DNA of 64,000 nt, taken from positions 80,950 to 144,949 of the forward strand of contig JAJZAH010000002.1 in assembly GCA_021799535.1 (NCBI GenBank), written 5' to 3'. The notes beneath the pieces were generated by a model. The model was not told the origin of the DNA, searched no databases, and saw nothing but the letters and a program-made list of their open reading frames with translations. Shown here piece by piece: positions 1 to 64,000 of the stretch (positions within the stretch are counted from its first letter, which is position 1; each line of letters opens with the position of its first letter). The stretch comes from Nanobdellota archaeon (GTDB taxonomy: Archaea; Nanobdellota; Nanobdellia; Pacearchaeales; GW2011-AR1). Position numbers and translations under genes: made by a program.

Positions 1-896
1 AAAGCCTTTTCGACATCTTCATATTTGTAAGGGGTCATCTTCGGATCTTTCCCTAAACTGTTAAAGAATCTTTCAAGGATTTTCTTCTCATATATTATCT
101 CCTGGTTTGCGAGGGTGTCAGTGCTTAGTTTGACAAGTTCTTGCAATCCAGATTCAGAGGTGTCTCCTTGATCTTTTACTCCGATGACTTTCTGCTGAAG
201 TTTCGTCGGGAGGTATTCTCCCTCAACAAATTCGTTCTTGGTAGGGATAGGTCCACCTATTAATATTCCGGAAAGTTTTGGCTCGTCGTAAAAAAGGCTT
301 TTCATTTCTTCGGCGATTCTTTTGTAAAATTCCTTGGTAAGCCCTTCTGTTATCCTATGAAATCTTTGGGAACTTTGTCCTCCTGCCCTCACTTTTGATG
401 GGACTCCTGAAGTCATTTTCTGGAGAGTTTCTATTCTTTTTCCGACAAGCCTGCCTATTGTTGCTTCTTTCCTGTCCATGACCAGTAAGGCATATATTTC
501 GGACGCTTCAGTCATTCCCTTTAAAGGCTCCAAGACAAATTCTTTATCGCACCTGTAAAGCCGGACACGGACATCTTCCGGGGGCTCAATTTCCCAGCTT
601 TGTATATCCGGCTGGCCTTCGACAGGGCTGACATCCCCTGCAAATATCACCATGCCCTTTTTTGGAGTCGTTTTATAATCCTTAAGTATTCTTACTATTT
701 TGTCGAGAGAGTCGGAAACATTCTTCCTTGTGGAAGTTGACTTTATGTTCTTTGCAGTTGACTTCTCAGCTTCAAGCTGACGCTGGACTGCATTCACATC
801 ATACCCTGAGGGAATATATACGGATATAAGCTCTGTTGCTCTCCCTCTATGCTCCTTCATTGATAATATGAACTCCTCGAGTTCCTGTTTTGTCAT
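1..896 (-). CDS. prf1: peptide chain release factor aRF1 (N-terminal ~298 codons; 3' end runs off the window)
   Basis: Own translation from ATG at 896-894: MTKQELEEFILSMKEHRGRATELISVYIP... Contains NIKS (738-749) and GGQ (..KVRAGGQSSQRF..) motifs of aRF1/eRF1. Absent from ORF track because there is no stop inside the window. Confidence 0.85.
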   Translation of the reverse strand, partial: MTKQELEEFILSMKEHRGRATELISVYIPSGYDVNAVQRQLEAEKSTAKNIKSTSTRKNVSDSLDKIVRILKDYKTTPKKGMVIFAGDVSPVEGQPDIQSWEIEPPEDVRVRLYRCDKEFVLEPLKGMTEASEIYALLVMDRKEATIGRLVGKRIETLQKMTSGVPSKVRAGGQSSQRFHRITEGLTKEFYKRIAEEMKSLFYDEPKLSGILIGGPIPTKNEFVEGEYLPTKLQQKVIGVKDQGDTSESGLQELVKLSTDTLANQEIIYEKKILERFFNSLGKDPKMTPYKYEDVEKA

Positions 897-948
897 TTGT
901 TGAAGTACCATGTCAAGATAAGAAAAAGTGGTGTTTTAAATTTTGGGG

Positions 949-3282
949 TCAAAAAAATTCCACCCTGAACTCTTCTCCTGGTTTTATCCCGCGCGAGTTT
1001 GTTACATTTTTCAGATCCTCGAGCATTTCTTTTAGACCTTCGTGGATTTCCTTTTCGAGTGTCAGCATTATCTCTGAATTCATCGATTTTTTATTGTTTG
1101 TTTTTTCCTGCCTTATCCTTGAGAGCTGATAAAAAAATGAGTCCAACTCCTCTGACGCTTTTGCTTTCGGCTCAGGCTTTGGCCATCTTTCAAGATGTAT
1201 TGATTTTTCTTTTTCATATCTTCTGAAGTTTTCCTGATAAATCTCTTCAGTTATAAAAGGCATTATTGGGGCTATCAATTTCAATATGGTCAGGAGCGCT
1301 TTGTATAGGGTGTACTGTGCAGAGAGCTTTTTGTCCCTCTCTCCCTGATAGACTCTTTTCTTGACGATTTCGAGGTAATTTCCTGTAAATGCATCCCAAA
1401 AAAACTTTTCTATGTGATTTCTTGCGCCGGAGTAATTATATTTCCCGAATTCTTTGGTGACTTCTCTGACTAAAAGGTCCAGTTTTGCCAGGAAAAGCTC
1501 ATCAATCCTTTCGAGCCTTTTTGGCTTCTTTTTTCCATCATAATCTTTCAGATTCATGAATACAAATTTTGAGGCATTGGTTATTTTATTGACGAGTTTT
1601 TTTCCTGTAATTAAATCTTTCTCCTGATAATCCAAATCCTGCCCCAAGCTTGAGCCGGCGGCCCAGAAACGCAGGGCGTCTGCGCCATACTTTTCTATGA
1701 CCTCTCTGGGATCAATTACGTTTCCTTTTGATTTACTCATCTTCTCCCCTCCCAAAGAAACATTCCCTGAAATGATTATCTCTTTCCACGGGATTTTTCC
1801 TTCATGAAGATATGCTTTCACAATTGTGTAGAATGCCCATGTCCTTATTATGTCATGAGCTTGTGGTCTGAGGGAGAAGGGGATTTTTACTTTGTTCCCG
1901 AACATGCTGCTTGCGATATTCGGAGTGGCTGATGAAGTTGCCCAGGTATCAAGAACCATTTTTTCCGGTTCCGCGAACCTGCCACATTTTGGGCATTTTC
2001 TCTTTGTTTCAAGAGGGTCCACAGGAAGTTCTGCCTCTTCGGGAAGAATTATTTTTTTGCACTCGGGGCATTCCCATACTGGTATAGGGACGCCGAAGTG
2101 CCTGTTTCTTGATATTGACCAGTCCCATTCAAGGCCTTTGACCCAGTTGTCATATCTTTTTTTCATGAACTTCGGATGCCATGAGATTTTTTCGGCTTGT
2201 TTAAGGAACTCTTTTTTCTTGTCAAGCACTTTTATGAACCATTGTGGGGTCTCAACGAATTCGATTTCGGTTCCACATTTGTCGTGTACATTTACCACAT
2301 GGTTTATCTCTTTTTGCTCTTCAATTAACATTTTATCTTTCAAATCTCCGAGAATCTTTTTTCTTGCATCTTTTATCTTAAGCCCCTCGTATCCAGGAGC
2401 TTCTATCTTTCCGTCTTTTGTTATAATTGCTCTGGGTTTCAGGCTGTGGCGGTTTATAGCATCAACGTCGAAACGGTCACCGTAGGAGCAGATCATCAGG
2501 GCCCCAGTTCCTTTATCAATCTGTGCTGAATCGTCTTCAACTATTGGAACTTCAAAATCAAAAATAGGAACTTTAGCCTTTTTTCCCACGAATGATTTAT
2601 ACCTTTTGTCTTTCTGGTTGACAAAAACGGCTACGCATGCATAAAGGAGTTCCGGTCTTGTTGTGGATATGGGGAAGTTTTTCCCGTCTACTTTGAACTT
2701 TAAAGTTGAGAATTTGCTTGGCATCTCCTTGTCTTCCAGTTCTGCCTGGGCAATTGAAGTCTGGCATTCAGGGCACCATATTGTCGGGAGGTTTTTTTTG
2801 TATATATGATCTTTTTTATACAGATCGATAAATGATTTCTGTGACGTCTTCTGTGACGAATGATCGATTGTGGAATAGGTTTTTTCAAAGTCACATGAGA
2901 TTCCCAATCTTTTCCATCCCTTTATGAATTCAGGGGATATATCTTTCAATGTTTTGAGGCAGAGCTTTATGAACTCCGCGCGGCTCATTCCAACACTCCT
3001 GACGTTATTTATTTTTTCAACAAGCCTTTCTGTTGGCAGCCCGTTGTCATCTGTCCCGAAAGGGTAAAAGACATTGCCTTCCTTCATTCTTTTGAATCTT
3101 GCTATGAAATCTGCCTGTGAATAGCTGAAAGCGTGGCCTATGTGCATCTTCCCGGAAACCGTAGGCGGAGGAGTGTCTATTGAGAATATGTCTTTTGATT
3201 CTGGATCTTTTGTCTTGTAAATATGCTCTTTTTCCCAGAATTCTTGCCATTTTTTCTCAATGTCTTCGACTTGCTCGGCCAT
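949..3282 (-). CDS. valS: valyl-tRNA synthetase
   Basis: 777 aa. Class-I signatures IDTPPPTVSGKMHIGH and KMSKSKGNVIDP. N-terminus follows the archaeal ValRS pattern (IDTPPP..SG..H.GH...D.IAR.KRM.G.NV..P.G.D..GLPTE). TATA-like TTTTTAAA about 29 nt upstream of the ATG. Confidence 0.85.
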   Translation of the reverse strand: MAEQVEDIEKKWQEFWEKEHIYKTKDPESKDIFSIDTPPPTVSGKMHIGHAFSYSQADFIARFKRMKEGNVFYPFGTDDNGLPTERLVEKINNVRSVGMSRAEFIKLCLKTLKDISPEFIKGWKRLGISCDFEKTYSTIDHSSQKTSQKSFIDLYKKDHIYKKNLPTIWCPECQTSIAQAELEDKEMPSKFSTLKFKVDGKNFPISTTRPELLYACVAVFVNQKDKRYKSFVGKKAKVPIFDFEVPIVEDDSAQIDKGTGALMICSYGDRFDVDAINRHSLKPRAIITKDGKIEAPGYEGLKIKDARKKILGDLKDKMLIEEQKEINHVVNVHDKCGTEIEFVETPQWFIKVLDKKKEFLKQAEKISWHPKFMKKRYDNWVKGLEWDWSISRNRHFGVPIPVWECPECKKIILPEEAELPVDPLETKRKCPKCGRFAEPEKMVLDTWATSSATPNIASSMFGNKVKIPFSLRPQAHDIIRTWAFYTIVKAYLHEGKIPWKEIIISGNVSLGGEKMSKSKGNVIDPREVIEKYGADALRFWAAGSSLGQDLDYQEKDLITGKKLVNKITNASKFVFMNLKDYDGKKKPKRLERIDELFLAKLDLLVREVTKEFGKYNYSGARNHIEKFFWDAFTGNYLEIVKKRVYQGERDKKLSAQYTLYKALLTILKLIAPIMPFITEEIYQENFRRYEKEKSIHLERWPKPEPKAKASEELDSFFYQLSRIRQEKTNNKKSMNSEIMLTLEKEIHEGLKEMLEDLKNVTNSRGIKPGEEFRVEFF

Positions 3283-3316
3283 GGAGAAAAGAAATGAATG
3301 GAATTTAAAAAATATG

Positions 3317-4063
3317 CTATTCTTCGGAACTATATTTTTTTAGATAGCTGTATATATTAGGAAAAATTATCTTATTCTTTTCATCAAAGCTCTCTTCATT
3401 TATTCTGATAGGAAACTCTTTTGGGATCCCCTCTAATATTTTTTTCAGAAATCCAAGATAGTGTTTCTCGTTTGGTGCAAGGATGCTTCTTGTGAATTTT
3501 TGTGACTCTACAAAATAAAAGATTCCATCTTTTTCATAATTTTTATCATTGCTTTCCTTTGAATAGTCCGAGAAATATTTATATTCCAAGCACCCCTCTA
3601 AGAAGTTTGAAACTCTTTTTTCGGATTTTTTGTTTTCTACGAATTTCCCGAGTTCAAATTTTTTGAAGATTATAAAGTAAGGCAGTATCCTCCTGTATTC
3701 TTCTTTATCTAAATTTTTAAACCCATAAGATTTTTCCAAAAGTCTGATAGTTTTCTCTTTTTCTGGAAAATACCACAGGATGCAAGATCCTTTTTCTGAA
3801 TAATGTCCTTTATTGTCCGTTTCTATAGTCAAACCCTCGTTTTCCATCGATTTTTCCATGAAAAAAGACGAGAGTTTATTCAATGGCTCTTTTTCATTTG
3901 GTAAATTTAACTCTTGAATAAGTGGGAACCCAAATTCTATAGAAAAATCTGCAAGTCTATCAGAGTAGAAATTATGATAATTGCCATTGAACCTATACTC
4001 CTTATAACTGAATTCTTCCATCTTTTTGATTATCTTTTCATCAATGTTTTTTTCTGCTTCCAT
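3317..4063 (-). CDS. hypothetical protein (248 aa), divergent from Lrp/AsnC paralog 1
   Basis: Long ORF with TATA-like TTTTAATA at leaderless spacing. No recognisable motif. Confidence 0.5.
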   Translation of the reverse strand: MEAEKNIDEKIIKKMEEFSYKEYRFNGNYHNFYSDRLADFSIEFGFPLIQELNLPNEKEPLNKLSSFFMEKSMENEGLTIETDNKGHYSEKGSCILWYFPEKEKTIRLLEKSYGFKNLDKEEYRRILPYFIIFKKFELGKFVENKKSEKRVSNFLEGCLEYKYFSDYSKESNDKNYEKDGIFYFVESQKFTRSILAPNEKHYLGFLKKILEGIPKEFPIRINEESFDEKNKIIFPNIYSYLKKYSSEE

Positions 4064-4157
4064 ATCAAGGTGATGAAGGGTAAATTATTAAAATTTGCTT
4101 TAATTATTTTTGACAAAAAATCAAAAAATATAAAAATATGGATTGTTATTCAAATAT

Positions 4158-5111
4158 ATGGAGATAAGTGAATTCGACAAAAAGATACTTTATGAGTTAG
4201 ATAGGAATTCAAGAGCGTCTCTTTCAGTTCTCTCGAAAAAGTTGAAAAAATCAAAGCAATTCATAGATTACAGGATAAGAAAGCTCGAATCAGATGGGAT
4301 AATCTCAGGTTACAATGCGATAGTTGATGCTTCGAAACTAGGCTTTTTCACATACAGATTTTACATTAAACTAAAACAGATGAATTCAACTAAAGAGAAA
4401 GATATTCTTGACTTCCTGAACCGTAGCAAGGAAGTCTGGACAGTTGCAAAACTTTATGGTAAGTGGGACTATGCATTCTTTATTGGGGTGGAGAAAATAA
4501 AGGATCTTTATTCTGTTTGGGAAAATTTCAATTCGAGGTTCAAGAAAAACGTAAAAGATTATGAAATGGCTTTATATGGGAAAGTGACCAATTTAAATAA
4601 GAGATTTTTCATGGATGGAAATCCTCCAACAATTGAGAGGATTTATGGAATCTCTGAGAAACTCAAATTTGATGAAGCGGATTTTAAGATAATCGAGATA
4701 CTCTCAAAAAATGCAAGGACTTCACTTGTAGAGATTTCTGGCAAAACAAGGAAATCAATAAACACCACAAAAAGGAAGTTGAAAGAACTTGAGAGTAAAG
4801 GAATAATCTGCGGTTATAAACTTAATATAAATTTGAAATCTCTAAATTATACTGGTTATAGAGTTGACTTATATCTGTCTTCAAATAAGCAGAAAGATGA
4901 AATTTACAAGTTTTGTAAATCTGATAAGAAGATTTATTTGATTGTTAATCCGATTGGCGGGGCTGATTTGGAACTCTCTTTTATCACAAGGAGTTTATAT
5001 GAACTTCATGAGGAAATAGGTGCTTTGAAAGAGCTTTTCGGCGAGGATATAAATTATTATGAATATTTTGAGTTTTCGAATTTCACGAAAGTAACTTTGA
5101 CTCCGGATTAA
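4158..5111 (+). CDS. Lrp/AsnC-family transcription regulator with two tandem HTH+RAM modules (paralog 1 of 3)
   Basis: Two modules: DKKILYELDRNSRASLSVLSKKLKKSKQFIDYRIRKLESDGIISGY and DFKIIEILSKNARTSLVEISGKTRKSINTTKRKLKELESKGIICGY. Start moved from TTG 4143 to ATG 4158 by alignment with paralogs (ME..D.KIL..LD.NSR) and TATA spacing. Confidence 0.75.
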   Translation: MEISEFDKKILYELDRNSRASLSVLSKKLKKSKQFIDYRIRKLESDGIISGYNAIVDASKLGFFTYRFYIKLKQMNSTKEKDILDFLNRSKEVWTVAKLYGKWDYAFFIGVEKIKDLYSVWENFNSRFKKNVKDYEMALYGKVTNLNKRFFMDGNPPTIERIYGISEKLKFDEADFKIIEILSKNARTSLVEISGKTRKSINTTKRKLKELESKGIICGYKLNINLKSLNYTGYRVDLYLSSNKQKDEIYKFCKSDKKIYLIVNPIGGADLELSFITRSLYELHEEIGALKELFGEDINYYEYFEFSNFTKVTLTPD

Positions 5112-5113
5112 GC

Positions 5114-5749
5114 TTAAAAGTTCTCCCATTCCCTCAGAGGCACAAAGAAGTAACTTTCCGGGGTGTAAGATTTTGTTATGCTTTTGCCTTTCTTTTTCAG
5201 GATTATAATCGGACCCCTTTCCATGGGGAACAGCATTATGCCTTTATTTTTCAGATGCAATTTTCCAAATTTTTCGATCTCTTTTTCTTCTGCTTTGCCT
5301 GTACCTGCACTGAAGACGATTCTGTCAAATTTACTTTCAGCGTCTTTGAAGTTTTTCCTTATTATTCTAATGTTCTTTATTCCTGCCACCTTAATGTTCT
5401 TTTTTGAAAATTTTACCATCTCTTCGGATATCTCAAGACTTGTAACTTTTCCGGGGTCTACAAGAAATGCGATTAACGCGGCATTCCAGCCGCTCCCAGT
5501 TCCTATTTCGAGGATGTTCTGGCCCTTTTTCAGCTCAAGTAATGAGAGCATTCTTGCGACCGTTGAGGGCTGTGAAATTGTTTCTTTTTCACCGATTCGA
5601 ATCGCCGAATCAAGATAAGCGGTTTGGGGGTCTTTCACGAAATATTTGCGATCGATTTTCTTTATGGATTCAATTATTCGGGAGTCTATTCTTCCGAATA
5701 TAGAAAGATATTTTTTCACGGAGTTGATCATATTTCTTTTTGAATCCAT
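5114..5749 (-). CDS. pcm: protein-L-isoaspartate O-methyltransferase
   Basis: ISQPSTVARMLSLLELKKGQNILEIGTGSGWNAALIAFLV is the PIMT family signature. Confidence 0.85.
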   Translation of the reverse strand: MDSKRNMINSVKKYLSIFGRIDSRIIESIKKIDRKYFVKDPQTAYLDSAIRIGEKETISQPSTVARMLSLLELKKGQNILEIGTGSGWNAALIAFLVDPGKVTSLEISEEMVKFSKKNIKVAGIKNIRIIRKNFKDAESKFDRIVFSAGTGKAEEKEIEKFGKLHLKNKGIMLFPMERGPIIILKKKGKSITKSYTPESYFFVPLREWENF

Positions 5750-5863
5750 TTTTTAATGAGTCTATTAAAGTTGAACTATTTTGCGGGGAACTCATATAGC
5801 TTGCAGGCTTTAAGCCGAAAATCTGGGTGAATACTCCATCTATCCGGAATTTCACAAAAACCT

Positions 5864-5871
5864 TTTTATAC
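5864..5871 (+). promoter_or_regulatory. TATA box (TTTTATAC) for secG-nac
   Basis: Starts 29 nt upstream of ATG 5893, the window-wide offset. Confidence 0.55.
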
Positions 5872-5892
5872 TCGGGATTATTAAATTCATCC

Positions 5893-6051
5893 ATGGCAGA
5901 TACAGGAATTAGCTTACCATCTGGTTTTGGTGGGCTTGTGAGCTATAAGGAAGAATATGCAAGTAAATTCATGCTAAAACCAGTGCATGTCATGGTGTTT
6001 ATTGCCCTGATTGTTGCTTTCAGAATTGGTCTCGGCTTTTTCTTGGGTTAA
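5893..6051 (+). CDS. secG: preprotein translocase subunit Sec61-beta/SecG (52 aa)
   Basis: MADTGISLPSGFGGLVSYKEEYASKFMLKPVHVMVFIALIVAF...: G-G-L-x-x-Y-x-E-E motif plus one C-terminal TM, as in archaeal Sec61-beta. ATG 5893 lies 29 nt after TATA-like box 5864. The ORF-track start 5827 is an upstream extension. Confidence 0.55.
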   Translation: MADTGISLPSGFGGLVSYKEEYASKFMLKPVHVMVFIALIVAFRIGLGFFLG

Positions 6052-6052
6052 A

Positions 6053-6385
6053 ATGTTTGGCGGGATAAATCCTAAACAGATTCAGGGTATGATGAAAAAG
6101 ATGGGGATTTCACAGGAAGAAATCAGCGCCGAGAAAGTGACAATTGAAAAGAAAGATGGTACAATAATTTCAATAGAAAATCCCTCGGTTATTGAGATAA
6201 AAATGCAGGGGGAGATTAGTTTTCAGATTTCCGGAGAGGTCAGTGAAAAATCAAAGGAGGTTGAGGTTTCTCCGGAGGATATCAGGACTGTCATGGAAAA
6301 GACCGGATGTTCAATGAAAAGGGCCAAGGAAGTTTTGGGGAGAACTAAAGATTTAGCCGAGGCGATTCTTGAAATTTCAAGTTAG
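6053..6385 (+). CDS. nac: nascent polypeptide-associated complex protein (NAC domain + UBA)
   Basis: MFGGINPKQIQGMMKKMGISQEEI..., then a C-terminal UBA-like segment DIRTVMEKTGCSMKRAKEVLGRTKDLAEAI. ATG 6053 follows the secG stop by 1 nt. Confidence 0.8.
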   Translation: MFGGINPKQIQGMMKKMGISQEEISAEKVTIEKKDGTIISIENPSVIEIKMQGEISFQISGEVSEKSKEVEVSPEDIRTVMEKTGCSMKRAKEVLGRTKDLAEAILEISS

Positions 6386-6437
6386 ATAATTATAAAAAGG
6401 TTTGAAACTTTTTAATTAAAATTTTCAATTTAAAAAA

Positions 6438-6884
6438 ATGGAAGAGATTATCCAAGAAAAGATAAGTGCAGACCATCTTCTATATGTGAGTTTGAAGTAT
6501 ACAAAGACGTGTGATGTCATAATGAATCTCCTTTTAAGGTGGAGGAAAATGATTGAAATGTGTATAATTTATATGCTGAAAGATGCCAAAAAGAAGGGAA
6601 AAATCAAGGAGGTTCCAGATAATGCTATTGGAAGAATAAATGAGGCAAAGATTCTCTTTAAGAAGGATAAAAATGCACTTGATACGCTTGATCTTTTTAT
6701 GATGCTCCGGAAAATTGAGGGTCTTGAGACAGAACGCATAGGTGAGTTTAGGAAGAATGTGACTCTCAAAGTGATATTCCGGGGAAAAGAAATAAATATT
6801 AACCTTGAGAAATTGAAAGAATACGCGGAAATGCTTGAAAACTTTGTGGATATGGTAAGGGAGACATTGGGGAAAAATGAATAG
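6438..6884 (+). CDS. hypothetical protein (148 aa), overlaps the minD start by 8 nt
   Basis: ORF with a TATA-like box 29 nt upstream (6409). No motif recognised. Confidence 0.5.
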   Translation: MEEIIQEKISADHLLYVSLKYTKTCDVIMNLLLRWRKMIEMCIIYMLKDAKKKGKIKEVPDNAIGRINEAKILFKKDKNALDTLDLFMMLRKIEGLETERIGEFRKNVTLKVIFRGKEININLEKLKEYAEMLENFVDMVRETLGKNE

Positions 6885-7650
6885 GATGATTGTTATTGCC
6901 TCGGGTAAAGGTGGGGTTGGTAAAACGACTACTGCGATAAATCTTGGTGCGGCAATGAGGTCTTTTGGAAAGGATGTGCTTGTTATCGATGCTAATATGT
7001 CAACCCCTAATGTCGGGATCCATCTTAACTCTCCGGAGGTGCCCATAAGTCTGAACCATGTTCTTCAAAGAAAGGCTCAACCTCAAGAGGCAGTTTATTC
7101 CCATGAATCAGGCATAAAGATAATCCCATCTTCGCTTTCAGTTAAGGAGCTGAAAAAGCTGAAATTTGAGAAGCTCAGGGAATTCAGAAACGACTTCAAG
7201 AGCTTGGCTGAGTATGTTATCTTAGACTGCTCGGCTGGTTTGGGGAAAGAGGCCATGAGCGCGATGGAAATGGCTGATGAAGTGATACTTGTTTCAAATC
7301 CAGAGATGCCTGCGATAACTGATGCGTTAAAGACAATAAAGGTCGCTCAGGGACTTAAAAAACCAATAACCGGAGTGATAATGACAAGAGTAAAGAAAAA
7401 TGATTATGAGCTTCCCCCTGAGACGGTGAAAGACATGCTTGAGGTTCCAGTGTTGGGGATGATCCCGGAGGATGAACTTTTCCAAGATTCTCTTAGGAGA
7501 AAGAACCCTCTTGTTCATCTGCATCCTAAGTCAAAACCTGCAAGAGCATACAAAGAGATTGCCGCAAGACTCATCAATATTGAATATGATTCTGATAAAG
7601 ATCGCGAGACTTTAATTGAGAAAATAAGGGGTTTCCTTGGCGTAAGGTAG
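6877..7650 (+). CDS. minD: MinD/ParA-type P-loop ATPase (archaeal MinD-like)
   Basis: Deviant Walker A IVIASGKGGVGKTTTAINLGAAM; ..VLVIDANMSTPN..; DCSAG. Confidence 0.8.
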   Translation: MNRMIVIASGKGGVGKTTTAINLGAAMRSFGKDVLVIDANMSTPNVGIHLNSPEVPISLNHVLQRKAQPQEAVYSHESGIKIIPSSLSVKELKKLKFEKLREFRNDFKSLAEYVILDCSAGLGKEAMSAMEMADEVILVSNPEMPAITDALKTIKVAQGLKKPITGVIMTRVKKNDYELPPETVKDMLEVPVLGMIPEDELFQDSLRRKNPLVHLHPKSKPARAYKEIAARLINIEYDSDKDRETLIEKIRGFLGVR

Positions 7651-7680
7651 CAAGTATATCCTTTCTAACTTATAAACAAA

Positions 7681-8025
7681 TCAGTCGCTTTTCAAGACGT
7701 CTTTTGTTCCAGATTCCTTGTTAGAGAAGAGGATTTCATTAGGAACCGAGAAAAATATATCGCTGTTTTCACTTGCTCCTTTTACAAGTATGCTCGAATC
7801 TTTTTCCCTTCTTGATGCAACTAACACCTCTGCAAGGCCTATATTCTTTTTGACGGGGGTTAGTTTTTCCCTCATTATCCATATCCCATAACTATCTTTT
7901 TCAGCTCCTACAAAATCAATCTCATATTCACTACTAAACATACCCGGAAAATAGTTTACTTTCATGAATGCCTCTTCCATTTCTCTTAGAGAGAAAAGAG
8001 GTTTATAGTCAAATATCTTTTGCAA
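7681..8025 (-). CDS. hypothetical protein
   Basis: ORF only. The track start is TTG and the true start is uncertain. Confidence 0.35.
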   Translation of the reverse strand: MQKIFDYKPLFSLREMEEAFMKVNYFPGMFSSEYEIDFVGAEKDSYGIWIMREKLTPVKKNIGLAEVLVASRREKDSSILVKGASENSDIFFSVPNEILFSNKESGTKDVLKSD

Positions 8026-8067
8026 TCTATATTTTTTATCATATCTTTTGAGAAATAACTTTTCCAG

Positions 8068-8409
8068 TCAGCTTATCTTACTTCCGACTTCGATATCTTC
8101 GGAGGGTATAAGGACGGATACTTTGCTGTGATCCCCCTTTGTGGCAGCAAGAAGCATTCCATGCGACTCAATTCCTTTCATAATTCTTGGTTTAAGATTT
8201 GAAAAATATACTATTTTTCTGTTGAGCAGTTTTTCTTTTGAGTAAAAAGGTTTTAGCCCTGCGCAGATTATCCTCTCTCCCAACTCTCCGACATCAAGTG
8301 TCAGTTTGTAAAGTTTGTCGGCTCCAGGAATATCCTCCGCTTTTTTTATCTGTGCAACCCTGAGATCCAATTTATCCCAGTCTGAGAATTCAATTACCCC
8401 TTCTGCCAT
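8068..8409 (-). CDS. tRNA-binding domain protein (Trbp111/EMAPII/MetRS-beta-like)
   Basis: DLRVAQIKKAEDIPGADKLYKLTLDVGELGERIICAGLKPFY...NLKPRIMKGIESHGMLLAA. Start moved to ATG 8409 (TTAATAAA box 21 nt upstream; the track start is TTG). Confidence 0.75.
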   Translation of the reverse strand: MAEGVIEFSDWDKLDLRVAQIKKAEDIPGADKLYKLTLDVGELGERIICAGLKPFYSKEKLLNRKIVYFSNLKPRIMKGIESHGMLLAATKGDHSKVSVLIPSEDIEVGSKIS

Positions 8410-8557
8410 CTTTTTAAAATACGCATTTACTTTATTAATCTTATTCTTTACCGCTTTCAATGATATGGCGAAGCCGGCTTTTCTTCGAGATTTATAATCC
8501 CAAAAATATTTAAAACAAAGCCCCTTAGAAATAAAATATTCTTAACGGAAGGATAAA

Positions 8558-9190
8558 ATGTCAAAGATAAAATGTCGCGTTTGCGGAGAGAATGTGAAAA
8601 GTGGCCATAATTTTTGTCCTAATTGCGGGACTCAAATTGGGAATAATCAAGACAGGTGGGGTCTTCTTGGGAAGAATGACATGTCCCCTGCTGAAAAACC
8701 TGGTCTTTTTGGCAGTTTTGGCGACAAAATAATCAGCAAGATGATTGCAGGAACTTTCAAAATGCTTGAAAAAGAGATGGCTAAAGATTTGCAAAACGGC
8801 CCTAAGCTCCCTTTCGGCAATATGAAGCTCGTGATAAACGGGAGGGAGGTGACGCCGGTTCCCGAAAAACCGGCAAAAAAGGACTCGAACGTGAAATTCT
8901 TGCCGATAGAGTTTTCTGATGAGAATCTTGACAAATGGAAAAAGCTGAAAAAGAAAGAGCCAAAGTCGAAACTGAAAAGAGTAGATGACAGGATAGAATA
9001 TGAAGTTGAAATTCCGGGAGTTAAATCAATAAAAGACATTTCCATAATCAAGCTTGAAAACAGCCTTGAGATAAAGGCAGTTGGTGACAGGGAAGGGTAT
9101 CTGAAGAGAATCCCTATAGATTTGCCTCTGAAGAAATACTCACTTCTGAAGGGAATCCTGACTCTTGAAATGGATGCCTCCGAGAATTAA
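8558..9190 (+). CDS. zinc-ribbon + Hsp20/alpha-crystallin-like domain protein
   Basis: N-terminal KCRVCGENVKSGHNFCPNCG. C-terminal IEYEVEIPGVKSIKDISIIKLENSLEIKAVGD...GILTLEM resembles an ACD fold. Confidence 0.55.
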   Translation: MSKIKCRVCGENVKSGHNFCPNCGTQIGNNQDRWGLLGKNDMSPAEKPGLFGSFGDKIISKMIAGTFKMLEKEMAKDLQNGPKLPFGNMKLVINGREVTPVPEKPAKKDSNVKFLPIEFSDENLDKWKKLKKKEPKSKLKRVDDRIEYEVEIPGVKSIKDISIIKLENSLEIKAVGDREGYLKRIPIDLPLKKYSLLKGILTLEMDASEN

Positions 9191-9213
9191 TTTGTTTTTT
9201 GAGTCCATAAATT

Positions 9214-9221
9214 CTTATAAA
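9214..9221 (+). promoter_or_regulatory. TATA box (CTTATAAA)
   Basis: Starts 29 nt upstream of ATG 9243. Confidence 0.6.
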
Positions 9222-9242
9222 CCATGCTTTATTGAAACTTAA

Positions 9243-9635
9243 ATGAACACCCAAAAAGGGTTTTTTTTAACTCCTCAAATCAGTACAATGGAAAGGATAA
9301 AATATGTAATGGTAACGGGTTTCGGTTATAATCCAGATTACAAACTTTATGTTCCGGACAGATTTGTTCTTGGGGATTTCAGAAAAATAAAAAATAATCT
9401 TTCTTTCTCAGGAAAATTCTCATATGTTGATGATAAACACGTTCTTGATAAATATTTTAAAAGTATACGTGATGGGAGTTTGATTCTTTTCAGATGGACC
9501 GAAATCTCTGATCAACTTGTAGATGAGATAACATCTTGTGGTAATTTGTACAATGAATCTAAAAGGACCCTTGCGGACCTTACGCAATTTTCTCTTCCAG
9601 CTTTTCTTAATGATTTTCTCATTAAAAATAAATGA
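9243..9635 (+). CDS. hypothetical protein (130 aa)
   Basis: ORF with CTTATAAA box exactly 29 nt upstream (9214). Its stop codon overlaps the 3' end of tRNA-Ile on the other strand. Confidence 0.5.
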   Translation: MNTQKGFFLTPQISTMERIKYVMVTGFGYNPDYKLYVPDRFVLGDFRKIKNNLSFSGKFSYVDDKHVLDKYFKSIRDGSLILFRWTEISDQLVDEITSCGNLYNESKRTLADLTQFSLPAFLNDFLIKNK

Positions 9636-9769
9636 GGCTACACAGATTTGAACTGTGGACCTCTGCCTATCTAACGATTGTCTATCTTAAGGGAAGATAG
9701 AGCGGTAGGAAACCGCCAGGCGTCCTTCGCTATCAGAGCAGCGCTCTAGCCAGGCTGAGCTATAGCCTC
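9633..9769 (-). tRNA. tRNA-Ile (anticodon GAT) with 62-nt intron at canonical 37/38 (intron 9669-9730)
   Basis: Manual fold: GAGGCTA/TAGCCTC acceptor, D arm GCTC..GAGC, anticodon stem CTGCT/GGCAG, loop CTGATA|A, T arm CACAG-TTCAAAT-CTGTG. BHB: central helix CTGA/TTAG flanked by 3-nt bulges. Confidence 0.85.
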
Positions 9770-9808
9770 ATGGCTTTGGAAAATAAAAGTTGTTTATAAG
9801 TTTTGTGA

Positions 9809-10390
9809 CTATACTGCCCTGCCGAGAAAGAATTCTCCCATGGTTTGTATAATTCCCGCATTAGATTTTTTGTTCAGGTTTTTTATCATGATAGTATCAG
9901 GATGATTATTGTCATAAAGAGGCCAATTTTCCAGGATAGGCGCATAACCGCGTCTTATAAAGAAATTTCCAATCCATTTCTTCTCTGATCTGTAATCCCA
10001 GATCACGGCTTTTGCTCCGTGCTTTCTTGCTCTTTTTTCAACCTGTTTTTCCAGGAAGGTTGCGCAGCCCGAATCTCTGAATCCTTTGAGAACCCTGAGA
10101 TTTTTCCCTTCATAAATCCATCCGAGCTCTTTACGAAGCTGTGAAATTACGTTTCCTATTACGGCACCATTGCTTTCCACAATTATACTCTGTTTATAGC
10201 CTGCTAAAATTTCATAGAATGCTTTCTCAATCCAAACTTCCCAATTTTGATAATCCAGCCCCTGTGGTCTCAGGAAGCTTATGAGTTTGTCGAGGGTTTT
10301 TCTGTCCTCAACTGGAATGAAATGAAAATCAACAGCCATAATGTTTGAATAAATTGGCTGTTTATAATTATTTATATCTTGACGCGGCAT
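9809..10390 (-). CDS. GNAT-family N-acetyltransferase
   Basis: ..AVIGNVISQL...LRVLKGFRDSGCATFLEKQVEKRARKHGAKAV...FFIRRGY resembles GNAT motifs A/B. Confidence 0.6.
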   Translation of the reverse strand: MPRQDINNYKQPIYSNIMAVDFHFIPVEDRKTLDKLISFLRPQGLDYQNWEVWIEKAFYEILAGYKQSIIVESNGAVIGNVISQLRKELGWIYEGKNLRVLKGFRDSGCATFLEKQVEKRARKHGAKAVIWDYRSEKKWIGNFFIRRGYAPILENWPLYDNNHPDTIMIKNLNKKSNAGIIQTMGEFFLGRAV

Positions 10391-10429
10391 ATTCCAAAGC
10401 TTTTTAAATGAAATATTTCTCTAACCTTC

Positions 10430-11002
10430 ATGACGAAGGGAATGTATCATTACATAAGGGAGGCGTGGAAGAAGCCCGATGCTAAGACCCTTAGAGAAAG
10501 AATGACTGAATGGAGGAAGGAGGAGGTGTTCACGAAAGTTGATAAGCCGTTGAGGCTTGACCGTGCGAGGAGCTTGGGTTACAAGGACAAAAAAGGTTTT
10601 GTAATAATAAGAGTAAGAGTCAGAAGGGGGGGTCACAAAAGACCAAGACCGAATAAAGGAAGAAGATCGAAGAGACTTCATATAAATAAAAATCTCAAGA
10701 TGAGCTATAAGTGGATTGCGGAAGAGAGGGTTTCTAAAAAATTTCCCAACCTTGGTGTTTTGAACTCTTACAACATTGGAAAAGACGGAGTAAGCTATTT
10801 CTTTGAGGTTATATGCGTTGATCCTTCAAGGCCAGAGATAAAAAATGATAAAACTCTTAAATGGATGGTTGAATCGGGAAATAGGAACAGACCTGAAAGG
10901 GGACTCACTTCAGCAGGAAAAAGATCGAGGGGTCTTTGGAATAAGAACCCAACCATTAAAGTAAGGCCATCGGTAAGTGCAGGGATGGGAAGGGGGAAAT
11001 AA
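10430..11002 (+). CDS. rpl15e: 50S ribosomal protein L15e
   Basis: MTKGMYHYIREAWKKPD...RVRVRRGGHKRPRPNKGRR is the L15e signature. Confidence 0.9.
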   Translation: MTKGMYHYIREAWKKPDAKTLRERMTEWRKEEVFTKVDKPLRLDRARSLGYKDKKGFVIIRVRVRRGGHKRPRPNKGRRSKRLHINKNLKMSYKWIAEERVSKKFPNLGVLNSYNIGKDGVSYFFEVICVDPSRPEIKNDKTLKWMVESGNRNRPERGLTSAGKRSRGLWNKNPTIKVRPSVSAGMGRGK

Positions 11003-11011
11003 TCCCTTACC

Positions 11012-11782
11012 CTATTCACATTCCAAGATCATTGGCAGATGATCCGAGACTCTGACCTTTGGAACACTGAAATGTCTGGCCAGGATATCTTTTGATACAA
11101 GAGTATAATCTGCAAATTTATCCTGTTTTGAATAAGGATAAAGCCCGCTCCTCGTCGTTTTTACCCTTTTTTCCTTTATCAGGTTTATCATGCCTTTCTC
11201 GAGTATGTGCAGACTATCTGTTTCCGGATGAAGATTTAAGTCTCCCATAAGGATTTTTTTGCCTTTTTCTTTGTCAAGAAAGTTCTTCACTTTCATGGAC
11301 TGTCTTATCCTGTCTGGACTGTCTAATTTGTCTTTTCCGTTAAACAGGCCGTGAAAATGTGCTATAAGATATTTTTTTCCGTGATGAGATATGCGAGCGT
11401 ACTGAAGGTTCCTGGGCAAAGTTGCGGGATCATTTTTCACTCCGTCTCTTTTTCCGAATATAAAAAAATCTTTAATTTCTTTCACATTGATAATCTTTCT
11501 TATGAATAAAGCTATTCCCCATGTAATGTCAAAATCAGTATGACTCTTGAATCCGAAATTTTTTTGAATTGGTGCGAAATATCCTTTATGTTCCGGAAGA
11601 GTTTTTTGGATTTCTTTGAAGATGTTTGCCCTGTAAAATTTGTCAATTAATCTCCTCTTTGTACCGGTACTGAATACTTCCTGAAAGCAAAAAACATCTG
11701 TGTTTTTTGAGTATTTTGATATAAATTCTATCAAGGAGCGATATCTTCTGCCCCCCCAGATGTTTAATGAAATCACTCTCAT
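11012..11782 (-). CDS. endonuclease/exonuclease/phosphatase (EEP) family protein
   Basis: MRVISLNIWGG...DVFCFQEV...GDLNL...SDHLP, the EEP catalytic motifs. Confidence 0.7.
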   Translation of the reverse strand: MRVISLNIWGGRRYRSLIEFISKYSKNTDVFCFQEVFSTGTKRRLIDKFYRANIFKEIQKTLPEHKGYFAPIQKNFGFKSHTDFDITWGIALFIRKIINVKEIKDFFIFGKRDGVKNDPATLPRNLQYARISHHGKKYLIAHFHGLFNGKDKLDSPDRIRQSMKVKNFLDKEKGKKILMGDLNLHPETDSLHILEKGMINLIKEKRVKTTRSGLYPYSKQDKFADYTLVSKDILARHFSVPKVRVSDHLPMILECE

Positions 11783-11827
11783 TGTATAAAAAAGAAAAGG
11801 GCCTTTTTATTTACTTCTGGTTCTTAA

Positions 11828-12187
11828 TCACTCAACAAGAATCCCGTTAATGTTTCCTTCCTGTGTTGGTCTGTTCGTAACTTTGACTTTTCCAATTTCA
11901 GTCTCCACAATTGTCCCTTTAGTTATAATGTTTTGTCTTGCGAGAAATCTGTTCGACGGAGTCTCGATGACGTTTTTTATCTCAAGCTTCTTTTTTTTGT
12001 CTTTTACTTGGACGTTTATTGTGTTTGCTCTTAACATGAACACTTTCTCATTCCCGCCTCTTGTCCTCACCTTCTTTCTTTTATCCGGTCCGAGCTTTAC
12101 AAGTCTTCTTTGCCCAGCTCTTTCGTATTTCTTTTTCTTCCTTATGCTAACATACTTTCCGCCTGTTGTTTTTTTCCCAGATCTCAT
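11828..12187 (-). CDS. rps8e: 30S ribosomal protein S8e
   Basis: MRSGKKTTGGKY...KLGPDKRKKVRTRGGNEKV..L....NV. Confidence 0.9.
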   Translation of the reverse strand: MRSGKKTTGGKYVSIRKKKKYERAGQRRLVKLGPDKRKKVRTRGGNEKVFMLRANTINVQVKDKKKKLEIKNVIETPSNRFLARQNIITKGTIVETEIGKVKVTNRPTQEGNINGILVE

Positions 12188-12282
12188 TTTCTTATATACT
12201 CTTTCCTGATTTTTTATTTATAAAGTTTCCTGTTGATGTTTTTCGTTTTTTTAATTGATTTTGGTGATGCAAGATAAAAAAA

Positions 12283-12290
12283 TTTATAAA
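12283..12290 (+). promoter_or_regulatory. TATA box (TTTATAAA) for the Sm-like protein gene
   Basis: Starts 29 nt upstream of ATG 12312. Confidence 0.6.
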
Positions 12291-12311
12291 CGAAGATGCA
12301 ACAAATAGAAT

Positions 12312-12557
12312 ATGGTTAACGGAATTGAAAGACCATTGGATTTGCTAAACACCTCCAAGGGTAAAGAAGTTTTGGTCCGATTGAAGGGCGACAAAGAGTT
12401 TGTAGGAACTCTTTTAGCTTTTGATATCCACATCAATCTGGTGATGGATAACGTGAAAGAGATGGAAAATGGGGTCCACAGAAAAAGTCTCGGATTGACT
12501 TTTTTGAGAGGAGACACTATCATCTACATTTCGCCTGCTTCAACCGCACTTAAGTAA
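12312..12557 (+). CDS. Sm-like (LSm/SmAP) RNA-binding protein
   Basis: RPLDLLNTSKGKEVLVRLKGDKEFVGTLLAFDIHINLVMDNV...FLRGDTIIYISP (Sm1+Sm2 motifs). TTTATAAA box 29 nt upstream. Confidence 0.85.
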   Translation: MVNGIERPLDLLNTSKGKEVLVRLKGDKEFVGTLLAFDIHINLVMDNVKEMENGVHRKSLGLTFLRGDTIIYISPASTALK

Positions 12558-12660
12558 TTGGCGTTCATCCTCGTATTTTTCGCCGGGGAAGAATTCTTGA
12601 TTATTTGCTTAGCTTCTGCTCCGGAAAAAGTATTTAAAACCGGCTTGCTTGTAGAAGTGC

Positions 12661-12852
12661 ATGGGTGAACTGATATCTAATTTTATGATTGATATGAGGC
12701 AGGTATTTTTTGTCTTGGGGATTTTGCTTTTCATTATATCTTATGTCAAAGATAGCCTTGATTTTTACGGTTATTACTTCATATTTGGGGTCATATCTGT
12801 AGTGGTTTCTTTTGTATGTTACATCCTTTACTTTAGCAAGAAACTTAACTAG
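12661..12852 (+). CDS. small membrane protein (63 aa, two predicted TM helices)
   Basis: Hydrophobic ORF. ATTTAAAA box 29 nt upstream (12632) supports expression. Confidence 0.45.
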   Translation: MGELISNFMIDMRQVFFVLGILLFIISYVKDSLDFYGYYFIFGVISVVVSFVCYILYFSKKLN

Positions 12853-12888
12853 GCACAATTATTAAAACTCTTCTTTCCTGCTTAAGAA

Positions 12889-13794
12889 ATGGCAAGCGAG
12901 GTAAATGTTACTTTTTTGGGAACAGGCGATAATATTCCCAGTCGCACAAGGAACCATACTTCAATACTCCTTGGTTTCAATGAGGAGAATATCCTCTTTG
13001 ATTGTGGCGAGGGAACGCAAAGGCAATTCAGGAAAGCTGGACTGAACCCCTGCAAGATCACAAGAATACTTATAAGCCACTGGCATGGGGATCATGTTCT
13101 TGGTCTCCCCGGACTTTTGTCTACCTTTGCAGTAAGCGGATACAATAGGACACTTTTTATTTACGGGCCGAAAGGAACGAAAGATAAAATAAGAAAACTC
13201 TTGGAAGTCTTCAATTTTTATCTGAGCTATAGAATCGAAATTTTAGAAGTGGATTCAGGCGTGTTTTATAAAGGCAAAAATTTTCACCTTGAGGCTGAGA
13301 GAATGGAGCATGGGATCCCATGCCTTGCTTATTCTTTTGTTTTGCCTGGAAGCGCAAGGATTGACAAGGAGAAACTCAAAAAGTCAGGACTGCCAGAAGG
13401 TCCGATGTTGCAGAAAATAAAAGCTGGGGAAGATGTGGCTTATAACGGGAGAAAGTTCAGGTCCAAAGATTTGGTTTACAGGGAAGAGGACAAAAAGATT
13501 TCTGTAGTTCTTGACACGAAAGAGAATCCGAGAATAACCCCGTTTGTTAAAAATTCTGATGTCTTTATCTCAGAAGCTACATACTCAGGAGAGCTTGAAA
13601 AGGAAGCCGAGGAGCATCTTCACATGACCGTTTCTCAGGTCGCGCGTATTGCAAAGAAAGCCAAGGTAAAAAAGCTTGTCCTAACACATGTCAGTTCGAG
13701 ATATTCTAAGAACATGAGGCAGATTCTTGATGAAGCTAAAGAGACTTTCAAAGAGAGTTATCTTGTGAAGGATCTTGAAGAGATGAAGATTTAA
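12889..13794 (+). CDS. rnz: ribonuclease Z (tRNA 3' endonuclease)
   Basis: Metallo-beta-lactamase motif ISHWHGDHVLGLPGLL, N-terminal FLGTG. TATTAAAA box 29 nt upstream. Confidence 0.9.
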   Translation: MASEVNVTFLGTGDNIPSRTRNHTSILLGFNEENILFDCGEGTQRQFRKAGLNPCKITRILISHWHGDHVLGLPGLLSTFAVSGYNRTLFIYGPKGTKDKIRKLLEVFNFYLSYRIEILEVDSGVFYKGKNFHLEAERMEHGIPCLAYSFVLPGSARIDKEKLKKSGLPEGPMLQKIKAGEDVAYNGRKFRSKDLVYREEDKKISVVLDTKENPRITPFVKNSDVFISEATYSGELEKEAEEHLHMTVSQVARIAKKAKVKKLVLTHVSSRYSKNMRQILDEAKETFKESYLVKDLEEMKI

Positions 13795-14107
13795 CTAGAT
13801 TCAATGCTTTTTGCCAATTTTTCTACGAGTATTTTAATCTCATCCCTGCATTGTCGATGAAACTCCAATGACCTGCCTTTAGGGTTCTCGATGTCCCAGA
13901 GAATCACTTGTTCTTTTTTTTAATTTTCAAAAACCTTACTTTATCGTTATAAGGATCTAATGACTGAAAAGATTCGCTTGTCTTGTTTGCGATTTCTGGA
14001 GGGACAAAAATGCTATCCGTATCCATATAAGAATGGGAATAACTTTTTGATTCTACAAATTTCTCAGCCATAGCCAAGAGCAATCTTGCCCCAGCGGTTA
14101 TGCAAAT
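13791..14107 (-). pseudogene. remnant of a family-B DNA polymerase (C-terminal palm/thumb part only; frameshift in an A8 run)
   Basis: Own translation: ..ICITAGARLLLAMAEKFVESKSYSHSYMDTDSIFVPPE..FLKIKKKNK* (stop 13904-13906), then the +1 frame VILWDIENPKGRSLEFHRQCRDEIKILVEKL. Matches the PolB pattern (V/I)TAxGR-20aa-YxDTDS ... KK..(V)I ... (K/R)G.LE..R(R). DTDS codons lie within 14012-14029. No upstream exonuclease/motif A-B region. Confidence 0.4.
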
Positions 14108-14112
14108 AGAAA

Positions 14113-14484
14113 CTATTGGGTTAATCTTTGATACTCTTTAACTGCACGATTTTTTTCTTTGTTCTGTTTAATTTTCTCAACGAGCTCTTCAACGGGATGG
14201 TATTTTGTTATTCTAACTTGAATATAAACAAAAAATAACAATGAAAGGAAAACCATAAGGATTAACAATACAAGGACTATCCAATTAGGATAATTTTTTG
14301 TGAATATGAATGTATTTAATCCCAAGAGCAAAAAACTAGTTGTAATAAGATCAATTGTAAGAAAAAAAGATAGTAACATATCTTTTTTTAGTTCAGGTTT
14401 CTGTTCACTTTTCTTGGACCAAACAAGGTCTTCAATCCCCACCATATAATTAATTATTTTGAAGGGATATTTAATTCTATCCAA
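14113..14484 (-). CDS. membrane protein (123 aa)
   Basis: ORF with two clear hydrophobic helices. No family recognised. Confidence 0.45.
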   Translation of the reverse strand: MDRIKYPFKIINYMVGIEDLVWSKKSEQKPELKKDMLLSFFLTIDLITTSFLLLGLNTFIFTKNYPNWIVLVLLILMVFLSLLFFVYIQVRITKYHPVEELVEKIKQNKEKNRAVKEYQRLTQ

Positions 14485-14525
14485 GCGTTGCCTTTTTTGG
14501 AGATGTAATATACCCGTTCCGCGTA

Positions 14526-14605
14526 CGCCCTGACCAGGAATCGAACCTGGAAGTCCATAGGACCGCGGTCTCGAGCCGCGCGCAGTACCATTGTGCCATC
14601 AGGGC
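14526..14605 (-). tRNA. tRNA-Ser (anticodon CGA), class II with long variable arm
   Basis: Manual fold: acceptor GCCCTGA/TCAGGGC, anticodon stem CGCGG/CCGCG, loop CTCGAGA, variable arm GTCC-TAT-GGAC, T arm CCAGG-TTCGATT-CCTGG, discriminator G. Confidence 0.8.
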
Positions 14606-14627
14606 CTGTTGTTAAGAATAAATAAAA

Positions 14628-14702
14628 CGCCCGGGACAGGATTTGAACCTGCGACTTCCAGCTTAGAAGGCTGGCACTCTATCCAGGCTGAGTTACCCAG
14701 GC
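14628..14702 (-). tRNA. tRNA-Arg (anticodon TCT)
   Basis: Manual fold: acceptor GCCTGGG/CCCGGGC, anticodon stem CCAGC/GCTGG, loop CTTCTAA, T arm GCAGG-TTCAAAT-CCTGT. Confidence 0.85.
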
Positions 14703-14817
14703 ATGAATATACTTAATGAGTTTCGTTTAAAAGTTTTTAGTTTCAATAATATGCGGGCAATTTCATATGAATCTCAAATAAGTAAGTTATTTAAACGATA
14801 TTTGTTTTAATTTTGCT

Positions 14818-15612
14818 ATGGGGAAGGTGATAGGAATTCTTAGCTTAAAAGGAGGCGTAGGGAAAACTACAAGTGCTGTTTCGCTTGGCGCTGCTCTTGC
14901 GTCCTTTGGGAAAAAAGTGCTCTTAGTTGATGCCAATTTTTCGGCTCCGAACCTTGGGATACATCTCAACATACTTAACCCAGAGAAGACAATACATCGT
15001 GTATTAACTGATGAAATCAAGATAGAAGATGCAATCCATGAATTTGGGGGGTTTGATATAATCCCCGCGTCGGTTTATCCAAAAAAATCATTTGATCCTC
15101 TGAAACTAAAGGATAAGTTAAAAAAGCTTAGAGACAAATATGACTTTATAATAATTGACTCATCTCCTTCGCTGAATAATGAGACTCTTGCAGCTATGGT
15201 TTCTTCAGATGAACTTTTTGTGGTCTCGACCCCTGATTTTTCGACTCTGACTATGACGCTTAAGGCGATAGCGCTTGCCAAAAAGAGGGGGACTCCAATC
15301 TCAGGTATTATAATAAACAAGGCTTATGGAAAAAATTTTGAACTTAGTCTTGAAAATATAGAAAGGACGAGCGAGGTTCCTGTTTTGGCAGTTGTTCCCC
15401 ATGATGTTAATATCCTTAAATCTCAGGCACATTTCATGCCTTCTACTTACTTCAGGCCTAATTCGGACGCAAGCTTTGAATACAAAAAACTTGCAGCATG
15501 CCTCACTGGTGAAAAATATACCCCTCTTAGATGGAGAGAAATATTCCATAATATTTCCCCTAAAAGACAGGACATAAACCGTGAACTTTTTTATAGCAAG
15601 GTTTTTAGGTGA
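14818..15612 (+). CDS. MinD/ParA-type P-loop ATPase (second paralog)
   Basis: IGILSLKGGVGKTTSAVSLGAALASFGKKVLLVDANFSAPN; DSSPS. TATA-like box 29 nt upstream (14789). Confidence 0.75.
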   Translation: MGKVIGILSLKGGVGKTTSAVSLGAALASFGKKVLLVDANFSAPNLGIHLNILNPEKTIHRVLTDEIKIEDAIHEFGGFDIIPASVYPKKSFDPLKLKDKLKKLRDKYDFIIIDSSPSLNNETLAAMVSSDELFVVSTPDFSTLTMTLKAIALAKKRGTPISGIIINKAYGKNFELSLENIERTSEVPVLAVVPHDVNILKSQAHFMPSTYFRPNSDASFEYKKLAACLTGEKYTPLRWREIFHNISPKRQDINRELFYSKVFR

Positions 15613-15616
15613 GCTT

Positions 15617-16159
15617 CTAAATTCTTATCGGGTTCAGTTCCGGTGAGAAATCTGGGAATAAATTTTCTATGCTCTGTGTTAGTCTATAAACCGAAAACTT
15701 TGGCTTTGGAATTGCAAGATTTTTGAAATCAATCAAATACAATCTTGTATCTGGGCCGGTTTCCTCCTCGTATGGGAGTCTTTTCACAACCATTCCATTG
15801 CTTACTCTTAGAAAATGTAGTCTGTATTGGCCAGTCCCGTTAATTTGATCTAAGGTAAATCCTCCAGATTGGCGATTCAACGTAGTAGGCCTTACAAATG
15901 CTTCAATTTCCCCAGTTTTATCTTTTAATTTTATTGGAAATGGTAATGGATTATTTTTATATTTTCCAGAGTTGTCCAGCCAATATGCCTCCGGGAAAAT
16001 AAGCAGTTTTTCTATCTCAATGTCCTCTCTATTAGTAAGAAAATCTTGAATATTTAAGAAAGCATAATCTGCTGGCAATTCAGTTAATCCATTCTTTATC
16101 TTGAATCTTTCCCATCCTCTTTTGGCATTTTGAATGGAATATTCCTTTACATCTAGCAT
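15617..16159 (-). CDS. hypothetical protein (180 aa)
   Basis: ORF with CTTATAAG box 21 nt before the ATG. No motif recognised. Confidence 0.5.
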   Translation of the reverse strand: MLDVKEYSIQNAKRGWERFKIKNGLTELPADYAFLNIQDFLTNREDIEIEKLLIFPEAYWLDNSGKYKNNPLPFPIKLKDKTGEIEAFVRPTTLNRQSGGFTLDQINGTGQYRLHFLRVSNGMVVKRLPYEEETGPDTRLYLIDFKNLAIPKPKFSVYRLTQSIENLFPDFSPELNPIRI

Positions 16160-16347
16160 GATTTAAAAAAGCGGCACGATCTTATAAGCTTTTCTAAAGT
16201 AGTAATTATTTAATAACAACATTTTATGCCTTTTTGTTTTTTCTCTTCTTTTTTGTCTTGAAAATGTGGTTTTGTTAACAAAAAAATTTAAGGATTTAAC
16301 AAAACCTAATATTCCTTTTGAGGGTGGCCTTTGCGGTTTTTGTTATT

Positions 16348-16572
16348 TCATTCAATATATTGCATATCAACGAGGGCTGTATTGTTCTCTCCATCTGCCA
16401 TTATGTTTGGCAGTAAAACCAAAGCCTTTTTCCCAGTCACCTCCAAAATCTCAACTTCCAATTTGCTTGATCCGACTAGCGAGCATCCTTTTACCGGAAG
16501 GATGTGCCTCTCCACAAGCAAATTCTTGAAAAAAACTTTTTGCCTAAGGCAATTAAGTAATGCTTTTTTCAT
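16348..16572 (-). CDS. hypothetical small protein (74 aa)
   Basis: ATG 16572 lies ~20 nt after an ATATAAAA box. The track start 16590 is TTG. Competing plus-strand ORFs look like low-complexity artefacts. Confidence 0.3.
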   Translation of the reverse strand: MKKALLNCLRQKVFFKNLLVERHILPVKGCSLVGSSKLEVEILEVTGKKALVLLPNIMADGENNTALVDMQYIE

Positions 16573-16795
16573 AACCTGTAGATCTCGCAATCTTTTATAT
16601 TAATTCATCAAAATTTTTCAGTGAAGGCTCTAAGTTAGGATTATTTAGTTAAACTTAGTGTGATTAATCTAAAGTAAAACGGATATCGGGTTTTTATGAA
16701 TGAAAAGTTCGCCAAATCCTTCTTAAATTTTTTTTCAGTTAATGACTTATAAAAGAGACCCTTGGGATTTTGCAAGTAAGAGTTTTATCAAAACT

Positions 16796-16803
16796 CTTAT
16801 AAA
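16796..16803 (+). promoter_or_regulatory. TATA box (CTTATAAA) for tRNA-Gln(TTG)
   Basis: Predicts a TSS about 4 nt before tRNA position 1. Overlaps the 3' arm of a 10-bp palindrome. Confidence 0.5.
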
Positions 16804-16828
16804 TTGTTTTTCAGTTAGTTTTTTGTAA

Positions 16829-16901
16829 AGCCCCCTAGTACAGTGGTCAAGTATGTAAGCCTTTGGAGCTTAAGACCCAGGTTCGAATCCTGGGGGGGCT
16901 A
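16829..16901 (+). tRNA. tRNA-Gln (anticodon TTG)
   Basis: Acceptor AGCCCCC/GGGGGCT with the A1-U72 pair typical of archaeal tRNA-Gln, loop CTTTGGA, T arm CCAGG-TTCGAAT-CCTGG. TATA CTTATAAA at 16796-16803. Confidence 0.85.
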
Positions 16902-17873
16902 TTCTTTAAATGGATAATAATTCAATGCTTCGTAGAATTTGTGGTATATTATTGAGTCATACGAGATTATCTCGGGAAAGTTTTTTCTTATCTCTGACAT
17001 GAGATTGTAGAACTCATCAACGTCTTTTATTATGCACCTGAACTCGAGATCACAGAAACCTATTGTCTTTGTGACCGAAATCACGGGATCGAGATTTTTG
17101 AGGAGTCTTGTCAGTTCTTTCTCTTTCTCTTCAGTCAGATTCTCCATCTGTAAAAAGACTCGGTAATGGAGATACCCTAGGATAGGATAGTTTATCATTA
17201 CCCTGTAACCTAAGATTATTTTCTCTTTCTCAAGAATTTTTATCCTATTTTTCACCGCGTTTGGAGTCAATTCTGTCGCTTCAGATATATCAAGAAGGCT
17301 TTTCCTCGCATCTGAAGAAAGGATTTCTAATATTTTCTTGTCTGTCTTGTCAAGTTTCAAGATTTTCGGCTCGCCTTCCATTACGATTTCGTCTTCAGGT
17401 TTTTCTTTAGAGAATAATTTGGGTTTGAAATAATGGAATCTTGTTTCTATCATTATCACTCTCTTTCTCACGTATTTTGCGTAGCTTTTCATTATGTCAC
17501 GATATTTGGCTTCAAATGACAACACGCTTTCTGCCCATATTCCTGTGCAATGGTCGAATTCCCCATTTATCCCGACGTTTACGCCTACACTTTCGTGTTC
17601 TGAAAGATGTTTTATGAATTGTTTGGATTTCTCCTCGGGCATATTTCCGAATTTCAAATAAACAAGATAAATATTATATCCTATTTTTGACGCGTTGATG
17701 TCAGCGTAGAAGCCTTCTATAACTTTCTCTTTTTGGAGTTTCTCGAGGTGATATTTCAAGACCTGCATAGATTTTCCTGCCTTCTTCGAGAGCAGACTAA
17801 GGGGCATTCTTGAATGAAAATCCAAGTTGAATAATATCTTCTTATCAGTCTCATCAAGCGTGATTTCTTCCAC
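16899..17873 (-). CDS. Lrp/AsnC-family regulator with two tandem HTH+RAM modules (paralog 2 of 3)
   Basis: DKKILFNLDFHSRMPLSLLSKKAGKSMQVLKYHLEKLQKEKVIEGF and DKKILEILSSDARKSLLDISEATELTPNAVKNRIKILEKEKIILGY. GTG start 17873 lies exactly 29 nt from TTTATATA (17902-17895). Confidence 0.75.
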   Translation of the reverse strand: MEEITLDETDKKILFNLDFHSRMPLSLLSKKAGKSMQVLKYHLEKLQKEKVIEGFYADINASKIGYNIYLVYLKFGNMPEEKSKQFIKHLSEHESVGVNVGINGEFDHCTGIWAESVLSFEAKYRDIMKSYAKYVRKRVIMIETRFHYFKPKLFSKEKPEDEIVMEGEPKILKLDKTDKKILEILSSDARKSLLDISEATELTPNAVKNRIKILEKEKIILGYRVMINYPILGYLHYRVFLQMENLTEEKEKELTRLLKNLDPVISVTKTIGFCDLEFRCIIKDVDEFYNLMSEIRKNFPEIISYDSIIYHKFYEALNYYPFKE

Positions 17874-17894
17874 TATTAATTAATGAAATAATTA

Positions 17895-17902
17895 TATATA
17901 AA
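17895..17902 (-). promoter_or_regulatory. TATA box (TTTATATA) for Lrp/AsnC paralog 2
   Basis: The box 5' end at 17902 is 29 nt upstream of the GTG start 17873. Confidence 0.55.
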
Positions 17903-17964
17903 TATTGCGTTTTTTAAAAAATATTAAAGAAAAAACTTAAGTATAATGTTAGTATTACTTCAGC

Positions 17965-18075
17965 ATGACAAAAGAAAACGGTTCAAACAGGAATTTGAAA
18001 GGAGACTGTCTAACTAGCCGGGCTTTCAATGAAGTGCCCGCTGGAAGAATTGAGAAGGAGGTGAAAGAAAAATGA
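17965..18075 (+). CDS. possible 36-aa leader ORF of a 3-gene operon
   Basis: Own translation MTKENGSNRNLKGDCLTSRAFNEVPAGRIEKEVKEK*. Its TGA overlaps the next ATG (ATGA), and it contains the GGAGGTGA Shine-Dalgarno for the next gene. Confidence 0.3.
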   Translation: MTKENGSNRNLKGDCLTSRAFNEVPAGRIEKEVKEK

Positions 18076-18404
18076 AAGAGGAAAAAACTCGAAAGTTGGA
18101 AAAATTGGAGCTCTGGTATGAAATATGTAACAAAAATGGACTTAATTTATATGCAAGGTACGGGAGTAATGATTTTTTGTCCTTTGAGAGATATGTGCCT
18201 TACAATGGAAACGTAGAAGAATCACTTTCTCAGGCCGTTTATAATCTGTATAAGTGGGATGGGGATGATTTAGGATTCGACTTCCATTTAAGTGCCCATG
18301 AAATGGGGGCGCAAAGAACGTTAGAATCGCATTGTTATCCAGCTGACCAAAAGATTGAATTTAAAGATGGAAAATCGTTTTCATTTAAGGAGAAGAAAAA
18401 ATGA
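18072..18404 (+). CDS. hypothetical protein (110 aa)
   Basis: ORF preceded by GGAGGTGA, 8 nt upstream. ATGA overlap with the downstream gene. Confidence 0.55.
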   Translation: MKEEKTRKLEKLELWYEICNKNGLNLYARYGSNDFLSFERYVPYNGNVEESLSQAVYNLYKWDGDDLGFDFHLSAHEMGAQRTLESHCYPADQKIEFKDGKSFSFKEKKK

Positions 18405-19285
18405 CAGAAAAAAATGTTTTCATGAACCTAGAGGAGCTCGGGAAGTATCATTCGGTAATTAATTTAGAAGGTCGGGAAATAACTGATAGCAGAGTTGCAA
18501 AGGCGTATAATGGAATGGGTCTTTACAGGATCCCTGACAGCGCAAGAAAAGTTATTGGATTCAAGAGGAATTCTGCTACAATTGAACAGGTTCTGGGTGT
18601 AGAACTTCACCCTTCAAGGTTTGAGGGACAGAAATACTTCGTGAGAATAAATCCTTTTGTAAGGTATAATCATTATTTTCCAATTGACTTTGGCAGGAGT
18701 AGCGATGAAGTGCATACAGATTTGGAGATTTTAATCTCAGGGGGTGTTACGAATTATTTGCGTGTTTCGGATGTTGCTAATCTTGTCGAGTTGGATGGAA
18801 AACCTTATGCAGTCGGCTTCACACGTCAATATGGTCTTGATATAACCAATGCATTTTACTCAGTTGTTTCAGATGCAGTTGATAATAGGAAGAATATCGA
18901 AATGGACTTCTCACCTTCAATGTTGCAGGATATTGCAGAGTGTTTTCATGATGCAAAAAAGAGATTTGTAACTGATTACTATGAGAATGCTTTTGATCTT
19001 GGACACGAGGTAATGAACAATTACACCAAGTCCCATATAAACGATGCTTTGAAGTTCGTTAAAAAGGCCATCTCAGGAAGGCATTTTGTTGGTGATCCTT
19101 TTAAGGATTATCTCTTGGGAATAGAGAAGTTCGAAAATGATGGGATGAAGGACTTTGTGGCAGTTTTGATTCCCGCTTCAAAAGAGATGGTTGAAGATTA
19201 TGCTAAAAATCGTTTAGTTGATTACTCAAAAGCTCACAAAGAGCATGACAGAATGATAGAGAAAATTCCGGATGGCCCTTTGTAA
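18401..19285 (+). CDS. hypothetical protein (294 aa)
   Basis: Long ORF with non-repetitive composition. No family recognised. Confidence 0.6.
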   Translation: MTEKNVFMNLEELGKYHSVINLEGREITDSRVAKAYNGMGLYRIPDSARKVIGFKRNSATIEQVLGVELHPSRFEGQKYFVRINPFVRYNHYFPIDFGRSSDEVHTDLEILISGGVTNYLRVSDVANLVELDGKPYAVGFTRQYGLDITNAFYSVVSDAVDNRKNIEMDFSPSMLQDIAECFHDAKKRFVTDYYENAFDLGHEVMNNYTKSHINDALKFVKKAISGRHFVGDPFKDYLLGIEKFENDGMKDFVAVLIPASKEMVEDYAKNRLVDYSKAHKEHDRMIEKIPDGPL

Positions 19286-19393
19286 TCAAGGATCCAAGCA
19301 ATCTCTCTTGAAGCCGCAGTTGGGGCAGATTATCTTACATTTCATTTTCCCTGTTTCACATTCGCAGATTATGCAACGGTCGGATTCCGTTGT
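19286..19393 (-). other. Cys-rich zinc-ribbon coding segment in frame with, and directly after, the bud32 TAG stop
   Basis: Own translation after TAG (19396-19394): TTESDRCIICECETGKMKCKIICPNCGFKRDCLDP* (TGA at 19288-19286). CxxC-x16-CxxC. No ATG/GTG/TTG between the TAG and the first CxxC. Confidence 0.35.
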
Positions 19394-20044
19394 CTAATAC
19401 TTATATCTTCCTCTTTTTTCAATCGCTTTAAGGCGTTCGAAGACTTTTTTTGCCTCTTCTTTGCCAATTGATTCATAACCTTCTTCGAATGATCCGAAAA
19501 GTTTTTCCCAATTCTCGAAATGCCTTGCTTCAAGAGCCTCTTTCAATAAATGTATATCTACCCCTTTTTGCTCATATTTTCCGTTGAACGAGCCAAGGCC
19601 GAAATCAACGATATAAATTTCTCCATTTTTCAATATCATGTTTGAAGTTGTTAAGTCTCCGTGGATAATCCCTTCCCTGTGGAGCTTTCCGACTTCAATT
19701 CCGACTTTTTTCATAGTTTCTTCCTGTTTCTTTTCTTCATACGAATTGAGTTCATCTGAAAGCTTATCCCCCTCTATGAATGGTATCAATATTGCATTTT
19801 CTTTTTCTGTTTCTTCTGGTTTTGGGGCATTAATCACTTCAGAAGCTTTTTTTAGTATTTTTGTTTCGGCTTTTGTTCTTCTTTTTATTATCTTCTTATC
19901 AAGTTCAGGCAGTCTGTATCCTTTTTTGAGCCTTTCTTTTATGACTTTGTCGTCTTCGAGATAAATTACGGCTTCAGCGCCACGTGATAGAATCTTTTTA
20001 TTCATAAAAAAATAGAGAAAAGAAGCAGTTTTAAGGTTTTTCAT
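19394..20044 (-). CDS. bud32: KEOPS kinase Bud32 (Kae1-associated kinase)
   Basis: SRGAEAVIYLEDDKVIKERLKKGYR...KRRTKAETKILKKA...GIIHGDLTTSNMIL..GEIYIVDFGLG. ATGA overlap with the upstream gene; an alternative start is M14 at 20005. Confidence 0.8.
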   Translation of the reverse strand: MKNLKTASFLYFFMNKKILSRGAEAVIYLEDDKVIKERLKKGYRLPELDKKIIKRRTKAETKILKKASEVINAPKPEETEKENAILIPFIEGDKLSDELNSYEEKKQEETMKKVGIEVGKLHREGIIHGDLTTSNMILKNGEIYIVDFGLGSFNGKYEQKGVDIHLLKEALEARHFENWEKLFGSFEEGYESIGKEEAKKVFERLKAIEKRGRYKY

Positions 20045-20454
20045 TTCTCATCCCAGAAGATTATAAGAGCCATACTAATCAGTACAGCGAAATCAACAAT
20101 CATACAATATTCGCATATGGCCTTTATTACGAAAAACTGAAGATATAAAAAATAAAGTGCAAGCACGGATCCGATCATCACACCCGCAGTTATTGCTATC
20201 TTTTGGTATTTTTTAGGTCTTTTGAGCTCAAAAAAAGCGAGGAGTGCCAGGAGGGGGAAAGCGACGAGTCCTATGTGGGCATTTTTTATCCCAAAGAAAA
20301 TTGTTTCATACGAGGAATTTTGGACTGTTGAGCAACTTGTGCCTCCCACTAAACCACATGCTTGCTCTATTGACATGAAAGACAACACTATAGACGTGGC
20401 TGTTGCAAGGATCATCAGCCCGATTATTATCTTGTACTTGGTTTCTCTTTTCAT
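20041..20454 (-). CDS. VKOR-family (vitamin K epoxide reductase-like) membrane protein
   Basis: Four TM segments, a loop Cys pair CGLVGGTSCS followed by S/T, and CEYC in the last helix. Confidence 0.6.
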   Translation of the reverse strand: MKRETKYKIIIGLMILATATSIVLSFMSIEQACGLVGGTSCSTVQNSSYETIFFGIKNAHIGLVAFPLLALLAFFELKRPKKYQKIAITAGVMIGSVLALYFLYLQFFVIKAICEYCMIVDFAVLISMALIIFWDEK

Positions 20455-20502
20455 TTCCTTAAAAGAATTTTTTGATATAAAAGGGTTATGGATAAACTAG
20501 TT

Positions 20503-21774
20503 TCATATAACTTTTATTTGTGTGATGCTCATCTCTTCCATTTTCTTCTTATTTTTCCCGGACCAGTCCTTTATGAATTCTGCTGGAGAGAAATCTATTC
20601 TTTTTTTTGCATAGACCCTTGAGTTTTTTACAAAGACGCTGATGTGCTCTTTTTTGAATCTTGAAACATTCTTTGCGTCGTCTTTTTTCGGGCCAGTTAA
20701 TATTACTTCTCTCCTGCTCTTCAGTATAAAATATCCTTTTCCAGTCTTCTCCCCGTAATATTCGAAATCTTTTTTTAATATTTTAAAATCCCTTGATAAT
20801 TCTCTTTCGAGATGATTGAAAAATTTAAGGAGCTTTGTCCCGGCAATATCTCCTTTTTCTTTTCTGGTTGCAAGTTCAATTATGAGGGTTTCTTTTCCTG
20901 GTCCGGGAGAGGGAATCCTTGAAAAATCTATACTCGCCTGTTCGAAAAATTTTTTTGACGGGCTTTTTAGAAATTTAGATGCATATTTTTTGAATCTTTC
21001 AAATGTCTCTTTTGAAAGCCCGGCAAGAGCATTCCTTTCCCTATAAGTTGGGTCAACAAGGATTATTGGCGAGTCAAGTTTTGATCCATTCATATCCATC
21101 AGCACATCTTTTTTTTTGTAATGTTTCTCTATATCTATTACAGTCTTTTCGTTAGATTTTTTTGATAATGCTCTTAGTAATTTTTCAAATCCCCCGAAAT
21201 GGTAAACCAGAAGTTCCAGAGAGTATCCGCTGAATCCTTTTATGTATGACTCTGCTCCGTAAGTTTTTGTCGCATAGCAGAAAGCCTTCGCCAACTTTAT
21301 CCCTTCGATAACCTTCCTATCCTTTACATTCTTTTTTATATAATTAACATGGAGGTAGCTCAGATCTGTCACATTCTGCGCTTCTTTAGGGCTTTTTATC
21401 CTTTTGACGGGGACAATTTCAAAAAATAAGCTTGAGCTGATGTTCACCTTAAAGTAATCTCTTGATCCGTGTGAGACGGATATCCCTTTTATCCTAGATA
21501 AAACTTTTTTCGAGATTTTGGGATATTCCTCTTCTTTGTACCTTTTCCCTAGCCTTAAGAAAATATCCACATCGTAGGATTTTTTCCTTATGAGTGTGCC
21601 TTTTGCATAGCTCCCGCCTATAAAAATATCAGCGTCTATGCGTGATCTTTTGATATTTTTCCTTGCTTTTGAAAGGAACTTTTCTAAAATTCTTCTTATC
21701 CCGCCCATTTCTTCTTCTGACGGGCTTATTTTTTCAAGGATTTCCTTCGTGACAGATTCGACTTTTCTGGTCAT
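20503..21774 (-). CDS. cca: CCA-adding tRNA nucleotidyltransferase, archaeal class I
   Basis: IFIGGSYAKGTLIRKKSYDVDIFL (G[SG]..GT...D.D). Size and N-terminal helical region fit the archaeal enzyme. Confidence 0.85.
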   Translation of the reverse strand: MTRKVESVTKEILEKISPSEEEMGGIRRILEKFLSKARKNIKRSRIDADIFIGGSYAKGTLIRKKSYDVDIFLRLGKRYKEEEYPKISKKVLSRIKGISVSHGSRDYFKVNISSSLFFEIVPVKRIKSPKEAQNVTDLSYLHVNYIKKNVKDRKVIEGIKLAKAFCYATKTYGAESYIKGFSGYSLELLVYHFGGFEKLLRALSKKSNEKTVIDIEKHYKKKDVLMDMNGSKLDSPIILVDPTYRERNALAGLSKETFERFKKYASKFLKSPSKKFFEQASIDFSRIPSPGPGKETLIIELATRKEKGDIAGTKLLKFFNHLERELSRDFKILKKDFEYYGEKTGKGYFILKSRREVILTGPKKDDAKNVSRFKKEHISVFVKNSRVYAKKRIDFSPAEFIKDWSGKNKKKMEEMSITQIKVI

Positions 21775-21823
21775 GGAACTAATTGCCTTTAGAGGTTTTT
21801 AATCCTATTCAATTATTGGGAGG

Positions 21824-22228
21824 TTACTCTTTTTTGGGCTGTTCGGGGATATCCTCTGAGCTGATTTGTAAAGTTCTGGCTATATCAATGAGATATTTAC
21901 CTTCTTCGAGCTTGTAAACGAGTGGCTTTTTTTTATTGAATATCTTAGATAAGTCCAGTTCAAATTTGCCGTCACCTGTCACTCTGACCGATTCGAAGTC
22001 CAATATTACGGGCGCATTTTCTTCCTCGATGCCGGCAATTTCTCTCACGTCATCTTCTATCTTTTCTTTATCTTCTTCAGGGATTTCGACTATCTTGTTT
22101 TTCAACCTTTCGAATTGTTCATCCCTTACATAAAAAAAGAATCTGCTTCCGCATTCCGCACATCCTTCAAGTAGCTCACGGCTTGCGGCAGGTATTACTC
22201 TTGAGCATTTGACGCACTGGTGTGGCAT
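21824..22228 (-). CDS. Zn-ribbon protein (DUF2072/COG3364-like, from memory)
   Basis: MPHQCVKCSRVIPAASRELLEGCAECGSRFFFYV. Confidence 0.55.
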   Translation of the reverse strand: MPHQCVKCSRVIPAASRELLEGCAECGSRFFFYVRDEQFERLKNKIVEIPEEDKEKIEDDVREIAGIEEENAPVILDFESVRVTGDGKFELDLSKIFNKKKPLVYKLEEGKYLIDIARTLQISSEDIPEQPKKE

Positions 22229-22312
22229 TATTGGAAAAGGATCATTAGATTAATAAATTTTTAGGAAAAATCATCTCTGATAAAAGTAGGTTATAAATCT
22301 CACTGATTTGCT

Positions 22313-22720
22313 CTATTTGTTCAACATAAGTTCAATTTTCTTCGGATCTCTTTTTATCTCTTTTACAACCGATGCTGGTCCTATTATTGTCACAGCTCCA
22401 ATGTCCCCTCCCGAGAGGCTCATTACTATCCTGTTTTTTATCCTGTCTATTGCACCAGTCTGATCATCAGAGCTTATCACTGCAAGTTCTATACCTTTGA
22501 AACTCTTGACATGACCTATCATAGCCATAGTGTCTTCAATCAATCTTGTTTCTTCTTCTGGTCTGAGTCTGCCTTGGAGTATGAGAATGTAATTTTCGAA
22601 AGCTATCTCAAGGATTTTTTTTATTCTTTCCGTGCTGGTCAGGTTTTTTATTTCTGAATAAGGCATGAATCTTATCGCAAATCCATTTATTTTTCTTGGT
22701 TTTTGGATCTTTTTTGCCAT
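22313..22720 (-). CDS. conserved archaeal protein (DUF2073-like, from memory)
   Basis: 135-aa ORF lying between a small GTPase and a Zn-ribbon gene, an arrangement I recall as conserved in archaea. Confidence 0.45.
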   Translation of the reverse strand: MAKKIQKPRKINGFAIRFMPYSEIKNLTSTERIKKILEIAFENYILILQGRLRPEEETRLIEDTMAMIGHVKSFKGIELAVISSDDQTGAIDRIKNRIVMSLSGGDIGAVTIIGPASVVKEIKRDPKKIELMLNK

Positions 22721-22737
22721 TTATTCTCCTTCCCTTT

Positions 22738-23382
22738 TTATTTTGACCTTTTTGAAATTTTGAAAATCTCCTCGTAGAATTCCTCAAAATTCTTTCCGTA
22801 CTTTGCGCTTATCCCTATGACTTTATATTCGGGGAAAGCCTCTTCGATTTTTTTTGTATTCGCCTTTCTGAGGTCTGATTTATTAGCAACAATAAGAATT
22901 GGGATTTTTCTTGCAACAAGATTTCCAATCAAAGTTATGTTTACCTGGTTGTAGGGATTTTCTGTGGCATCCAAAACCACCACTACCACATCCATATCAT
23001 CAAGCCATTTTATGCTTTCGATTATTCCCTGGGTTGCCTCTTTTGCCCTTATCTTTGCGTCTTTCGTGTTCACTTTGTACTTAAGGAATTCTTCATAATC
23101 AACCTTTGTCGCAATCCCGGGTGTATCTACCATTTTGAAGGTCATGGATTTTCCCTTGTAAGATATCTCTACTTTCTCCTTGAACTGGACTTCTCTTGTT
23201 TCATGCGGGATCTTTGAGACTGATCCTATCTCTTCTCCTGTGAAATCCTTACATATCCTATTTGCCAAACTTGTTTTGCCTGCATTGGGAGGGCCGTAAA
23301 ACCCGAGTTTTATCTCTTTTTTGTTCTGGAATACCCCGGAGAAAATTCTCCTAAAAAAACTCGTCACGACTTTTATTGCCAT
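22738..23382 (-). CDS. small GTP-binding protein
   Basis: G1 GPPNAGKTS, G3 DTPG, G4 NKSD. Confidence 0.75.
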   Translation of the reverse strand: MAIKVVTSFFRRIFSGVFQNKKEIKLGFYGPPNAGKTSLANRICKDFTGEEIGSVSKIPHETREVQFKEKVEISYKGKSMTFKMVDTPGIATKVDYEEFLKYKVNTKDAKIRAKEATQGIIESIKWLDDMDVVVVVLDATENPYNQVNITLIGNLVARKIPILIVANKSDLRKANTKKIEEAFPEYKVIGISAKYGKNFEEFYEEIFKISKRSK

Positions 23383-23440
23383 ATTACCTGTTTATCTTTT
23401 TTCTTTATTAAATTTTGTATCTTATTTTTGGGCAGTATTT

Positions 23441-25972
23441 TCACGGCATCCCGGTCTTTTTACCGTGGTATTTCTTCAGTAGATAAGTTATCTGTTCTCC
23501 CTTCCATCCCGATTTTAAAAGATTCTTTCTTATCTCGCTCTCTTCAACGCCGTTTTTTATCGAGTTGGTTATATAGAAAATTGCATTGTAGAGCTGGTTT
23601 TTGTCAGGGAACAAATACTTTTCATACCTTTTGTTATACCACAGCTTAAGGAGGAAATATGCCCCGACTCCCAACACTATAACTCCCAGGATTCCAAGCA
23701 CGACGATCCATGTGTTGTCTTTTGACTGTGTTATGGCCGGGTTCGAAACCGCCTGTATGTTTTCAGGAGCTATAAAAAAGCTGTAAAAATTTCCAAGATC
23801 CTGTCCTGTTGAAAATTGGACAGTTTTTACAGAAGGGCCTAGCTGCAGGTATGAGTATCCATTTGCTGACTGGATCCCGGAGCTATTGTCGAAATTCATT
23901 CCCTGTGAGACGGGGAAGACCAGATAGTATGATTCGTTTATTGCCTGTTTTGGAGTTATCGTTATTGTATAAAAATTTATGGGGATCTTTGACCCGTCGT
24001 CCATCTGGACAATTATTTTAGTTGATGAGATTTTTGAGTCTACGTTATTGAAGTCCCAGTATGATGCGTAACTTGCGCCGCTTGCTGGATACACCGTCCC
24101 GGTTATTTTCCCAAGAGTATTTAAGTCGATTGTGTTGTTGTCAGATACAAGGGGGATGTCCATCGACGAAGTTTTTATAAGGTTCTTTGGTACTTTAAGA
24201 TCAATCAATTCCCCAAGTATCTTTTCATAATCTGCATTTGAGGATGCCGAGGAATTCATTGATTGTATTGAACTGAAACTTGCTGATATATTGGATATTC
24301 CAAGGATTTGATCTAGCTTATCTTTCTGGAACTGGTTCATTGAGGAAATCTGGGACTCAAAAGATGATAACAGTCCTTTTTTTATTCCCATTTCCTGGCT
24401 TATAAAATTTTTTGCCGGAAGGATTTGGACTGTGAAATCCTCAGATAAACTTATTCCGTTATAATGAGCTGATATCTTGACTGTATAGTTTCCCGTTGAA
24501 TTGTAAGTGTGTGAGATTGAAGGGGAGTAGCTTGTGGCCGTAGATGAATTGTCGCCGAAGTTCCAGCTGTATTGTGCTACATTTATCCCTGATGGAACAG
24601 AGACAAGGAATGTCACGGGGAATCCAGCAGCGTATTCTGTGGGATATATGTTCATGGGAAATTCCTGAATTGATATCTTTTTTGTGAAAAGCTTTGTCCC
24701 GTTAAAGCTTAAGCTGTAATCGTTTGTGCCAAGTATCGAAGGGGACAGTGGGATTTTGAAAAAATCGCCCAACGATAAGATTTGTGGTGTTGAGTTTACA
24801 AGCGAGCCAACTTTTTGGAGATCATATAATGTTGACAAGGATGTCGGAGCGAAACCTGAAATTGAATAGCTGACAAATAAGCTTGATACATTTACATCCT
24901 GGCTTGCAGAGGAAATAATTTCTATCGGGATATAGCATCCGTTTGTGCATCCTTCAGGATAATTTGTGGATATGTAATTTTGTACAACTGAAGAGATTCT
25001 TGTTCCGTCAGGGAGTAGATTGTTTATCCCAAAGTTTCCCGGAGTTGCGAAATAGAATGGTTTCACGCCCAGAGCATAGGTCGCCGTTTCATTTTCCGGA
25101 GGCACTCCCGGAAATCCGCAATTCCCTGTTCGAGACTGATACCCTTCGGTTTTGTAATCTCCGGAGTTCGATCCATCTGTCGCGCAGATGTAATAATTTC
25201 CCTGCTGTACTGAAGTGTTCAAATCGCAAAATGCCTCAGAGCCTGATGTTGAAATGCTTGAATTGAAGATATTGCATGATTTTATTTTTATGCCTGCTGC
25301 ATTAACTAATGTTATTGTGATTCCCGGGCTTGTTCCGGTTCTTTGAAACCAGCCGCCAGCTTCTATATCGGGAGCTTCGCTTAGAGTTATATTCTGGCAA
25401 AGAGGAATATCTTTTGAAAGCACAGCTACTGATGATTGCACGCTTGAGTCATAGCATCCATAATTTGCATTTCCAAGCTGTGTGCTCTTTTTTGTATTTT
25501 TTATTTCATAGCTCTTGTTATCTAATATATCTATTCTTATTTGGTTTAAGGGAGAGTTTCCGGCGTTGCTTGACACGTTGAATGAAACTAAATTTACGCC
25601 GGAAATTTGTCCTTTAAGTATGAATCCGATTGTTTTATTTTTCCCTCCGTTTATGGTAAAATATTTTGAACTTTGGGGGTTTGACCCAGTGTAAGATGAG
25701 GCACAATAGGGGAAAGTGCAATTGTACTTATAGTCGGAACCAGTAAGAAGGTCTTTGAGGGGGACCGAGTTACCGAATGAATCTGTGAAAAGCGCTGTTG
25801 CCGGTTGGTTACTGAATGATGCGTTAATTATAAACCCTGTTATTGAAGACCCTCTTGAATAATTTGTGTTTATTGAATAATTCTTAAAAGAATAGCTTGC
25901 TGAAACTGACGAAATCAACAAAACAAACATGGCTCCCGCGAGAAAATAGTTCAGGCCCTCTTTTTTTTTCAT
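23441..25972 (-). CDS. large surface protein (843 aa): signal peptide, Ser/Asn-rich ectodomain with a PKD domain, C-terminal TM + short cytoplasmic tail
   Basis: N-terminal MKKKEGLNYFLAGAMFVLLISSVSA. PKD-like YSWNFGDNSSTATSYSPSISHTYNSTGNYTVKISA. TM WIVVLGILGVIVLGVGAYFLL. Many N-x-S/T sequons. Confidence 0.7.
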   Translation of the reverse strand: MKKKEGLNYFLAGAMFVLLISSVSASYSFKNYSINTNYSRGSSITGFIINASFSNQPATALFTDSFGNSVPLKDLLTGSDYKYNCTFPYCASSYTGSNPQSSKYFTINGGKNKTIGFILKGQISGVNLVSFNVSSNAGNSPLNQIRIDILDNKSYEIKNTKKSTQLGNANYGCYDSSVQSSVAVLSKDIPLCQNITLSEAPDIEAGGWFQRTGTSPGITITLVNAAGIKIKSCNIFNSSISTSGSEAFCDLNTSVQQGNYYICATDGSNSGDYKTEGYQSRTGNCGFPGVPPENETATYALGVKPFYFATPGNFGINNLLPDGTRISSVVQNYISTNYPEGCTNGCYIPIEIISSASQDVNVSSLFVSYSISGFAPTSLSTLYDLQKVGSLVNSTPQILSLGDFFKIPLSPSILGTNDYSLSFNGTKLFTKKISIQEFPMNIYPTEYAAGFPVTFLVSVPSGINVAQYSWNFGDNSSTATSYSPSISHTYNSTGNYTVKISAHYNGISLSEDFTVQILPAKNFISQEMGIKKGLLSSFESQISSMNQFQKDKLDQILGISNISASFSSIQSMNSSASSNADYEKILGELIDLKVPKNLIKTSSMDIPLVSDNNTIDLNTLGKITGTVYPASGASYASYWDFNNVDSKISSTKIIVQMDDGSKIPINFYTITITPKQAINESYYLVFPVSQGMNFDNSSGIQSANGYSYLQLGPSVKTVQFSTGQDLGNFYSFFIAPENIQAVSNPAITQSKDNTWIVVLGILGVIVLGVGAYFLLKLWYNKRYEKYLFPDKNQLYNAIFYITNSIKNGVEESEIRKNLLKSGWKGEQITYLLKKYHGKKTGMP

Positions 25973-26023
25973 TCATAGGAATAAGGAGGAGATGTTTATA
26001 AAGATTTTTGGTACATTCCTGAT

Positions 26024-26605
26024 TCATCGGCGTCGTTTTGCGCTCCGATTCATGAATGCCACATAGTTTTTGGTCTCATCCGGAGCTTTTTTCATGTTCC
26101 ATCTGCTGGCTTTAAGGTTCCCGTACCCCCAGTTGTAGCCTGCGATTATCAAATCTCTTTTTTCTTTGTTGTTTAATCTTTCCCAGCGAGGATTATTTTC
26201 GGATATGGCTCTTACCAGCCAGTTCAAATATTTTATCCCGGTCTCAAGGTTTTCTTCCGGATTGAACCATTGTTCCTCATAAGAAATCCCCGGATTCACA
26301 TCTTCCCATGCTGTGCGGGTAAGTTGCATTAGCCCTCTGGCCCCTGTCTTTTGGTTCACTGCCATAAAATTGAATGCAGACTCCCGATTTATCATATCTT
26401 CGATAGACTCGGGGGAAAGATATTTATTTTTTAGCTTTTTTGATGAAATGAAATCTCTTATATCTTCCTTAGATGGCGGGACATATATTGTGATATACTC
26501 CTTATATCGAGTCTTATGATCACTAAGATAACTTTCGCCCGTTTTTTTTGTGGTTGCCGGGATCAGGAGTGCTGCAAGGAGTGCTGCGTAAACTGTTTTT
26601 TTCAT
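26024..26605 (-). CDS. secreted lytic murein transglycosylase (SLT domain), bacterial type
   Basis: Signal peptide MKKTVYAALLAALLIPA. SLT motif RESAFNFMAVNQKTGARGLMQLTRTAWEDV, and AGYNWG. Confidence 0.7.
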   Translation of the reverse strand: MKKTVYAALLAALLIPATTKKTGESYLSDHKTRYKEYITIYVPPSKEDIRDFISSKKLKNKYLSPESIEDMINRESAFNFMAVNQKTGARGLMQLTRTAWEDVNPGISYEEQWFNPEENLETGIKYLNWLVRAISENNPRWERLNNKEKRDLIIAGYNWGYGNLKASRWNMKKAPDETKNYVAFMNRSAKRRR

Positions 26606-26697
26606 GACTTTTCACCGTTAAAGATAATTTTTATGGTTTATTTTTAAATTTTGTGTATCAATCAGTTGTACCTTTTCTGACAAATTTTTTATATAAA

Positions 26698-26705
26698 TTT
26701 ATAAA
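26698..26705 (+). promoter_or_regulatory. TATA box (TTTATAAA) for thrS
   Basis: Starts 29 nt upstream of ATG 26727. Confidence 0.6.
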
Positions 26706-26726
26706 ATAGAGCCTGTTTAATCTAAC

Positions 26727-28445
26727 ATGAAAATTTTAACCTTGCATGTGGATTATATTGAGTGGGAAGGTCTGAAAAAAGCCATCAAAGATATAGATGA
26801 GCTTCCAGCTGAGGAGACTTCCCGGAAGAGGGTTGAAGAGGCGCTTGTTATTCTTACGGCCGTCGAAAAAGAAGACGGCATAAAAAGTGCTGAAGAACTT
26901 GTGAAAAATGTAAAAGAAATTTCAGGTAAAGTCGGAACGAAAAGAATAGTCCTTTACCCTTATGCCCATCTTTCAAGGAATCTTGGCTCGCCTGAAAAAG
27001 CTGTCGAGATACTCAAAGAGTCGGAAAGGGAACTCAAGGAAGGCGGCTATGAAGTTTCAAGAGCCCCTTTCGGTTATTATAAAACTTTTGAACTTCGCGT
27101 GAAAGGACATCCTTTGTCTGAACTTTCAAGAGAAATCATTATAAAGGCAGATGAGGCCGAGCTTTCGCCTGAAGAAAGGAAAAGACTTTGGAAAGTGATG
27201 GAGAAAAATAAGTCTCAGTCGATAAGGGGAAAAGATGACCGCAAAAGCAATGTTGAACTTGGAAAGGAGCTTGACCTTTACATAGTTAACGATGTCGTGG
27301 GGCAGGGTCTTCCTCTCCTTACTCCAAAGGGAGCTTCGGTAAAAAGGGAAATAGAAAGGTTTATTGTCGATGAAGAATTGAGAAGAGGTTATGAGCATAC
27401 TTCGACCCCGGTGATGGCTAAAAGTGATCTTTACAAGATCTCTGGTCACTGGCAGCATTACAAGGACGGGATGTTTGTCCTTCCTGTTGGGAATGAAGAT
27501 TTCGCCCTTAGACCCATGACATGTCCTTTTCAGTTCGTCCTTTACAAAAGGAAGCCAAGAAGTTACAAAGACCTTCCAAAGAAATATGCAGAAATTGCGA
27601 CTCTTTTCAGAAATGAACAATCAGGTGAGCTGAGGGGTCTGACTCGCGTGAGGCAGTTTACACTTGCCGATGCGCATATAATCTGCATGCCCGAGCAGGT
27701 CGAAGCAGAATTTGGGAAAGTCATGGATTTAATCAATTATGTCATGAAGGTTTTTGGGATTGAAGTTTGGTATAGATTCTCTAAATGGGACCCGAAAAAT
27801 GAAAACAACAAATACATAAACGATCCTAAAGCGTGGGATGAGACGCAGGCAGCAATGAAAAAAATTCTTGACAAGCTAAAGATTAATTATACTGAAGCTG
27901 AAGGAGAGGCGGCGTTTTACGGTCCTAAGCTGGATCTTCAATATAAGGATGTTTACGGCAAAGAGGACACATTGATAACTGTGCAGATAGATTTCTCGAA
28001 CGCCAAGAAATTCGGGATGACTTACCTTGATAAGGACGGAAAGGAGAAAGTTCCGATGATAATTCACAGATCTTCCACAGGTGCAACTGAAAGGGTTATG
28101 TCATACATACTTGAGAAAACTCAGGGTAATCTGCCTTTGTGGCTTAGTCCTATTCAGATTAGGATATTGCCTATGGGTGAGGAGAACAACAATTTTGCTT
28201 TAAAGGTGAAGGAAAAATTTGTAAAAGTTGGGTTCAGGGTTGAGATTGACGACTCTAATGAGAGTCTCGGGAAGAAAGTGAGGAATGCGCAGCTTGAAAG
28301 GGTTTTTTATATGCTGACAGTTGGAGACAAAGAGGAAGAGTCAAAGACTATAAGCGTCAGATCTCGTGACGGAAGCCTTGAGCATGGCGTCAAGGTTTCT
28401 GATTTTGTTTCCCGCGTGAAAAAAGAGATAAGGGAGAGAAAATAA
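26727..28445 (+). CDS. thrS: threonyl-tRNA synthetase (archaeal type with N-terminal editing domain)
   Basis: Class II motifs (..LRPMTCP.., FRNEQSGELRGLTRVRQFT, HRSSTGATER) and an anticodon-binding C-terminus. TTTATAAA 29 nt upstream. Confidence 0.9.
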   Translation: MKILTLHVDYIEWEGLKKAIKDIDELPAEETSRKRVEEALVILTAVEKEDGIKSAEELVKNVKEISGKVGTKRIVLYPYAHLSRNLGSPEKAVEILKESERELKEGGYEVSRAPFGYYKTFELRVKGHPLSELSREIIIKADEAELSPEERKRLWKVMEKNKSQSIRGKDDRKSNVELGKELDLYIVNDVVGQGLPLLTPKGASVKREIERFIVDEELRRGYEHTSTPVMAKSDLYKISGHWQHYKDGMFVLPVGNEDFALRPMTCPFQFVLYKRKPRSYKDLPKKYAEIATLFRNEQSGELRGLTRVRQFTLADAHIICMPEQVEAEFGKVMDLINYVMKVFGIEVWYRFSKWDPKNENNKYINDPKAWDETQAAMKKILDKLKINYTEAEGEAAFYGPKLDLQYKDVYGKEDTLITVQIDFSNAKKFGMTYLDKDGKEKVPMIIHRSSTGATERVMSYILEKTQGNLPLWLSPIQIRILPMGEENNNFALKVKEKFVKVGFRVEIDDSNESLGKKVRNAQLERVFYMLTVGDKEEESKTISVRSRDGSLEHGVKVSDFVSRVKKEIRERK

Positions 28446-28504
28446 CCCCTAATTTATTCTTCTGTCAAGGATTTTTGGAATTATATATTTGGCCCCCCAA
28501 AATT

Positions 28505-28512
28505 CTTATAAA
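28505..28512 (+). promoter_or_regulatory. TATA box (CTTATAAA) for glyS
   Basis: Starts 29 nt upstream of ATG 28534. Confidence 0.6.
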
Positions 28513-28533
28513 CTAGACAATTTATCCTTAAGG

Positions 28534-30042
28534 ATGGAAAAAAACGGAGAAAAAGATTTTACTTCTTTTGTTCAGGAAGCGGGCCTTATATGGGGACCAT
28601 CGCCTGAAATATACGGTGGCGTTGCCGGTTTTTATACCTACGGGCCTCTTGGCAAACTCCTCAAGAATAGGGTTGAGAACTCTGTGAGGAAAACTTTCAA
28701 TGAAAGCGGATTCAGGGAAATCGAGGGGCCGACTGTTTTGCCGAACGAAGTTTGGAAGGCTTCAGGCCACCTTGACACTTTCCAGGACAGAACTATAAAA
28801 TGCAAAAAATGCGGGGCGGTTTTCAGGGCGGATAAGCTAATTGAAGAGGGCAGGGACATTTCGGCGGATGCTTTCAGCAACGATCAGATTCTTAGATTCA
28901 TAAAAGACAATAAAATAAAGTGTCCTGTCTGTAAAGGAAACTTTGAGGAGAAAATAGAGAAGCAAAGCCTCATGCTTAGCACCGTAGTCGGAGGGAAAGA
29001 AGCATCACTCAGGCCTGAGACAGCTACCGGGACTTATCTGCCTTTTATAAGGTATTATAATTATTTCAGGAAAAAACTTCCTTTTGGAGTGTTCCAAATA
29101 GGAAAGGCTTACAGGAATGAAATCTCTCCGAGGCAGAATGTTCTCAGGGGGCGTGAGTTCACTCAGGCTGAAGGCCAGATTTTTGTGGATCCGAAGGAAA
29201 AAAATAACTGGGGGCCTTATGAAAAAATAAAAGATGAAAAACTTCCTTTTTGGTCTGAATCCGAGCAGAAATCTGGGAAGTTTGCGGGCAAAGTCATTTC
29301 TGTCAAGGAAGCTCTTGAGAAGAAGCTGATAAAAAGTCAGGCCTATGGCTGGTGCATATGGTTAGCTTATACACAATTCAAGAACTTCGGGATTCCGGCT
29401 GACAGGATAAGGATGAGGCAGCATCATGCTGATGAGAAGGCCTTTTACGCCGATGATGCTTGGGACATTGAGCTGAAGCTGAACAATTACGGCTGGACCG
29501 AGGTTTGCGGGGTGCATGACAGGACTGATTATGATTTGACTCAACATTCAAAAGCTTCAGGCGTGAAATTAGAAGCTGTGCGTGACAACGGAGAGAAATT
29601 TATTCCTCATGTTCTTGAGATAGCTTTCGGGAGTGATAGGCCTACTTACTCTCTTATAGACATTTTCTATGAAAAGAAGACAGAAGGTGAAGGGAAGACT
29701 ATCCTAAGAGTCCCCTATCATATGAGCCCTATCGATGTCTCCATTTTCCCTTTGATGAGAAAAGATGAACTTCTGAAAGCCGCTGAGGAAATCGTCCTTG
29801 ATCTTGAGAAGAGTTTCATTGTCGATTATGATTTTACGGGAAGCATAGGAAAAAGGTATCTGAGGAGCGCAATGCAGGGAACTCCTTATGCAGTCACTAT
29901 AGATTATGATTCTTTGGAAGATAAAGATGTGACGATAAGGGACAGGGATTCTGAAAGACAGGTTCGTGTCAAGATCGATTCCCTGAGGGAAATTTTATGG
30001 GGGCTTTTGAAAGGCGGGAAAAAATTTGAAGAGCTGAGGTAA
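28534..30042 (+). CDS. glyS: glycyl-tRNA synthetase (alpha2, archaeal/eukaryotic type)
   Basis: IYGGVAGFYTYGPLG, LRPETATG, FRNEISPR, GSDRP. Start moved to ATG 28534 (CTTATAAA at 28505; the track start is TTG inside the promoter). Confidence 0.9.
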   Translation: MEKNGEKDFTSFVQEAGLIWGPSPEIYGGVAGFYTYGPLGKLLKNRVENSVRKTFNESGFREIEGPTVLPNEVWKASGHLDTFQDRTIKCKKCGAVFRADKLIEEGRDISADAFSNDQILRFIKDNKIKCPVCKGNFEEKIEKQSLMLSTVVGGKEASLRPETATGTYLPFIRYYNYFRKKLPFGVFQIGKAYRNEISPRQNVLRGREFTQAEGQIFVDPKEKNNWGPYEKIKDEKLPFWSESEQKSGKFAGKVISVKEALEKKLIKSQAYGWCIWLAYTQFKNFGIPADRIRMRQHHADEKAFYADDAWDIELKLNNYGWTEVCGVHDRTDYDLTQHSKASGVKLEAVRDNGEKFIPHVLEIAFGSDRPTYSLIDIFYEKKTEGEGKTILRVPYHMSPIDVSIFPLMRKDELLKAAEEIVLDLEKSFIVDYDFTGSIGKRYLRSAMQGTPYAVTIDYDSLEDKDVTIRDRDSERQVRVKIDSLREILWGLLKGGKKFEELR

Positions 30043-30105
30043 TTTGTCATTTTCTTGTAACGACAATTTAGGAAGATTTAAATATGTTCGGAATAGTCCA
30101 ATCTA

Positions 30106-31164
30106 ATGGGTGGAGAGTTTATGGACGGAGAAGGGAAGAGTGTCCATATGGAAACAAGTTATCTTGGAGCTGTAAAACAAACGCCCTATTTGATAAGGAG
30201 CCTGAAAAAATTCATGCCTGCTTTAAAGATCTCTTTTCCATATTTTGATGGACAGGACATTCATATTTTAAAAAACGATTTAAATTATGAGGGGATCGGT
30301 TTGGATAATTTAATTTTTGGTAAGGCTAATGAAAGAGGATTAGGAATATGTTTCCCAACGGATAATAAGGAAATAATCCGGATTATTCCCGGTTCAAGTA
30401 ATATATCAGATCTTTCTTTTTGCATTGACCCTCTCAAATTTGAAAAAAGAAGGCTTCTTGGCAAAGACGAAATAAAGGAGATGAAAGAGAAGTATAAAAT
30501 AGGGGATGGGAAGGTCTTTATTGCAGGCTCATTTGGGGAAAGAGAATTAGGAAAAATAGTATCCCCTTTAAATAAGCTACTCACAAGCACGAAAAAATCT
30601 AAGGCGATCATTGTTCCAAGAGGTTATAATGATATCTCCCTCGCTGAACTTCGGGAATTAGGACTGGGATTTGAAACTGACTGTGAAAAAATAACAGGTA
30701 ATAGCCAGTATCTGTTTATAGGGGAAAAAGGGGTCTTAAGCAAATTGTACTCCTTTTGTGACGTTGCTTTTATAGGAGATACTTTTAAGAGCGGCGAGTG
30801 GGGGCAGAATCCTCTTGAGCCGGCATTTTACGGGAAAAGGATTCTTGCGGGCCGTTTTCCCAGAGACTGGAACCTGGCTGCCTATGAAGGGCTTGAGAAA
30901 AGCGGTTTGCTTAAAATAGTTGGTATTTCCAACAAAAGTTTTGAGGAAGACTTTTACTATGCGATCAGTCATGATGATCCTCCTAAGGAGTTTAAGGAGC
31001 ATCAGGAAAAGGCTTATAATTTCATAGAATCTATGCAGGGGGCCGGGGATGTGTATGCTGAGATTGTGCAGAAAGTCCTTTATGGAAAATTAAATTCCGG
31101 CGAAGTGGATTTTTTAAGGGATAAACATAGTTTTTTAGAAATCAGGGAGAAATTTTCTCAATAA
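30106..31164 (+). CDS. glycosyltransferase related to Kdo transferase KdtA/WaaA (GT30-like C-terminal half)
   Basis: KVFIAGSFGERE...AIIVPRGYNDIS...GLGFE and GVLSKLYSFCDVAFIGDTFKSGEWGQNPLEPAFYGKRILAG align by eye with E. coli WaaA (..IAASTHEGEE..ILVPRHPERF.. / GELGLLYGIADLAFVGGSLVERGGHNPLEAAAHAIPVLMG). Confidence 0.5.
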   Translation: MGGEFMDGEGKSVHMETSYLGAVKQTPYLIRSLKKFMPALKISFPYFDGQDIHILKNDLNYEGIGLDNLIFGKANERGLGICFPTDNKEIIRIIPGSSNISDLSFCIDPLKFEKRRLLGKDEIKEMKEKYKIGDGKVFIAGSFGERELGKIVSPLNKLLTSTKKSKAIIVPRGYNDISLAELRELGLGFETDCEKITGNSQYLFIGEKGVLSKLYSFCDVAFIGDTFKSGEWGQNPLEPAFYGKRILAGRFPRDWNLAAYEGLEKSGLLKIVGISNKSFEEDFYYAISHDDPPKEFKEHQEKAYNFIESMQGAGDVYAEIVQKVLYGKLNSGEVDFLRDKHSFLEIREKFSQ

Positions 31165-31165
31165 T

Positions 31166-31173
31166 CTTATAAA
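31166..31173 (+). promoter_or_regulatory. TATA box (CTTATAAA)
   Basis: Starts 29 nt upstream of ATG 31195. Confidence 0.6.
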
Positions 31174-31194
31174 CTGTCCCGATATGATTTTGGT

Positions 31195-31731
31195 ATGAAC
31201 TTTAGATTTTACCATGAGAAACTTTCGGAGTCTGATGAATACAAGGACTTCATGAAAAAGAATCCGAAAGCTTATCCGTGCAGCTGTTTTTTCATTCTCG
31301 ACAGGGAGAAGGCAGGAGCTGACAACCGCGTGCATTTTGATTTTCTTATCCCCGAAACGAAAAAAATGCATTCTTTCAAGGTGAACGACAAAGTGGAGCT
31401 CCTTGATGTCGAGAATTATGACGAGAGACCTTTCGAGGAGATTTCGGTCGATTATGATTTCAATCTGGAGGATTTTGAGAAGATGATATTCAAGAGGTTG
31501 CAGGAAGAAAAGATAAATGGAAGAATACAAAAACTTCTTTTCAGTCTTCAGAAACTTAACGGAAAAAGTTTCCTCATAGTTACGGGATTTTTGAATAATC
31601 TTGGGCTTATCAAAGCCACAATTTCTCTTGATAAGATAAGGATAATAACCTTCGAGAAAAAAAGTTTTTTTGATATGATGAAAATCATGAGGGGAAAAGG
31701 GAAAGACAAGAAGGAAGAAGGAAAAAATTAA
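31195..31731 (+). CDS. hypothetical protein (178 aa)
   Basis: ORF with CTTATAAA exactly 29 nt upstream (31166). Confidence 0.5.
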   Translation: MNFRFYHEKLSESDEYKDFMKKNPKAYPCSCFFILDREKAGADNRVHFDFLIPETKKMHSFKVNDKVELLDVENYDERPFEEISVDYDFNLEDFEKMIFKRLQEEKINGRIQKLLFSLQKLNGKSFLIVTGFLNNLGLIKATISLDKIRIITFEKKSFFDMMKIMRGKGKDKKEEGKN

Positions 31732-32261
31732 TTCTTTTCAGGATGACAGACTTCACAGGGTTTATATCCCCTTAGTCTGAAATATTTTTTATCATCCTCT
31801 TCCACGAGATATTCCTTTTTTATTGCCCCGGCGAATCTGCACGTTCCGAGGTGGTATTTCTCGTTATATTTTGATCCTACATATTTCGATTTTTTCGGCT
31901 CTGCTTTTTCTTTCTCGATTATCTTTTCACGTATCACTGGAACCTCTTTCTCAATGACCTTTTCGATTGGTCTGTCTTTGTATTTTATAACCTCTTTTAC
32001 AACCGGCTTCTCGACAATCCTTTCAGTCTCGACAATCTCAGGTTCAGGCGTGTGTATAAGGGTTTTTCTCTTTTTTGGATAAAGCAGTGCGATTGCCACA
32101 ATGAAATACACCGCTCCCACAATGATCATCAGCGTCTGGTTGTCTTTGACGGAAAAAGAGGTTATTGCCCCGATTATAAAAAGCGCGGCGGCAAGCCCGA
32201 GAAGGAAAATCACGATAATATTTATGGGGTCAATATTTTTCTCCTCTATTTCAGTTGGCAT
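31728..32261 (-). CDS. membrane-anchored protein with C-terminal Cys/His metal-binding motif
   Basis: Two TM helices, a Lys/Glu/Val-rich linker, and C-terminal YHLGTCRFAGAIKK...GYKPCEVCHP resembling Ada-type Zn-binding modules. Confidence 0.5.
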   Translation of the reverse strand: MPTEIEEKNIDPINIIVIFLLGLAAALFIIGAITSFSVKDNQTLMIIVGAVYFIVAIALLYPKKRKTLIHTPEPEIVETERIVEKPVVKEVIKYKDRPIEKVIEKEVPVIREKIIEKEKAEPKKSKYVGSKYNEKYHLGTCRFAGAIKKEYLVEEDDKKYFRLRGYKPCEVCHPEKN

Positions 32262-32299
32262 ATCAATCTTAGAGCCCGGAAGTATATAAAATTGCTTAT

Positions 32300-32572
32300 C
32301 TAAAATGATGATAAAAGGGAAAATTGTGAGACTTCTACTGAATATCTATTTTTCTGATGTCTAAGCTCAGATTCAACATCGTCTTTTGTTATCTCACCCA
32401 GATTTTTCTTCGCCTCTTTTATTGAGATTATAAGGTTTTCGGGTCTTTGAAATACAATTTTTTCGATTAGAGTATAATTTCCGCGCTCTTTCAAAAGAGA
32501 CATAGCTTCGTCTTTTGATAATCCCGCTTCAATTGCTGTTTTGTAGTACTCTCTCAGTCCTCCAAAGGTCAT
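32300..32572 (-). CDS. hypothetical protein (~90 aa)
   Basis: The track start 32617 is TTG. ATG 32572 follows a TTTATAAA box at leaderless spacing. Confidence 0.4.
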   Translation of the reverse strand: MTFGGLREYYKTAIEAGLSKDEAMSLLKERGNYTLIEKIVFQRPENLIISIKEAKKNLGEITKDDVESELRHQKNRYSVEVSQFSLLSSF

Positions 32573-32617
32573 GTAATTCCTTGGTATAATTAATTTATAA
32601 ATGTTACTATTATACAA

Positions 32618-33223
32618 TTACTTCTTTATGACAACGAAGTTAATCATCATCTCTGAGTTATGCGTGGAAACTATCTCAAAACCTGCTGACCTGAATAAAT
32701 CGTGGGCTTCTTCCTCGTCGAAAAGATAATAGTATCTTTTTCCTTTATTCGTCCACCCTATCAGTCTCTCTTTTCCTGAGTTTTTCCTTTTGAGTCTTTT
32801 TGAGTTAACATTCCATACTCCTATGTAAGCTTCCCCGCCTTTTTTCAGAGCCCTGAAGAGTTCTTCTGCCACTTTTTCTCTTCTTTTTTTGGTCGGCATG
32901 CAATGAAGTGCGGAGATGCATATCGCGTAATCGAAAAATCCATCGGGTTTAGGAATTATATCAAGTTCGCTTTTTATGAATTCTGCCTGTATGCCGTTTT
33001 TTTCTGCTTTTTTCTCTGCAAGTTCAAGCATCTTCCTAGAAAAGTCAAGAAGGAACATCTTCCCGTCTTTTATTTTCATCAGATGCCTCCCGGAGCCGGA
33101 GCCTAAGTCAAGAATGTTGCCATGTGTTTTTTCAAGAAATCTTACGGCATTTTCAGATGGCTTCTCTTTATGCTCGTGCCATTCTGGAGCGATACGGTCC
33201 CAAAGTTTTTCCTGGTCTTCCAT
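32618..33223 (-). CDS. class I SAM-dependent methyltransferase
   Basis: Motif I ILDLGSGSGRH; motif post-I LLDFS; FDYAICISALHCM. Confidence 0.75.
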   Translation of the reverse strand: MEDQEKLWDRIAPEWHEHKEKPSENAVRFLEKTHGNILDLGSGSGRHLMKIKDGKMFLLDFSRKMLELAEKKAEKNGIQAEFIKSELDIIPKPDGFFDYAICISALHCMPTKKRREKVAEELFRALKKGGEAYIGVWNVNSKRLKRKNSGKERLIGWTNKGKRYYYLFDEEEAHDLFRSAGFEIVSTHNSEMMINFVVIKK

Positions 33224-33334
33224 GACTGGTTGGAGCTGTACGTGGTTAAATGTTTGTCGGTTTGTGATAGAGTAATTATGTAAATCGTGTGGTTGAAGAT
33301 AAATCCTTAAATATCCTTTTTGGTCTTTTTTAGT

Positions 33335-34456
33335 ATGGATGGTTGGCAGGTTATAGGAAGACCAGGGGCGATAGGAAGCAGGAAGGACGAAGTTTTATCC
33401 AATTATGACCTCGTCTATGGGAAAGGCGAATGGAAGCTTATTTGGGATATAAATGGAAACTCGTTTGGTCTTGATGGCGCATTGGCCCTTTATGAAGACG
33501 CTTATTTTGATTATTTCAGAAATCATCCGGGTGAACTCAATTGGATTGCGGAGAATTTTTCCGATGTCTATGACAACAACCCTTCGAATATAAACTCAGG
33601 GCTTGATTACTCTATCCAGGAATATGGAGGGAGTCATTTTCAGGATATTGCTATAAGGAGAGTTCTTGTTCGGAATGGGGCATGGTTTAAAGGAAAAGGC
33701 CTGCTTGAGATCAGACTTTCGGATCCCGGGGTCAGATGGGATCCCGGAAAAATCCCATTCCATAAGCCAGATATGGTCCCGAAGCCTGAAGTTGTCGGAT
33801 GGTGGGATTCAGGATCCATTGAAAGCTGGTATCAATCTGCCCGCTATCTTGAAGTTAAGGACTATAACTTTGAGGATGATAGGAGCCTTTATTTCGTGAC
33901 TTCCAATCCGGGCAAGGTGAATTCTGCTCAGAGATCATTTGGTGACTTTGTAAAACTAAAGAAAGTCACCTTGAATATATCTGAAGAGCAGGACACAATT
34001 GAAAAAGTGGCGATCCACAAGGCAAGAGTTGCTTACTCGGTAATATGTAGACCAGTCATATGCGATGATTCAGGTCTTGTAATCCCGTCGCTGGGAGAGT
34101 GGCCCGGTGCCAGGGTCAAAAGGGAAATTGAGAATCTTGGAGAGAGTGGTTTTGCAGATCTCTTCCGTGATGGTCCCAAGGAAGCTTACTTCAAGATGGC
34201 TGTCGCTTATTTTGATGAAAATCTAAGAAAACCTGAGATTTTTATTTCAACTGTAAAGGGGAGGATTTATTATGAAGCAAGAGGTAATCCCGAAAAGCCT
34301 TTTATAAAGAACAAAACTCTTGGGACAAGATTTGTCCCGGATGGCTGTGCTAAGACTCTTGCAGAAATGTCTGATGAGGAATACAAAAGAGATGCGACAA
34401 CGGACAGATGGAGGAATCTGGTAAACTTTCTCAGTAGCAGGGAACAAAAGAAATAA
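33335..34456 (+). CDS. fusion protein: unknown ~185-aa N-terminal domain + Ham1/ITPase (non-canonical purine NTP pyrophosphatase)
   Basis: C-terminal YFVTSNPGKVNSAQ..., EEQDTIEKVAIHKARVAY, CDDSGLVIPSLGEWPGARVKR. Start at ATG 33335 (CTTAAATA at 33306). Confidence 0.7.
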   Translation: MDGWQVIGRPGAIGSRKDEVLSNYDLVYGKGEWKLIWDINGNSFGLDGALALYEDAYFDYFRNHPGELNWIAENFSDVYDNNPSNINSGLDYSIQEYGGSHFQDIAIRRVLVRNGAWFKGKGLLEIRLSDPGVRWDPGKIPFHKPDMVPKPEVVGWWDSGSIESWYQSARYLEVKDYNFEDDRSLYFVTSNPGKVNSAQRSFGDFVKLKKVTLNISEEQDTIEKVAIHKARVAYSVICRPVICDDSGLVIPSLGEWPGARVKREIENLGESGFADLFRDGPKEAYFKMAVAYFDENLRKPEIFISTVKGRIYYEARGNPEKPFIKNKTLGTRFVPDGCAKTLAEMSDEEYKRDATTDRWRNLVNFLSSREQKK

Positions 34457-34500
34457 TCCGGTTCCACAACTTTTAAAAGGCTTTTTTCCGATTGAGGTTA

Positions 34501-35043
34501 ATGAGCATAAAGCATCCTTGGCATGATATTTCTGCTGGAGATAAGGCTCCGGAAGTGGTAAGGGCCATTATAGAGATACCAAAAGACACAAAGATAAAAT
34601 ACGAACTTGACAAAGAAAGCGGACTTTTGAAGCTTGACAGGTTTCTTTATTCAGCTGTGCATTATCCTTCTGATTATGGGTTTGTGCCTCAGACTCTCTG
34701 GGATGATAATGATCCTTTGGACATAATTGTCCTTACGGGAAGACCTGTTTACCCTATGACCCTGGTGCAAGTGAGGGTAATTGGTGTTCTCAGGATGATA
34801 GACGGAAATGAAAAAGACGACAAGATTATAGGCGTATATGATAATGATCCGAGATTTGATGAATACAAGGATCTTGAAGATATTCCGCAGCATACTCTGA
34901 AGGAGCTGAAACATTTTTTTGAGGTCTACAAGATCCTTCAAGGGAAAAAATGCGAGGTCCTGGAAATTCTCGGCAAAAAAGAAGCCATGAAAGATGTTGA
35001 AAGAGCTCTCAAGATGTACCTTGGTAAGTATGGGAAGAAGTGA
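34501..35043 (+). CDS. ppa: inorganic pyrophosphatase (family I)
   Basis: IEIPKDTKIKYELDKESG...YPSDYGFVPQTL.DDNDPLDIIVL...IGVLRMIDGNEKDDKII. Confidence 0.9.
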   Translation: MSIKHPWHDISAGDKAPEVVRAIIEIPKDTKIKYELDKESGLLKLDRFLYSAVHYPSDYGFVPQTLWDDNDPLDIIVLTGRPVYPMTLVQVRVIGVLRMIDGNEKDDKIIGVYDNDPRFDEYKDLEDIPQHTLKELKHFFEVYKILQGKKCEVLEILGKKEAMKDVERALKMYLGKYGKK

Positions 35044-35231
35044 TTTTTGTCCTTTAGATTTGGCTGGGGCGGTAAGAAGAGCCAATCTTGATAAGTATTT
35101 GCGTTGCCAGTGAGCCGTAAACTTTGCTGAACTTTTTGAGTTCCCGCTTTCTGAGCTGCATGTTTTCGCCTGAAGATATTATAGTATTATATTGTGATTA
35201 GTTTTATATAACTGAATTTTCTCCCTTTTTC

Positions 35232-36617
35232 ATGCAACCAGAGGTTAAGGTGAAAAAGCCTGTCCGCTCGAAGTCAGGCGTTACTCCGCTGACTGTAGTT
35301 CTAGCGCCGCGCAGATGTAATCATGGGACATGTATTTACTGCCCGGGCGGAGATTTTGTCCCTCAAAGCTATACTGACAAGAGCCCTGCGGTAATGAGGG
35401 CGCTCGCGCTAAATTTTGATGTGAGAAAACAGGTGTGCTCGCGCCTTGATGCTCTGATAAAGATGGGTCACCCGACTGAGAAGATAGAACTGATAATAAT
35501 AGGCGGGACTTTTTTGCAGTACCCTTCGGATTACCAGTATGATTACATAAAAGGGTGCTTTGATGTTCTTAATGGCGTTGAGTCTGCAACGCTTGAAGAA
35601 GCGCAAAGGATAAACGAGACGGCCGAGCATAGGATTGTTGCGATGTGTATAGAAAACCGTCCTGATAACTGCTCGGAGGACGAGATAAAGCGGATGAGGG
35701 AGTTCGGGGCCACAAGAGTGGAGATTGGGGTCCAGATATTGGATGATGATATTTACAAAAAGATTGCAAGAGGCCACAAAGTGAGAGATGTTATTGAAGC
35801 GTCCCAAAGATTGAAAGATGCCGGCTTTAAGATGGGCTACCATATAATGCCCGGGCTCCCATATTCTGACATAAAAAAAGATATAGAGAAGTTCAAGCTT
35901 GTTTTTGAAGATGAATCTTTCAGGCCTGACCAGCTCAAGATTTATCCCTGTCAGATTGTCGATGATTCCCCTCTTGCAAAAATATACAAAAGGATAAACT
36001 ATAGGATGTATACAGATGAAGAGATTAAAAAGGTCCTTTTTGAAATGATGGAACTAGTTCCGGATTATTGCAGGATAATGAGGGTTATGAGGGAAATCCC
36101 AAAAGAGAAAATGGTCGGTGCCGCAGGCTCGACATCGATAAGGAAAGAGGTCGAGGAAGAATTGAGAAGGAGACATGAGCACGTGAAGGAGATAAGGATG
36201 AGGGAGATAGGATTTAACTCCATAGGTCTCAAGACAGATACTATAATGAAGACGATAGAATACAATTCCTCAGGAGGCAAAGAATTCTTCCTTGAAGTTG
36301 TAAATTCAGATGATGTCCTATTCGGATTATTGAGACTTCGGTTTCCAAAAGAGACTTTCATAGATGAAATTAAAGATTGCGCTCTTGTCCGTGAACTTCA
36401 TGTTTATGGTCAGGCATTGAATCTTGGGGAAAAAGGAAAGGATTCACAACACACTGGCCTTGGAAAACTTCTCATGAGTGAGGCTGAAAAGATCGCCCGC
36501 GATGCAGGATACAAAAAAATTGCAGTAATCTCAGGGGTAGGTGTCCGCGAATATTACAGAAGATTGGGTTACGAAATTGAAGGAACTTATATGGTTAAAG
36601 AGCTAAATCAGGTTTAA
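35232..36617 (+). CDS. elp3: Elp3-type radical SAM/GNAT tRNA uridine(34) modification enzyme
   Basis: Radical SAM cluster CNHGTCIYCPGG; ELP3 core (RVEIGVQ..DD, GYHIMPGLP); C-terminal GNAT (QHTGLGKLLMSEAEKIA). Confidence 0.85.
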   Translation: MQPEVKVKKPVRSKSGVTPLTVVLAPRRCNHGTCIYCPGGDFVPQSYTDKSPAVMRALALNFDVRKQVCSRLDALIKMGHPTEKIELIIIGGTFLQYPSDYQYDYIKGCFDVLNGVESATLEEAQRINETAEHRIVAMCIENRPDNCSEDEIKRMREFGATRVEIGVQILDDDIYKKIARGHKVRDVIEASQRLKDAGFKMGYHIMPGLPYSDIKKDIEKFKLVFEDESFRPDQLKIYPCQIVDDSPLAKIYKRINYRMYTDEEIKKVLFEMMELVPDYCRIMRVMREIPKEKMVGAAGSTSIRKEVEEELRRRHEHVKEIRMREIGFNSIGLKTDTIMKTIEYNSSGGKEFFLEVVNSDDVLFGLLRLRFPKETFIDEIKDCALVRELHVYGQALNLGEKGKDSQHTGLGKLLMSEAEKIARDAGYKKIAVISGVGVREYYRRLGYEIEGTYMVKELNQV

Positions 36618-37363
36618 TTTATCAGATCATCAATAGATCTTACGCCTTTTGTCCTATTCAAAGGATTGATCAGGAGTTTTATCTTCCCTACCTCGAAAAG
36701 CTCCTCTTCAGATTTGTCAGGTCTTAGCTTGGCGAAATTCCTGTATATCTTTACTCTCTCCTTTGTAAGAATCCCAAAGTCAAAATGACCTCCGGTAAAT
36801 CGGTCATTTCTTGCAGCTTCAAGAATGTGTCCGAACTCTCTTCTTAATACTCCTTCGAAATTTCCGCTGGTCAAATCCTGAATAAAATTGTCCTGATCTT
36901 TGTTTAGATCAATGCATATGGAACCTGATCCGCAGGTCTCATGCCTTATTGTTCCGAATGTAATATACGGTATATTTGAAGAGTTCAATATCAAGTCGCC
37001 TTTGCCTGCAAAAAGGTACTGATTTCTTTCTATGGCCTTTCCATCCCGGATTTCCTCATAATGTACCATATGGTCTAAAAGTTCCAACTCTTCTCTGATA
37101 TCTGTTGCAGGTCTTTCCTTGGAAGCTATAAATTCGTCTGCTTTATTTCTTATAACCAAAGCTTGATTTTCAAAAAAGATTTCTTTCCCCGCGTATGCAA
37201 ATATCATTGACTTTTCCTTGTTGGAGAAAACTTTCTTTGCACTGTAAGACACATTTTTTATAAGGTTATTCTCGCCTGTTATCGAGCTCTGTGAATCGCT
37301 CGCGAATAAAACATATTTTTCCCCGTATCTGTTAAGGCCTGTGAGAGCGGTTATCGTTGTCAT
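36614..37363 (-). CDS. HslV/proteasome-beta-like Ntn hydrolase, paralog A (249 aa, no propeptide)
   Basis: MTTITALTG..YVLFASDSQ...SAKKVF...MIFAYAGK...CGSGS...RFTGGHFDFGILTKE. Thr directly after the initiator Met, and D, K, GSGS, xGG positions in proteasome/HslV order. Confidence 0.6.
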   Translation of the reverse strand: MTTITALTGLNRYGEKYVLFASDSQSSITGENNLIKNVSYSAKKVFSNKEKSMIFAYAGKEIFFENQALVIRNKADEFIASKERPATDIREELELLDHMVHYEEIRDGKAIERNQYLFAGKGDLILNSSNIPYITFGTIRHETCGSGSICIDLNKDQDNFIQDLTSGNFEGVLRREFGHILEAARNDRFTGGHFDFGILTKERVKIYRNFAKLRPDKSEEELFEVGKIKLLINPLNRTKGVRSIDDLIN

Positions 37364-37366
37364 TTT

Positions 37367-38116
37367 CTATATAAGAACTAAGTCATCAAGGTTTTCTACA
37401 TTTATCCCGTGCGAAGATAGTTTTTCTATAAGACAATATTTTCCAATTTCAAAAAGTTCGTCGGGCGTATGGCTGTTATACATAGGTGCGAACTCTTCGA
37501 AAATCATTGCACTTTCTCTTGTCAGAAGACCGAAGTTAAAGAATCCGCCCGTCGCTTCGTCAATTGCAGATGCTTGGGATATGAGGTCAAATGAGGCTTT
37601 CAATAAAGAGGTCATTTCTGAATAAATTTTTTCTTCATCAACTTCATCAAACATTTTCAATCTTGGGACTACTAAATTTCTCTCCCTCAACTTCTTTGCC
37701 CCGGTTCCGAGAGCGTACATGACCATGCTGTTATTCTTTTTCCCTTTAGAATACCAGTTTAATTTCAAATCTGTTTTGTTAGCGAAAGTATATCCATTAT
37801 TCCTGTTTCCCTGGTTTGTTATCTTATCGAGTTTTTTCAGCTCTTTTATGGTTTCTTGGGTTGAATTGTGCTCTTTTGAAAGAAATCTTTCGGCTGCCAT
37901 GATTATTTCAGGATGCTTCTCATCAACCGTCTCTTTTTGCAGTACCGCCCCTCCGGCGTATGCCAGCATCAAATTGCCATCGTTATTTGTAAAAATCTTT
38001 TTCGCATTATATCGGATGCTCCTGGATCCTAGATTCCATTCGGAATCACCCGCGAAGATTATATACTCTTTTTTCCTCAATGGGTCATAGCCTTTTATGC
38101 CCATTACAGTTGTCAT
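37367..38116 (-). CDS. HslV/proteasome-beta-like Ntn hydrolase, paralog B (249 aa)
   Basis: MTTVMGIKG..YIIFAGDSE...NAKKIF...LMLAYAGG...LGTGA...ATGGFFNFGLLTRE. ATG 38116 (the track start is TTG one codon upstream) sits 21 nt after TTCTTAAATA. Stop TAG-aaa-ATG leads into paralog A. Confidence 0.6.
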   Translation of the reverse strand: MTTVMGIKGYDPLRKKEYIIFAGDSEWNLGSRSIRYNAKKIFTNNDGNLMLAYAGGAVLQKETVDEKHPEIIMAAERFLSKEHNSTQETIKELKKLDKITNQGNRNNGYTFANKTDLKLNWYSKGKKNNSMVMYALGTGAKKLRERNLVVPRLKMFDEVDEEKIYSEMTSLLKASFDLISQASAIDEATGGFFNFGLLTRESAMIFEEFAPMYNSHTPDELFEIGKYCLIEKLSSHGINVENLDDLVLI

Positions 38117-38169
38117 CAAAATTTTCTGCTATCAGCCTATTTAAGAATTATTGTGCTTTGGAGGGAATA

Positions 38170-39036
38170 TTAAGTTTTAATCTTTCCAAGCTGCCAGTCT
38201 TTAAGGATTTCTCTTGATGTCTGATCTATATTGACAATTCCGCCTTTAGATAGTATTTTCTTCATGTGTCCAACTTTTTCTATAAGCTCATCGGAGTCCT
38301 CAACCTCGACATTATAATATTTTTTTACCTGTTCACTGTATTTCTTGAATATTTCATTTATGACAATTTCCGGCTCTCTCACCTGAGTGTAGCTTTTGCC
38401 TCCGAATATTGTGCTCTCTGATATCTTCCTTCTGTCAGTTGTTGAGTATTGGTCTTCGGGTATCACCCCTGGAGAATCTATGAGGACTATGTCTGAAGTG
38501 AGCTTTATCTTCTGGACATTCTTTGTAAAGCCTGCGATTGGTCCGACTCCAGCGGCCCCCCTCCTCGCAAGAAGGTTCAGAAGTGAGCTTTTTCCTGTGT
38601 TTGGATAGCCTATAGCGCCAACCTTTATTCTGTTATCGTTCCCGTTTATGATTTTGTCTTTTTTTATCTCTCTTTTTTCTGGGTTTTCTACCTTTTTAGC
38701 CACAATGCGTATAAGGTTTCTCAAATCTTTTATCCCGCTCTTGTTGGTGCATGAGATTAAGGCGTAGGGGTAAAGAGTCCCTTTTATTTCATTTATCTCT
38801 TTATCCTTAACAAGATCTGATTTATTTAGGACATATATTATTTTTTTCCCCTGCTTCTCTATTTCTTCTTCTAGCTTCCTGTTTCTTGTCTCTTCAGGAA
38901 ACCGGGCATCCATGACTTCAAGTATTATATCTGAGGTATCAACTATCCTTTTGGCCACTTCTGGGTATTTCACCCTTTGGCGTCTCATGTTTTCAATGTG
39001 GCCAGTCCTACGAGAGGAGAATATATACCTTTTCAT
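38170..39036 (-). CDS. circularly permuted ribosome-biogenesis GTPase (YlqF/RbgA/Nug-like)
   Basis: G4 NKSD precedes G1 GYPNTGKSS and G3 DSPG; N-terminal DIILEVMDARFP. Confidence 0.75.
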   Translation of the reverse strand: MKRYIFSSRRTGHIENMRRQRVKYPEVAKRIVDTSDIILEVMDARFPEETRNRKLEEEIEKQGKKIIYVLNKSDLVKDKEINEIKGTLYPYALISCTNKSGIKDLRNLIRIVAKKVENPEKREIKKDKIINGNDNRIKVGAIGYPNTGKSSLLNLLARRGAAGVGPIAGFTKNVQKIKLTSDIVLIDSPGVIPEDQYSTTDRRKISESTIFGGKSYTQVREPEIVINEIFKKYSEQVKKYYNVEVEDSDELIEKVGHMKKILSKGGIVNIDQTSREILKDWQLGKIKT

Positions 39037-39131
39037 CCACTCTGGACTGTTTTTAAATTTAATAGTTTTTGGGTTATTGTAGAATCAGGCTGCAAATGTT
39101 TATATACGGAGTCATTTCCTTTTCTATCAGA

Positions 39132-40271
39132 ATGGACAGAAAGCATTATATCTTTAGTTTGAAAGCGAAAAATTCCGGTGCTTTTGAGCATGGATGGAAC
39201 CTTGCGAAAAATCTGGCTCTCAAAGGGGTTGATGTAAGCTATTATAACCACTGGTGGGATTCTCCCATTTCTGAAGTGAATCTTGAGACTGGCGAAACGA
39301 GGCCATTGGACTGCTCGAAACTATCCGGGAAAGAGGGAGTATTTCATTTGCAGACCCACACGTGGCAGTATGATGGGTTGCTTGAGAGAATAATCACAAA
39401 CAAAAACCAGAAGTTGATATACAACCTCCATGCGATAATCCCTTATTTTTACATGGGAGAAAAGCAGAAAAAAGATTTTTTGGATGGGAAATTAGATTAT
39501 CAGCGTATAAAAGAAGGAATTGAGGGTAAGATGTCAGGCAGAGAAAAAGCCCAGCTTGAGCTTTTCAGTAAGGTTGATTATCTTTTTGCCATTTCCAAGA
39601 ATCATAAGAAAGTCCTGGATCTTATGGGAGTCAGGACTCCGACTTATGTTTTTGAGAATCTTTCCGACCTGAGTTCAGCGGATGAAGAGACTTTTTTAAA
39701 GGCATCGGCGCTTTCAGGCGCTTTCAGGGAGAAGATCGGGGCCGAGAATGTACTCCTTTACTGCGGCAGAGTCGAAAAATCCAAAGGATCTTTTGGTCTT
39801 TTTGATTCTTTCAGGAAAGTAAGATCCGAATTTCCTTCATCAAAGCTGATCCTTCTCGGGACTGGGGAAGACAGAGCCAAAAAGCTTCTTTCTTTGGGAC
39901 TTGGAGGGGATTTGATCGGAGACATTGAATTTGTCCCATGGGAGGATAAAAATACGGTTTTAGGTAAGATAAATTTTCTCAAGTATTACCTGTCTGCTGA
40001 TGTCCTTGTACAGCCTGTGATAACTGATGAGCTTTATTCAAAGACCGTGATTGATGCGATGAGTGTTGGAATACCTGCAATAACCTGTAAAAGTCCTTAT
40101 ACGATAGGAAGTTCCGCAAGCGCAGATGATATCTTCAAGTCTTTCGTTTTTATGAAGGAAAACCCATGTGAAGTGCACAGGATCACGAAGCTTGCCAAGG
40201 ATAAAGTCATGAAAGAGAATACATGGGACTCTTATATCTCGAGGCTGTCTGGGATACTTAGGGGAGATTAA
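39132..40271 (+). CDS. glycosyltransferase, GT4/GT-B family
   Basis: C-terminal half ..LLYCGRVEKSKG...LILLGTG...VQPVITDELYSKTVIDAMSVGIPAI. Start ATG 39132 chosen downstream of the TTTATATA box; the track start is upstream of the promoter. Confidence 0.7.
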   Translation: MDRKHYIFSLKAKNSGAFEHGWNLAKNLALKGVDVSYYNHWWDSPISEVNLETGETRPLDCSKLSGKEGVFHLQTHTWQYDGLLERIITNKNQKLIYNLHAIIPYFYMGEKQKKDFLDGKLDYQRIKEGIEGKMSGREKAQLELFSKVDYLFAISKNHKKVLDLMGVRTPTYVFENLSDLSSADEETFLKASALSGAFREKIGAENVLLYCGRVEKSKGSFGLFDSFRKVRSEFPSSKLILLGTGEDRAKKLLSLGLGGDLIGDIEFVPWEDKNTVLGKINFLKYYLSADVLVQPVITDELYSKTVIDAMSVGIPAITCKSPYTIGSSASADDIFKSFVFMKENPCEVHRITKLAKDKVMKENTWDSYISRLSGILRGD

Positions 40272-40322
40272 TTCGCAAAAAAGTTAAATTTTAATACTCT
40301 CAAATTTTCCACATTCATATGC

Positions 40323-40395
40323 AGCCCTGTAGTACAGCGGTCAAGTATTCAAGCCTCTGGAGCTTGTGACCCAGGTTCGAATCCTGGCAGGGCTA
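40323..40395 (+). tRNA. tRNA-Gln (anticodon CTG)
   Basis: Acceptor AGCCCTG/CAGGGCT (A1-U72), loop CTCTGGA, T arm CCAGG-TTCGAAT-CCTGG. Near-identical body to the tRNA-Gln(TTG) at 16829. Confidence 0.85.
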
Positions 40396-40445
40396 TCTCT
40401 TTTGTCTTTTTAAGAAGTTTTATATATTTACATGTTATTGGTTTT

Positions 40446-41027
40446 ATGGTTTGGGCTTTGTTGGGATATTATTCAATGGCAAAAGCGAAAAAATTAAAAA
40501 CGACCGGGACAAAGAAAAAAGAGGCAATGAAAACCCATGAGGTTTTTCTTGAAGTGAAAAAGCTATCTGATGATGCGTCTGTTCCGGAGTATATGCTCAA
40601 CACGGATTTGGGGTTGGATTTAAAAGCCAACGAGAGTCTTTCTTTTCTGCCCATGGAGCAAAAAGCCGTGAAGACAGGAGTTGTTGTGAAAATCCCCGAA
40701 GAGCATGTAGGACTGATAAGGGACAGAGCTGGAATAGTCAGTGGCATGAATATCCACACCGTCGCGGGCACTTTTGATCCGGCTTATAGGGGTGAAGTCT
40801 CGGTAGTTCTTGTGAATTTCAGTGATGATGAAGTTGAGATTGAAAAAGGAATGAGGATTGCGCAGATGATAATTCTACCTGTTACAAAAGTGAAAGTCAA
40901 GATCGTCGATTCCTTATCAGATACCGAAAGAGGTTCAAGAGGCTTCGGATCTACCGGAATGAAAGAAAAGCTGGATAATTTTAAGAAGCTGGATAAAGAC
41001 TTGAACAAGTTTAAAAGATCTCACTAA
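40446..41027 (+). CDS. dut: dUTP diphosphatase (trimeric dUTPase) with Lys-rich N-terminal extension
   Basis: GLDL, GLIRDRAG, GTFDPAYRGE, RIAQMI, RGSRGFGSTG. Alternative start at ATG 40476. Confidence 0.85.
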   Translation: MVWALLGYYSMAKAKKLKTTGTKKKEAMKTHEVFLEVKKLSDDASVPEYMLNTDLGLDLKANESLSFLPMEQKAVKTGVVVKIPEEHVGLIRDRAGIVSGMNIHTVAGTFDPAYRGEVSVVLVNFSDDEVEIEKGMRIAQMIILPVTKVKVKIVDSLSDTERGSRGFGSTGMKEKLDNFKKLDKDLNKFKRSH

Positions 41028-41107
41028 TATCCTGGTTACGAGATACGGATGATAATTTTGGACATATAGTTGGCAAGGTTTAAATATAAAAAAGGGTCTT
41101 TTTGGAA

Positions 41108-41686
41108 ATGGTTGGTGAAAAAATCTCCCAGAAAATACAAGAAACACTTATTCAGGTCGGGCTGAGGGTAGCTAAGAGAGGAGAGGGCGCCCTTTTCGTT
41201 GTCGGGAAGACTGAATATAAGCCTCTTGTTGACCAGACTGTACCGCCCTTTAACATCACCGAAAATCCGAAGCTTTTGGAATCTCTTGCATTGATGGATG
41301 GGGCAGTCATAATAAACTTAAATGGCCTTATGGAAGCTTATGGCGTCAGAATTAAATCCGAGAGGATTCTGAAAAACTTTGGTACCCGTCACAGTGCAGC
41401 TCTTAGTGCTGCCAAAGGAGATAACCTTGTTGTCGTTATTTCTGAAGAGGACAAGAAAATAAGGATTTTAAAAAAGGGCAAGATGGTCATGCAGCTTGAT
41501 GCTTTACAAAAAGGCGTTGAAAAAAATGTTCCCCGGGCAGTCAATGTGCTTGAATCTCTTGGTGCAGGGGCTGTTGGCGTCATTGGGACGAGCCTTCTTC
41601 TTCCGGCGGCAGGAGTCGCTTTTCTTCCCGGAATAATCGCTTTTGGATCGGCTTATTATCTTATAAGGCGTCTATTCAAGAAATAG
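41108..41686 (+). CDS. diadenylate cyclase (DAC/DisA_N domain) with C-terminal TM anchor
   Basis: GEGALFVVG, DGAVII, GTRHSAALS motifs; C-terminal LGAGAVGVIGTSLLLPAAGVAFLPGIIAFGSAYYLI. ATG 41108 lies 29 nt after TTTAAATA. Confidence 0.8.
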   Translation: MVGEKISQKIQETLIQVGLRVAKRGEGALFVVGKTEYKPLVDQTVPPFNITENPKLLESLALMDGAVIINLNGLMEAYGVRIKSERILKNFGTRHSAALSAAKGDNLVVVISEEDKKIRILKKGKMVMQLDALQKGVEKNVPRAVNVLESLGAGAVGVIGTSLLLPAAGVAFLPGIIAFGSAYYLIRRLFKK

Positions 41687-41688
41687 AG

Positions 41689-41835
41689 TCACAATTTCAC
41701 TTTCGCGTCTTTTACTCTTGAGTGCTGGTTAAGTTTGCCTTCCACTAAGCACTTGTAGCAGCAGTGATAAGTTCCATCTTTCTCCTTTACTCTTCCGGTT
41801 CCGTTGCATTCAGGGCACACATCATCGTTTCCCAT
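41689..41835 (-). CDS. small zinc-finger protein (48 aa)
   Basis: Own translation MGNDDVCPECNGTGRVKEKDGTYHCCYKCLVEGKLNQHSRVKDAKVKL* (DnaJ-like CxxCxGxG plus a second Cys pair). Below the ORF-track cutoff. Confidence 0.45.
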   Translation of the reverse strand: MGNDDVCPECNGTGRVKEKDGTYHCCYKCLVEGKLNQHSRVKDAKVKL

Positions 41836-41931
41836 ACCTAATTCATGTTTCACTTATATTTAAGCTGATTGCCTGAGAAAAATCTTGGAAAATTAATCTT
41901 TTGTTTGGTTCTTATATGTCTTTTTAGGAGT

Positions 41932-42229
41932 ATTGTACCTAATTGTATACCCCAAAAACGATGAATACAATCCAATTCCGCAAAGTATACAATCAATTAA
42001 GGTAGATATAAGGTAATGCCATATAACATTATTGTAAATTTTTTTGAAAACTATTTCTTTTTTATCCTATCTTTAATACAATCCCTTAATGAGCCAAATA
42101 TCGGGAATATTAAGAAGTATGAAATAAATATTACAGGGTTAAATATGGCTCCGAACAAGATACAATTATTATAATGGTAGTTGCAAGTTGGTGATTAAGG
42201 TTTTAGCAAGTATGCAATTTCCATTGTAA
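41932..42229. repeat. cluster of ATACAAT / ATTGTAT short repeats in an ORF-free spacer
   Basis: ATACAAT at 41965, 41987, 42076, 42160. Reverse ATTGTAT at 41942. Variants ATTGTAC at 41932 and ATTGTAA at 42031 and 42223. The 10-mer AATACAATCC occurs twice (41964, 42075). Confidence 0.5.
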
Positions 42230-42392
42230 TATTTTACCAGTTCTGGTGGGGAAGGTAATCTTATAAAATCGGTCCTTTGCATCTCTAGGCTTTGCACGAT
42301 AACTAATCACTTATTGTGCAGAGCCGATTGGAAACAATATATTTTTAAGCTTGGAGAACCTTGTATTATTTGTTACTAAAAGGAGGTTGAAA

Positions 42393-42563
42393 ATGGCTAA
42401 ATTAACTGCATGGCTTATCACTCTAGTTGGCGTACTTCTTGTTTTGGCTCTTGTTGCTCCGAATGTCTTTTCAGGTGTTTGGTTTAACTGGGTAATTGCT
42501 TTAGTAGTGCTGATTGTGGGTATAGGCAAACTCGTCAGGAACTATTCATATAAGAAGAAATAG
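42393..42563 (+). CDS. small membrane protein (56 aa, two TM)
   Basis: MAKLTAWLITLVGVLLVLALVAPNVFSGVWFNWVIALVVLIVGIGKLV, preceded by a strong Shine-Dalgarno AAAGGAGGTtgaaaATG. Confidence 0.5.
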   Translation: MAKLTAWLITLVGVLLVLALVAPNVFSGVWFNWVIALVVLIVGIGKLVRNYSYKKK

Positions 42564-42768
42564 GGTCTTTTCTTTTATTTTCTTCAGTTTTTTTAATAAA
42601 TCTTTTGTAAAATTTTCCGGTTCAGTTCTCATTTATTTAGCAATGTTATCCTTGTTTTTATAAGCTTAATGGGAATGGTTTTTCATGTGGGGCAACCCGA
42701 CACTTCCAATCTCCCAACACACAATTTTTTAAAGACTCAGAGAGTCTAATTTTTGTAAAAAATAAATT

Positions 42769-42952
42769 GCCCCGATAGTATAGAGGCCAAGTACGCTGCC
42801 CTCTCAAGGAGGTTTCGTGAGATAAGCCCGATCTTGGTGAAAGTGACGGCTCTGCTTTATGCAACTCGCTGGAACATGTGAACAAACTCGAAAAGCAAAT
42901 TTTTTCGCTTCAGAGAACGGCAGTAACCCGTGTTCGAATCACGGCCGGGGCG
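42769..42952 (+). tRNA. tRNA-Glu (anticodon CTC) with 111-nt intron at canonical 37/38 (intron 42807-42917)
   Basis: Manual fold: acceptor GCCCCGA/CCGGGGC (A7-C66 mismatch), anticodon stem CTGCC/GGCAG, T arm CCGTG-TTCGAAT-CACGG. hBHBh': central helix CTCT/AGAG, bulges CAA and AAC, inner helix GGAG/CTTC. Spliced loop CTCTCAC. Confidence 0.75.
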
Positions 42953-43007
42953 TTTTTCTTTTGGATTCAATAACAATTGTTAAAAAGAGTAATAGATTTT
43001 ATTTTAA

Positions 43008-43580
43008 ATGGGAAACGTCTCCGAAAAAGACAAACATTTTATTAGGGATAAAGCAGATTTTCAAAGGCTGTCGAAGAGAGTAAATCTGACTATAAAACAG
43101 ATAAATCATGTGGACAATGAACTGATGAATCTTGAATGGCAGAATGTTCTCGGAAGATTATCCAATAAGGACTTCTTAAAAAAGTACAATAAGAAGGAAA
43201 AAACGATCTTGAAAAGTGCATTATTCTTCGGGGGGAATTTGGATAGGTTCAGAGAATTGTACACTTATGCTTTAGATGACAAAGATTACGTAAAATCTGA
43301 GGTGATCCATGAAAAGAAGCATGCGAATTTTTTGAAGAAAAAAAGAATTCCTTTCAAATTTGGAATAAGGCTATATAGAGATTCCGGGCTGATGGTCCAA
43401 CCTCTTGTTTTTTATCCACAAAAATCTCTTCTTAATTTTTTTCCAAGGGAAAGGATAGTTTTCAATATTAGGCTCTCCCTCGCTCCTTTGGATCCGAGCA
43501 AGTCCGATAAAGAATCCGCAAAATTTTGGAAGGAAAAATTGAGAGAATATGATTCCATTAAAAAAGGGGATAATGATTAA
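43008..43580 (+). CDS. hypothetical protein (190 aa) with an HExxH motif
   Basis: ORF with a TATA-like box 29 nt upstream. VIHEKKHANF could be a metallopeptidase motif, which is weak evidence. Confidence 0.45.
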   Translation: MGNVSEKDKHFIRDKADFQRLSKRVNLTIKQINHVDNELMNLEWQNVLGRLSNKDFLKKYNKKEKTILKSALFFGGNLDRFRELYTYALDDKDYVKSEVIHEKKHANFLKKKRIPFKFGIRLYRDSGLMVQPLVFYPQKSLLNFFPRERIVFNIRLSLAPLDPSKSDKESAKFWKEKLREYDSIKKGDND

Positions 43581-44358
43581 TATGGAATTCAAAAAAATAA
43601 TAATTCTCTTAAAAAAAGGATGCGAGATAGATTCCGCGACGATTGACAAAATATTCCATATGTCTAATGGGGCACAGATAAAAATCCTCGCTTTTGACGA
43701 GACGAGAAAAGAGGAATTCGACGGCTTTGATCTTGTCATAACTATCGGCGGAGACGGGACGTTTGTGAAGGCCGGTAACCTGATAGAAGGTGCTTTTATA
43801 ATTGGGATAAATTCAAAGCCGGACAAAAGCGAAGGTGCTCTAACTGAAATGACAATTAAGGAGATTGACAAATTAAAAGAGGTTTTTGATGGAAGTTTTG
43901 AAATTTTCAAGAGGCAAAGAGCGAAAGTGAAACTCAACGGAAGAGTCCTTGACGAGCATGCACTTAATGAAGTATATGTCGGTGCTATTTCGCAGTTTCA
44001 CAGCTCCAGATATGTGATAAAATTCAGGGGGCATGAAGAAGAGCACAGAAGTTCCGGCGTCATTATATCAACAGGAACAGGTTCTCCCGCATGGTTCTAT
44101 TCAGCGGGGGGTGAAGTTTTTCACCATGGTGAAGAGAAGCTTTCTTTTGTCGTGAGAGAGCCATATTACGGGAAAAGGGTTTTCGTCCCGAAGATAATAA
44201 GGGGAGACATAAAAAAAGGCGAGAAACTCATCATAGAATCAAAAAGGGATTCAGGCGGAATAATCGCGATAAATAATTCTGTATACGATTTCAATAACGG
44301 TGATATCGCTGAGATTGGGCTCTCGGACAAGCCTTTGAAAGTGATAAAACTGAAATGA
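43573..44358 (+). CDS. nadK: NAD kinase
   Basis: DLVITIGGDGTFV, NEVYV, GVIISTGTGSPAW. Start ambiguous (43549/43573/43582). Confidence 0.8.
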   Translation: MINMEFKKIIILLKKGCEIDSATIDKIFHMSNGAQIKILAFDETRKEEFDGFDLVITIGGDGTFVKAGNLIEGAFIIGINSKPDKSEGALTEMTIKEIDKLKEVFDGSFEIFKRQRAKVKLNGRVLDEHALNEVYVGAISQFHSSRYVIKFRGHEEEHRSSGVIISTGTGSPAWFYSAGGEVFHHGEEKLSFVVREPYYGKRVFVPKIIRGDIKKGEKLIIESKRDSGGIIAINNSVYDFNNGDIAEIGLSDKPLKVIKLK

Positions 44359-44425
44359 GCTCCTTTGGATGCATGGCTTAATCATACAACATAGGTATTT
44401 AAACGACTCCTGCATATGAAAAAGC

Positions 44426-45238
44426 ATGGTGGAAAATCAGAACCTATTTGACGATTTTTTTGGGATGGGGTTCGGAAAGGCTTTCAAAGACATTTTTGGA
44501 GAAGGGAACCCGTTATGCGATCCTGATCCGAGAAGATCGGGGCTCATGGAGACTTTTGTTCGGGAAGTCGAAAAAGGTGACAGAGTCTTTCTTGAAGAAG
44601 CTGTCATCAGGTATCAGGCGGAAGTAAACGAGAGGATCTTTGATATCCCCCTTGTTAATGCTTATGTGAAAGCTTCGGTATTCGTCGAGAATCTTCCGGC
44701 AGGATATGATTCTCTTAACAGGATAAAAGATCCAAGTCCGAACCATAGGCAGGCGATGGCCATATTAGCTTACGAAATGGGGAAACCTCATGAAGTTCTC
44801 AGGCATCTGAAAGGCATAGAAGAAAAAGTCACCTCGGCTAGGATAATTTATTCACTGTCTTCATACATCGAAGGGGATTCAAGCCCAAGCTATCACAGCG
44901 AGATACTTGGGTCGCTTCTGGAGAGTTCAGACCTTGCCAACGCGATTATTGGGATTATTTACTTCAATTCGGGGGACATGCAGAAGGCTGAGGAGTTTTT
45001 TGAAAAAGCAACAAGGCTTTCTCCTAAGTTTGAGATGCATCAGCTAAACCTCATGAGAGCGAAAGTGAGGAATGGGAAAGTTTCTGAGGTGTACTCAGGC
45101 ATGAATAATTTTTACGTGGAGACAGGTTCAAGATTGTCGGCCGACGAGATGATGGAAGAACTCAAAAAAGACAGTCTTCAAGTTCCATCACTCAGGATGA
45201 GGAATCTTTTTGAGGTCGTAAAAAATCTTATGGACTGA
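44426..45238 (+). CDS. TPR-like repeat protein (270 aa)
   Basis: AIIGIIYFNSGDMQKAEEFFEKATRLSPKF resembles a TPR unit. Otherwise unknown. Confidence 0.45.
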   Translation: MVENQNLFDDFFGMGFGKAFKDIFGEGNPLCDPDPRRSGLMETFVREVEKGDRVFLEEAVIRYQAEVNERIFDIPLVNAYVKASVFVENLPAGYDSLNRIKDPSPNHRQAMAILAYEMGKPHEVLRHLKGIEEKVTSARIIYSLSSYIEGDSSPSYHSEILGSLLESSDLANAIIGIIYFNSGDMQKAEEFFEKATRLSPKFEMHQLNLMRAKVRNGKVSEVYSGMNNFYVETGSRLSADEMMEELKKDSLQVPSLRMRNLFEVVKNLMD

Positions 45239-45245
45239 AGAAATC

Positions 45246-45253
45246 CATAAAAA
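45246..45253 (+). promoter_or_regulatory. TATA-like box (CATAAAAA) for the Cas4-like nuclease gene
   Basis: Starts 29 nt upstream of ATG 45275, which is upstream of the in-frame TAG. Confidence 0.45.
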
Positions 45254-45274
45254 GACTTTTTCCTTTCAGAGTGC

Positions 45275-45934
45275 ATGCCTTACAAACTTTCACCCAGTTC
45301 CTTGAGTCTTATGGGAGAATGCCCGAGATGTTTCTGGCTCTCGTAGCATAAAATTTGGAAAAGGCCTGAAGGTATTTTCCCGTCTCTCCCTTCAGGGATG
45401 GACAGAATATTGAAAATACATTTTGACAAATTCAGGGACAGGGGAGAGCTTCCGCCGGAGTTAAAAGAGAACAGCGAATGCAAAGGCATGATCCTGTTCA
45501 ATGATGCGGATAAAATGAAGATATGGAGAGACAATCTCAAGGGAATAAGCTACGAAGATGATAAAGGGAACATTCTTCACGGGGCAGTCGATAATATCCT
45601 TAGAAGAGGAAATAAATTAATCGTCCTTGATTACAAAACAAGGGGATTCGAGTTGAAGGAGGACACCCATGAGCATTATCAGGGTCAGCTTAACATTTAC
45701 AATTTTCTCCTGAGAAAGAACGGGTACGAGACTGAAGATTTCTCTTTTTTACTGTTTTATATCCCTAAAGAAGTAACCGAGACGGGAGAGGTCATATTTA
45801 ACACGACACTGAAAAGAATGAATGTGAGCGCCACAAATGCCGAGAGGCTGTGGAAGGATGCTTTGGAGCTTCTTGGGGAAGATTGCCCAAAAGAGAGATG
45901 CGACTGGTGCAGATGGGTTGAAAATATTTTTTGA
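45275..45934 (+). pseudogene. PD-(D/E)XK / Cas4-like nuclease interrupted by one in-frame TAG at 45344-45346 (pseudogene or readthrough)
   Basis: MPYKLSPSSLSLMGECPRCFWLS*HKIWKRPEGIFPSLPSGMDRILKIHFD... continuing into ORF 45398..45934 (GAVDNIL, LIVLDYKT, QLNIY, C-terminal CPKERCDWC). TATA-like box 45246 lies 29 nt before ATG 45275. Confidence 0.6.
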
Positions 45935-45971
45935 TTGTGTTCTGCTTGAAATTTTTTGCGCAAAGTGAAGT

Positions 45972-45979
45972 TTTATAAA
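45972..45979 (+). promoter_or_regulatory. TATA box (TTTATAAA) for the frameshifted racemase gene
   Basis: Starts 29 nt upstream of ATG 46001. Confidence 0.55.
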
Positions 45980-46000
45980 AGATTTAGATTTAAGAATTGT

Positions 46001-46673
46001 ATGAAAATACCGGGTATATTGGGGAGTCTCGGACCTGAGACTACAGCGAGAATTTACTTAGCCCTGGCTTTAAACAAAGATGCCGGGGAGTATCCCTGGA
46101 TTAATAATCTCTAATGTTTCTTTTCCAAAAATTCTCGAGGAAGAGATATCTTCCAATAAGGAAAGTCCGGCTCTCATGATTCCTTATCTTTATGAATCTA
46201 TAAAGAGACTTGAGGATGCCGGAATTGATTTCATTGTTCTCCCGTGTAATACTTTGCATTCAATCCTTCCAGAGCTAAGAGAAAGGTCAAGTAAGAAGTT
46301 TGTAGACTTGATAGAAGTGGTTTCCGATAAAGTGAAAAAACTTGGGATAAAAAAGGTAGGTATACTCGGAACTACAAAGACAAGAAGCGAGAAACTTTAT
46401 GATACTGCCTTAGGCGAAGTTGAAACATTGTATCCTTCTCATATCGAGCAGGAAAGGCTCTCCGGGATAATAATAAAGATAATAAGGTGTGAAAGCACGA
46501 AAGCTGATAAAAAATTCATTGACAATCTTGTTAACGGACTTTTAAGACGAGGGGCAGAAAAAGTGATCCTTGCATGTACAGACCTTGCAAATATAGCGGG
46601 TGAGAATGAATGCATAATAGATTCGACAGAAACATTGATAGATTTTATAAAAAAAGAGATGAATAAAGATTGA
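46001..46673 (+). pseudogene. aspartate/glutamate racemase family gene with a +1 frameshift near 46083-46095
   Basis: ATG 46001 (TTTATAAA at 45972) gives MKIPGILGSLGPETTARIYLALALNKDAGEYPWINNL*. The rest (..IPGLIISNVSFP..VLPCNTLH..ILACTDL) is in the +1 frame (ORF 46080..46673). The shift could be at the GGGG run. Confidence 0.6.
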
Positions 46674-46745
46674 TGTCTATCTTTTCAGGTTCTTATAGAT
46701 ATCAGAAATTATCTTTTTACAGAAAATGAATTAACAGTAAATGTC

Positions 46746-46910
46746 ATGAAAAACGTTATGAAATATGCGTGGGCGGATGCTCTTGAGGCTGCGGCTTATG
46801 TTGTGGCTGTAGCTGTTTTCATGTACTTTTTGGGAAAGTCTTTCTCTGCGGCTCCTGTATCTTCATCTGTCATCGCATTTCTTTTGCTTGTCATTATTGA
46901 GGGCTGGTAA
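46746..46910 (+). CDS. possible small membrane protein (54 aa)
   Basis: Own translation MKNVMKYAWADALEAAAYVVAVAVFMYFLGKSFSAAPVSSSVIAFLLLVIIEGW*. No promoter evidence. Confidence 0.3.
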   Translation: MKNVMKYAWADALEAAAYVVAVAVFMYFLGKSFSAAPVSSSVIAFLLLVIIEGW

Positions 46911-46928
46911 GAAACGCTCCGTTTAATT

Positions 46929-48737
46929 TTATCTTTTATACTTTATCGCTCTCAGAGAATTTATTATCACTGAGACGTCTATCACTTCCTGAAGAATCGC
47001 TCCTGCGATCGGGACAATGAACCCCCCTGCCGCAAAAAGCATTCCCGCAATACTGAGCCCCATTCCGGTCATCATGCTCTCTTTAGCTATCTGCATCGTT
47101 CTCTTGGAAATATTTATGGAGTCATAAACTTCAGAAAATCCTCCTCCAAGAAAGACAATATCGGCTGCTTCAGAAGAAGCTGTGTGTTCCTCATGGCTGA
47201 AGACCATTCCCGCATCTGAAAGGGCAAGAGCAGGGGCGTCATTTATACCATCACCTACCATCGCAACAACACGACTCCTGGCTTTCAGTTCCCTGATCCC
47301 TTTTTCTTTATCTTCAGGAGACATTTCAGACCTTACATCTATCTCGTGGTCAAGCGAGAGCTTCAGCTTTTCGGCTGTCTCTTTCTTGTCTCCTGTGAAT
47401 ATGTGTATACCTATTCCGGCTTTTTCCAGTTTCAAGATTATACTTTTAGCGTCTTCTTTCAGGATGTCTTCAAACATTATCTCTGCTATTACCTTTCCCC
47501 TTTCAAGCAAATGGAGGTGATTTGTCTCAGAGTCTTTTCCCTTAAGGAGAGTATATCTTTTTTTCCCGACTGTCCCGGATATTCCTTTTCCTATCTTCTC
47601 CTCAATGTCTTTTGCTGATAATGATATTATCTTTTCCCTTCTTGCTTCTGATACTATTGACCTTGCGAAGGGATGCAGGGAGTTTCTCTCTATCGCTTCG
47701 GCTATCTCAAGGATTTTTCTCCTGTCATATTTTTTGTCTTTCACCGCTATCTCTTTGAGTCTGGGCTTCCCAATGGTTATTGTTCCTGTCTTGTCAAAGA
47801 CGAGGGTGTCTGCCCTTGAGACAGCCTCGATTGCCGAAAGATTTTTTACTATTATTTTCCTTTTGGCGGAAGCACTCATCCCTCCTATAAGCGCGACGGG
47901 GGCTGCGATCAGAAGAGGGCACGGGGTTGCAATCACAAGCACAGCGAGAGCGTGGTCAAGGTCATGCCAGTAAAGGAAAGCTCCGAAAGCGATTATTAAG
48001 GACAATGCGGCGAAAAATCCATTGTACTTGTGCGCAATTCTTATCAGAGGGGACTTTTCTTCCTCGGCTTTTTTTACCATGTTTATTATCTGCCTATATG
48101 TCGAATCTTTGTCTTCTTTAGTGACTTTTACGATTATCCTGTTTCCTATATTAACGGTTCCGCTCCTGAGTATGTCCCCTTTTATCTTGTCCGCAAAATA
48201 AGGCTCCCCTGTAAGGGATGATTCATCTATCTGCGCGTATTCAGTTTCAAGCTCTCCGTCAAGAGGTATGACTTCACCCTTTCTCACAAGAATAAGAGCC
48301 CCTCTCTTCACATCTTTTATCTTTTCTTTTCTTGCCTTTGCTTCGCTTTCATAAACAAGAGCCTCGTCAGGTATTCTTTTTGAAAGGGCTGTGAGCGAGC
48401 TTTTCGCCCGTCTCTGCGCATATTTCTCAAGTCCGTTCCCGCTTGATATCATCAAGGCTATGACACTCCCTACAAGGTATTCCCCTGCCACGACAGAGAC
48501 TATAATTGCAAGGATAGCAATATAATCGAGAGCAAAACTTCTGTTTTTCAAAGTGGTGTAGCTCTCAACTATGAGCTGCACCCCTCCCGGGATTATCCCC
48601 ATTATAAAGAGTGCATACGCTGTGGGAAAATTATTCAGGGCGAATTCAAAAACGAGGCCAAATATTAAAGCAGCAAGTATGAAGACTGGGAAAACGAACA
48701 TCCCAAATTTCTCATAAAAGCTTTTCCCTTCTTTCAT
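46929..48737 (-). CDS. heavy-metal (P1B-type) P-type ATPase lacking an N-terminal HMA domain
   Basis: DKTGTIT, TGD, MVGDGINDAPAL, TGEP. The TM6 motif reads ATPCPLL (TPCP rather than CPC). Confidence 0.85.
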   Translation of the reverse strand: MKEGKSFYEKFGMFVFPVFILAALIFGLVFEFALNNFPTAYALFIMGIIPGGVQLIVESYTTLKNRSFALDYIAILAIIVSVVAGEYLVGSVIALMISSGNGLEKYAQRRAKSSLTALSKRIPDEALVYESEAKARKEKIKDVKRGALILVRKGEVIPLDGELETEYAQIDESSLTGEPYFADKIKGDILRSGTVNIGNRIIVKVTKEDKDSTYRQIINMVKKAEEEKSPLIRIAHKYNGFFAALSLIIAFGAFLYWHDLDHALAVLVIATPCPLLIAAPVALIGGMSASAKRKIIVKNLSAIEAVSRADTLVFDKTGTITIGKPRLKEIAVKDKKYDRRKILEIAEAIERNSLHPFARSIVSEARREKIISLSAKDIEEKIGKGISGTVGKKRYTLLKGKDSETNHLHLLERGKVIAEIMFEDILKEDAKSIILKLEKAGIGIHIFTGDKKETAEKLKLSLDHEIDVRSEMSPEDKEKGIRELKARSRVVAMVGDGINDAPALALSDAGMVFSHEEHTASSEAADIVFLGGGFSEVYDSINISKRTMQIAKESMMTGMGLSIAGMLFAAGGFIVPIAGAILQEVIDVSVIINSLRAIKYKR

Positions 48738-48891
48738 CTCATGCCCCTCTTTAGATTAAGACAACGGGGAAGTTTAAAAATTTTTTATATTATTTATAAT
48801 CTGATGTGGACTCTATTATTGGCTTATTCTATTTTTCTTTTGAAAAATCAAAAACATTTTTAATGTACCTTCTCTTTTAGTCTTCTGTAAA

Positions 48892-49797
48892 ATGGGTGTG
48901 GGAAAAGGTTTGCTTATCTCCTTTGTGTCGGTCCTTTTAGCAGCGTCTCTGGTGTTCCTGGGTGTTCTATGGAGTGTTCAGGCTTTTCTTTATCCTCAGG
49001 TTTATGAGCATGCATTGAATGAAAGCGGAGCTTATGCACAGATAAATTTGTCTGAACTCCCCGGAGGAAGCTTTGTAAAATTACCTTCGGGGGGGGTTCC
49101 CGTTCTTGTCGGCAATTATCTTTCGAATACTCTCTCTTATGTCCGCGGAGATTCTCCTGATCTTAATCTCACAATAGAAGTTGATACGTCAAACCTTACA
49201 AGTTTCCTGATAAAGAGCGCTGAGAATTTTCCTGTATGTGCCCAAGGGGAAGAACCATTCAACGGCAACACGCCTGTCTGCAGGCCAGCCTATGTGAACG
49301 TTTCGGATTACGTGAATCTCGTCATGAACAAGACAAACTTCAGCATACCTAAGAACGGGCAGATAAATCTCGTCAAGGTTTTTGGGATAAACATGAGTGG
49401 AATGGATGAAGCGAGGAATTACGCAAAAGGCTATCAGAATTACCTTTATCTTACATTTGCTCTTGTTATAATATTCACTGCCGTAATCTTCTTCGTCTCG
49501 GATTCTCGGACGAGGTGGAGCGGGATTGATTTTGTCTTTTCAGGAGTTGCGGTCTTTATTATTGGGAATGTGATTTCGACCCTGCCTCTTGGAAACTTGG
49601 CAGGTCAGCTGAGTTTTGTAAATAGCGTAATGGAGGACCTTATGGCCTCACTTTCTTCCCGCATGTTCTCCTATGCTTATGTCACAGGCGGGCTGGGTAT
49701 TATCATGTTTGTTCTGTCATTTTTTATAAAAAAGAAAAAATTGATTGATGCTAATGAAGGCGCTTCTACAAAACAGCCGCAATCGGGAAATACCTAA
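48892..49797 (+). CDS. membrane protein (301 aa) with extracellular N-glycosylation sequons
   Basis: N-terminal TM, a central soluble part with several N-x-S/T sites, and three C-terminal TMs. Confidence 0.5.
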   Translation: MGVGKGLLISFVSVLLAASLVFLGVLWSVQAFLYPQVYEHALNESGAYAQINLSELPGGSFVKLPSGGVPVLVGNYLSNTLSYVRGDSPDLNLTIEVDTSNLTSFLIKSAENFPVCAQGEEPFNGNTPVCRPAYVNVSDYVNLVMNKTNFSIPKNGQINLVKVFGINMSGMDEARNYAKGYQNYLYLTFALVIIFTAVIFFVSDSRTRWSGIDFVFSGVAVFIIGNVISTLPLGNLAGQLSFVNSVMEDLMASLSSRMFSYAYVTGGLGIIMFVLSFFIKKKKLIDANEGASTKQPQSGNT

Positions 49798-49846
49798 GAA
49801 ATGTTGCTATGAGATCCCCAGACAGTTCTTTTCAAGTTCATATATT

Positions 49847-49854
49847 CTTATAAA
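49847..49854 (+). promoter_or_regulatory. TATA box (CTTATAAA)
   Basis: Starts 29 nt upstream of ATG 49876. Confidence 0.6.
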
Positions 49855-49875
49855 CGCAAAAGGGTTTTTTACGAC

Positions 49876-50127
49876 ATGAAAGTTAAAGTGAAAAAGAGAA
49901 ATAAAGACGGTGTCGTGCGTCTTGAAAGTTCGGGGGTCATAAGAGAGATAATGATAAATGAAGACTTCTTGAGGCCGAAAGGTGCTTATGTTTCTGTGTG
50001 TTTCAAGGGCAAAGAGAGCTCAGGGATAATAGACCTGTCTGTGAAAGAGGTGGAAATACTCAATGAAGAAGTCCGTAAGAAAAAACGTCTTCTCGGGGAC
50101 GTACAAGTTATGAAATTTGAGAAGTGA
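49876..50127 (+). CDS. hypothetical protein (83 aa)
   Basis: ORF with CTTATAAA exactly 29 nt upstream (49847). Confidence 0.45.
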   Translation: MKVKVKKRNKDGVVRLESSGVIREIMINEDFLRPKGAYVSVCFKGKESSGIIDLSVKEVEILNEEVRKKKRLLGDVQVMKFEK

Positions 50128-50297
50128 TAAATCTTTGATTCCTTTAGCCTTTAGTTTTCTCGCCTTTCTCTTTATGGTTTATTCTCATGAGCCCCGAAAT
50201 CAAGAAAATCATGGATCCCCCAATGCTTGTTAACATATCATGTTCATTTCTTATCTTGGGAAAAATGATATAAGAGGCTTATGGGCTTTTGGCCAAT

Positions 50298-50750
50298 CTA
50301 AAGTTCTCTTCCGGTGTATTTGTATAACAAGTATTTGTAAAAATTCAGGGCTATCAAAAGAAGCAGGAAGGCTCCGGCCTGGGAGAAAAAAATCGGAATC
50401 GTTACATGGCCCGAGTTTTTTATCAGGTATTCAGAAAAATAATACAGCGATGGATAATATATCAGTGAGGTCAGTATAAAAGCCACAGGCGTAAAATAAG
50501 CCATATCCTCGACGAATCTTTTACTGGAGAAGCCTCTCCTTGAGGTTTTTATCTTATCATAAATTCTAGTTGCGACCCAGAAAAGCGAAGCCCCAATTAT
50601 CGAGCCTATGACTGCGGATGTTGAGATTGTGCTCGCAGAGTTTGTCGAGTTAGACACAAGATAACTTGCAATCTGGGCCCCTGCTACGGCTCCAAACTCG
50701 CCGAAAATAATTTCCTTGTTGAAATTTATGAAATCTTCCGAAAATCTCAT
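50298..50750 (-). CDS. membrane protein (150 aa)
   Basis: Four hydrophobic segments. ATGA-type overlap with the upstream GT2 gene. Confidence 0.45.
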   Translation of the reverse strand: MRFSEDFINFNKEIIFGEFGAVAGAQIASYLVSNSTNSASTISTSAVIGSIIGASLFWVATRIYDKIKTSRRGFSSKRFVEDMAYFTPVAFILTSLIYYPSLYYFSEYLIKNSGHVTIPIFFSQAGAFLLLLIALNFYKYLLYKYTGREL

Positions 50751-51487
50751 CTTTCAAAATAAGCGCTTTTTTTTTCTATTGGAAATTCATGACCCAGGAT
50801 AATCCTTGCATTTAGATATAAATATAATGCGACCAGCCTGAAGAAGCCCTTTTCTTTGAACCTTCTCGGGGATATGAAAACATTTCCGGGTTTATTGAGC
50901 ACTCTGAATTTATATCCCATCCTTGCAGCTTTTTTAGAATATGCTGAATCTTCCCCAAATTCAAGGTTGCCGAACCCTCCTATTTTTTTGTGGACTTCAC
51001 TTTTTGACATCATATAGTTTTGCATGAACGGGCTCTTTCCCTTTTGTGAGAGCCTGAGTATGATGTTATATATTTCATAAAACAGAAATAACCTGGGATC
51101 TTTCGATCTTGATGGTCTTTTATCCTTCCCTAAAACATAAGGGGTTATACCAACACCTGCTACGTCAAGTTTCCTTTCCACGAATTCATCGATAGATTTT
51201 TTCAGGAAATCTTTTCTTGGGATTATAACATCTGAATCTATGAATATGAGGATTTTCGCCCCCATGCGGATAGCTCTCCTTGCCCCGTTATCTCTGGCAA
51301 CTGCAGGCCGTCCGCCTTTGACAATGATACCTTTCCATCTTCTTGCGATGTCTCTTGTCCTATCCGATGAATTGGCATCTGCAACAATTACCTTGAATTC
51401 CATGAGATCCTGTTTTTTCAAAGATTCAAGAAGTCGAGGCAGATTTTTCTCCTCATTTTTTGTCGGGATTATGATCGCAACTTCCAT
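50747..51487 (-). CDS. family 2 glycosyltransferase
   Basis: VAIIIPTKNEEKNLPRLLESLKKQ...VIVADANSSD...IFIDSD. Confidence 0.8.
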   Translation of the reverse strand: MEVAIIIPTKNEEKNLPRLLESLKKQDLMEFKVIVADANSSDRTRDIARRWKGIIVKGGRPAVARDNGARRAIRMGAKILIFIDSDVIIPRKDFLKKSIDEFVERKLDVAGVGITPYVLGKDKRPSRSKDPRLFLFYEIYNIILRLSQKGKSPFMQNYMMSKSEVHKKIGGFGNLEFGEDSAYSKKAARMGYKFRVLNKPGNVFISPRRFKEKGFFRLVALYLYLNARIILGHEFPIEKKSAYFER

Positions 51488-51579
51488 GGCCTAAAAAAAA
51501 CCTGAGATTATTTAAATCCTGTGTAACCCTGTTCTCCCTTTTTAGCAATGTTAATAAAGATTTTTTGACAACTTACCGG

Positions 51580-52188
51580 ATGGTGAATCTTTTTTCGTTT
51601 GGCCAAATGTTCACTTTCGTGCAGTTTCACGGATATTTCCTGATATTTCTCATCATGATCATAGAAGGTCCCATCATAACGACTGCCGCGGCTTTTGCAG
51701 CTTCTCTGGGTTATTTTAATGTTTGGATAATCCTTGCTTTGTCTTTTCTTGGCGATGCTATTGGTGATATACTCGCTTATACTACAGGTTACTTTAGCAG
51801 GAAGAAACTTGTGGAAAGGTACGGGCATTTTTTCGGGATAAACGGAAGCGTGCTGGCAAAAGTTGATTCTCATTTCAAGAATCATCTTGGTAAGACAATG
51901 TTCCTTGTGAAAATGAGTTCTGTCTTATCTGTTCCTGGACTTATGATGGCCGGTGCAAGCAGGGTACCCCTTAAGAAGTATGTCTTCTGGAGCGCTATTT
52001 TCATACTCCCACGCGCGGTTTTTTTCGTCATTCTTGGTTATTCCTTCGGTGCGTTTGCGAATTCGGTCCTTAAGTATTATAATAATGCAGGCTATTACAT
52101 GATAGCCCTTGTCATAGGGGTTATTATCATTTACTGGATAGGAAGAAGGATAATAGACAAGATCATAAAATCAAAGAACGGAATATAA
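51580..52188 (+). CDS. DedA/SNARE-associated family membrane protein
   Basis: GYFLIFLIMIIEGPIITTAAAFAASLG...LGDAIGDILAY..G. ATG 51580 lies 29 nt after TTAATAAA (51551); the track start is TTG. Confidence 0.7.
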   Translation: MVNLFSFGQMFTFVQFHGYFLIFLIMIIEGPIITTAAAFAASLGYFNVWIILALSFLGDAIGDILAYTTGYFSRKKLVERYGHFFGINGSVLAKVDSHFKNHLGKTMFLVKMSSVLSVPGLMMAGASRVPLKKYVFWSAIFILPRAVFFVILGYSFGAFANSVLKYYNNAGYYMIALVIGVIIIYWIGRRIIDKIIKSKNGI

Positions 52189-52190
52189 AA

Positions 52191-52832
52191 TCAGTAATTC
52201 TCATCAAACTTTATCTTCCTGTCAAAAGCCCTGCTTTCATCAAGTTTCCTCATCTTTTTATACCACGAGTGATATGGTTTTACAATGGGAACGGATAAAA
52301 TTATCAGTATTATGCTCGCCCCGATTATTATCAGGTAATTGTCAAGAAACTCTTTATTGCCGAATGCCAGCGCTGAAACCACTATGAGAACTATAAGAAA
52401 GAAAATTCCCCTAAGGTACTCAAGGGGGAACAGGTCGAAGAACCATTTACCTTTCCCATGCCACCATATCTTTTCTTTCTTGAACTTTTTCAGCCCATAA
52501 TACGGATTGAACTCAAACCAAAGAAAATCTTCTATTAAAAGGAAAAGCAGCATAGCTATCAGAACATCCATTTCATTGATAGGACTCCATGGGACGCCGA
52601 AGAAGAAAGCCGAATGGAAAATAAAGAGCATGAACAAAAGCATCATCATATGATATCCGGACAGTGGCCTTTTCGCGGCGAGGTTCGAAAATACCTTTGA
52701 AAATCCTGATTTTTTATACCACGTTGGAAGTTTTCCTGCCCATCCGTTTTTCCCTTCAATCTCAATCTCCCAGAGCGCGAAAATAATTGCTGCAATGAAA
52801 ATAAAGATTGCAGTGAAGACAACTTCCATCAT
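52191..52832 (-). CDS. polytopic membrane protein (213 aa)
   Basis: Five or six hydrophobic helices. No family recognised. Confidence 0.5.
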   Translation of the reverse strand: MMEVVFTAIFIFIAAIIFALWEIEIEGKNGWAGKLPTWYKKSGFSKVFSNLAAKRPLSGYHMMMLLFMLFIFHSAFFFGVPWSPINEMDVLIAMLLFLLIEDFLWFEFNPYYGLKKFKKEKIWWHGKGKWFFDLFPLEYLRGIFFLIVLIVVSALAFGNKEFLDNYLIIIGASIILIILSVPIVKPYHSWYKKMRKLDESRAFDRKIKFDENY

Positions 52833-52850
52833 GTGATGTGGAAGGGAATA

Positions 52851-52858
52851 TTTATAAA
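52851..52858 (+). promoter_or_regulatory. TATA box (TTTATAAA)
   Basis: Starts 29 nt upstream of ATG 52880. Confidence 0.6.
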
Positions 52859-52879
52859 ATCTGCTTTCCCTTAAACAAT

Positions 52880-53836
52880 ATGAAAAGGTTGTTATCCCTC
52901 CTGCTGATTGCCGTTCTTTTGGCCGGCTTTGTAAGTTTTGTGCATGCTGATGATTCTGTTAATGTGAATACAGGTGTGGGAACTGATAAAGGGTCTGTTT
53001 CTGCCTCTGCGGACACGAATGCATCTTATAACCAGAGCTCAAGCGGCCAGGTGCAAAGTCAGGACAGGGAAAATGAGATGAACCAGTCTCAGTCTGATAT
53101 ACAGGAAAGATTAATGCATCCTCTGAATGATGGGGGGCAAAGTGAGTATGAAAACGAAAGTGTTTATTCTTACCGCAGTGAAGATGGGGTGAGGAACCAG
53201 ATTACTGTAAGAGCTCGTGTCGGAAACGATGGGGAGGTTGAAAATGAGGTTGAGATGCACGGATACAATGTTTCAGTTTCTCCAGGACTTGGAGTTAATT
53301 TTTCAGGATATAGAAATGGAAGCGGGGTTATGATGAGGGCAAGACTTTTGGATGGCCAGGAAAAAGAAGTCAAAATATTGCCTGATGTCGCATCGCAGAC
53401 TGCGATAAGCAGATTCCAGAGCAAAAATATAACTGTTGTATTAAAGCAGGTAGGCAATGGCACAAATGCCGGTGTAGTTTATGAAGCATCGGCGAACAAG
53501 ACCGTTGCTCTTCTTGGGCTGTTTAAGGTCAGGGCCATATTGCAGGCAGAGATAAATGCAACTAACGGGGAAGTTATGAAATACAACCAACCTTGGTGGT
53601 ATTTCCTTGCGTTTGGAGGGTCTGGGGCACCGAAGGAATATTCAAACGGGACGGCAAATGAAAGCGTTAATGCGACGAACGAATCTGCAGGGGTTGTAGG
53701 TTCTAAAGGAAATGTAACTGTCAATGCAACTAATGCGTCGACGGTGAACGGTAGCATCGTGGTTTATGACAACGCGACAGGTGGTCGGAACGAAACGATC
53801 ATAAATAACTACGAGCCTAACGGAAGCAAATTGTAA
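52880..53836 (+). CDS. secreted Asn/Ser/Gly-rich protein with many N-glycosylation sequons
   Basis: Signal peptide MKRLLSLLLIAVLLAGFVSFVHA at ATG 52880 (TTTATAAA at 52851). C-terminal run of N-x-S/T sites. Confidence 0.55.
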   Translation: MKRLLSLLLIAVLLAGFVSFVHADDSVNVNTGVGTDKGSVSASADTNASYNQSSSGQVQSQDRENEMNQSQSDIQERLMHPLNDGGQSEYENESVYSYRSEDGVRNQITVRARVGNDGEVENEVEMHGYNVSVSPGLGVNFSGYRNGSGVMMRARLLDGQEKEVKILPDVASQTAISRFQSKNITVVLKQVGNGTNAGVVYEASANKTVALLGLFKVRAILQAEINATNGEVMKYNQPWWYFLAFGGSGAPKEYSNGTANESVNATNESAGVVGSKGNVTVNATNASTVNGSIVVYDNATGGRNETIINNYEPNGSKL

Positions 53837-53868
53837 GCTCCGGGATAAATCAGACAGTCAATGAAAGT

Positions 53869-54162
53869 ATGATTATTCTTTATCTTGAATTGAACAACAG
53901 CCAGTTTCTCTCGAAAGAATTAGGTTTCATCAACAACACGATGAATGTAAATGGTAGTGTGATAACTTATAATACGACTGCAAACACATTCAGATGCAAT
54001 GGCGGGCAGCTGAACTCTGCGATCCATGTGGCTTCATATTCCCCAGGACATGGAGTGCTCGGCGGATTCTATGACACCTACATTGTTGACTGCGGAAATT
54101 TCTATTTGGTTTATAATCCTGGTGATGCCGGGCCAGAAATATATGGGCCTTTCTTCAAGTAA
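53869..54162 (+). CDS. hypothetical protein (97 aa)
   Basis: ORF only. Confidence 0.35.
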   Translation: MIILYLELNNSQFLSKELGFINNTMNVNGSVITYNTTANTFRCNGGQLNSAIHVASYSPGHGVLGGFYDTYIVDCGNFYLVYNPGDAGPEIYGPFFK

Positions 54163-54238
54163 TTTTGCCTTAAGGGATGTTTAAAAAATAGAAAACGAAA
54201 CATAATTTTGTATTGGAGATTTTTGTGTTGTTGGCTTT

Positions 54239-55363
54239 TTAGTCCCTTTCAGGCTTATAAATAAATTTGTCTAAAGTTTTTTCGGCTTCTTTTCTTCTTT
54301 TCTGGTGTTCAGAGAGGAATTCATTTATCTTATCAATAAGGATTTTCTTGACTTCGCCGGATAACAGTTTCCCTTTGCTGTAATCTTCATAAATCTTTTC
54401 CAATTTATCGTCGTCCGGCTCGAAATATTTGAGCCACTGGCATGCCACATCCACTTCGACGTTCCCGCCGTATTTTCTCTGCTCTTCGGCTGTGTCACGT
54501 CCGCCTGAGAAAGCGTACTTGTTTATTTTTCTCTTGACTTCTTTGGGTGAATCTGTCATTAAGATTGCGCTATCGGGGTTCGAGGAAGACATTTTTCCCT
54601 CTATTCCAGTAAGGGGGGGCATGAATTTTGCATGTATTATCGCAGGCTTTTCATGGCCAAGCTTTTCAACGACATCCCTTGAAAGTCTGAAATGTACATC
54701 CTGATCTATCCCAAGCGGGATCAGGCATGGTCTTTTTTCATTTCTTAATACATTTGGGAGGAACACTGGGACTGTCTGCATTGCAGTGTAGAAAATACTC
54801 CCTATGTTGTTTGAATCGTTGAATCCAAAAGCTGCTTTTATAGACGAGAAAGTTATTTTCTTGGCTACCTTGACAGCTTCAGGGTACATTATCCCCGCGT
54901 GCTTAGTGTCTATAAGAAAATGGGTCTTTTTTGGGTCGAATCCGAGGGCTATCACATCAAGCATGTTCTCATGGAGCCATTTTTGTATCTCTTCCCATTT
55001 CGCCTCCTGCTTGAATAGGAATTTCTCCTCGTCTGGAAATTGGAACCAGACTTCAACGCCGAATTTTTCCTGAAGCCATTTCATAAAAATCCAGACACTT
55101 ATATGTCCTATATGTATAGGACCTGATGGGGCTCTTCCTGTGTAAAGGAAAAATTTGTTTCCTTTCCTGTATTCGTCAAAGATTTTTTTTAAGTCCCTGT
55201 AAGCGAAAAATATCCCTCTTCTGAGGTAAGGATGAATTTCTCCTGCGATATCTTCAATCTCCTTTAATACTTCAGAAGTTATTTTCTTCACCCCGAACTC
55301 TTTTATCAGTTTATCATAATCGATCTCCCCCTGAACTTCATAGGGGTTAACTTTCTGAGCCAT
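54239..55363 (-). CDS. trpS: tryptophanyl-tRNA synthetase (archaeal/eukaryotic type)
   Basis: YTGRAPSGPIHIGH...KWLQEKFGVEVWFQFPDEEKFLF and KMSSSNPDSAI. TTTATATA 21 nt before the ATG. Confidence 0.85.
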   Translation of the reverse strand: MAQKVNPYEVQGEIDYDKLIKEFGVKKITSEVLKEIEDIAGEIHPYLRRGIFFAYRDLKKIFDEYRKGNKFFLYTGRAPSGPIHIGHISVWIFMKWLQEKFGVEVWFQFPDEEKFLFKQEAKWEEIQKWLHENMLDVIALGFDPKKTHFLIDTKHAGIMYPEAVKVAKKITFSSIKAAFGFNDSNNIGSIFYTAMQTVPVFLPNVLRNEKRPCLIPLGIDQDVHFRLSRDVVEKLGHEKPAIIHAKFMPPLTGIEGKMSSSNPDSAILMTDSPKEVKRKINKYAFSGGRDTAEEQRKYGGNVEVDVACQWLKYFEPDDDKLEKIYEDYSKGKLLSGEVKKILIDKINEFLSEHQKRRKEAEKTLDKFIYKPERD

Positions 55364-55803
55364 TTTTTAACTATGCGAAGTTTCTATATAAAGATTTTGA
55401 AAACATAACATAGAAATTCATATTTTGAAAAGTTAAGCTTTCTTTATGGGAAAGGAAGGTGAACTGAGTGAACTTATAAATCTTGAGGAGAGGGTATGAA
55501 ACCTTTTGGGAAGTATTACTTTTGGTCAGGTTAGGGAATTGAATTTTGAGTATTTTTCTTATATCACCAGCTTCCTGTCATGGTCGCCTTGGAGCTTATC
55601 AAAACCAAAGCCAGGATAAGCATAAGACATATTACTAATGCAAATTCTATTATGTGCACGAGCCGCTTGTGGGTCCTTCTTTCCATGCAAATCCGGGTCA
55701 TTTGTTATTAATATATCTATCTTTTTTGCGGCAAATCTATTTTCCGCTACCATACATTTTATAAATAAATCTCTCGTTAATTTTTAATAAAGAAGTGGTA
55801 AAA

Positions 55804-57945
55804 ATGAAGGAAGTTTTATCTGTCTTGGCTTTTTGCGTTTTTACTGCCTTATTTGTGTCTTTTGCATCCGCGGGTGCGGTAAGTTTTGCCAATCAGCCAA
55901 ATTCGGTTTATAACATGGGGGATAATATCAACGCGACTCTGACCATAAATTCCCAAAGTGCCTTCGAAAGTGTTGTTTCAATATACCTTGAATGTCCCGG
56001 CAGCAGGGTAGAGGTGTATAAAGAGTTTCTTTCTTTAAGTTCTCCTGCACAAAAAGAAGTTGTTGTCCCTCTTGTAAAATCCTTGATTGGCTATCAGTCA
56101 GGGATTTGCAGGCTTGAGGCTTATGAAGACAATGTTTCCGCGGCTGTTTCTGGGAATTTCGGGATCTCTAACTCTATAACAGTAGATCTTCTTGACTGGG
56201 GAAGTCCGATGAATCCGGGTCAGGAAATAAATTTTACCGGATCTGCCATAAAACAGGACGGAAGGCCTGCAAATGGGTTTTACAGCGCCAGGATTGACAA
56301 CACGACCCTGAGCGGCAACGTTAAAGACGGAGTTTTTAATCTGGAGCTTGCGCTTCCATCCGATTCAGCAGCAGGGCAGCATGAGCTTGATCTAAATGTT
56401 TCTGAAGAAGATTCCTCGGGCAATATCGTGAACTCCGGAAGCAAAATCTATTTCATAAATGTCAATCATGTCCCTACAAATGTCGAGGTGCTTCTTGACA
56501 ATACAAATGTGACCCCTGGAAAAAGCATAAGTGGGAAGATTATCCTTCATGATCAGACAGGTGAGGACATATCAGGCGGGGATGCTTATGTTGCTGTGAA
56601 AGACTCTTCAGGCGCGATTGTAGGCAAAATCGCAACAAAAACTGGAGATAAATTCAGTTATCCGATCAATTCGACTGAGCCTCCTTCAATTTTCACGGTC
56701 TCGGCTTATGCCGACGGAATAATAAACAGTGCTTACGTAAACGTACTTGAAAACAGGGAAGTGACCTCAGATATAATTAATAACACTCTGCTTCTGACGA
56801 ACACAGGAAATGTCTTTTACAACGATACACTTCTTGTGAGGATAGGGGAAGATAATGTGAGTGTTCCTGTGTCTCTTGGAGTTGGAATGTCGCAAAAATA
56901 TATAATAAGCGCTCCTGACGGAGAGTATAATGTCTCTGTTGGCAGCTCACATAGCACGGTTTTCCTCTCAGGCAATGCAGTAGACCTTCAGAAAGTGGAT
57001 GAAGGGAATTTGAACGTAAACATACTAATATGGGTTTTTCTTATTGTGATCCTTGCTTTGGGTCTTTATTTTATGGTGAAAAGAAATTATAAAAAGAAGT
57101 TCGTGACGAAAAAGAAAATTCTGAAGAATTCCACTGGAGATTTTGTCGTCGTGCGTCATGATTTTCAGAAAGGCAGGCAAGCGGAAGACAAAGTTTCGCA
57201 AGTTCCACCTGCAGACAAAAGCGCCCCCCTTTTCAATCCTGGGAGGAAGGTCGAGATATCACTTTCAATATCCGGGACCAAACAGAATTCTTCAGTTGGA
57301 TGTATCTCATTCAGGAATTATCCCGAGATAAGTTCGGGGGAGGGCAATGTGCGTGAGACTCTGAGCAAAGTGAAAGAGGCCGTTGAGGACTCCAAAGGTT
57401 TTGTCTATCAAAACGGAAGTTACCTGTTTTTTATCTTTGCACCTTCATTCACAAGGACTTTCAAGAACCAGAAGGAGGCTGTGGCTGTGGGCAAGAAGAT
57501 AAAGAGGGTGCTTGATGACCATAATAAAAAATTCAGGAAAAAAATAGAGTACGGACTTTCCCTAAATTATGGGCCTGTTATAACAAAACTCGAGCATAAT
57601 GTGATAAAATTCATGAGCCTTGGCACCATAATGATTTCGGCAAAGAAGATAGCTAATAGCTCAGACGGAAGCATTCTCATATCCGAGAGATTCAAAGAAA
57701 ATCTTGAGGATGGTGTCAAGGGTTCTCCTATGGATCTTGGAGGCATGAAAGCTTACAAGCTTGATAATCTTGTTGACAAAAACAGTCATTCTACCTTTTT
57801 ATCGGGCTTCCTTGCGCGTCAGGAGAAAGAGAGGCAGAAATCGGCTGAAGAGAAAAAACCTAAAACTGCTGCGCTTTCCTCTGAAGACACCTCTGTAATA
57901 GATGGCAGCTCAGAAGGAAGTGAGGATACGGAAGGGATTCTCTAG
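55804..57945 (+). CDS. single-pass receptor-like protein: signal peptide, ~390-aa ectodomain, TM, cytoplasmic domain resembling a degenerate class III nucleotidyl cyclase fold
   Basis: MKEVLSVLAFCVFTALFVSFASA; TM ILIWVFLIVILALGLYFMV. The cytoplasmic ..GSYLFFIFAP...EAVAVGKKIKRVL...IEYGLSLNYGPVITK....FMSLGTIMISAKKIANSSDGSILISERF follows the GD..F / A...A..I / IGIH.G.V / G..VN.A.R....A..G.ILIS order by eye. Confidence 0.5.
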   Translation: MKEVLSVLAFCVFTALFVSFASAGAVSFANQPNSVYNMGDNINATLTINSQSAFESVVSIYLECPGSRVEVYKEFLSLSSPAQKEVVVPLVKSLIGYQSGICRLEAYEDNVSAAVSGNFGISNSITVDLLDWGSPMNPGQEINFTGSAIKQDGRPANGFYSARIDNTTLSGNVKDGVFNLELALPSDSAAGQHELDLNVSEEDSSGNIVNSGSKIYFINVNHVPTNVEVLLDNTNVTPGKSISGKIILHDQTGEDISGGDAYVAVKDSSGAIVGKIATKTGDKFSYPINSTEPPSIFTVSAYADGIINSAYVNVLENREVTSDIINNTLLLTNTGNVFYNDTLLVRIGEDNVSVPVSLGVGMSQKYIISAPDGEYNVSVGSSHSTVFLSGNAVDLQKVDEGNLNVNILIWVFLIVILALGLYFMVKRNYKKKFVTKKKILKNSTGDFVVVRHDFQKGRQAEDKVSQVPPADKSAPLFNPGRKVEISLSISGTKQNSSVGCISFRNYPEISSGEGNVRETLSKVKEAVEDSKGFVYQNGSYLFFIFAPSFTRTFKNQKEAVAVGKKIKRVLDDHNKKFRKKIEYGLSLNYGPVITKLEHNVIKFMSLGTIMISAKKIANSSDGSILISERFKENLEDGVKGSPMDLGGMKAYKLDNLVDKNSHSTFLSGFLARQEKERQKSAEEKKPKTAALSSEDTSVIDGSSEGSEDTEGIL

Positions 57946-58094
57946 CTGGTCCGCAAGTTCCTTATTACATTCTGATACTTCCAAGGTCCTGCCTTGAGAA
58001 GTGGGATTGTGAAACCTGACAGCAATATCCTGTTTGAATGATCCGTTCCCCAGGCTTTATCGTAAAATCTCTCACGTGGTCTTGCCACGGGAAG

Positions 58095-59045
58095 CTACTG
58101 TTTTTTATCTTTATTTGCTTTATTATTCTTAGCTTCGTTTTTTCCTTGACCAACCGACTTGTTTGCTTTCTGGTTTAATACAGTCTCTTTGTCCGCCTCT
58201 TTTTTTATCTCTTCTTTTACTTCTTTTTTGACCAGCTCTTCAACTTCTTCTTTTGTCACATTTTCTTCCGGACTTCCTCTTTTGTCCTTTCTTATTTTCT
58301 CAAAAATTGATTCTATGAAACTTCCGATTTTTATTCCCGCTCTTAAGAACCCAAAGATTATCCCGGCTACGACTAAAATTATTCCTGCTGCAAACATCAG
58401 ATCTGATGCTGCCGGAGCTTGGCTGAAAAAGACGGGCAGGACCCTAAAAGGCAGGAATTCAGATATCCCTGATATTATCCATTCGATCTGCCTGAAGGGC
58501 AGTGATGAAAGTATTGCTGTGATGCCTGCGATTATAAATGCGTTATGCTTTTCTTTTGAGAAAAGAAATATCAGTGCGAATATGGCAAGGGACACAAAGA
58601 TCATAGCAATAAGTTTTGAGTTCCAATAATCTTCCGCTGCTTTTGACAATATGACTGAATTTTCAGATTTTATGCATTCGATGAAATTGCAGCTATAATT
58701 TTTATAATACAATTCATTTGCTGTTGCATTGATTAAATAATCTATTGTTGTTTTGGCCCCCGAGTTTATGACTGTGCACGGGACGCTTATATCATTGTTT
58801 TCAAACGTGAAATTGACCAGTGGAGTTGAGTTTGAGCATTCCATGTTTTTTTGGGCCAGTTCTTGGATCGCTGTCGCGCTAGCTCCTGATGACTGGGCGA
58901 ATTCCGAAGTCGTGTTAATGAGATAAGGGTGTATACTGCTGTAACTTATAGAATAGCTTAAAGTCAGGAAGATATTTACAGCGAATAAAGAGATAAAGAG
59001 AAGTATTGTAAGAGTGAAAATGATGGTTCCTCTTATTATTCCCAT
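58095..59045 (-). CDS. membrane protein (316 aa) with Lys/Glu-rich C-terminal tail
   Basis: N-terminal TM, a Cys-containing ectodomain, three more TMs, and a charged tail (EEVEELVKKEVKEEIKKEADKE). Confidence 0.5.
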   Translation of the reverse strand: MGIIRGTIIFTLTILLFISLFAVNIFLTLSYSISYSSIHPYLINTTSEFAQSSGASATAIQELAQKNMECSNSTPLVNFTFENNDISVPCTVINSGAKTTIDYLINATANELYYKNYSCNFIECIKSENSVILSKAAEDYWNSKLIAMIFVSLAIFALIFLFSKEKHNAFIIAGITAILSSLPFRQIEWIISGISEFLPFRVLPVFFSQAPAASDLMFAAGIILVVAGIIFGFLRAGIKIGSFIESIFEKIRKDKRGSPEENVTKEEVEELVKKEVKEEIKKEADKETVLNQKANKSVGQGKNEAKNNKANKDKKQ

Positions 59046-59075
59046 TATGTACAGATGGACAGGAGATTTATAAAA

Positions 59076-59552
59076 TTATTCGGATTTTTTCTTTTTGTTT
59101 AATTTGTCGATACCTGCAAGCGAGAGTGCAAGAATTGCGACACCGCCAAGTTCCTCGTAATATCCTAAGTCGGATTTTCCATGCAAGGCTTCTTTTTCTT
59201 TCTCTTCAGTCTCTTTTATTTTCCATTTAACCTCTTTTAACGCTTCATTACAATAATACCTTGATGAGCTTAAGCCAGAAGACTCTAATCTTGAAAGGCT
59301 TCCGTTGAGCTTGTCCATGACGTCTGAATTGTAGGGAATTTTTTTTATGTCGAGGTTATGAGCTATATTTGTGAGCTTGGACTTTGTGCTGTCAAGGTCT
59401 CTTTTTACCTGCGTGAGTTTTTCGAGTTCCTTTTCAGTTGTTTCATTCCTTTGCATGACCAGGCTATGTCCTTCATAAGCCAGATGCCCCCCATAAACAG
59501 CCGCTGCAATCAACGGGACATAAAGAATTTTTTTCACCGGTCCTGATACCAT
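59076..59552 (-). CDS. membrane-anchored coiled-coil protein (158 aa)
   Basis: ORF with terminal hydrophobic segments and a central helical, charged region. Confidence 0.45.
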   Translation of the reverse strand: MVSGPVKKILYVPLIAAAVYGGHLAYEGHSLVMQRNETTEKELEKLTQVKRDLDSTKSKLTNIAHNLDIKKIPYNSDVMDKLNGSLSRLESSGLSSSRYYCNEALKEVKWKIKETEEKEKEALHGKSDLGYYEELGGVAILALSLAGIDKLNKKKKSE

Positions 59553-59593
59553 CGGAATTCGATGGGCAGCTTATTTTTAAGTTTTATTGTATT

Positions 59594-60472
59594 TTACATT
59601 CTTTTCAGGACATCTATCCTTTTTTCTATAGGCGGGTGGGTTGATGAAAGATTCTTGAACGGATTTGAGAAAAACATAGGTGCGAGAGCTTTTGAAACCT
59701 TTTTCTCCGGTTGTGTCTCCTTCTCAATCTTCTCAAGCGCTCCTATCAACCCTTCGGGATTTCTTGTAAATTTCACGGCTGTCGCGTCAGCTGTGTATTC
59801 TCTCCTTCTCGATATTGCAAGCTGCACGAACATAATCGCTATAGGGGCCAAAATTGCGAGCACAATGCCGATGATGACGAAGATTCCAGAATTTTTGTTG
59901 TCATTGCCCCCGCTTTTAAACCACAGGCTTCTTAGGAATATCTGAGATATTATTGAAATCATTCCCACCATCACAGTGACGAGGGTTATGAATCTTATGT
60001 CGTAATTCTTCACATGTCCCATCTCATGCGCGAGAACCCCTTCAAGTTCTCTTCTTTCAAGCTTGTCAAGCGCTCCTGTTGTGACGCAGACCACCGCATG
60101 TTTTGGGTCTCTTCCGCTGGCGAATGCGTTTATAGACGGAGAATCCATAACATACAGCTTTGGCATTGGAAGAGATGATGCGACAGTGAGGCTTTCAACG
60201 AGCCTGTAATAATCGCGGTACTTCACCTTATCAGCCGGCTTCGCACCTACAGAATTTATAGCTATCTTATCTGAATTGTAAAATCCGAACCATGTGTAAA
60301 TAATGGATATTATTACTGCGAGAATCATTATGAAAAAGAAGTAGCTTGGATCAAAAGCTAGTGAGATAACATACCCCAAAAGCACTATCACTATGAACAC
60401 CCCTATCATTAAGAAGACAGAGTTTCTCTTGTTCCTTGAAATCTGGTCCCGAAAGTCAATGTATTTTTCCAT
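59594..60472 (-). CDS. htpX: M48-family zinc metalloprotease HtpX
   Basis: GVLAHEMGHVKNYD, two N-terminal and two central TMs, C-terminal THPP..RI. TTTTAAAA 21 nt before the ATG. Confidence 0.85.
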   Translation of the reverse strand: MEKYIDFRDQISRNKRNSVFLMIGVFIVIVLLGYVISLAFDPSYFFFIMILAVIISIIYTWFGFYNSDKIAINSVGAKPADKVKYRDYYRLVESLTVASSLPMPKLYVMDSPSINAFASGRDPKHAVVCVTTGALDKLERRELEGVLAHEMGHVKNYDIRFITLVTVMVGMISIISQIFLRSLWFKSGGNDNKNSGIFVIIGIVLAILAPIAIMFVQLAISRRREYTADATAVKFTRNPEGLIGALEKIEKETQPEKKVSKALAPMFFSNPFKNLSSTHPPIEKRIDVLKRM

Positions 60473-60626
60473 GGAAAAATTAAGACTGATGAGTTTTAAA
60501 AGGTAATGAATGAATGGATTTATAATTATTTAATTTTTTATTAATTTATGAAACTTGATGTCCCTTTTTTTAAAGTACTTGAAAAAAAGATACTCCCATA
60601 CAATCCGAAGAATGTCGAGCAATTTT

Positions 60627-61475
60627 TTATGTGCGCGTTTGAAAAACCTGATGGGGAATATCTGTGCCATCCGGGACTTTCCAATCGTAAAATGCACCAA
60701 GAGGATCAAAAATCTTCATTCCAGCATTAAACATATTCCTCACTTCATTAAGATCCAATTTTATATCTTCTTTTTTTATTCCTGAAAGCTTATAACATTT
60801 TTCTTCGTCAAGGCCAATTTCTCTTCCAAGAGCAAAAACCGAGCTTATGCAATCTGATGTCAATGAAGGCAGGTTATCACCAAGATTTATTTGAGCAATC
60901 TCTTTCCTCATTTTTCTGTAAATATTATAAACTTTTCCCATTTTCCGAATTATTTTTTTCGTTAACCCAGGATGATACTGCGCATAATTTATGAAATCGT
61001 AATAATCAAACTTATCACTTATCCTTCCGTAATGAGATAACTCTTTTGAGTCTTTGTTTAAGAACAATTCTCTAGCTAATGATTCCGCTGTATCTGGAAA
61101 TTGCCACAATATATTTCTAATGAAAAAAGGATCGTCTCTAATAGTCGGGGTCTTATTGGTGATATATTTAAGATCCTCTCTTATTTCCAAAGCTGATTGC
61201 TTTGTCTCCTCTTGGTTAATGTTTGAATCTAAAATATTCTGGAGCAATTTCTTTGATTTTTTGTATTGTATTAACCGTTTTTCTTCACGTTCTCTTCTTG
61301 ATTTGGATTCTCCTTTTTCGAGGAAATGGAATATCCTGTAAAATCCCCTGGGCTTAGAATATTTTGCTGCGTTGTATATCCAATTATCTATAACGCTCCT
61401 GCCTTCTTTTGAATATTCCCAGGGTTCCAAACATTTTTGTGCTATCTCTTTAAGTCTTTCATCTATTGTTTTCAT
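60627..61475 (-). CDS. hypothetical protein, downstream member of a tandem paralog pair
   Basis: Shares the start MKTIDE and the modules YAQYHPGLTKKIIRKMGKVYNIYRK / LGREIGLDEEKCYKLSGIKKEDI with the upstream gene. Start set at M19 of the track ORF (alternative 61529). Confidence 0.5.
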   Translation of the reverse strand: MKTIDERLKEIAQKCLEPWEYSKEGRSVIDNWIYNAAKYSKPRGFYRIFHFLEKGESKSRREREEKRLIQYKKSKKLLQNILDSNINQEETKQSALEIREDLKYITNKTPTIRDDPFFIRNILWQFPDTAESLARELFLNKDSKELSHYGRISDKFDYYDFINYAQYHPGLTKKIIRKMGKVYNIYRKMRKEIAQINLGDNLPSLTSDCISSVFALGREIGLDEEKCYKLSGIKKEDIKLDLNEVRNMFNAGMKIFDPLGAFYDWKVPDGTDIPHQVFQTRT

Positions 61476-61476
61476 T

Positions 61477-61953
61477 TTAGTCCACATTTCTATCGCAAAA
61501 TCTATCTCCTTTGAAAATGTGCTTTTCATCCATCAGTTTTTTGACGATCTTTTTTTCTTCCTCTATCTCCCCACTTTTTATGCCTGCATATCTGTAAGCC
61601 TTTTCGTTTGAGAATCCAATTTCATAACCTAAGAATGCTACTTGGTCTTGGCATTCATAAGTTTTATTAGTGAGCCCGTAATTGCAAACGTTGATGATTG
61701 ATCCAATTGGATTTCCTCCCTTTGCCCAGTCATTTCTCGCTGTTTTGTATACCTTCCCGATTTTTTTAACTAGTTTTTTTGTAAGTCTTGGATACAGCGA
61801 AGCATATATTACAAAGTTTGGGTAGTCATACATCTCCTTCATGCTCTGAGAGGATCCAACAATATCTTTTGCATTTACCTTTAAAAAATCCTTTACCTTC
61901 TTCACTATATTTGTTGAATTATTCTCTTTGCATGTATCTTCTATCGTTTTCAT
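61477..61953 (-). CDS. hypothetical protein, upstream member of a tandem paralog pair
   Basis: MKTIEDT...YASLYPRLTKKLVKKIGKVYKTARN...LGYEIGFSNEKAYRYAGIKSGEI. Confidence 0.5.
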   Translation of the reverse strand: MKTIEDTCKENNSTNIVKKVKDFLKVNAKDIVGSSQSMKEMYDYPNFVIYASLYPRLTKKLVKKIGKVYKTARNDWAKGGNPIGSIINVCNYGLTNKTYECQDQVAFLGYEIGFSNEKAYRYAGIKSGEIEEEKKIVKKLMDEKHIFKGDRFCDRNVD

Positions 61954-62093
61954 CTTTTTATTTTCCCCTTTTCAACTCTCTGTGAATTTGATTTATCATA
62001 GAAAAGTAACAACTACATGATATAATAAACTTATTATCATATTTTACGTCAAAAAGGAAATATTTATATATTAAAATACTTTTTATTCTTATA

Positions 62094-63062
62094 ATGGAAA
62101 AACTTGATCTCAAGGATTACAAAATACTCTATGAGTTGGATCTCAACAGTCGACAGTCTTTCAAGGAAATCGGGAATAAAGTCGGGCTCAGCAAAGACTC
62201 AATAATATATAGAATAAATCAGCTTAAGGAAAAGGGAGTGATAAAGGGGTTTCATACCGTTTTTGACGTCGGAAAACTTGGATTTACATCATTTAGGGTC
62301 TATCTCAAACTTGAAAAAACCAATCAGGAAAAGGAAGAGGAAATGATAAATTTTCTTGTGAATAAAAAGATTGTCACATGGGTGGTTTCAATTTCAGGGG
62401 AATATGATTTGGGTTTTTGGATTCTCTCGGAAAAGCTTGATGAGATGAATAGATTATGGAAAGAATTGTTTCATAGATACAGGGATTTCATAGAGAAAAG
62501 CAATCTCGCGATATTTACTAAGATTTCATATTTCTCTAGGAATTACCTTTCAAAAAATAGCACCAAGAAAAAAGAGTACATCTTTGTGACTGAGCCAAAT
62601 AAAGTCAAACTTGACAAAAAAGATTTAGGAATTATTAATTTGTTATCAGGAAATTCAAGAGTTCCGATTCTGGAAATTTCCCAAAAGTTGAAGATGACCC
62701 CAAAAACTGCTGCTTCTAGAATAAATCAACTTGAGAAGGATGGGGTAATTGTGGGTTACCGCACAATGTTTGATCTTGAAAGGTTAGGCTATGAATATTT
62801 TAAGGTCCATTTCAATTTGCACAATCTCACAGGTCAGAAAGGGAAGCAGTTTATGGGATTTCTCTTTTCTCATCCGAATGTTATCTACAACAATGAAGTT
62901 ATTGGTGGTGATGATGTAGAGATTGAGATACAGACTGAATCTCTTGAGAGCCTCAGAAAAATTCTCAATGAAATAAAAAATAGGTTCTCAGACATCATAA
63001 AAAATTATAAATATCTAAGTTTCTATAAGGAGCACAAATACATCTTCTTCCCTAAGTCTTGA
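62094..63062 (+). CDS. Lrp/AsnC-family regulator with two tandem HTH+RAM modules (paralog 3 of 3)
   Basis: DYKILYELDLNSRQSFKEIGNKVGLSKDSIIYRINQLKEKGVIKGF and DLGIINLLSGNSRVPILEISQKLKMTPKTAASRINQLEKDGVIVGY. Confidence 0.75.
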   Translation: MEKLDLKDYKILYELDLNSRQSFKEIGNKVGLSKDSIIYRINQLKEKGVIKGFHTVFDVGKLGFTSFRVYLKLEKTNQEKEEEMINFLVNKKIVTWVVSISGEYDLGFWILSEKLDEMNRLWKELFHRYRDFIEKSNLAIFTKISYFSRNYLSKNSTKKKEYIFVTEPNKVKLDKKDLGIINLLSGNSRVPILEISQKLKMTPKTAASRINQLEKDGVIVGYRTMFDLERLGYEYFKVHFNLHNLTGQKGKQFMGFLFSHPNVIYNNEVIGGDDVEIEIQTESLESLRKILNEIKNRFSDIIKNYKYLSFYKEHKYIFFPKS

Positions 63063-63226
63063 GGATTCAATATCTTTCACTTCACCTGTGAGTTTGTCTG
63101 GACTCATGTAGAATTAATCTATCTTCCAAAAGCCCTGATGTCCATATAGAATTTACTAAAACATTTCCCAATAAACCCAGCAAGAATCCAAGAATTATAA
63201 TTGTCTTTGTTTAATTGTTTCTTGAT

Positions 63227-63778
63227 TTAAAAACTAACTTTCGGAGCTTTTTTTTCAACTTCGGCAATCTGAAGGTACTGTTTTGCTTTTCTTCCGTACA
63301 TTCCCGCAAACATTGCTCCCGGAAATTTCTGTATTATATTATTATAACTCAGTATGGAATCGTTATAGTTCTGTCTTGCATAAGCAACCCTATCTTCAGT
63401 CGATGAAAGTTCCCTCTGCAGCTCTATGAAGTTTGAGCTTGCCTTAAGATCAGGATAATTCTCAGCCACCGCAAAAAGTCTTCCAAGAGCGCCCGATAAA
63501 ACATCATTTGCCTTGACTTTCCCTACAATATCCTTTGCAGCCATCATCGCTTTTCTTGCCTTTGAAACATCTTCCATGATAGATTTCTCGTGCTTTGCAT
63601 AGCCTTTCACTGTTTCAATAAGGTTAGGTATAAGGTCTGCTCTTCGTTTCAGCTGGACATCTATCTGCGAAAGCGAGTTGTCTATCCTGTTTGAGAGGAC
63701 AACAAATCTATTGAAATAAAAGATTGCAATTAAGATAAGCAATACAACAACCGCAAGAATTATCCACAGTACTAACAT
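63227..63778 (-). CDS. lemA: LemA family protein
   Basis: N-terminal TM, then NRFVVLSNRIDNSLSQIDVQLKRRADLIPNLIETVKGYAKHE...ELSSTEDRVAYARQNYN. Confidence 0.8.
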   Translation of the reverse strand: MLVLWIILAVVVLLILIAIFYFNRFVVLSNRIDNSLSQIDVQLKRRADLIPNLIETVKGYAKHEKSIMEDVSKARKAMMAAKDIVGKVKANDVLSGALGRLFAVAENYPDLKASSNFIELQRELSSTEDRVAYARQNYNDSILSYNNIIQKFPGAMFAGMYGRKAKQYLQIAEVEKKAPKVSF

Positions 63779-63800
63779 AATTTAATCTAGACGGATTGAT

Positions 63801-64000
63801 TTATAAACTTATTTGTGAGACAAATTTTTCTAAGAACTCTCCCCAAATTGCCCTATTCTCCTTCATGTATTTTTTTAATAAATCAAAGGACTCCTTACTA
63901 AATGGGCCTTCTCTGAAAACTGGCCAGTGTTTTTCGTTCCAGTATCCAAGATTTTTTGGGTTCACTCTGGCCATTCCCCCCAGGGGGTCAGGACAGGCGT
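63801..64000 (-). CDS. hypothetical protein, C-terminal fragment (5' end outside window)
   Basis: Own translation ..ACPDPLGGMARVNPKNLGYWNEKHWPVFREGPFSKESFDLLKKYMKENRAIWGEFLEKFVSQISL*. The frame is open to the window edge. Confidence 0.35.
   Translation of the reverse strand, partial: ACPDPLGGMARVNPKNLGYWNEKHWPVFREGPFSKESFDLLKKYMKENRAIWGEFLEKFVSQISL

Follow-up and report, generated by a model that had tools for sequence, protein, structure and literature searches.

Organization of the locus

The window, a stretch of 64,000 nucleotides from a Nanobdellota archaeon, carries two adjacent genes on its minus strand. The upstream paralog (g1, 38116..37367) encodes 249 aa that begin MTTVMGIKG and end in NLDDLVLI, with G-T-G at the Ser129 site (catalytic positions are numbered by alignment columns mapped onto the T. 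acidophilum beta subunit). The downstream paralog (g2, 37363..36614) also encodes 249 aa; it begins MTTITALTG, ends in SIDDLIN and has G-S-G at the same site. The two proteins are 28% identical over their full length (BLASTP, E 7e-26), so their likeness is not a matter of chance. The initial annotation, made from the sequence alone, had described adjacent paralogs of ~249 aa in which a TAG stop is followed by three nucleotides and an ATG, and the ORF listing and the raw sequence agree with it. The motifs that it quoted are likewise all found in the pair: FASDSQ/FAGDSE, AKKVF/AKKIF, FAYAG/LAYAG, GSGS (g2), GTGA (g1), TGGHFDFGILT/TGGFFNFGLLT and ELFEVGK/ELFEIGK.

The junction of the genes (37364..37369, minus strand) reads TAG-AAA-ATG. 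The g1 stop lies at 37369-37367, in the ORF listing as in the raw sequence, and AAA is the sole codon separating it from the ATG of g2. This spacing implies co-transcription and coupled translation, and it excludes a propeptide for g2. On the 5' side of g1 there is an in-frame TAG at 38131-38129, four codons before the ATG, and the sole extra upstream codon of note is a TTG one codon 5' of the ATG. Because in-frame stops lie just upstream of both genes there is no room for a propeptide, and none can be encoded for g1 or g2. Both ORFs thus begin Met-Thr-Thr without a propeptide, as first proposed; the possibility that corrected starts would restore a normal propeptide is barred by the same stops.

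A circularly permuted GTPase of 288 aa (MMR_HSR1 / YlqF-RsgA-type by Pfam; 38170..39036, minus strand) is the upstream neighbor of g1, which fits the ribosome-biogenesis GTPase named in the initial annotation. Downstream of g2 lies a convergent gene for an Elp3-like radical-SAM/GNAT protein (Pfam; 35232..36617, plus strand), whose stop codon and that of g2 overlap by 4 nt. A TATA-box-like element, TTCTTAAATA (38138..38147, minus strand), lies ~26 nt 5' of the start codon of g1, in the 53-nt spacer that follows the GTPase stop. It is kept in the window and in the orthologous locus L001 as AATT[C/T]TTAAATA. From the archaeal TATA consensus we take this element to be a putative archaeal promoter of the pair's own, with an mRNA that is probably leaderless or near-leaderless.

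The pair is conserved in a relative: assembly GCA_027343665.1 holds an orthologous pair with the same synteny as in the window, and identical copies occur on 14 contigs. Ortholog P0004 is 61% identical to g1 and ortholog P0002 is 40% identical to g2; identity to the respective orthologs ranges over 61-64% for g1 and 40-46% for g2, by which measure g2 evolves faster. The absence of an AAA+ unfoldase and of an alpha subunit beside the pair, reported earlier for its immediate neighbors, extends across the 64-kb window: no AAA+ gene was found there, hslU included, and no alpha subunit (PsmA) either there or in ~90 kb of related loci. The A2 family HMM, run on every six-frame ORF of 60 aa or more, recovered no third family copy or canonical beta subunit in the window; a weak match at 19394-20044 is a RIO kinase. 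A phage or defense origin was also considered and rejected, as the window proteins had no match in PHROG or PADLOC and viral structural matches were weaker than cellular ones. The pair is in housekeeping, vertically inherited synteny and not on a mobile or defense element.

Members of a rare archaeal family

An exhaustive profile search of 1.84 billion sequences retrieved 46 representatives at E<=1e-3. Nearly all of them start with M-T-T or M-S-S, and their matches run from residue 1 onward. With the A2 family HMM, g1 scores E 4e-61. A word-indexed search of 5.8 billion proteins returned only the window proteins and one ortholog pair, even with a four-sequence profile. The A3 motif pattern occurs at two loci among 185,579 species genomes and at three in JGI metagenomes; the A2 motif pattern was too divergent for a locus search. 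An organism name is attached to two of the members: one is listed under 'Candidatus Woesearchaeota archaeon', the other as an unclassified 'archaeon', and the named members thus come from Woesearchaeota-like archaea. We conclude that g1 and g2 belong to a rare and unnamed archaeal family. Its members vary in length, some having only ~200 aa and others large insertions.

We placed the family in a tree whose outgroups were HslV of E. coli and two beta sequences. The family stands apart from these (86% bootstrap), and g1 and g2 group together in a clade of their own (95% bootstrap). The pair is thus a lineage-specific duplication, independent of the short-plus-long arrays found elsewhere.

In one clade the locus is fixed and consists of the permuted GTPase, one, two or three tandem family genes depending on the genome, and the convergent Elp3 gene, which marks its syntenic boundary. 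The order of GTPase followed by family gene recurs in L001, L017, L018 and the P0029 locus, on the same strand and with a spacer of ~50-63 nt, across members that are only ~20-25% identical. The wider synteny comprises GT1, the GTPase, Elp3 and a methyltransferase. Clade II and other members occur in unrelated genomic contexts; the gene beside P0021, a candidate paralog, proved not to be a family member.

Relationship to proteasome beta subunits

Searched singly, g1 and g2 had no significant proteasome match in Pfam, NCBIfam or PDB. Neither matched PF00227 even at E<=10, so that its gathering threshold was not reached, and neither matched TIGR03634 or reached its NCBIfam equivalog cut-off. Similarity to HslV was weak and N-terminal (NF003964, E 0.057; PDB HslV chains, E 0.6-1.2), and the NF003964 score of 13.1 bits falls far below the cut-off of 137. 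Because the single proteins lack a significant match, the assignment rests on the profile of the family and on a structural model built from its alignment.

At the level of the family, a profile of 44 sequences matched 20S beta subunits in PDB with E 2.7e-11 to 2e-6, and all 60 PDB matches listed are beta subunits. PF00227 is matched by 26 of the 44 members at E<1 (best E 1e-9), and P0021 bears a precomputed PF00227 annotation. The archaeal beta model TIGR03634 is matched by 25 of the 44 (best member E 5.7e-10), whereas the HslV model is matched by two members and two alpha-subunit models by one each. In hhalign, the family aligned to the T. acidophilum beta subunit (sequence checked against PDB 3c91_H) over 180 columns with a probability of 96.5% and E 7e-10, and to HslV over only 43 columns with E 5e-5.

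The structural model agrees with the profiles. AF2 gave an unusable result with a four-sequence alignment (pLDDT 48.5), and a confident model, that of g2, came only from the 44-sequence alignment (pLDDT 92.8, pTM 0.90). The model is an alpha-beta-beta-alpha sandwich that includes helices H1 (69-79), H2 (86-106), H3 (157-166) and H4 (169-186). In Foldseek, each of the best 50 PDB matches of this model is a chain of a 20S proteasome, and almost every one occupies a beta-subunit position (best E 3.5e-9, TM 0.55-0.67).

The family profile, the matches of its members, hhalign and AF2 with Foldseek together identify both window proteins as proteasome-beta-fold Ntn hydrolases, in agreement with the initial annotation, although the expected PF00227 match exists for other family members and not for g1 and g2 themselves. 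The family descends from a proteasome beta subunit, keeps the alpha-beta-beta-alpha Ntn fold and is nearer to the archaeal beta subunit than to HslV. That the pair is neither ordinary psmB nor HslV also held, given that g1 and g2 miss the curated thresholds of both.

Catalytic residues and C-terminal extension

Thr1, Asp17, Lys33 and Gly47 are invariant across the family, the glycines of G-x-G and Thr169 are nearly so, and Asp166 is found in most members. In an alignment of 50 rows that takes in the outgroups, 49 have T or S at position 1; the exception, P0026, is N-terminally truncated. Both g1 and g2 retain T1, D17, K33, G47, G128, G130, D166, T169 and G170, and differ at position 129, where g2 has S and g1 has T. 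This difference had been read as the mark of an active/inactive hetero-oligomer, a reading that finds no support: the Thr of GTG keeps a hydroxyl, and no catalytic or structural residue is missing from either paralog. Eight tabulated family proteins have Thr at the site equivalent to Ser129. Genomic context is known for three of the eight: P0018, which is in a tandem array, and g1 and its ortholog.

Arendt and Hochstrasser reportedly found in 1999 that N-alpha-acetylation of Thr1 can inactivate yeast beta subunits that lack a propeptide. Activity without a propeptide is for this reason not guaranteed.

The C-terminal extension of the initial annotation is present, and ELFE(V/I)GK is shared by the two proteins, but its size was overstated at about 60 residues. 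The hhalign match to the T. acidophilum beta subunit ends at family column 203, which is beta residue 182 of 203. This leaves ~46 residues beyond the core in the family, compared with ~21 in the canonical beta subunit, a net gain of ~25. In family members of ~200 aa the extension is wholly absent. Where present, the extension ends in a tail with a conserved acidic-hydrophobic pattern, S-[IL]-D-[DE]-[IL]-[ILV]-x. In the AF2 model of g2 the C-terminus forms helices of 14, 5 and 5 residues (219-232, 234-238 and 244-248).

Comparison with known proteasome homologs

The family shares with archaeal PsmB its fold and its best profile, hhalign and structural matches (TIGR03634, PF00227, MEROPS T1), as well as the set of Thr1, Asp/Glu17, Lys33, Gly47, G-S-G, Asp166 and Ser/Thr169-Gly170. 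Its N-terminus, TT[IV]xGI, resembles the canonical mature TTTVGI. It differs from PsmB in its S1-S2 hairpin, which is extended by ~6-7 residues and contains a conserved [YF]-D-P...Y motif, and in lacking the conserved G-x-x-A-D-x-Q after Gly47; the window pair differs further in the missing propeptide, the net C-terminal gain and the lack of an alpha gene nearby. With HslV the pair shares the M-T-T start, and exposure of Thr1 by Met removal is predicted. [quoted passage not shown]

Connectase (DUF2121; the MJ0548 family) is also archaeal, and also has Thr1 and a C-terminal addition and no propeptide or unfoldase partner. In connectase H1/H2 are missing and a lid of two helices is inserted between S3 and S4 (PMC8665760), whereas in the g2 model H1/H2 are present and the lid is not. 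The pair has no match to Pfam DUF2121 and does not come from a methanogen.

Fuchs, Alva and Lupas (2021; PMC8665760) catalogued 22 proteasome-like families, all without propeptides and AAA+ partners. Our family resembles them as they are described there: distant beta-like sequences that keep the active-site residues and have divergent C-termini, with no propeptide or co-occurring AAA+ protein, few representatives and a narrow range that includes 'other Archaea'. Three of the 22, WPH, PHI and ACC, occur broadly in archaea; in PHI a long helical insertion follows H1/H2, and an Anbu-like coiled-coil H5 is described for WPH and ACC (PMC8665760). By these published descriptions, through which alone the three were compared, the g2 model appears to differ, as no long insertion follows its H2 and it has no single long C-terminal helix. 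The present family may have been largely invisible to Fuchs et al., because most of its members were retrieved from assemblies of Logan, ENA or JGI and only two of the ten clusters looked up have GenBank accessions. The GCA_027-series MAG assemblies with the window pair appear, from the accession series, to be later than that study.

Our literature search found no described DPANN proteasome homolog, and a 2026 JBC review that cites Fuchs et al. has nothing further on archaeal homologs. The proposal of an undescribed lineage beside Anbu, BPH and connectase was overstated given the 22 families catalogued in 2021. Because those propeptide-less homologs were already known, the family is probably a new subfamily of proteasome-like proteases and not a new kind, with the comparison to WPH, PHI and ACC made by description only.

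Proposed function

In the account that we favor, with somewhat better than even confidence, g1 and g2 are beta-derived, tandem-duplicated, propeptide-less Thr peptidases that co-assemble, are both competent and have no dedicated neighboring unfoldase. The genes would be co-transcribed from their own promoter, with coupled translation. By analogy with E. coli HslV, methionine aminopeptidase, and not autolysis, would free the Thr1 amine. The two proteins would most likely assemble with each other, probably as a ring, to give a hetero-oligomeric, self-compartmentalising threonine peptidase; the ring and the mixed assembly are both proposed by analogy only. The tandem arrays of one, two or three family genes at the GTPase/Elp3 locus of different genomes, and the independent duplication of the window pair, favor the hetero-oligomer. 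Judged by their residues, both subunit types look catalytically competent. Substrates may be peptides or unfolded proteins, probably handled without a dedicated neighboring unfoldase or with a housekeeping AAA+ protein encoded elsewhere. The variable C-terminal extension and the acidic-hydrophobic tail may mediate contacts between subunits or with a partner.

The pair might instead be the organism's own fast-evolving 20S beta1/beta2 pair, held between alpha rings, served by PAN/Cdc48 and secondarily deprived of the propeptide. We consider this credible but unlikely. The nearest relatives by profile and structure are indeed archaeal and eukaryotic beta subunits and not HslV; some clade-II members pass PF00227, and one is named '20S proteasome alpha/beta subunit' by JGI. 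There is no other beta-like gene in the window or the related loci, beta1/beta2 pairs occur in several archaea, and the context here is housekeeping. However, a 2026 preprint counts proteasome subunits among the single-copy core genes universal to Nanobdellota, and a family as rare as this one (46 representatives among 1.84 billion sequences; two loci in 185,579 species genomes for one pattern) cannot be that core gene, an argument that presupposes the placement of the window organism in that phylum. The separation of the family from the two beta and E. coli HslV outgroups at 86% bootstrap and the nil TIGR03634 score of the window proteins also speak against it. In addition, members of only ~200 aa occur beside others with large insertions, so that it is not evident how the family would fit an alpha ring in a fixed way.

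We see a rather small chance that the proteins are not bulk proteases but specific Ntn enzymes with defined substrates, working as monomers or in small oligomers, such as a connectase-like transpeptidase or ligase or a dedicated processing peptidase. The missing propeptide and neighboring unfoldase, the C-terminal extension and the narrow taxonomic range are general traits also of connectase and of many of the newer homologs (PMC8665760). The substrate of such an enzyme might relate to the adjacent ribosome-biogenesis GTPase, given that the neighbor and the ~50-63 nt spacer are conserved at ~20-25% identity. Because the whole neighborhood is syntenic, this link may be plain conserved gene order, that is, the general synteny of a slowly rearranging lineage with no functional tie to the GTPase, and clade II and other members lie in unrelated contexts. 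The g2 model, moreover, has the ring-contact helix pairs H1/H2 and H3/H4, the first of which connectase lacks (PMC8665760), and there is no connectase-like two-helix insertion or DUF2121 match.

That one or both proteins are catalytically dead scaffolds is very improbable: G-T-G-A in g1 where g2 has G-S-G-S, the faster evolution of g2 (40-46% against 61-64% identity to orthologs) and the loss of the Ser129 hydroxyl in other tandem partners (G-K-G in g1 of L018, G-N-G in g2 of L017) would fit such pseudo-enzymes, but T1, D17, K33, G47, D166, T169 and G170 are kept in both window proteins and Thr129, found in eight tabulated proteins (context known for three), retains a hydroxyl.

Implications

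The gain is incremental, as 22 comparable families were catalogued in 2021: one more branch joins the many proteasome-like proteases already known. In practice, a Thr-Ntn peptidase homolog can now be annotated where such genes had been left as 'hypothetical proteins'. The proteasome family is a textbook case for the evolution of self-compartmentalising proteases and hetero-oligomeric rings, and a compact archaeal branch with a full active site, no propeptide and one to three tandem paralogs at a single locus is a simple natural system for the assembly and specialisation of beta-type subunits without alpha rings. Such a branch would also show something of proteolysis in ultra-small archaea that depend on a host.

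A bolder version, to which we attach little probability, is that the family is an undescribed, DPANN-restricted protease that works without alpha rings or a dedicated unfoldase, in which repeated independent tandem duplications at one fixed locus led to hetero-oligomers of two or three subunit types, possibly with a GTPase-linked role in quality control. If true, it would mirror, on a small prokaryotic scale, the way in which eukaryotic beta subunits diversified, and the place of the genes directly 3' of a permuted ribosome-assembly GTPase might mean quality control of ribosomes or nascent chains.

Organization of the gene pair and its surroundings

The tandem paralogs g1 and g2 are both encoded on the minus strand, at 38116..37367 and 37363..36614, and each specifies a protein of 249 aa (MTTVMGIKG... 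and MTTITALTG..., respectively). The ORF listing and the raw sequence agree exactly with the bounds in the initial annotation, and every motif quoted there is found in the two proteins, GSGS in g2 and GTGA in g1. The two align from end to end with 28% identity (E 7e-26). In the raw sequence, their junction reads TAG-AAA-ATG, and the two genes are coupled in tandem. Upstream of g1, the reading frame is closed by a TAG four codons before the ATG, and the sole intervening TTG is one codon before it. Because in-frame stops occur just 5' of both starts, neither gene can encode a propeptide, which bears out the description of the proteins as propeptide-less. A TATA-like element, TTCTTAAATA, is located ~26 nt 5' of the g1 ATG. 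Since it is kept in the orthologous locus, this element suggests that the pair has its own promoter. At the other end, the stop codons of g2 and of the convergent, plus-strand Elp3-like gene overlap in a 4-nt TTAA (36614-36617), and thus there is no intergenic terminator space.

The window is archaeal and DPANN-like, based on ribosomal protein L15e, a probable intron-containing tRNA, an archaeal ThrRS editing domain, an SLT lytic transglycosylase (26024-26605, minus strand), a DisA-type diadenylate cyclase domain protein (41102-41686, plus strand) and a GC content of 38.8%. The tRNA, a 137-nt Rfam match (51 bits) at 9633-9769 on the minus strand that is absent from the ARAGORN output, is probably an intron-containing archaeal tRNA. 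An SLT transglycosylase and a diadenylate cyclase protein also occur near two orthologous loci (L001 and L017), and the presence of both in an archaeal genome fits an episymbiotic DPANN lifestyle. Two large ORFs are possible surface or host-interaction proteins: one of 843 aa with a PKD domain (23441-25972, minus strand) and one of 716 aa with a weak MG2/alpha-2-macroglobulin-like match (55795-57945, plus strand). Three scattered paralogs of ~322 aa (4143-5111, plus; 16899-17873, minus; 62094-63062, plus) each carry two winged-helix AsnC/Lrp-type HTH domains in a tandem-HTH architecture, and two ParA/MinD-type P-loop ATPase paralogs lie <8 kb apart on the plus strand (6877-7650 and 14818-15612). 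A 378-aa plus-strand ORF with an uncertain TTG start (33320-34456) has a Ham1/ITPase domain confined to residues 190-356; its N-terminal ~190 residues have no Pfam match.

Homology to proteasome beta subunits

Searched singly, neither g1 nor g2 has a significant match to any known family in Pfam, NCBIfam or PDB sequence searches. The top Pfam matches are unrelated families (E > 0.002), NCBIfam gives g1 only an N-terminal HslV match (13 bits, against a cut-off of 137 bits), and the PDB search links g1 to HslV at E about 1 and g2 to nothing. A word-indexed search of 5.8 billion proteins retrieved nothing beyond g1, g2 and a single pair of orthologs, P0004 (61%) and P0002 (40%). When a profile of four sequences was run exhaustively with HMMER against 1.84 billion representatives, 46 proteins scored E <= 1e-3. 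Nearly every one of these matches from residue 1 and starts with M-T-T (M-S-S or M-T-G in a few).

At the level of sequence, the profile of the 44-member family alignment (A2) establishes homology to proteasome beta: all 60 PDB matches listed are 20S beta subunits (E 2.7e-11 to 2e-6). PF00227 matches 26 of the 44 members and TIGR03634 (archaeal PsmB) 25, while HslV matches two and two alpha-subunit models match one each. The hhalign comparisons agree with these searches in pointing to beta rather than HslV. A2 aligns with the T. acidophilum beta subunit (100% identical to PDB 3c91_H) over 180 columns (probability 96.5%, E 7e-10) and with that of A. fulgidus over 173 columns (E 5e-6). With E. 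coli HslV, in the PDB version of the sequence, only 43 N-terminal columns match.

The predicted fold is that of a proteasome subunit. An AF2 model from the four-sequence alignment was unusable (pLDDT 48.5), and the model of g2 from A2 reached a pLDDT of 92.8 and a pTM of 0.90. Each of its best 50 Foldseek matches in the PDB is a chain of a 20S proteasome, almost without exception at a beta position (E down to 3.5e-9, TM 0.55-0.67).

Conservation of the catalytic residues

Six A2 columns are invariant (D23, K44, G59, G145, G147 and G192) and five nearly so (T2, Y17, D187, T190 and G191). Mapped onto T. acidophilum beta numbering, the family has an invariant D at position D/E17, K at K33, and G at G47, G128 and G130. 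Position T1 is T (S in two members), position 129 is mostly S (T in eight), D166 is D except in five members, S169 is T except for an S in one member, and G170 is G except in one. Both g1 and g2 retain the entire mapped set. The initial annotation read the missing GSGS serine as a sign of an active/inactive pair. This reading is unsupported for g1 and g2: G-T-G keeps the hydroxyl and recurs in eight tabulated family proteins. None of those eight is demonstrated to be single-copy.

Phylogeny, gene context and copy number

In a neighbor-joining tree (200 bootstrap replicates), the family splits from three reference sequences taken together, E. coli HslV and two archaeal beta subunits, with 86% support. 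g1 groups with P0004 (100%), g2 with P0002 (96.5%) and all four together (95%). The duplication behind the pair is thus specific to the common ancestor of the window and ortholog organisms. Inheritance is vertical.

Two subgroups are told apart by mutually exclusive extreme C-termini in A2. Clade I, to which g1 and g2 belong, ends in S-[LI]-[DE]-[DEK]-[IL]-[ILV]-[LF]-x (S-L-D-E-I-L-L-like), and clade II in H-P-[YWK]-x-R-[DE]-x; members of about 200 aa are missing the extension. Clade I genes share a neighborhood, in which the family gene(s) are preceded by a divergent GT1 glycosyltransferase and a permuted MMR_HSR1 GTPase and followed by a convergent Elp3 and a SAM methyltransferase. Tandem copies at this locus have changed in number repeatedly: one at the P0029 locus, two in the window and at L001 (GCA_027343665.1), two at L018 (2198-3606; a 202-aa G-K-G protein and the 265-aa P0009) and three at L017 (GCA_009992215.1, JAACWB010000004.1, 10001-12105; 200 aa with G-S-G, a middle gene of 247 aa with G-N-G, and 251 aa with G-T-G). 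The short upstream genes of the L017 and L018 arrays are without the C-terminal extension, and the G-K-G and G-N-G partners may be degenerating. Clade II genes are single-copy and flanked by SRP54/Ser-hydrolase and deoxyhypusine synthase/enolase genes; the remaining members have further, differing contexts. At no locus examined does a family gene have an unfoldase of the AAA+ type, an alpha subunit or a further canonical beta subunit as its neighbor. Named members come from 'Candidatus Woesearchaeota archaeon' (MBT7237834.1) and 'archaeon' (NCN86261.1), and one on a 938-kb JGI contig is annotated as '20S proteasome alpha/beta subunit'.

Relationship to known proteasome-like families

The main alternative is that the 20S proteasome of the organism itself uses g1 and g2 as divergent beta subunits. 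The rarity of the family and a 2026 preprint, in which proteasome subunits are reported as universal single-copy genes in Nanobdellota, argue instead for an accessory homolog. The family fits neither canonical PsmB, HslV nor connectase, and it has all the structural and catalytic features of the superfamily that were assessed.

The comparison set of the initial annotation (psmB, HslV, Anbu, BPH and connectase) is outdated. In 2021, Fuchs, Alva and Lupas (PMC8665760) extended the proteasome-like proteins by another 22 families. All 22 are without a propeptide, no conserved AAA+ partner accompanies any of them, the C-termini diverge in many, and three (WPH, PHI and ACC) are present in diverse archaea. 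The g1/g2 family shares these general properties. Set against the published descriptions, the g2 model shows neither the long insertion after H2 of PHI nor a long Anbu-like H5. We conclude that g1 and g2 are genuine and conserved, arose by tandem duplication, and encode proteasome-beta homologs without a propeptide. They belong to a rare DPANN-type family, which, compared with the 2021 families by description, is most likely a new subfamily in a well-populated kind.

Removal of the initial Met would expose Thr1, as in HslV. The conserved extreme C-terminus suggests a docking function. By inference, g1 and g2 together form a hetero-oligomeric threonine peptidase, probably a ring, which would work without a dedicated unfoldase encoded next to it.
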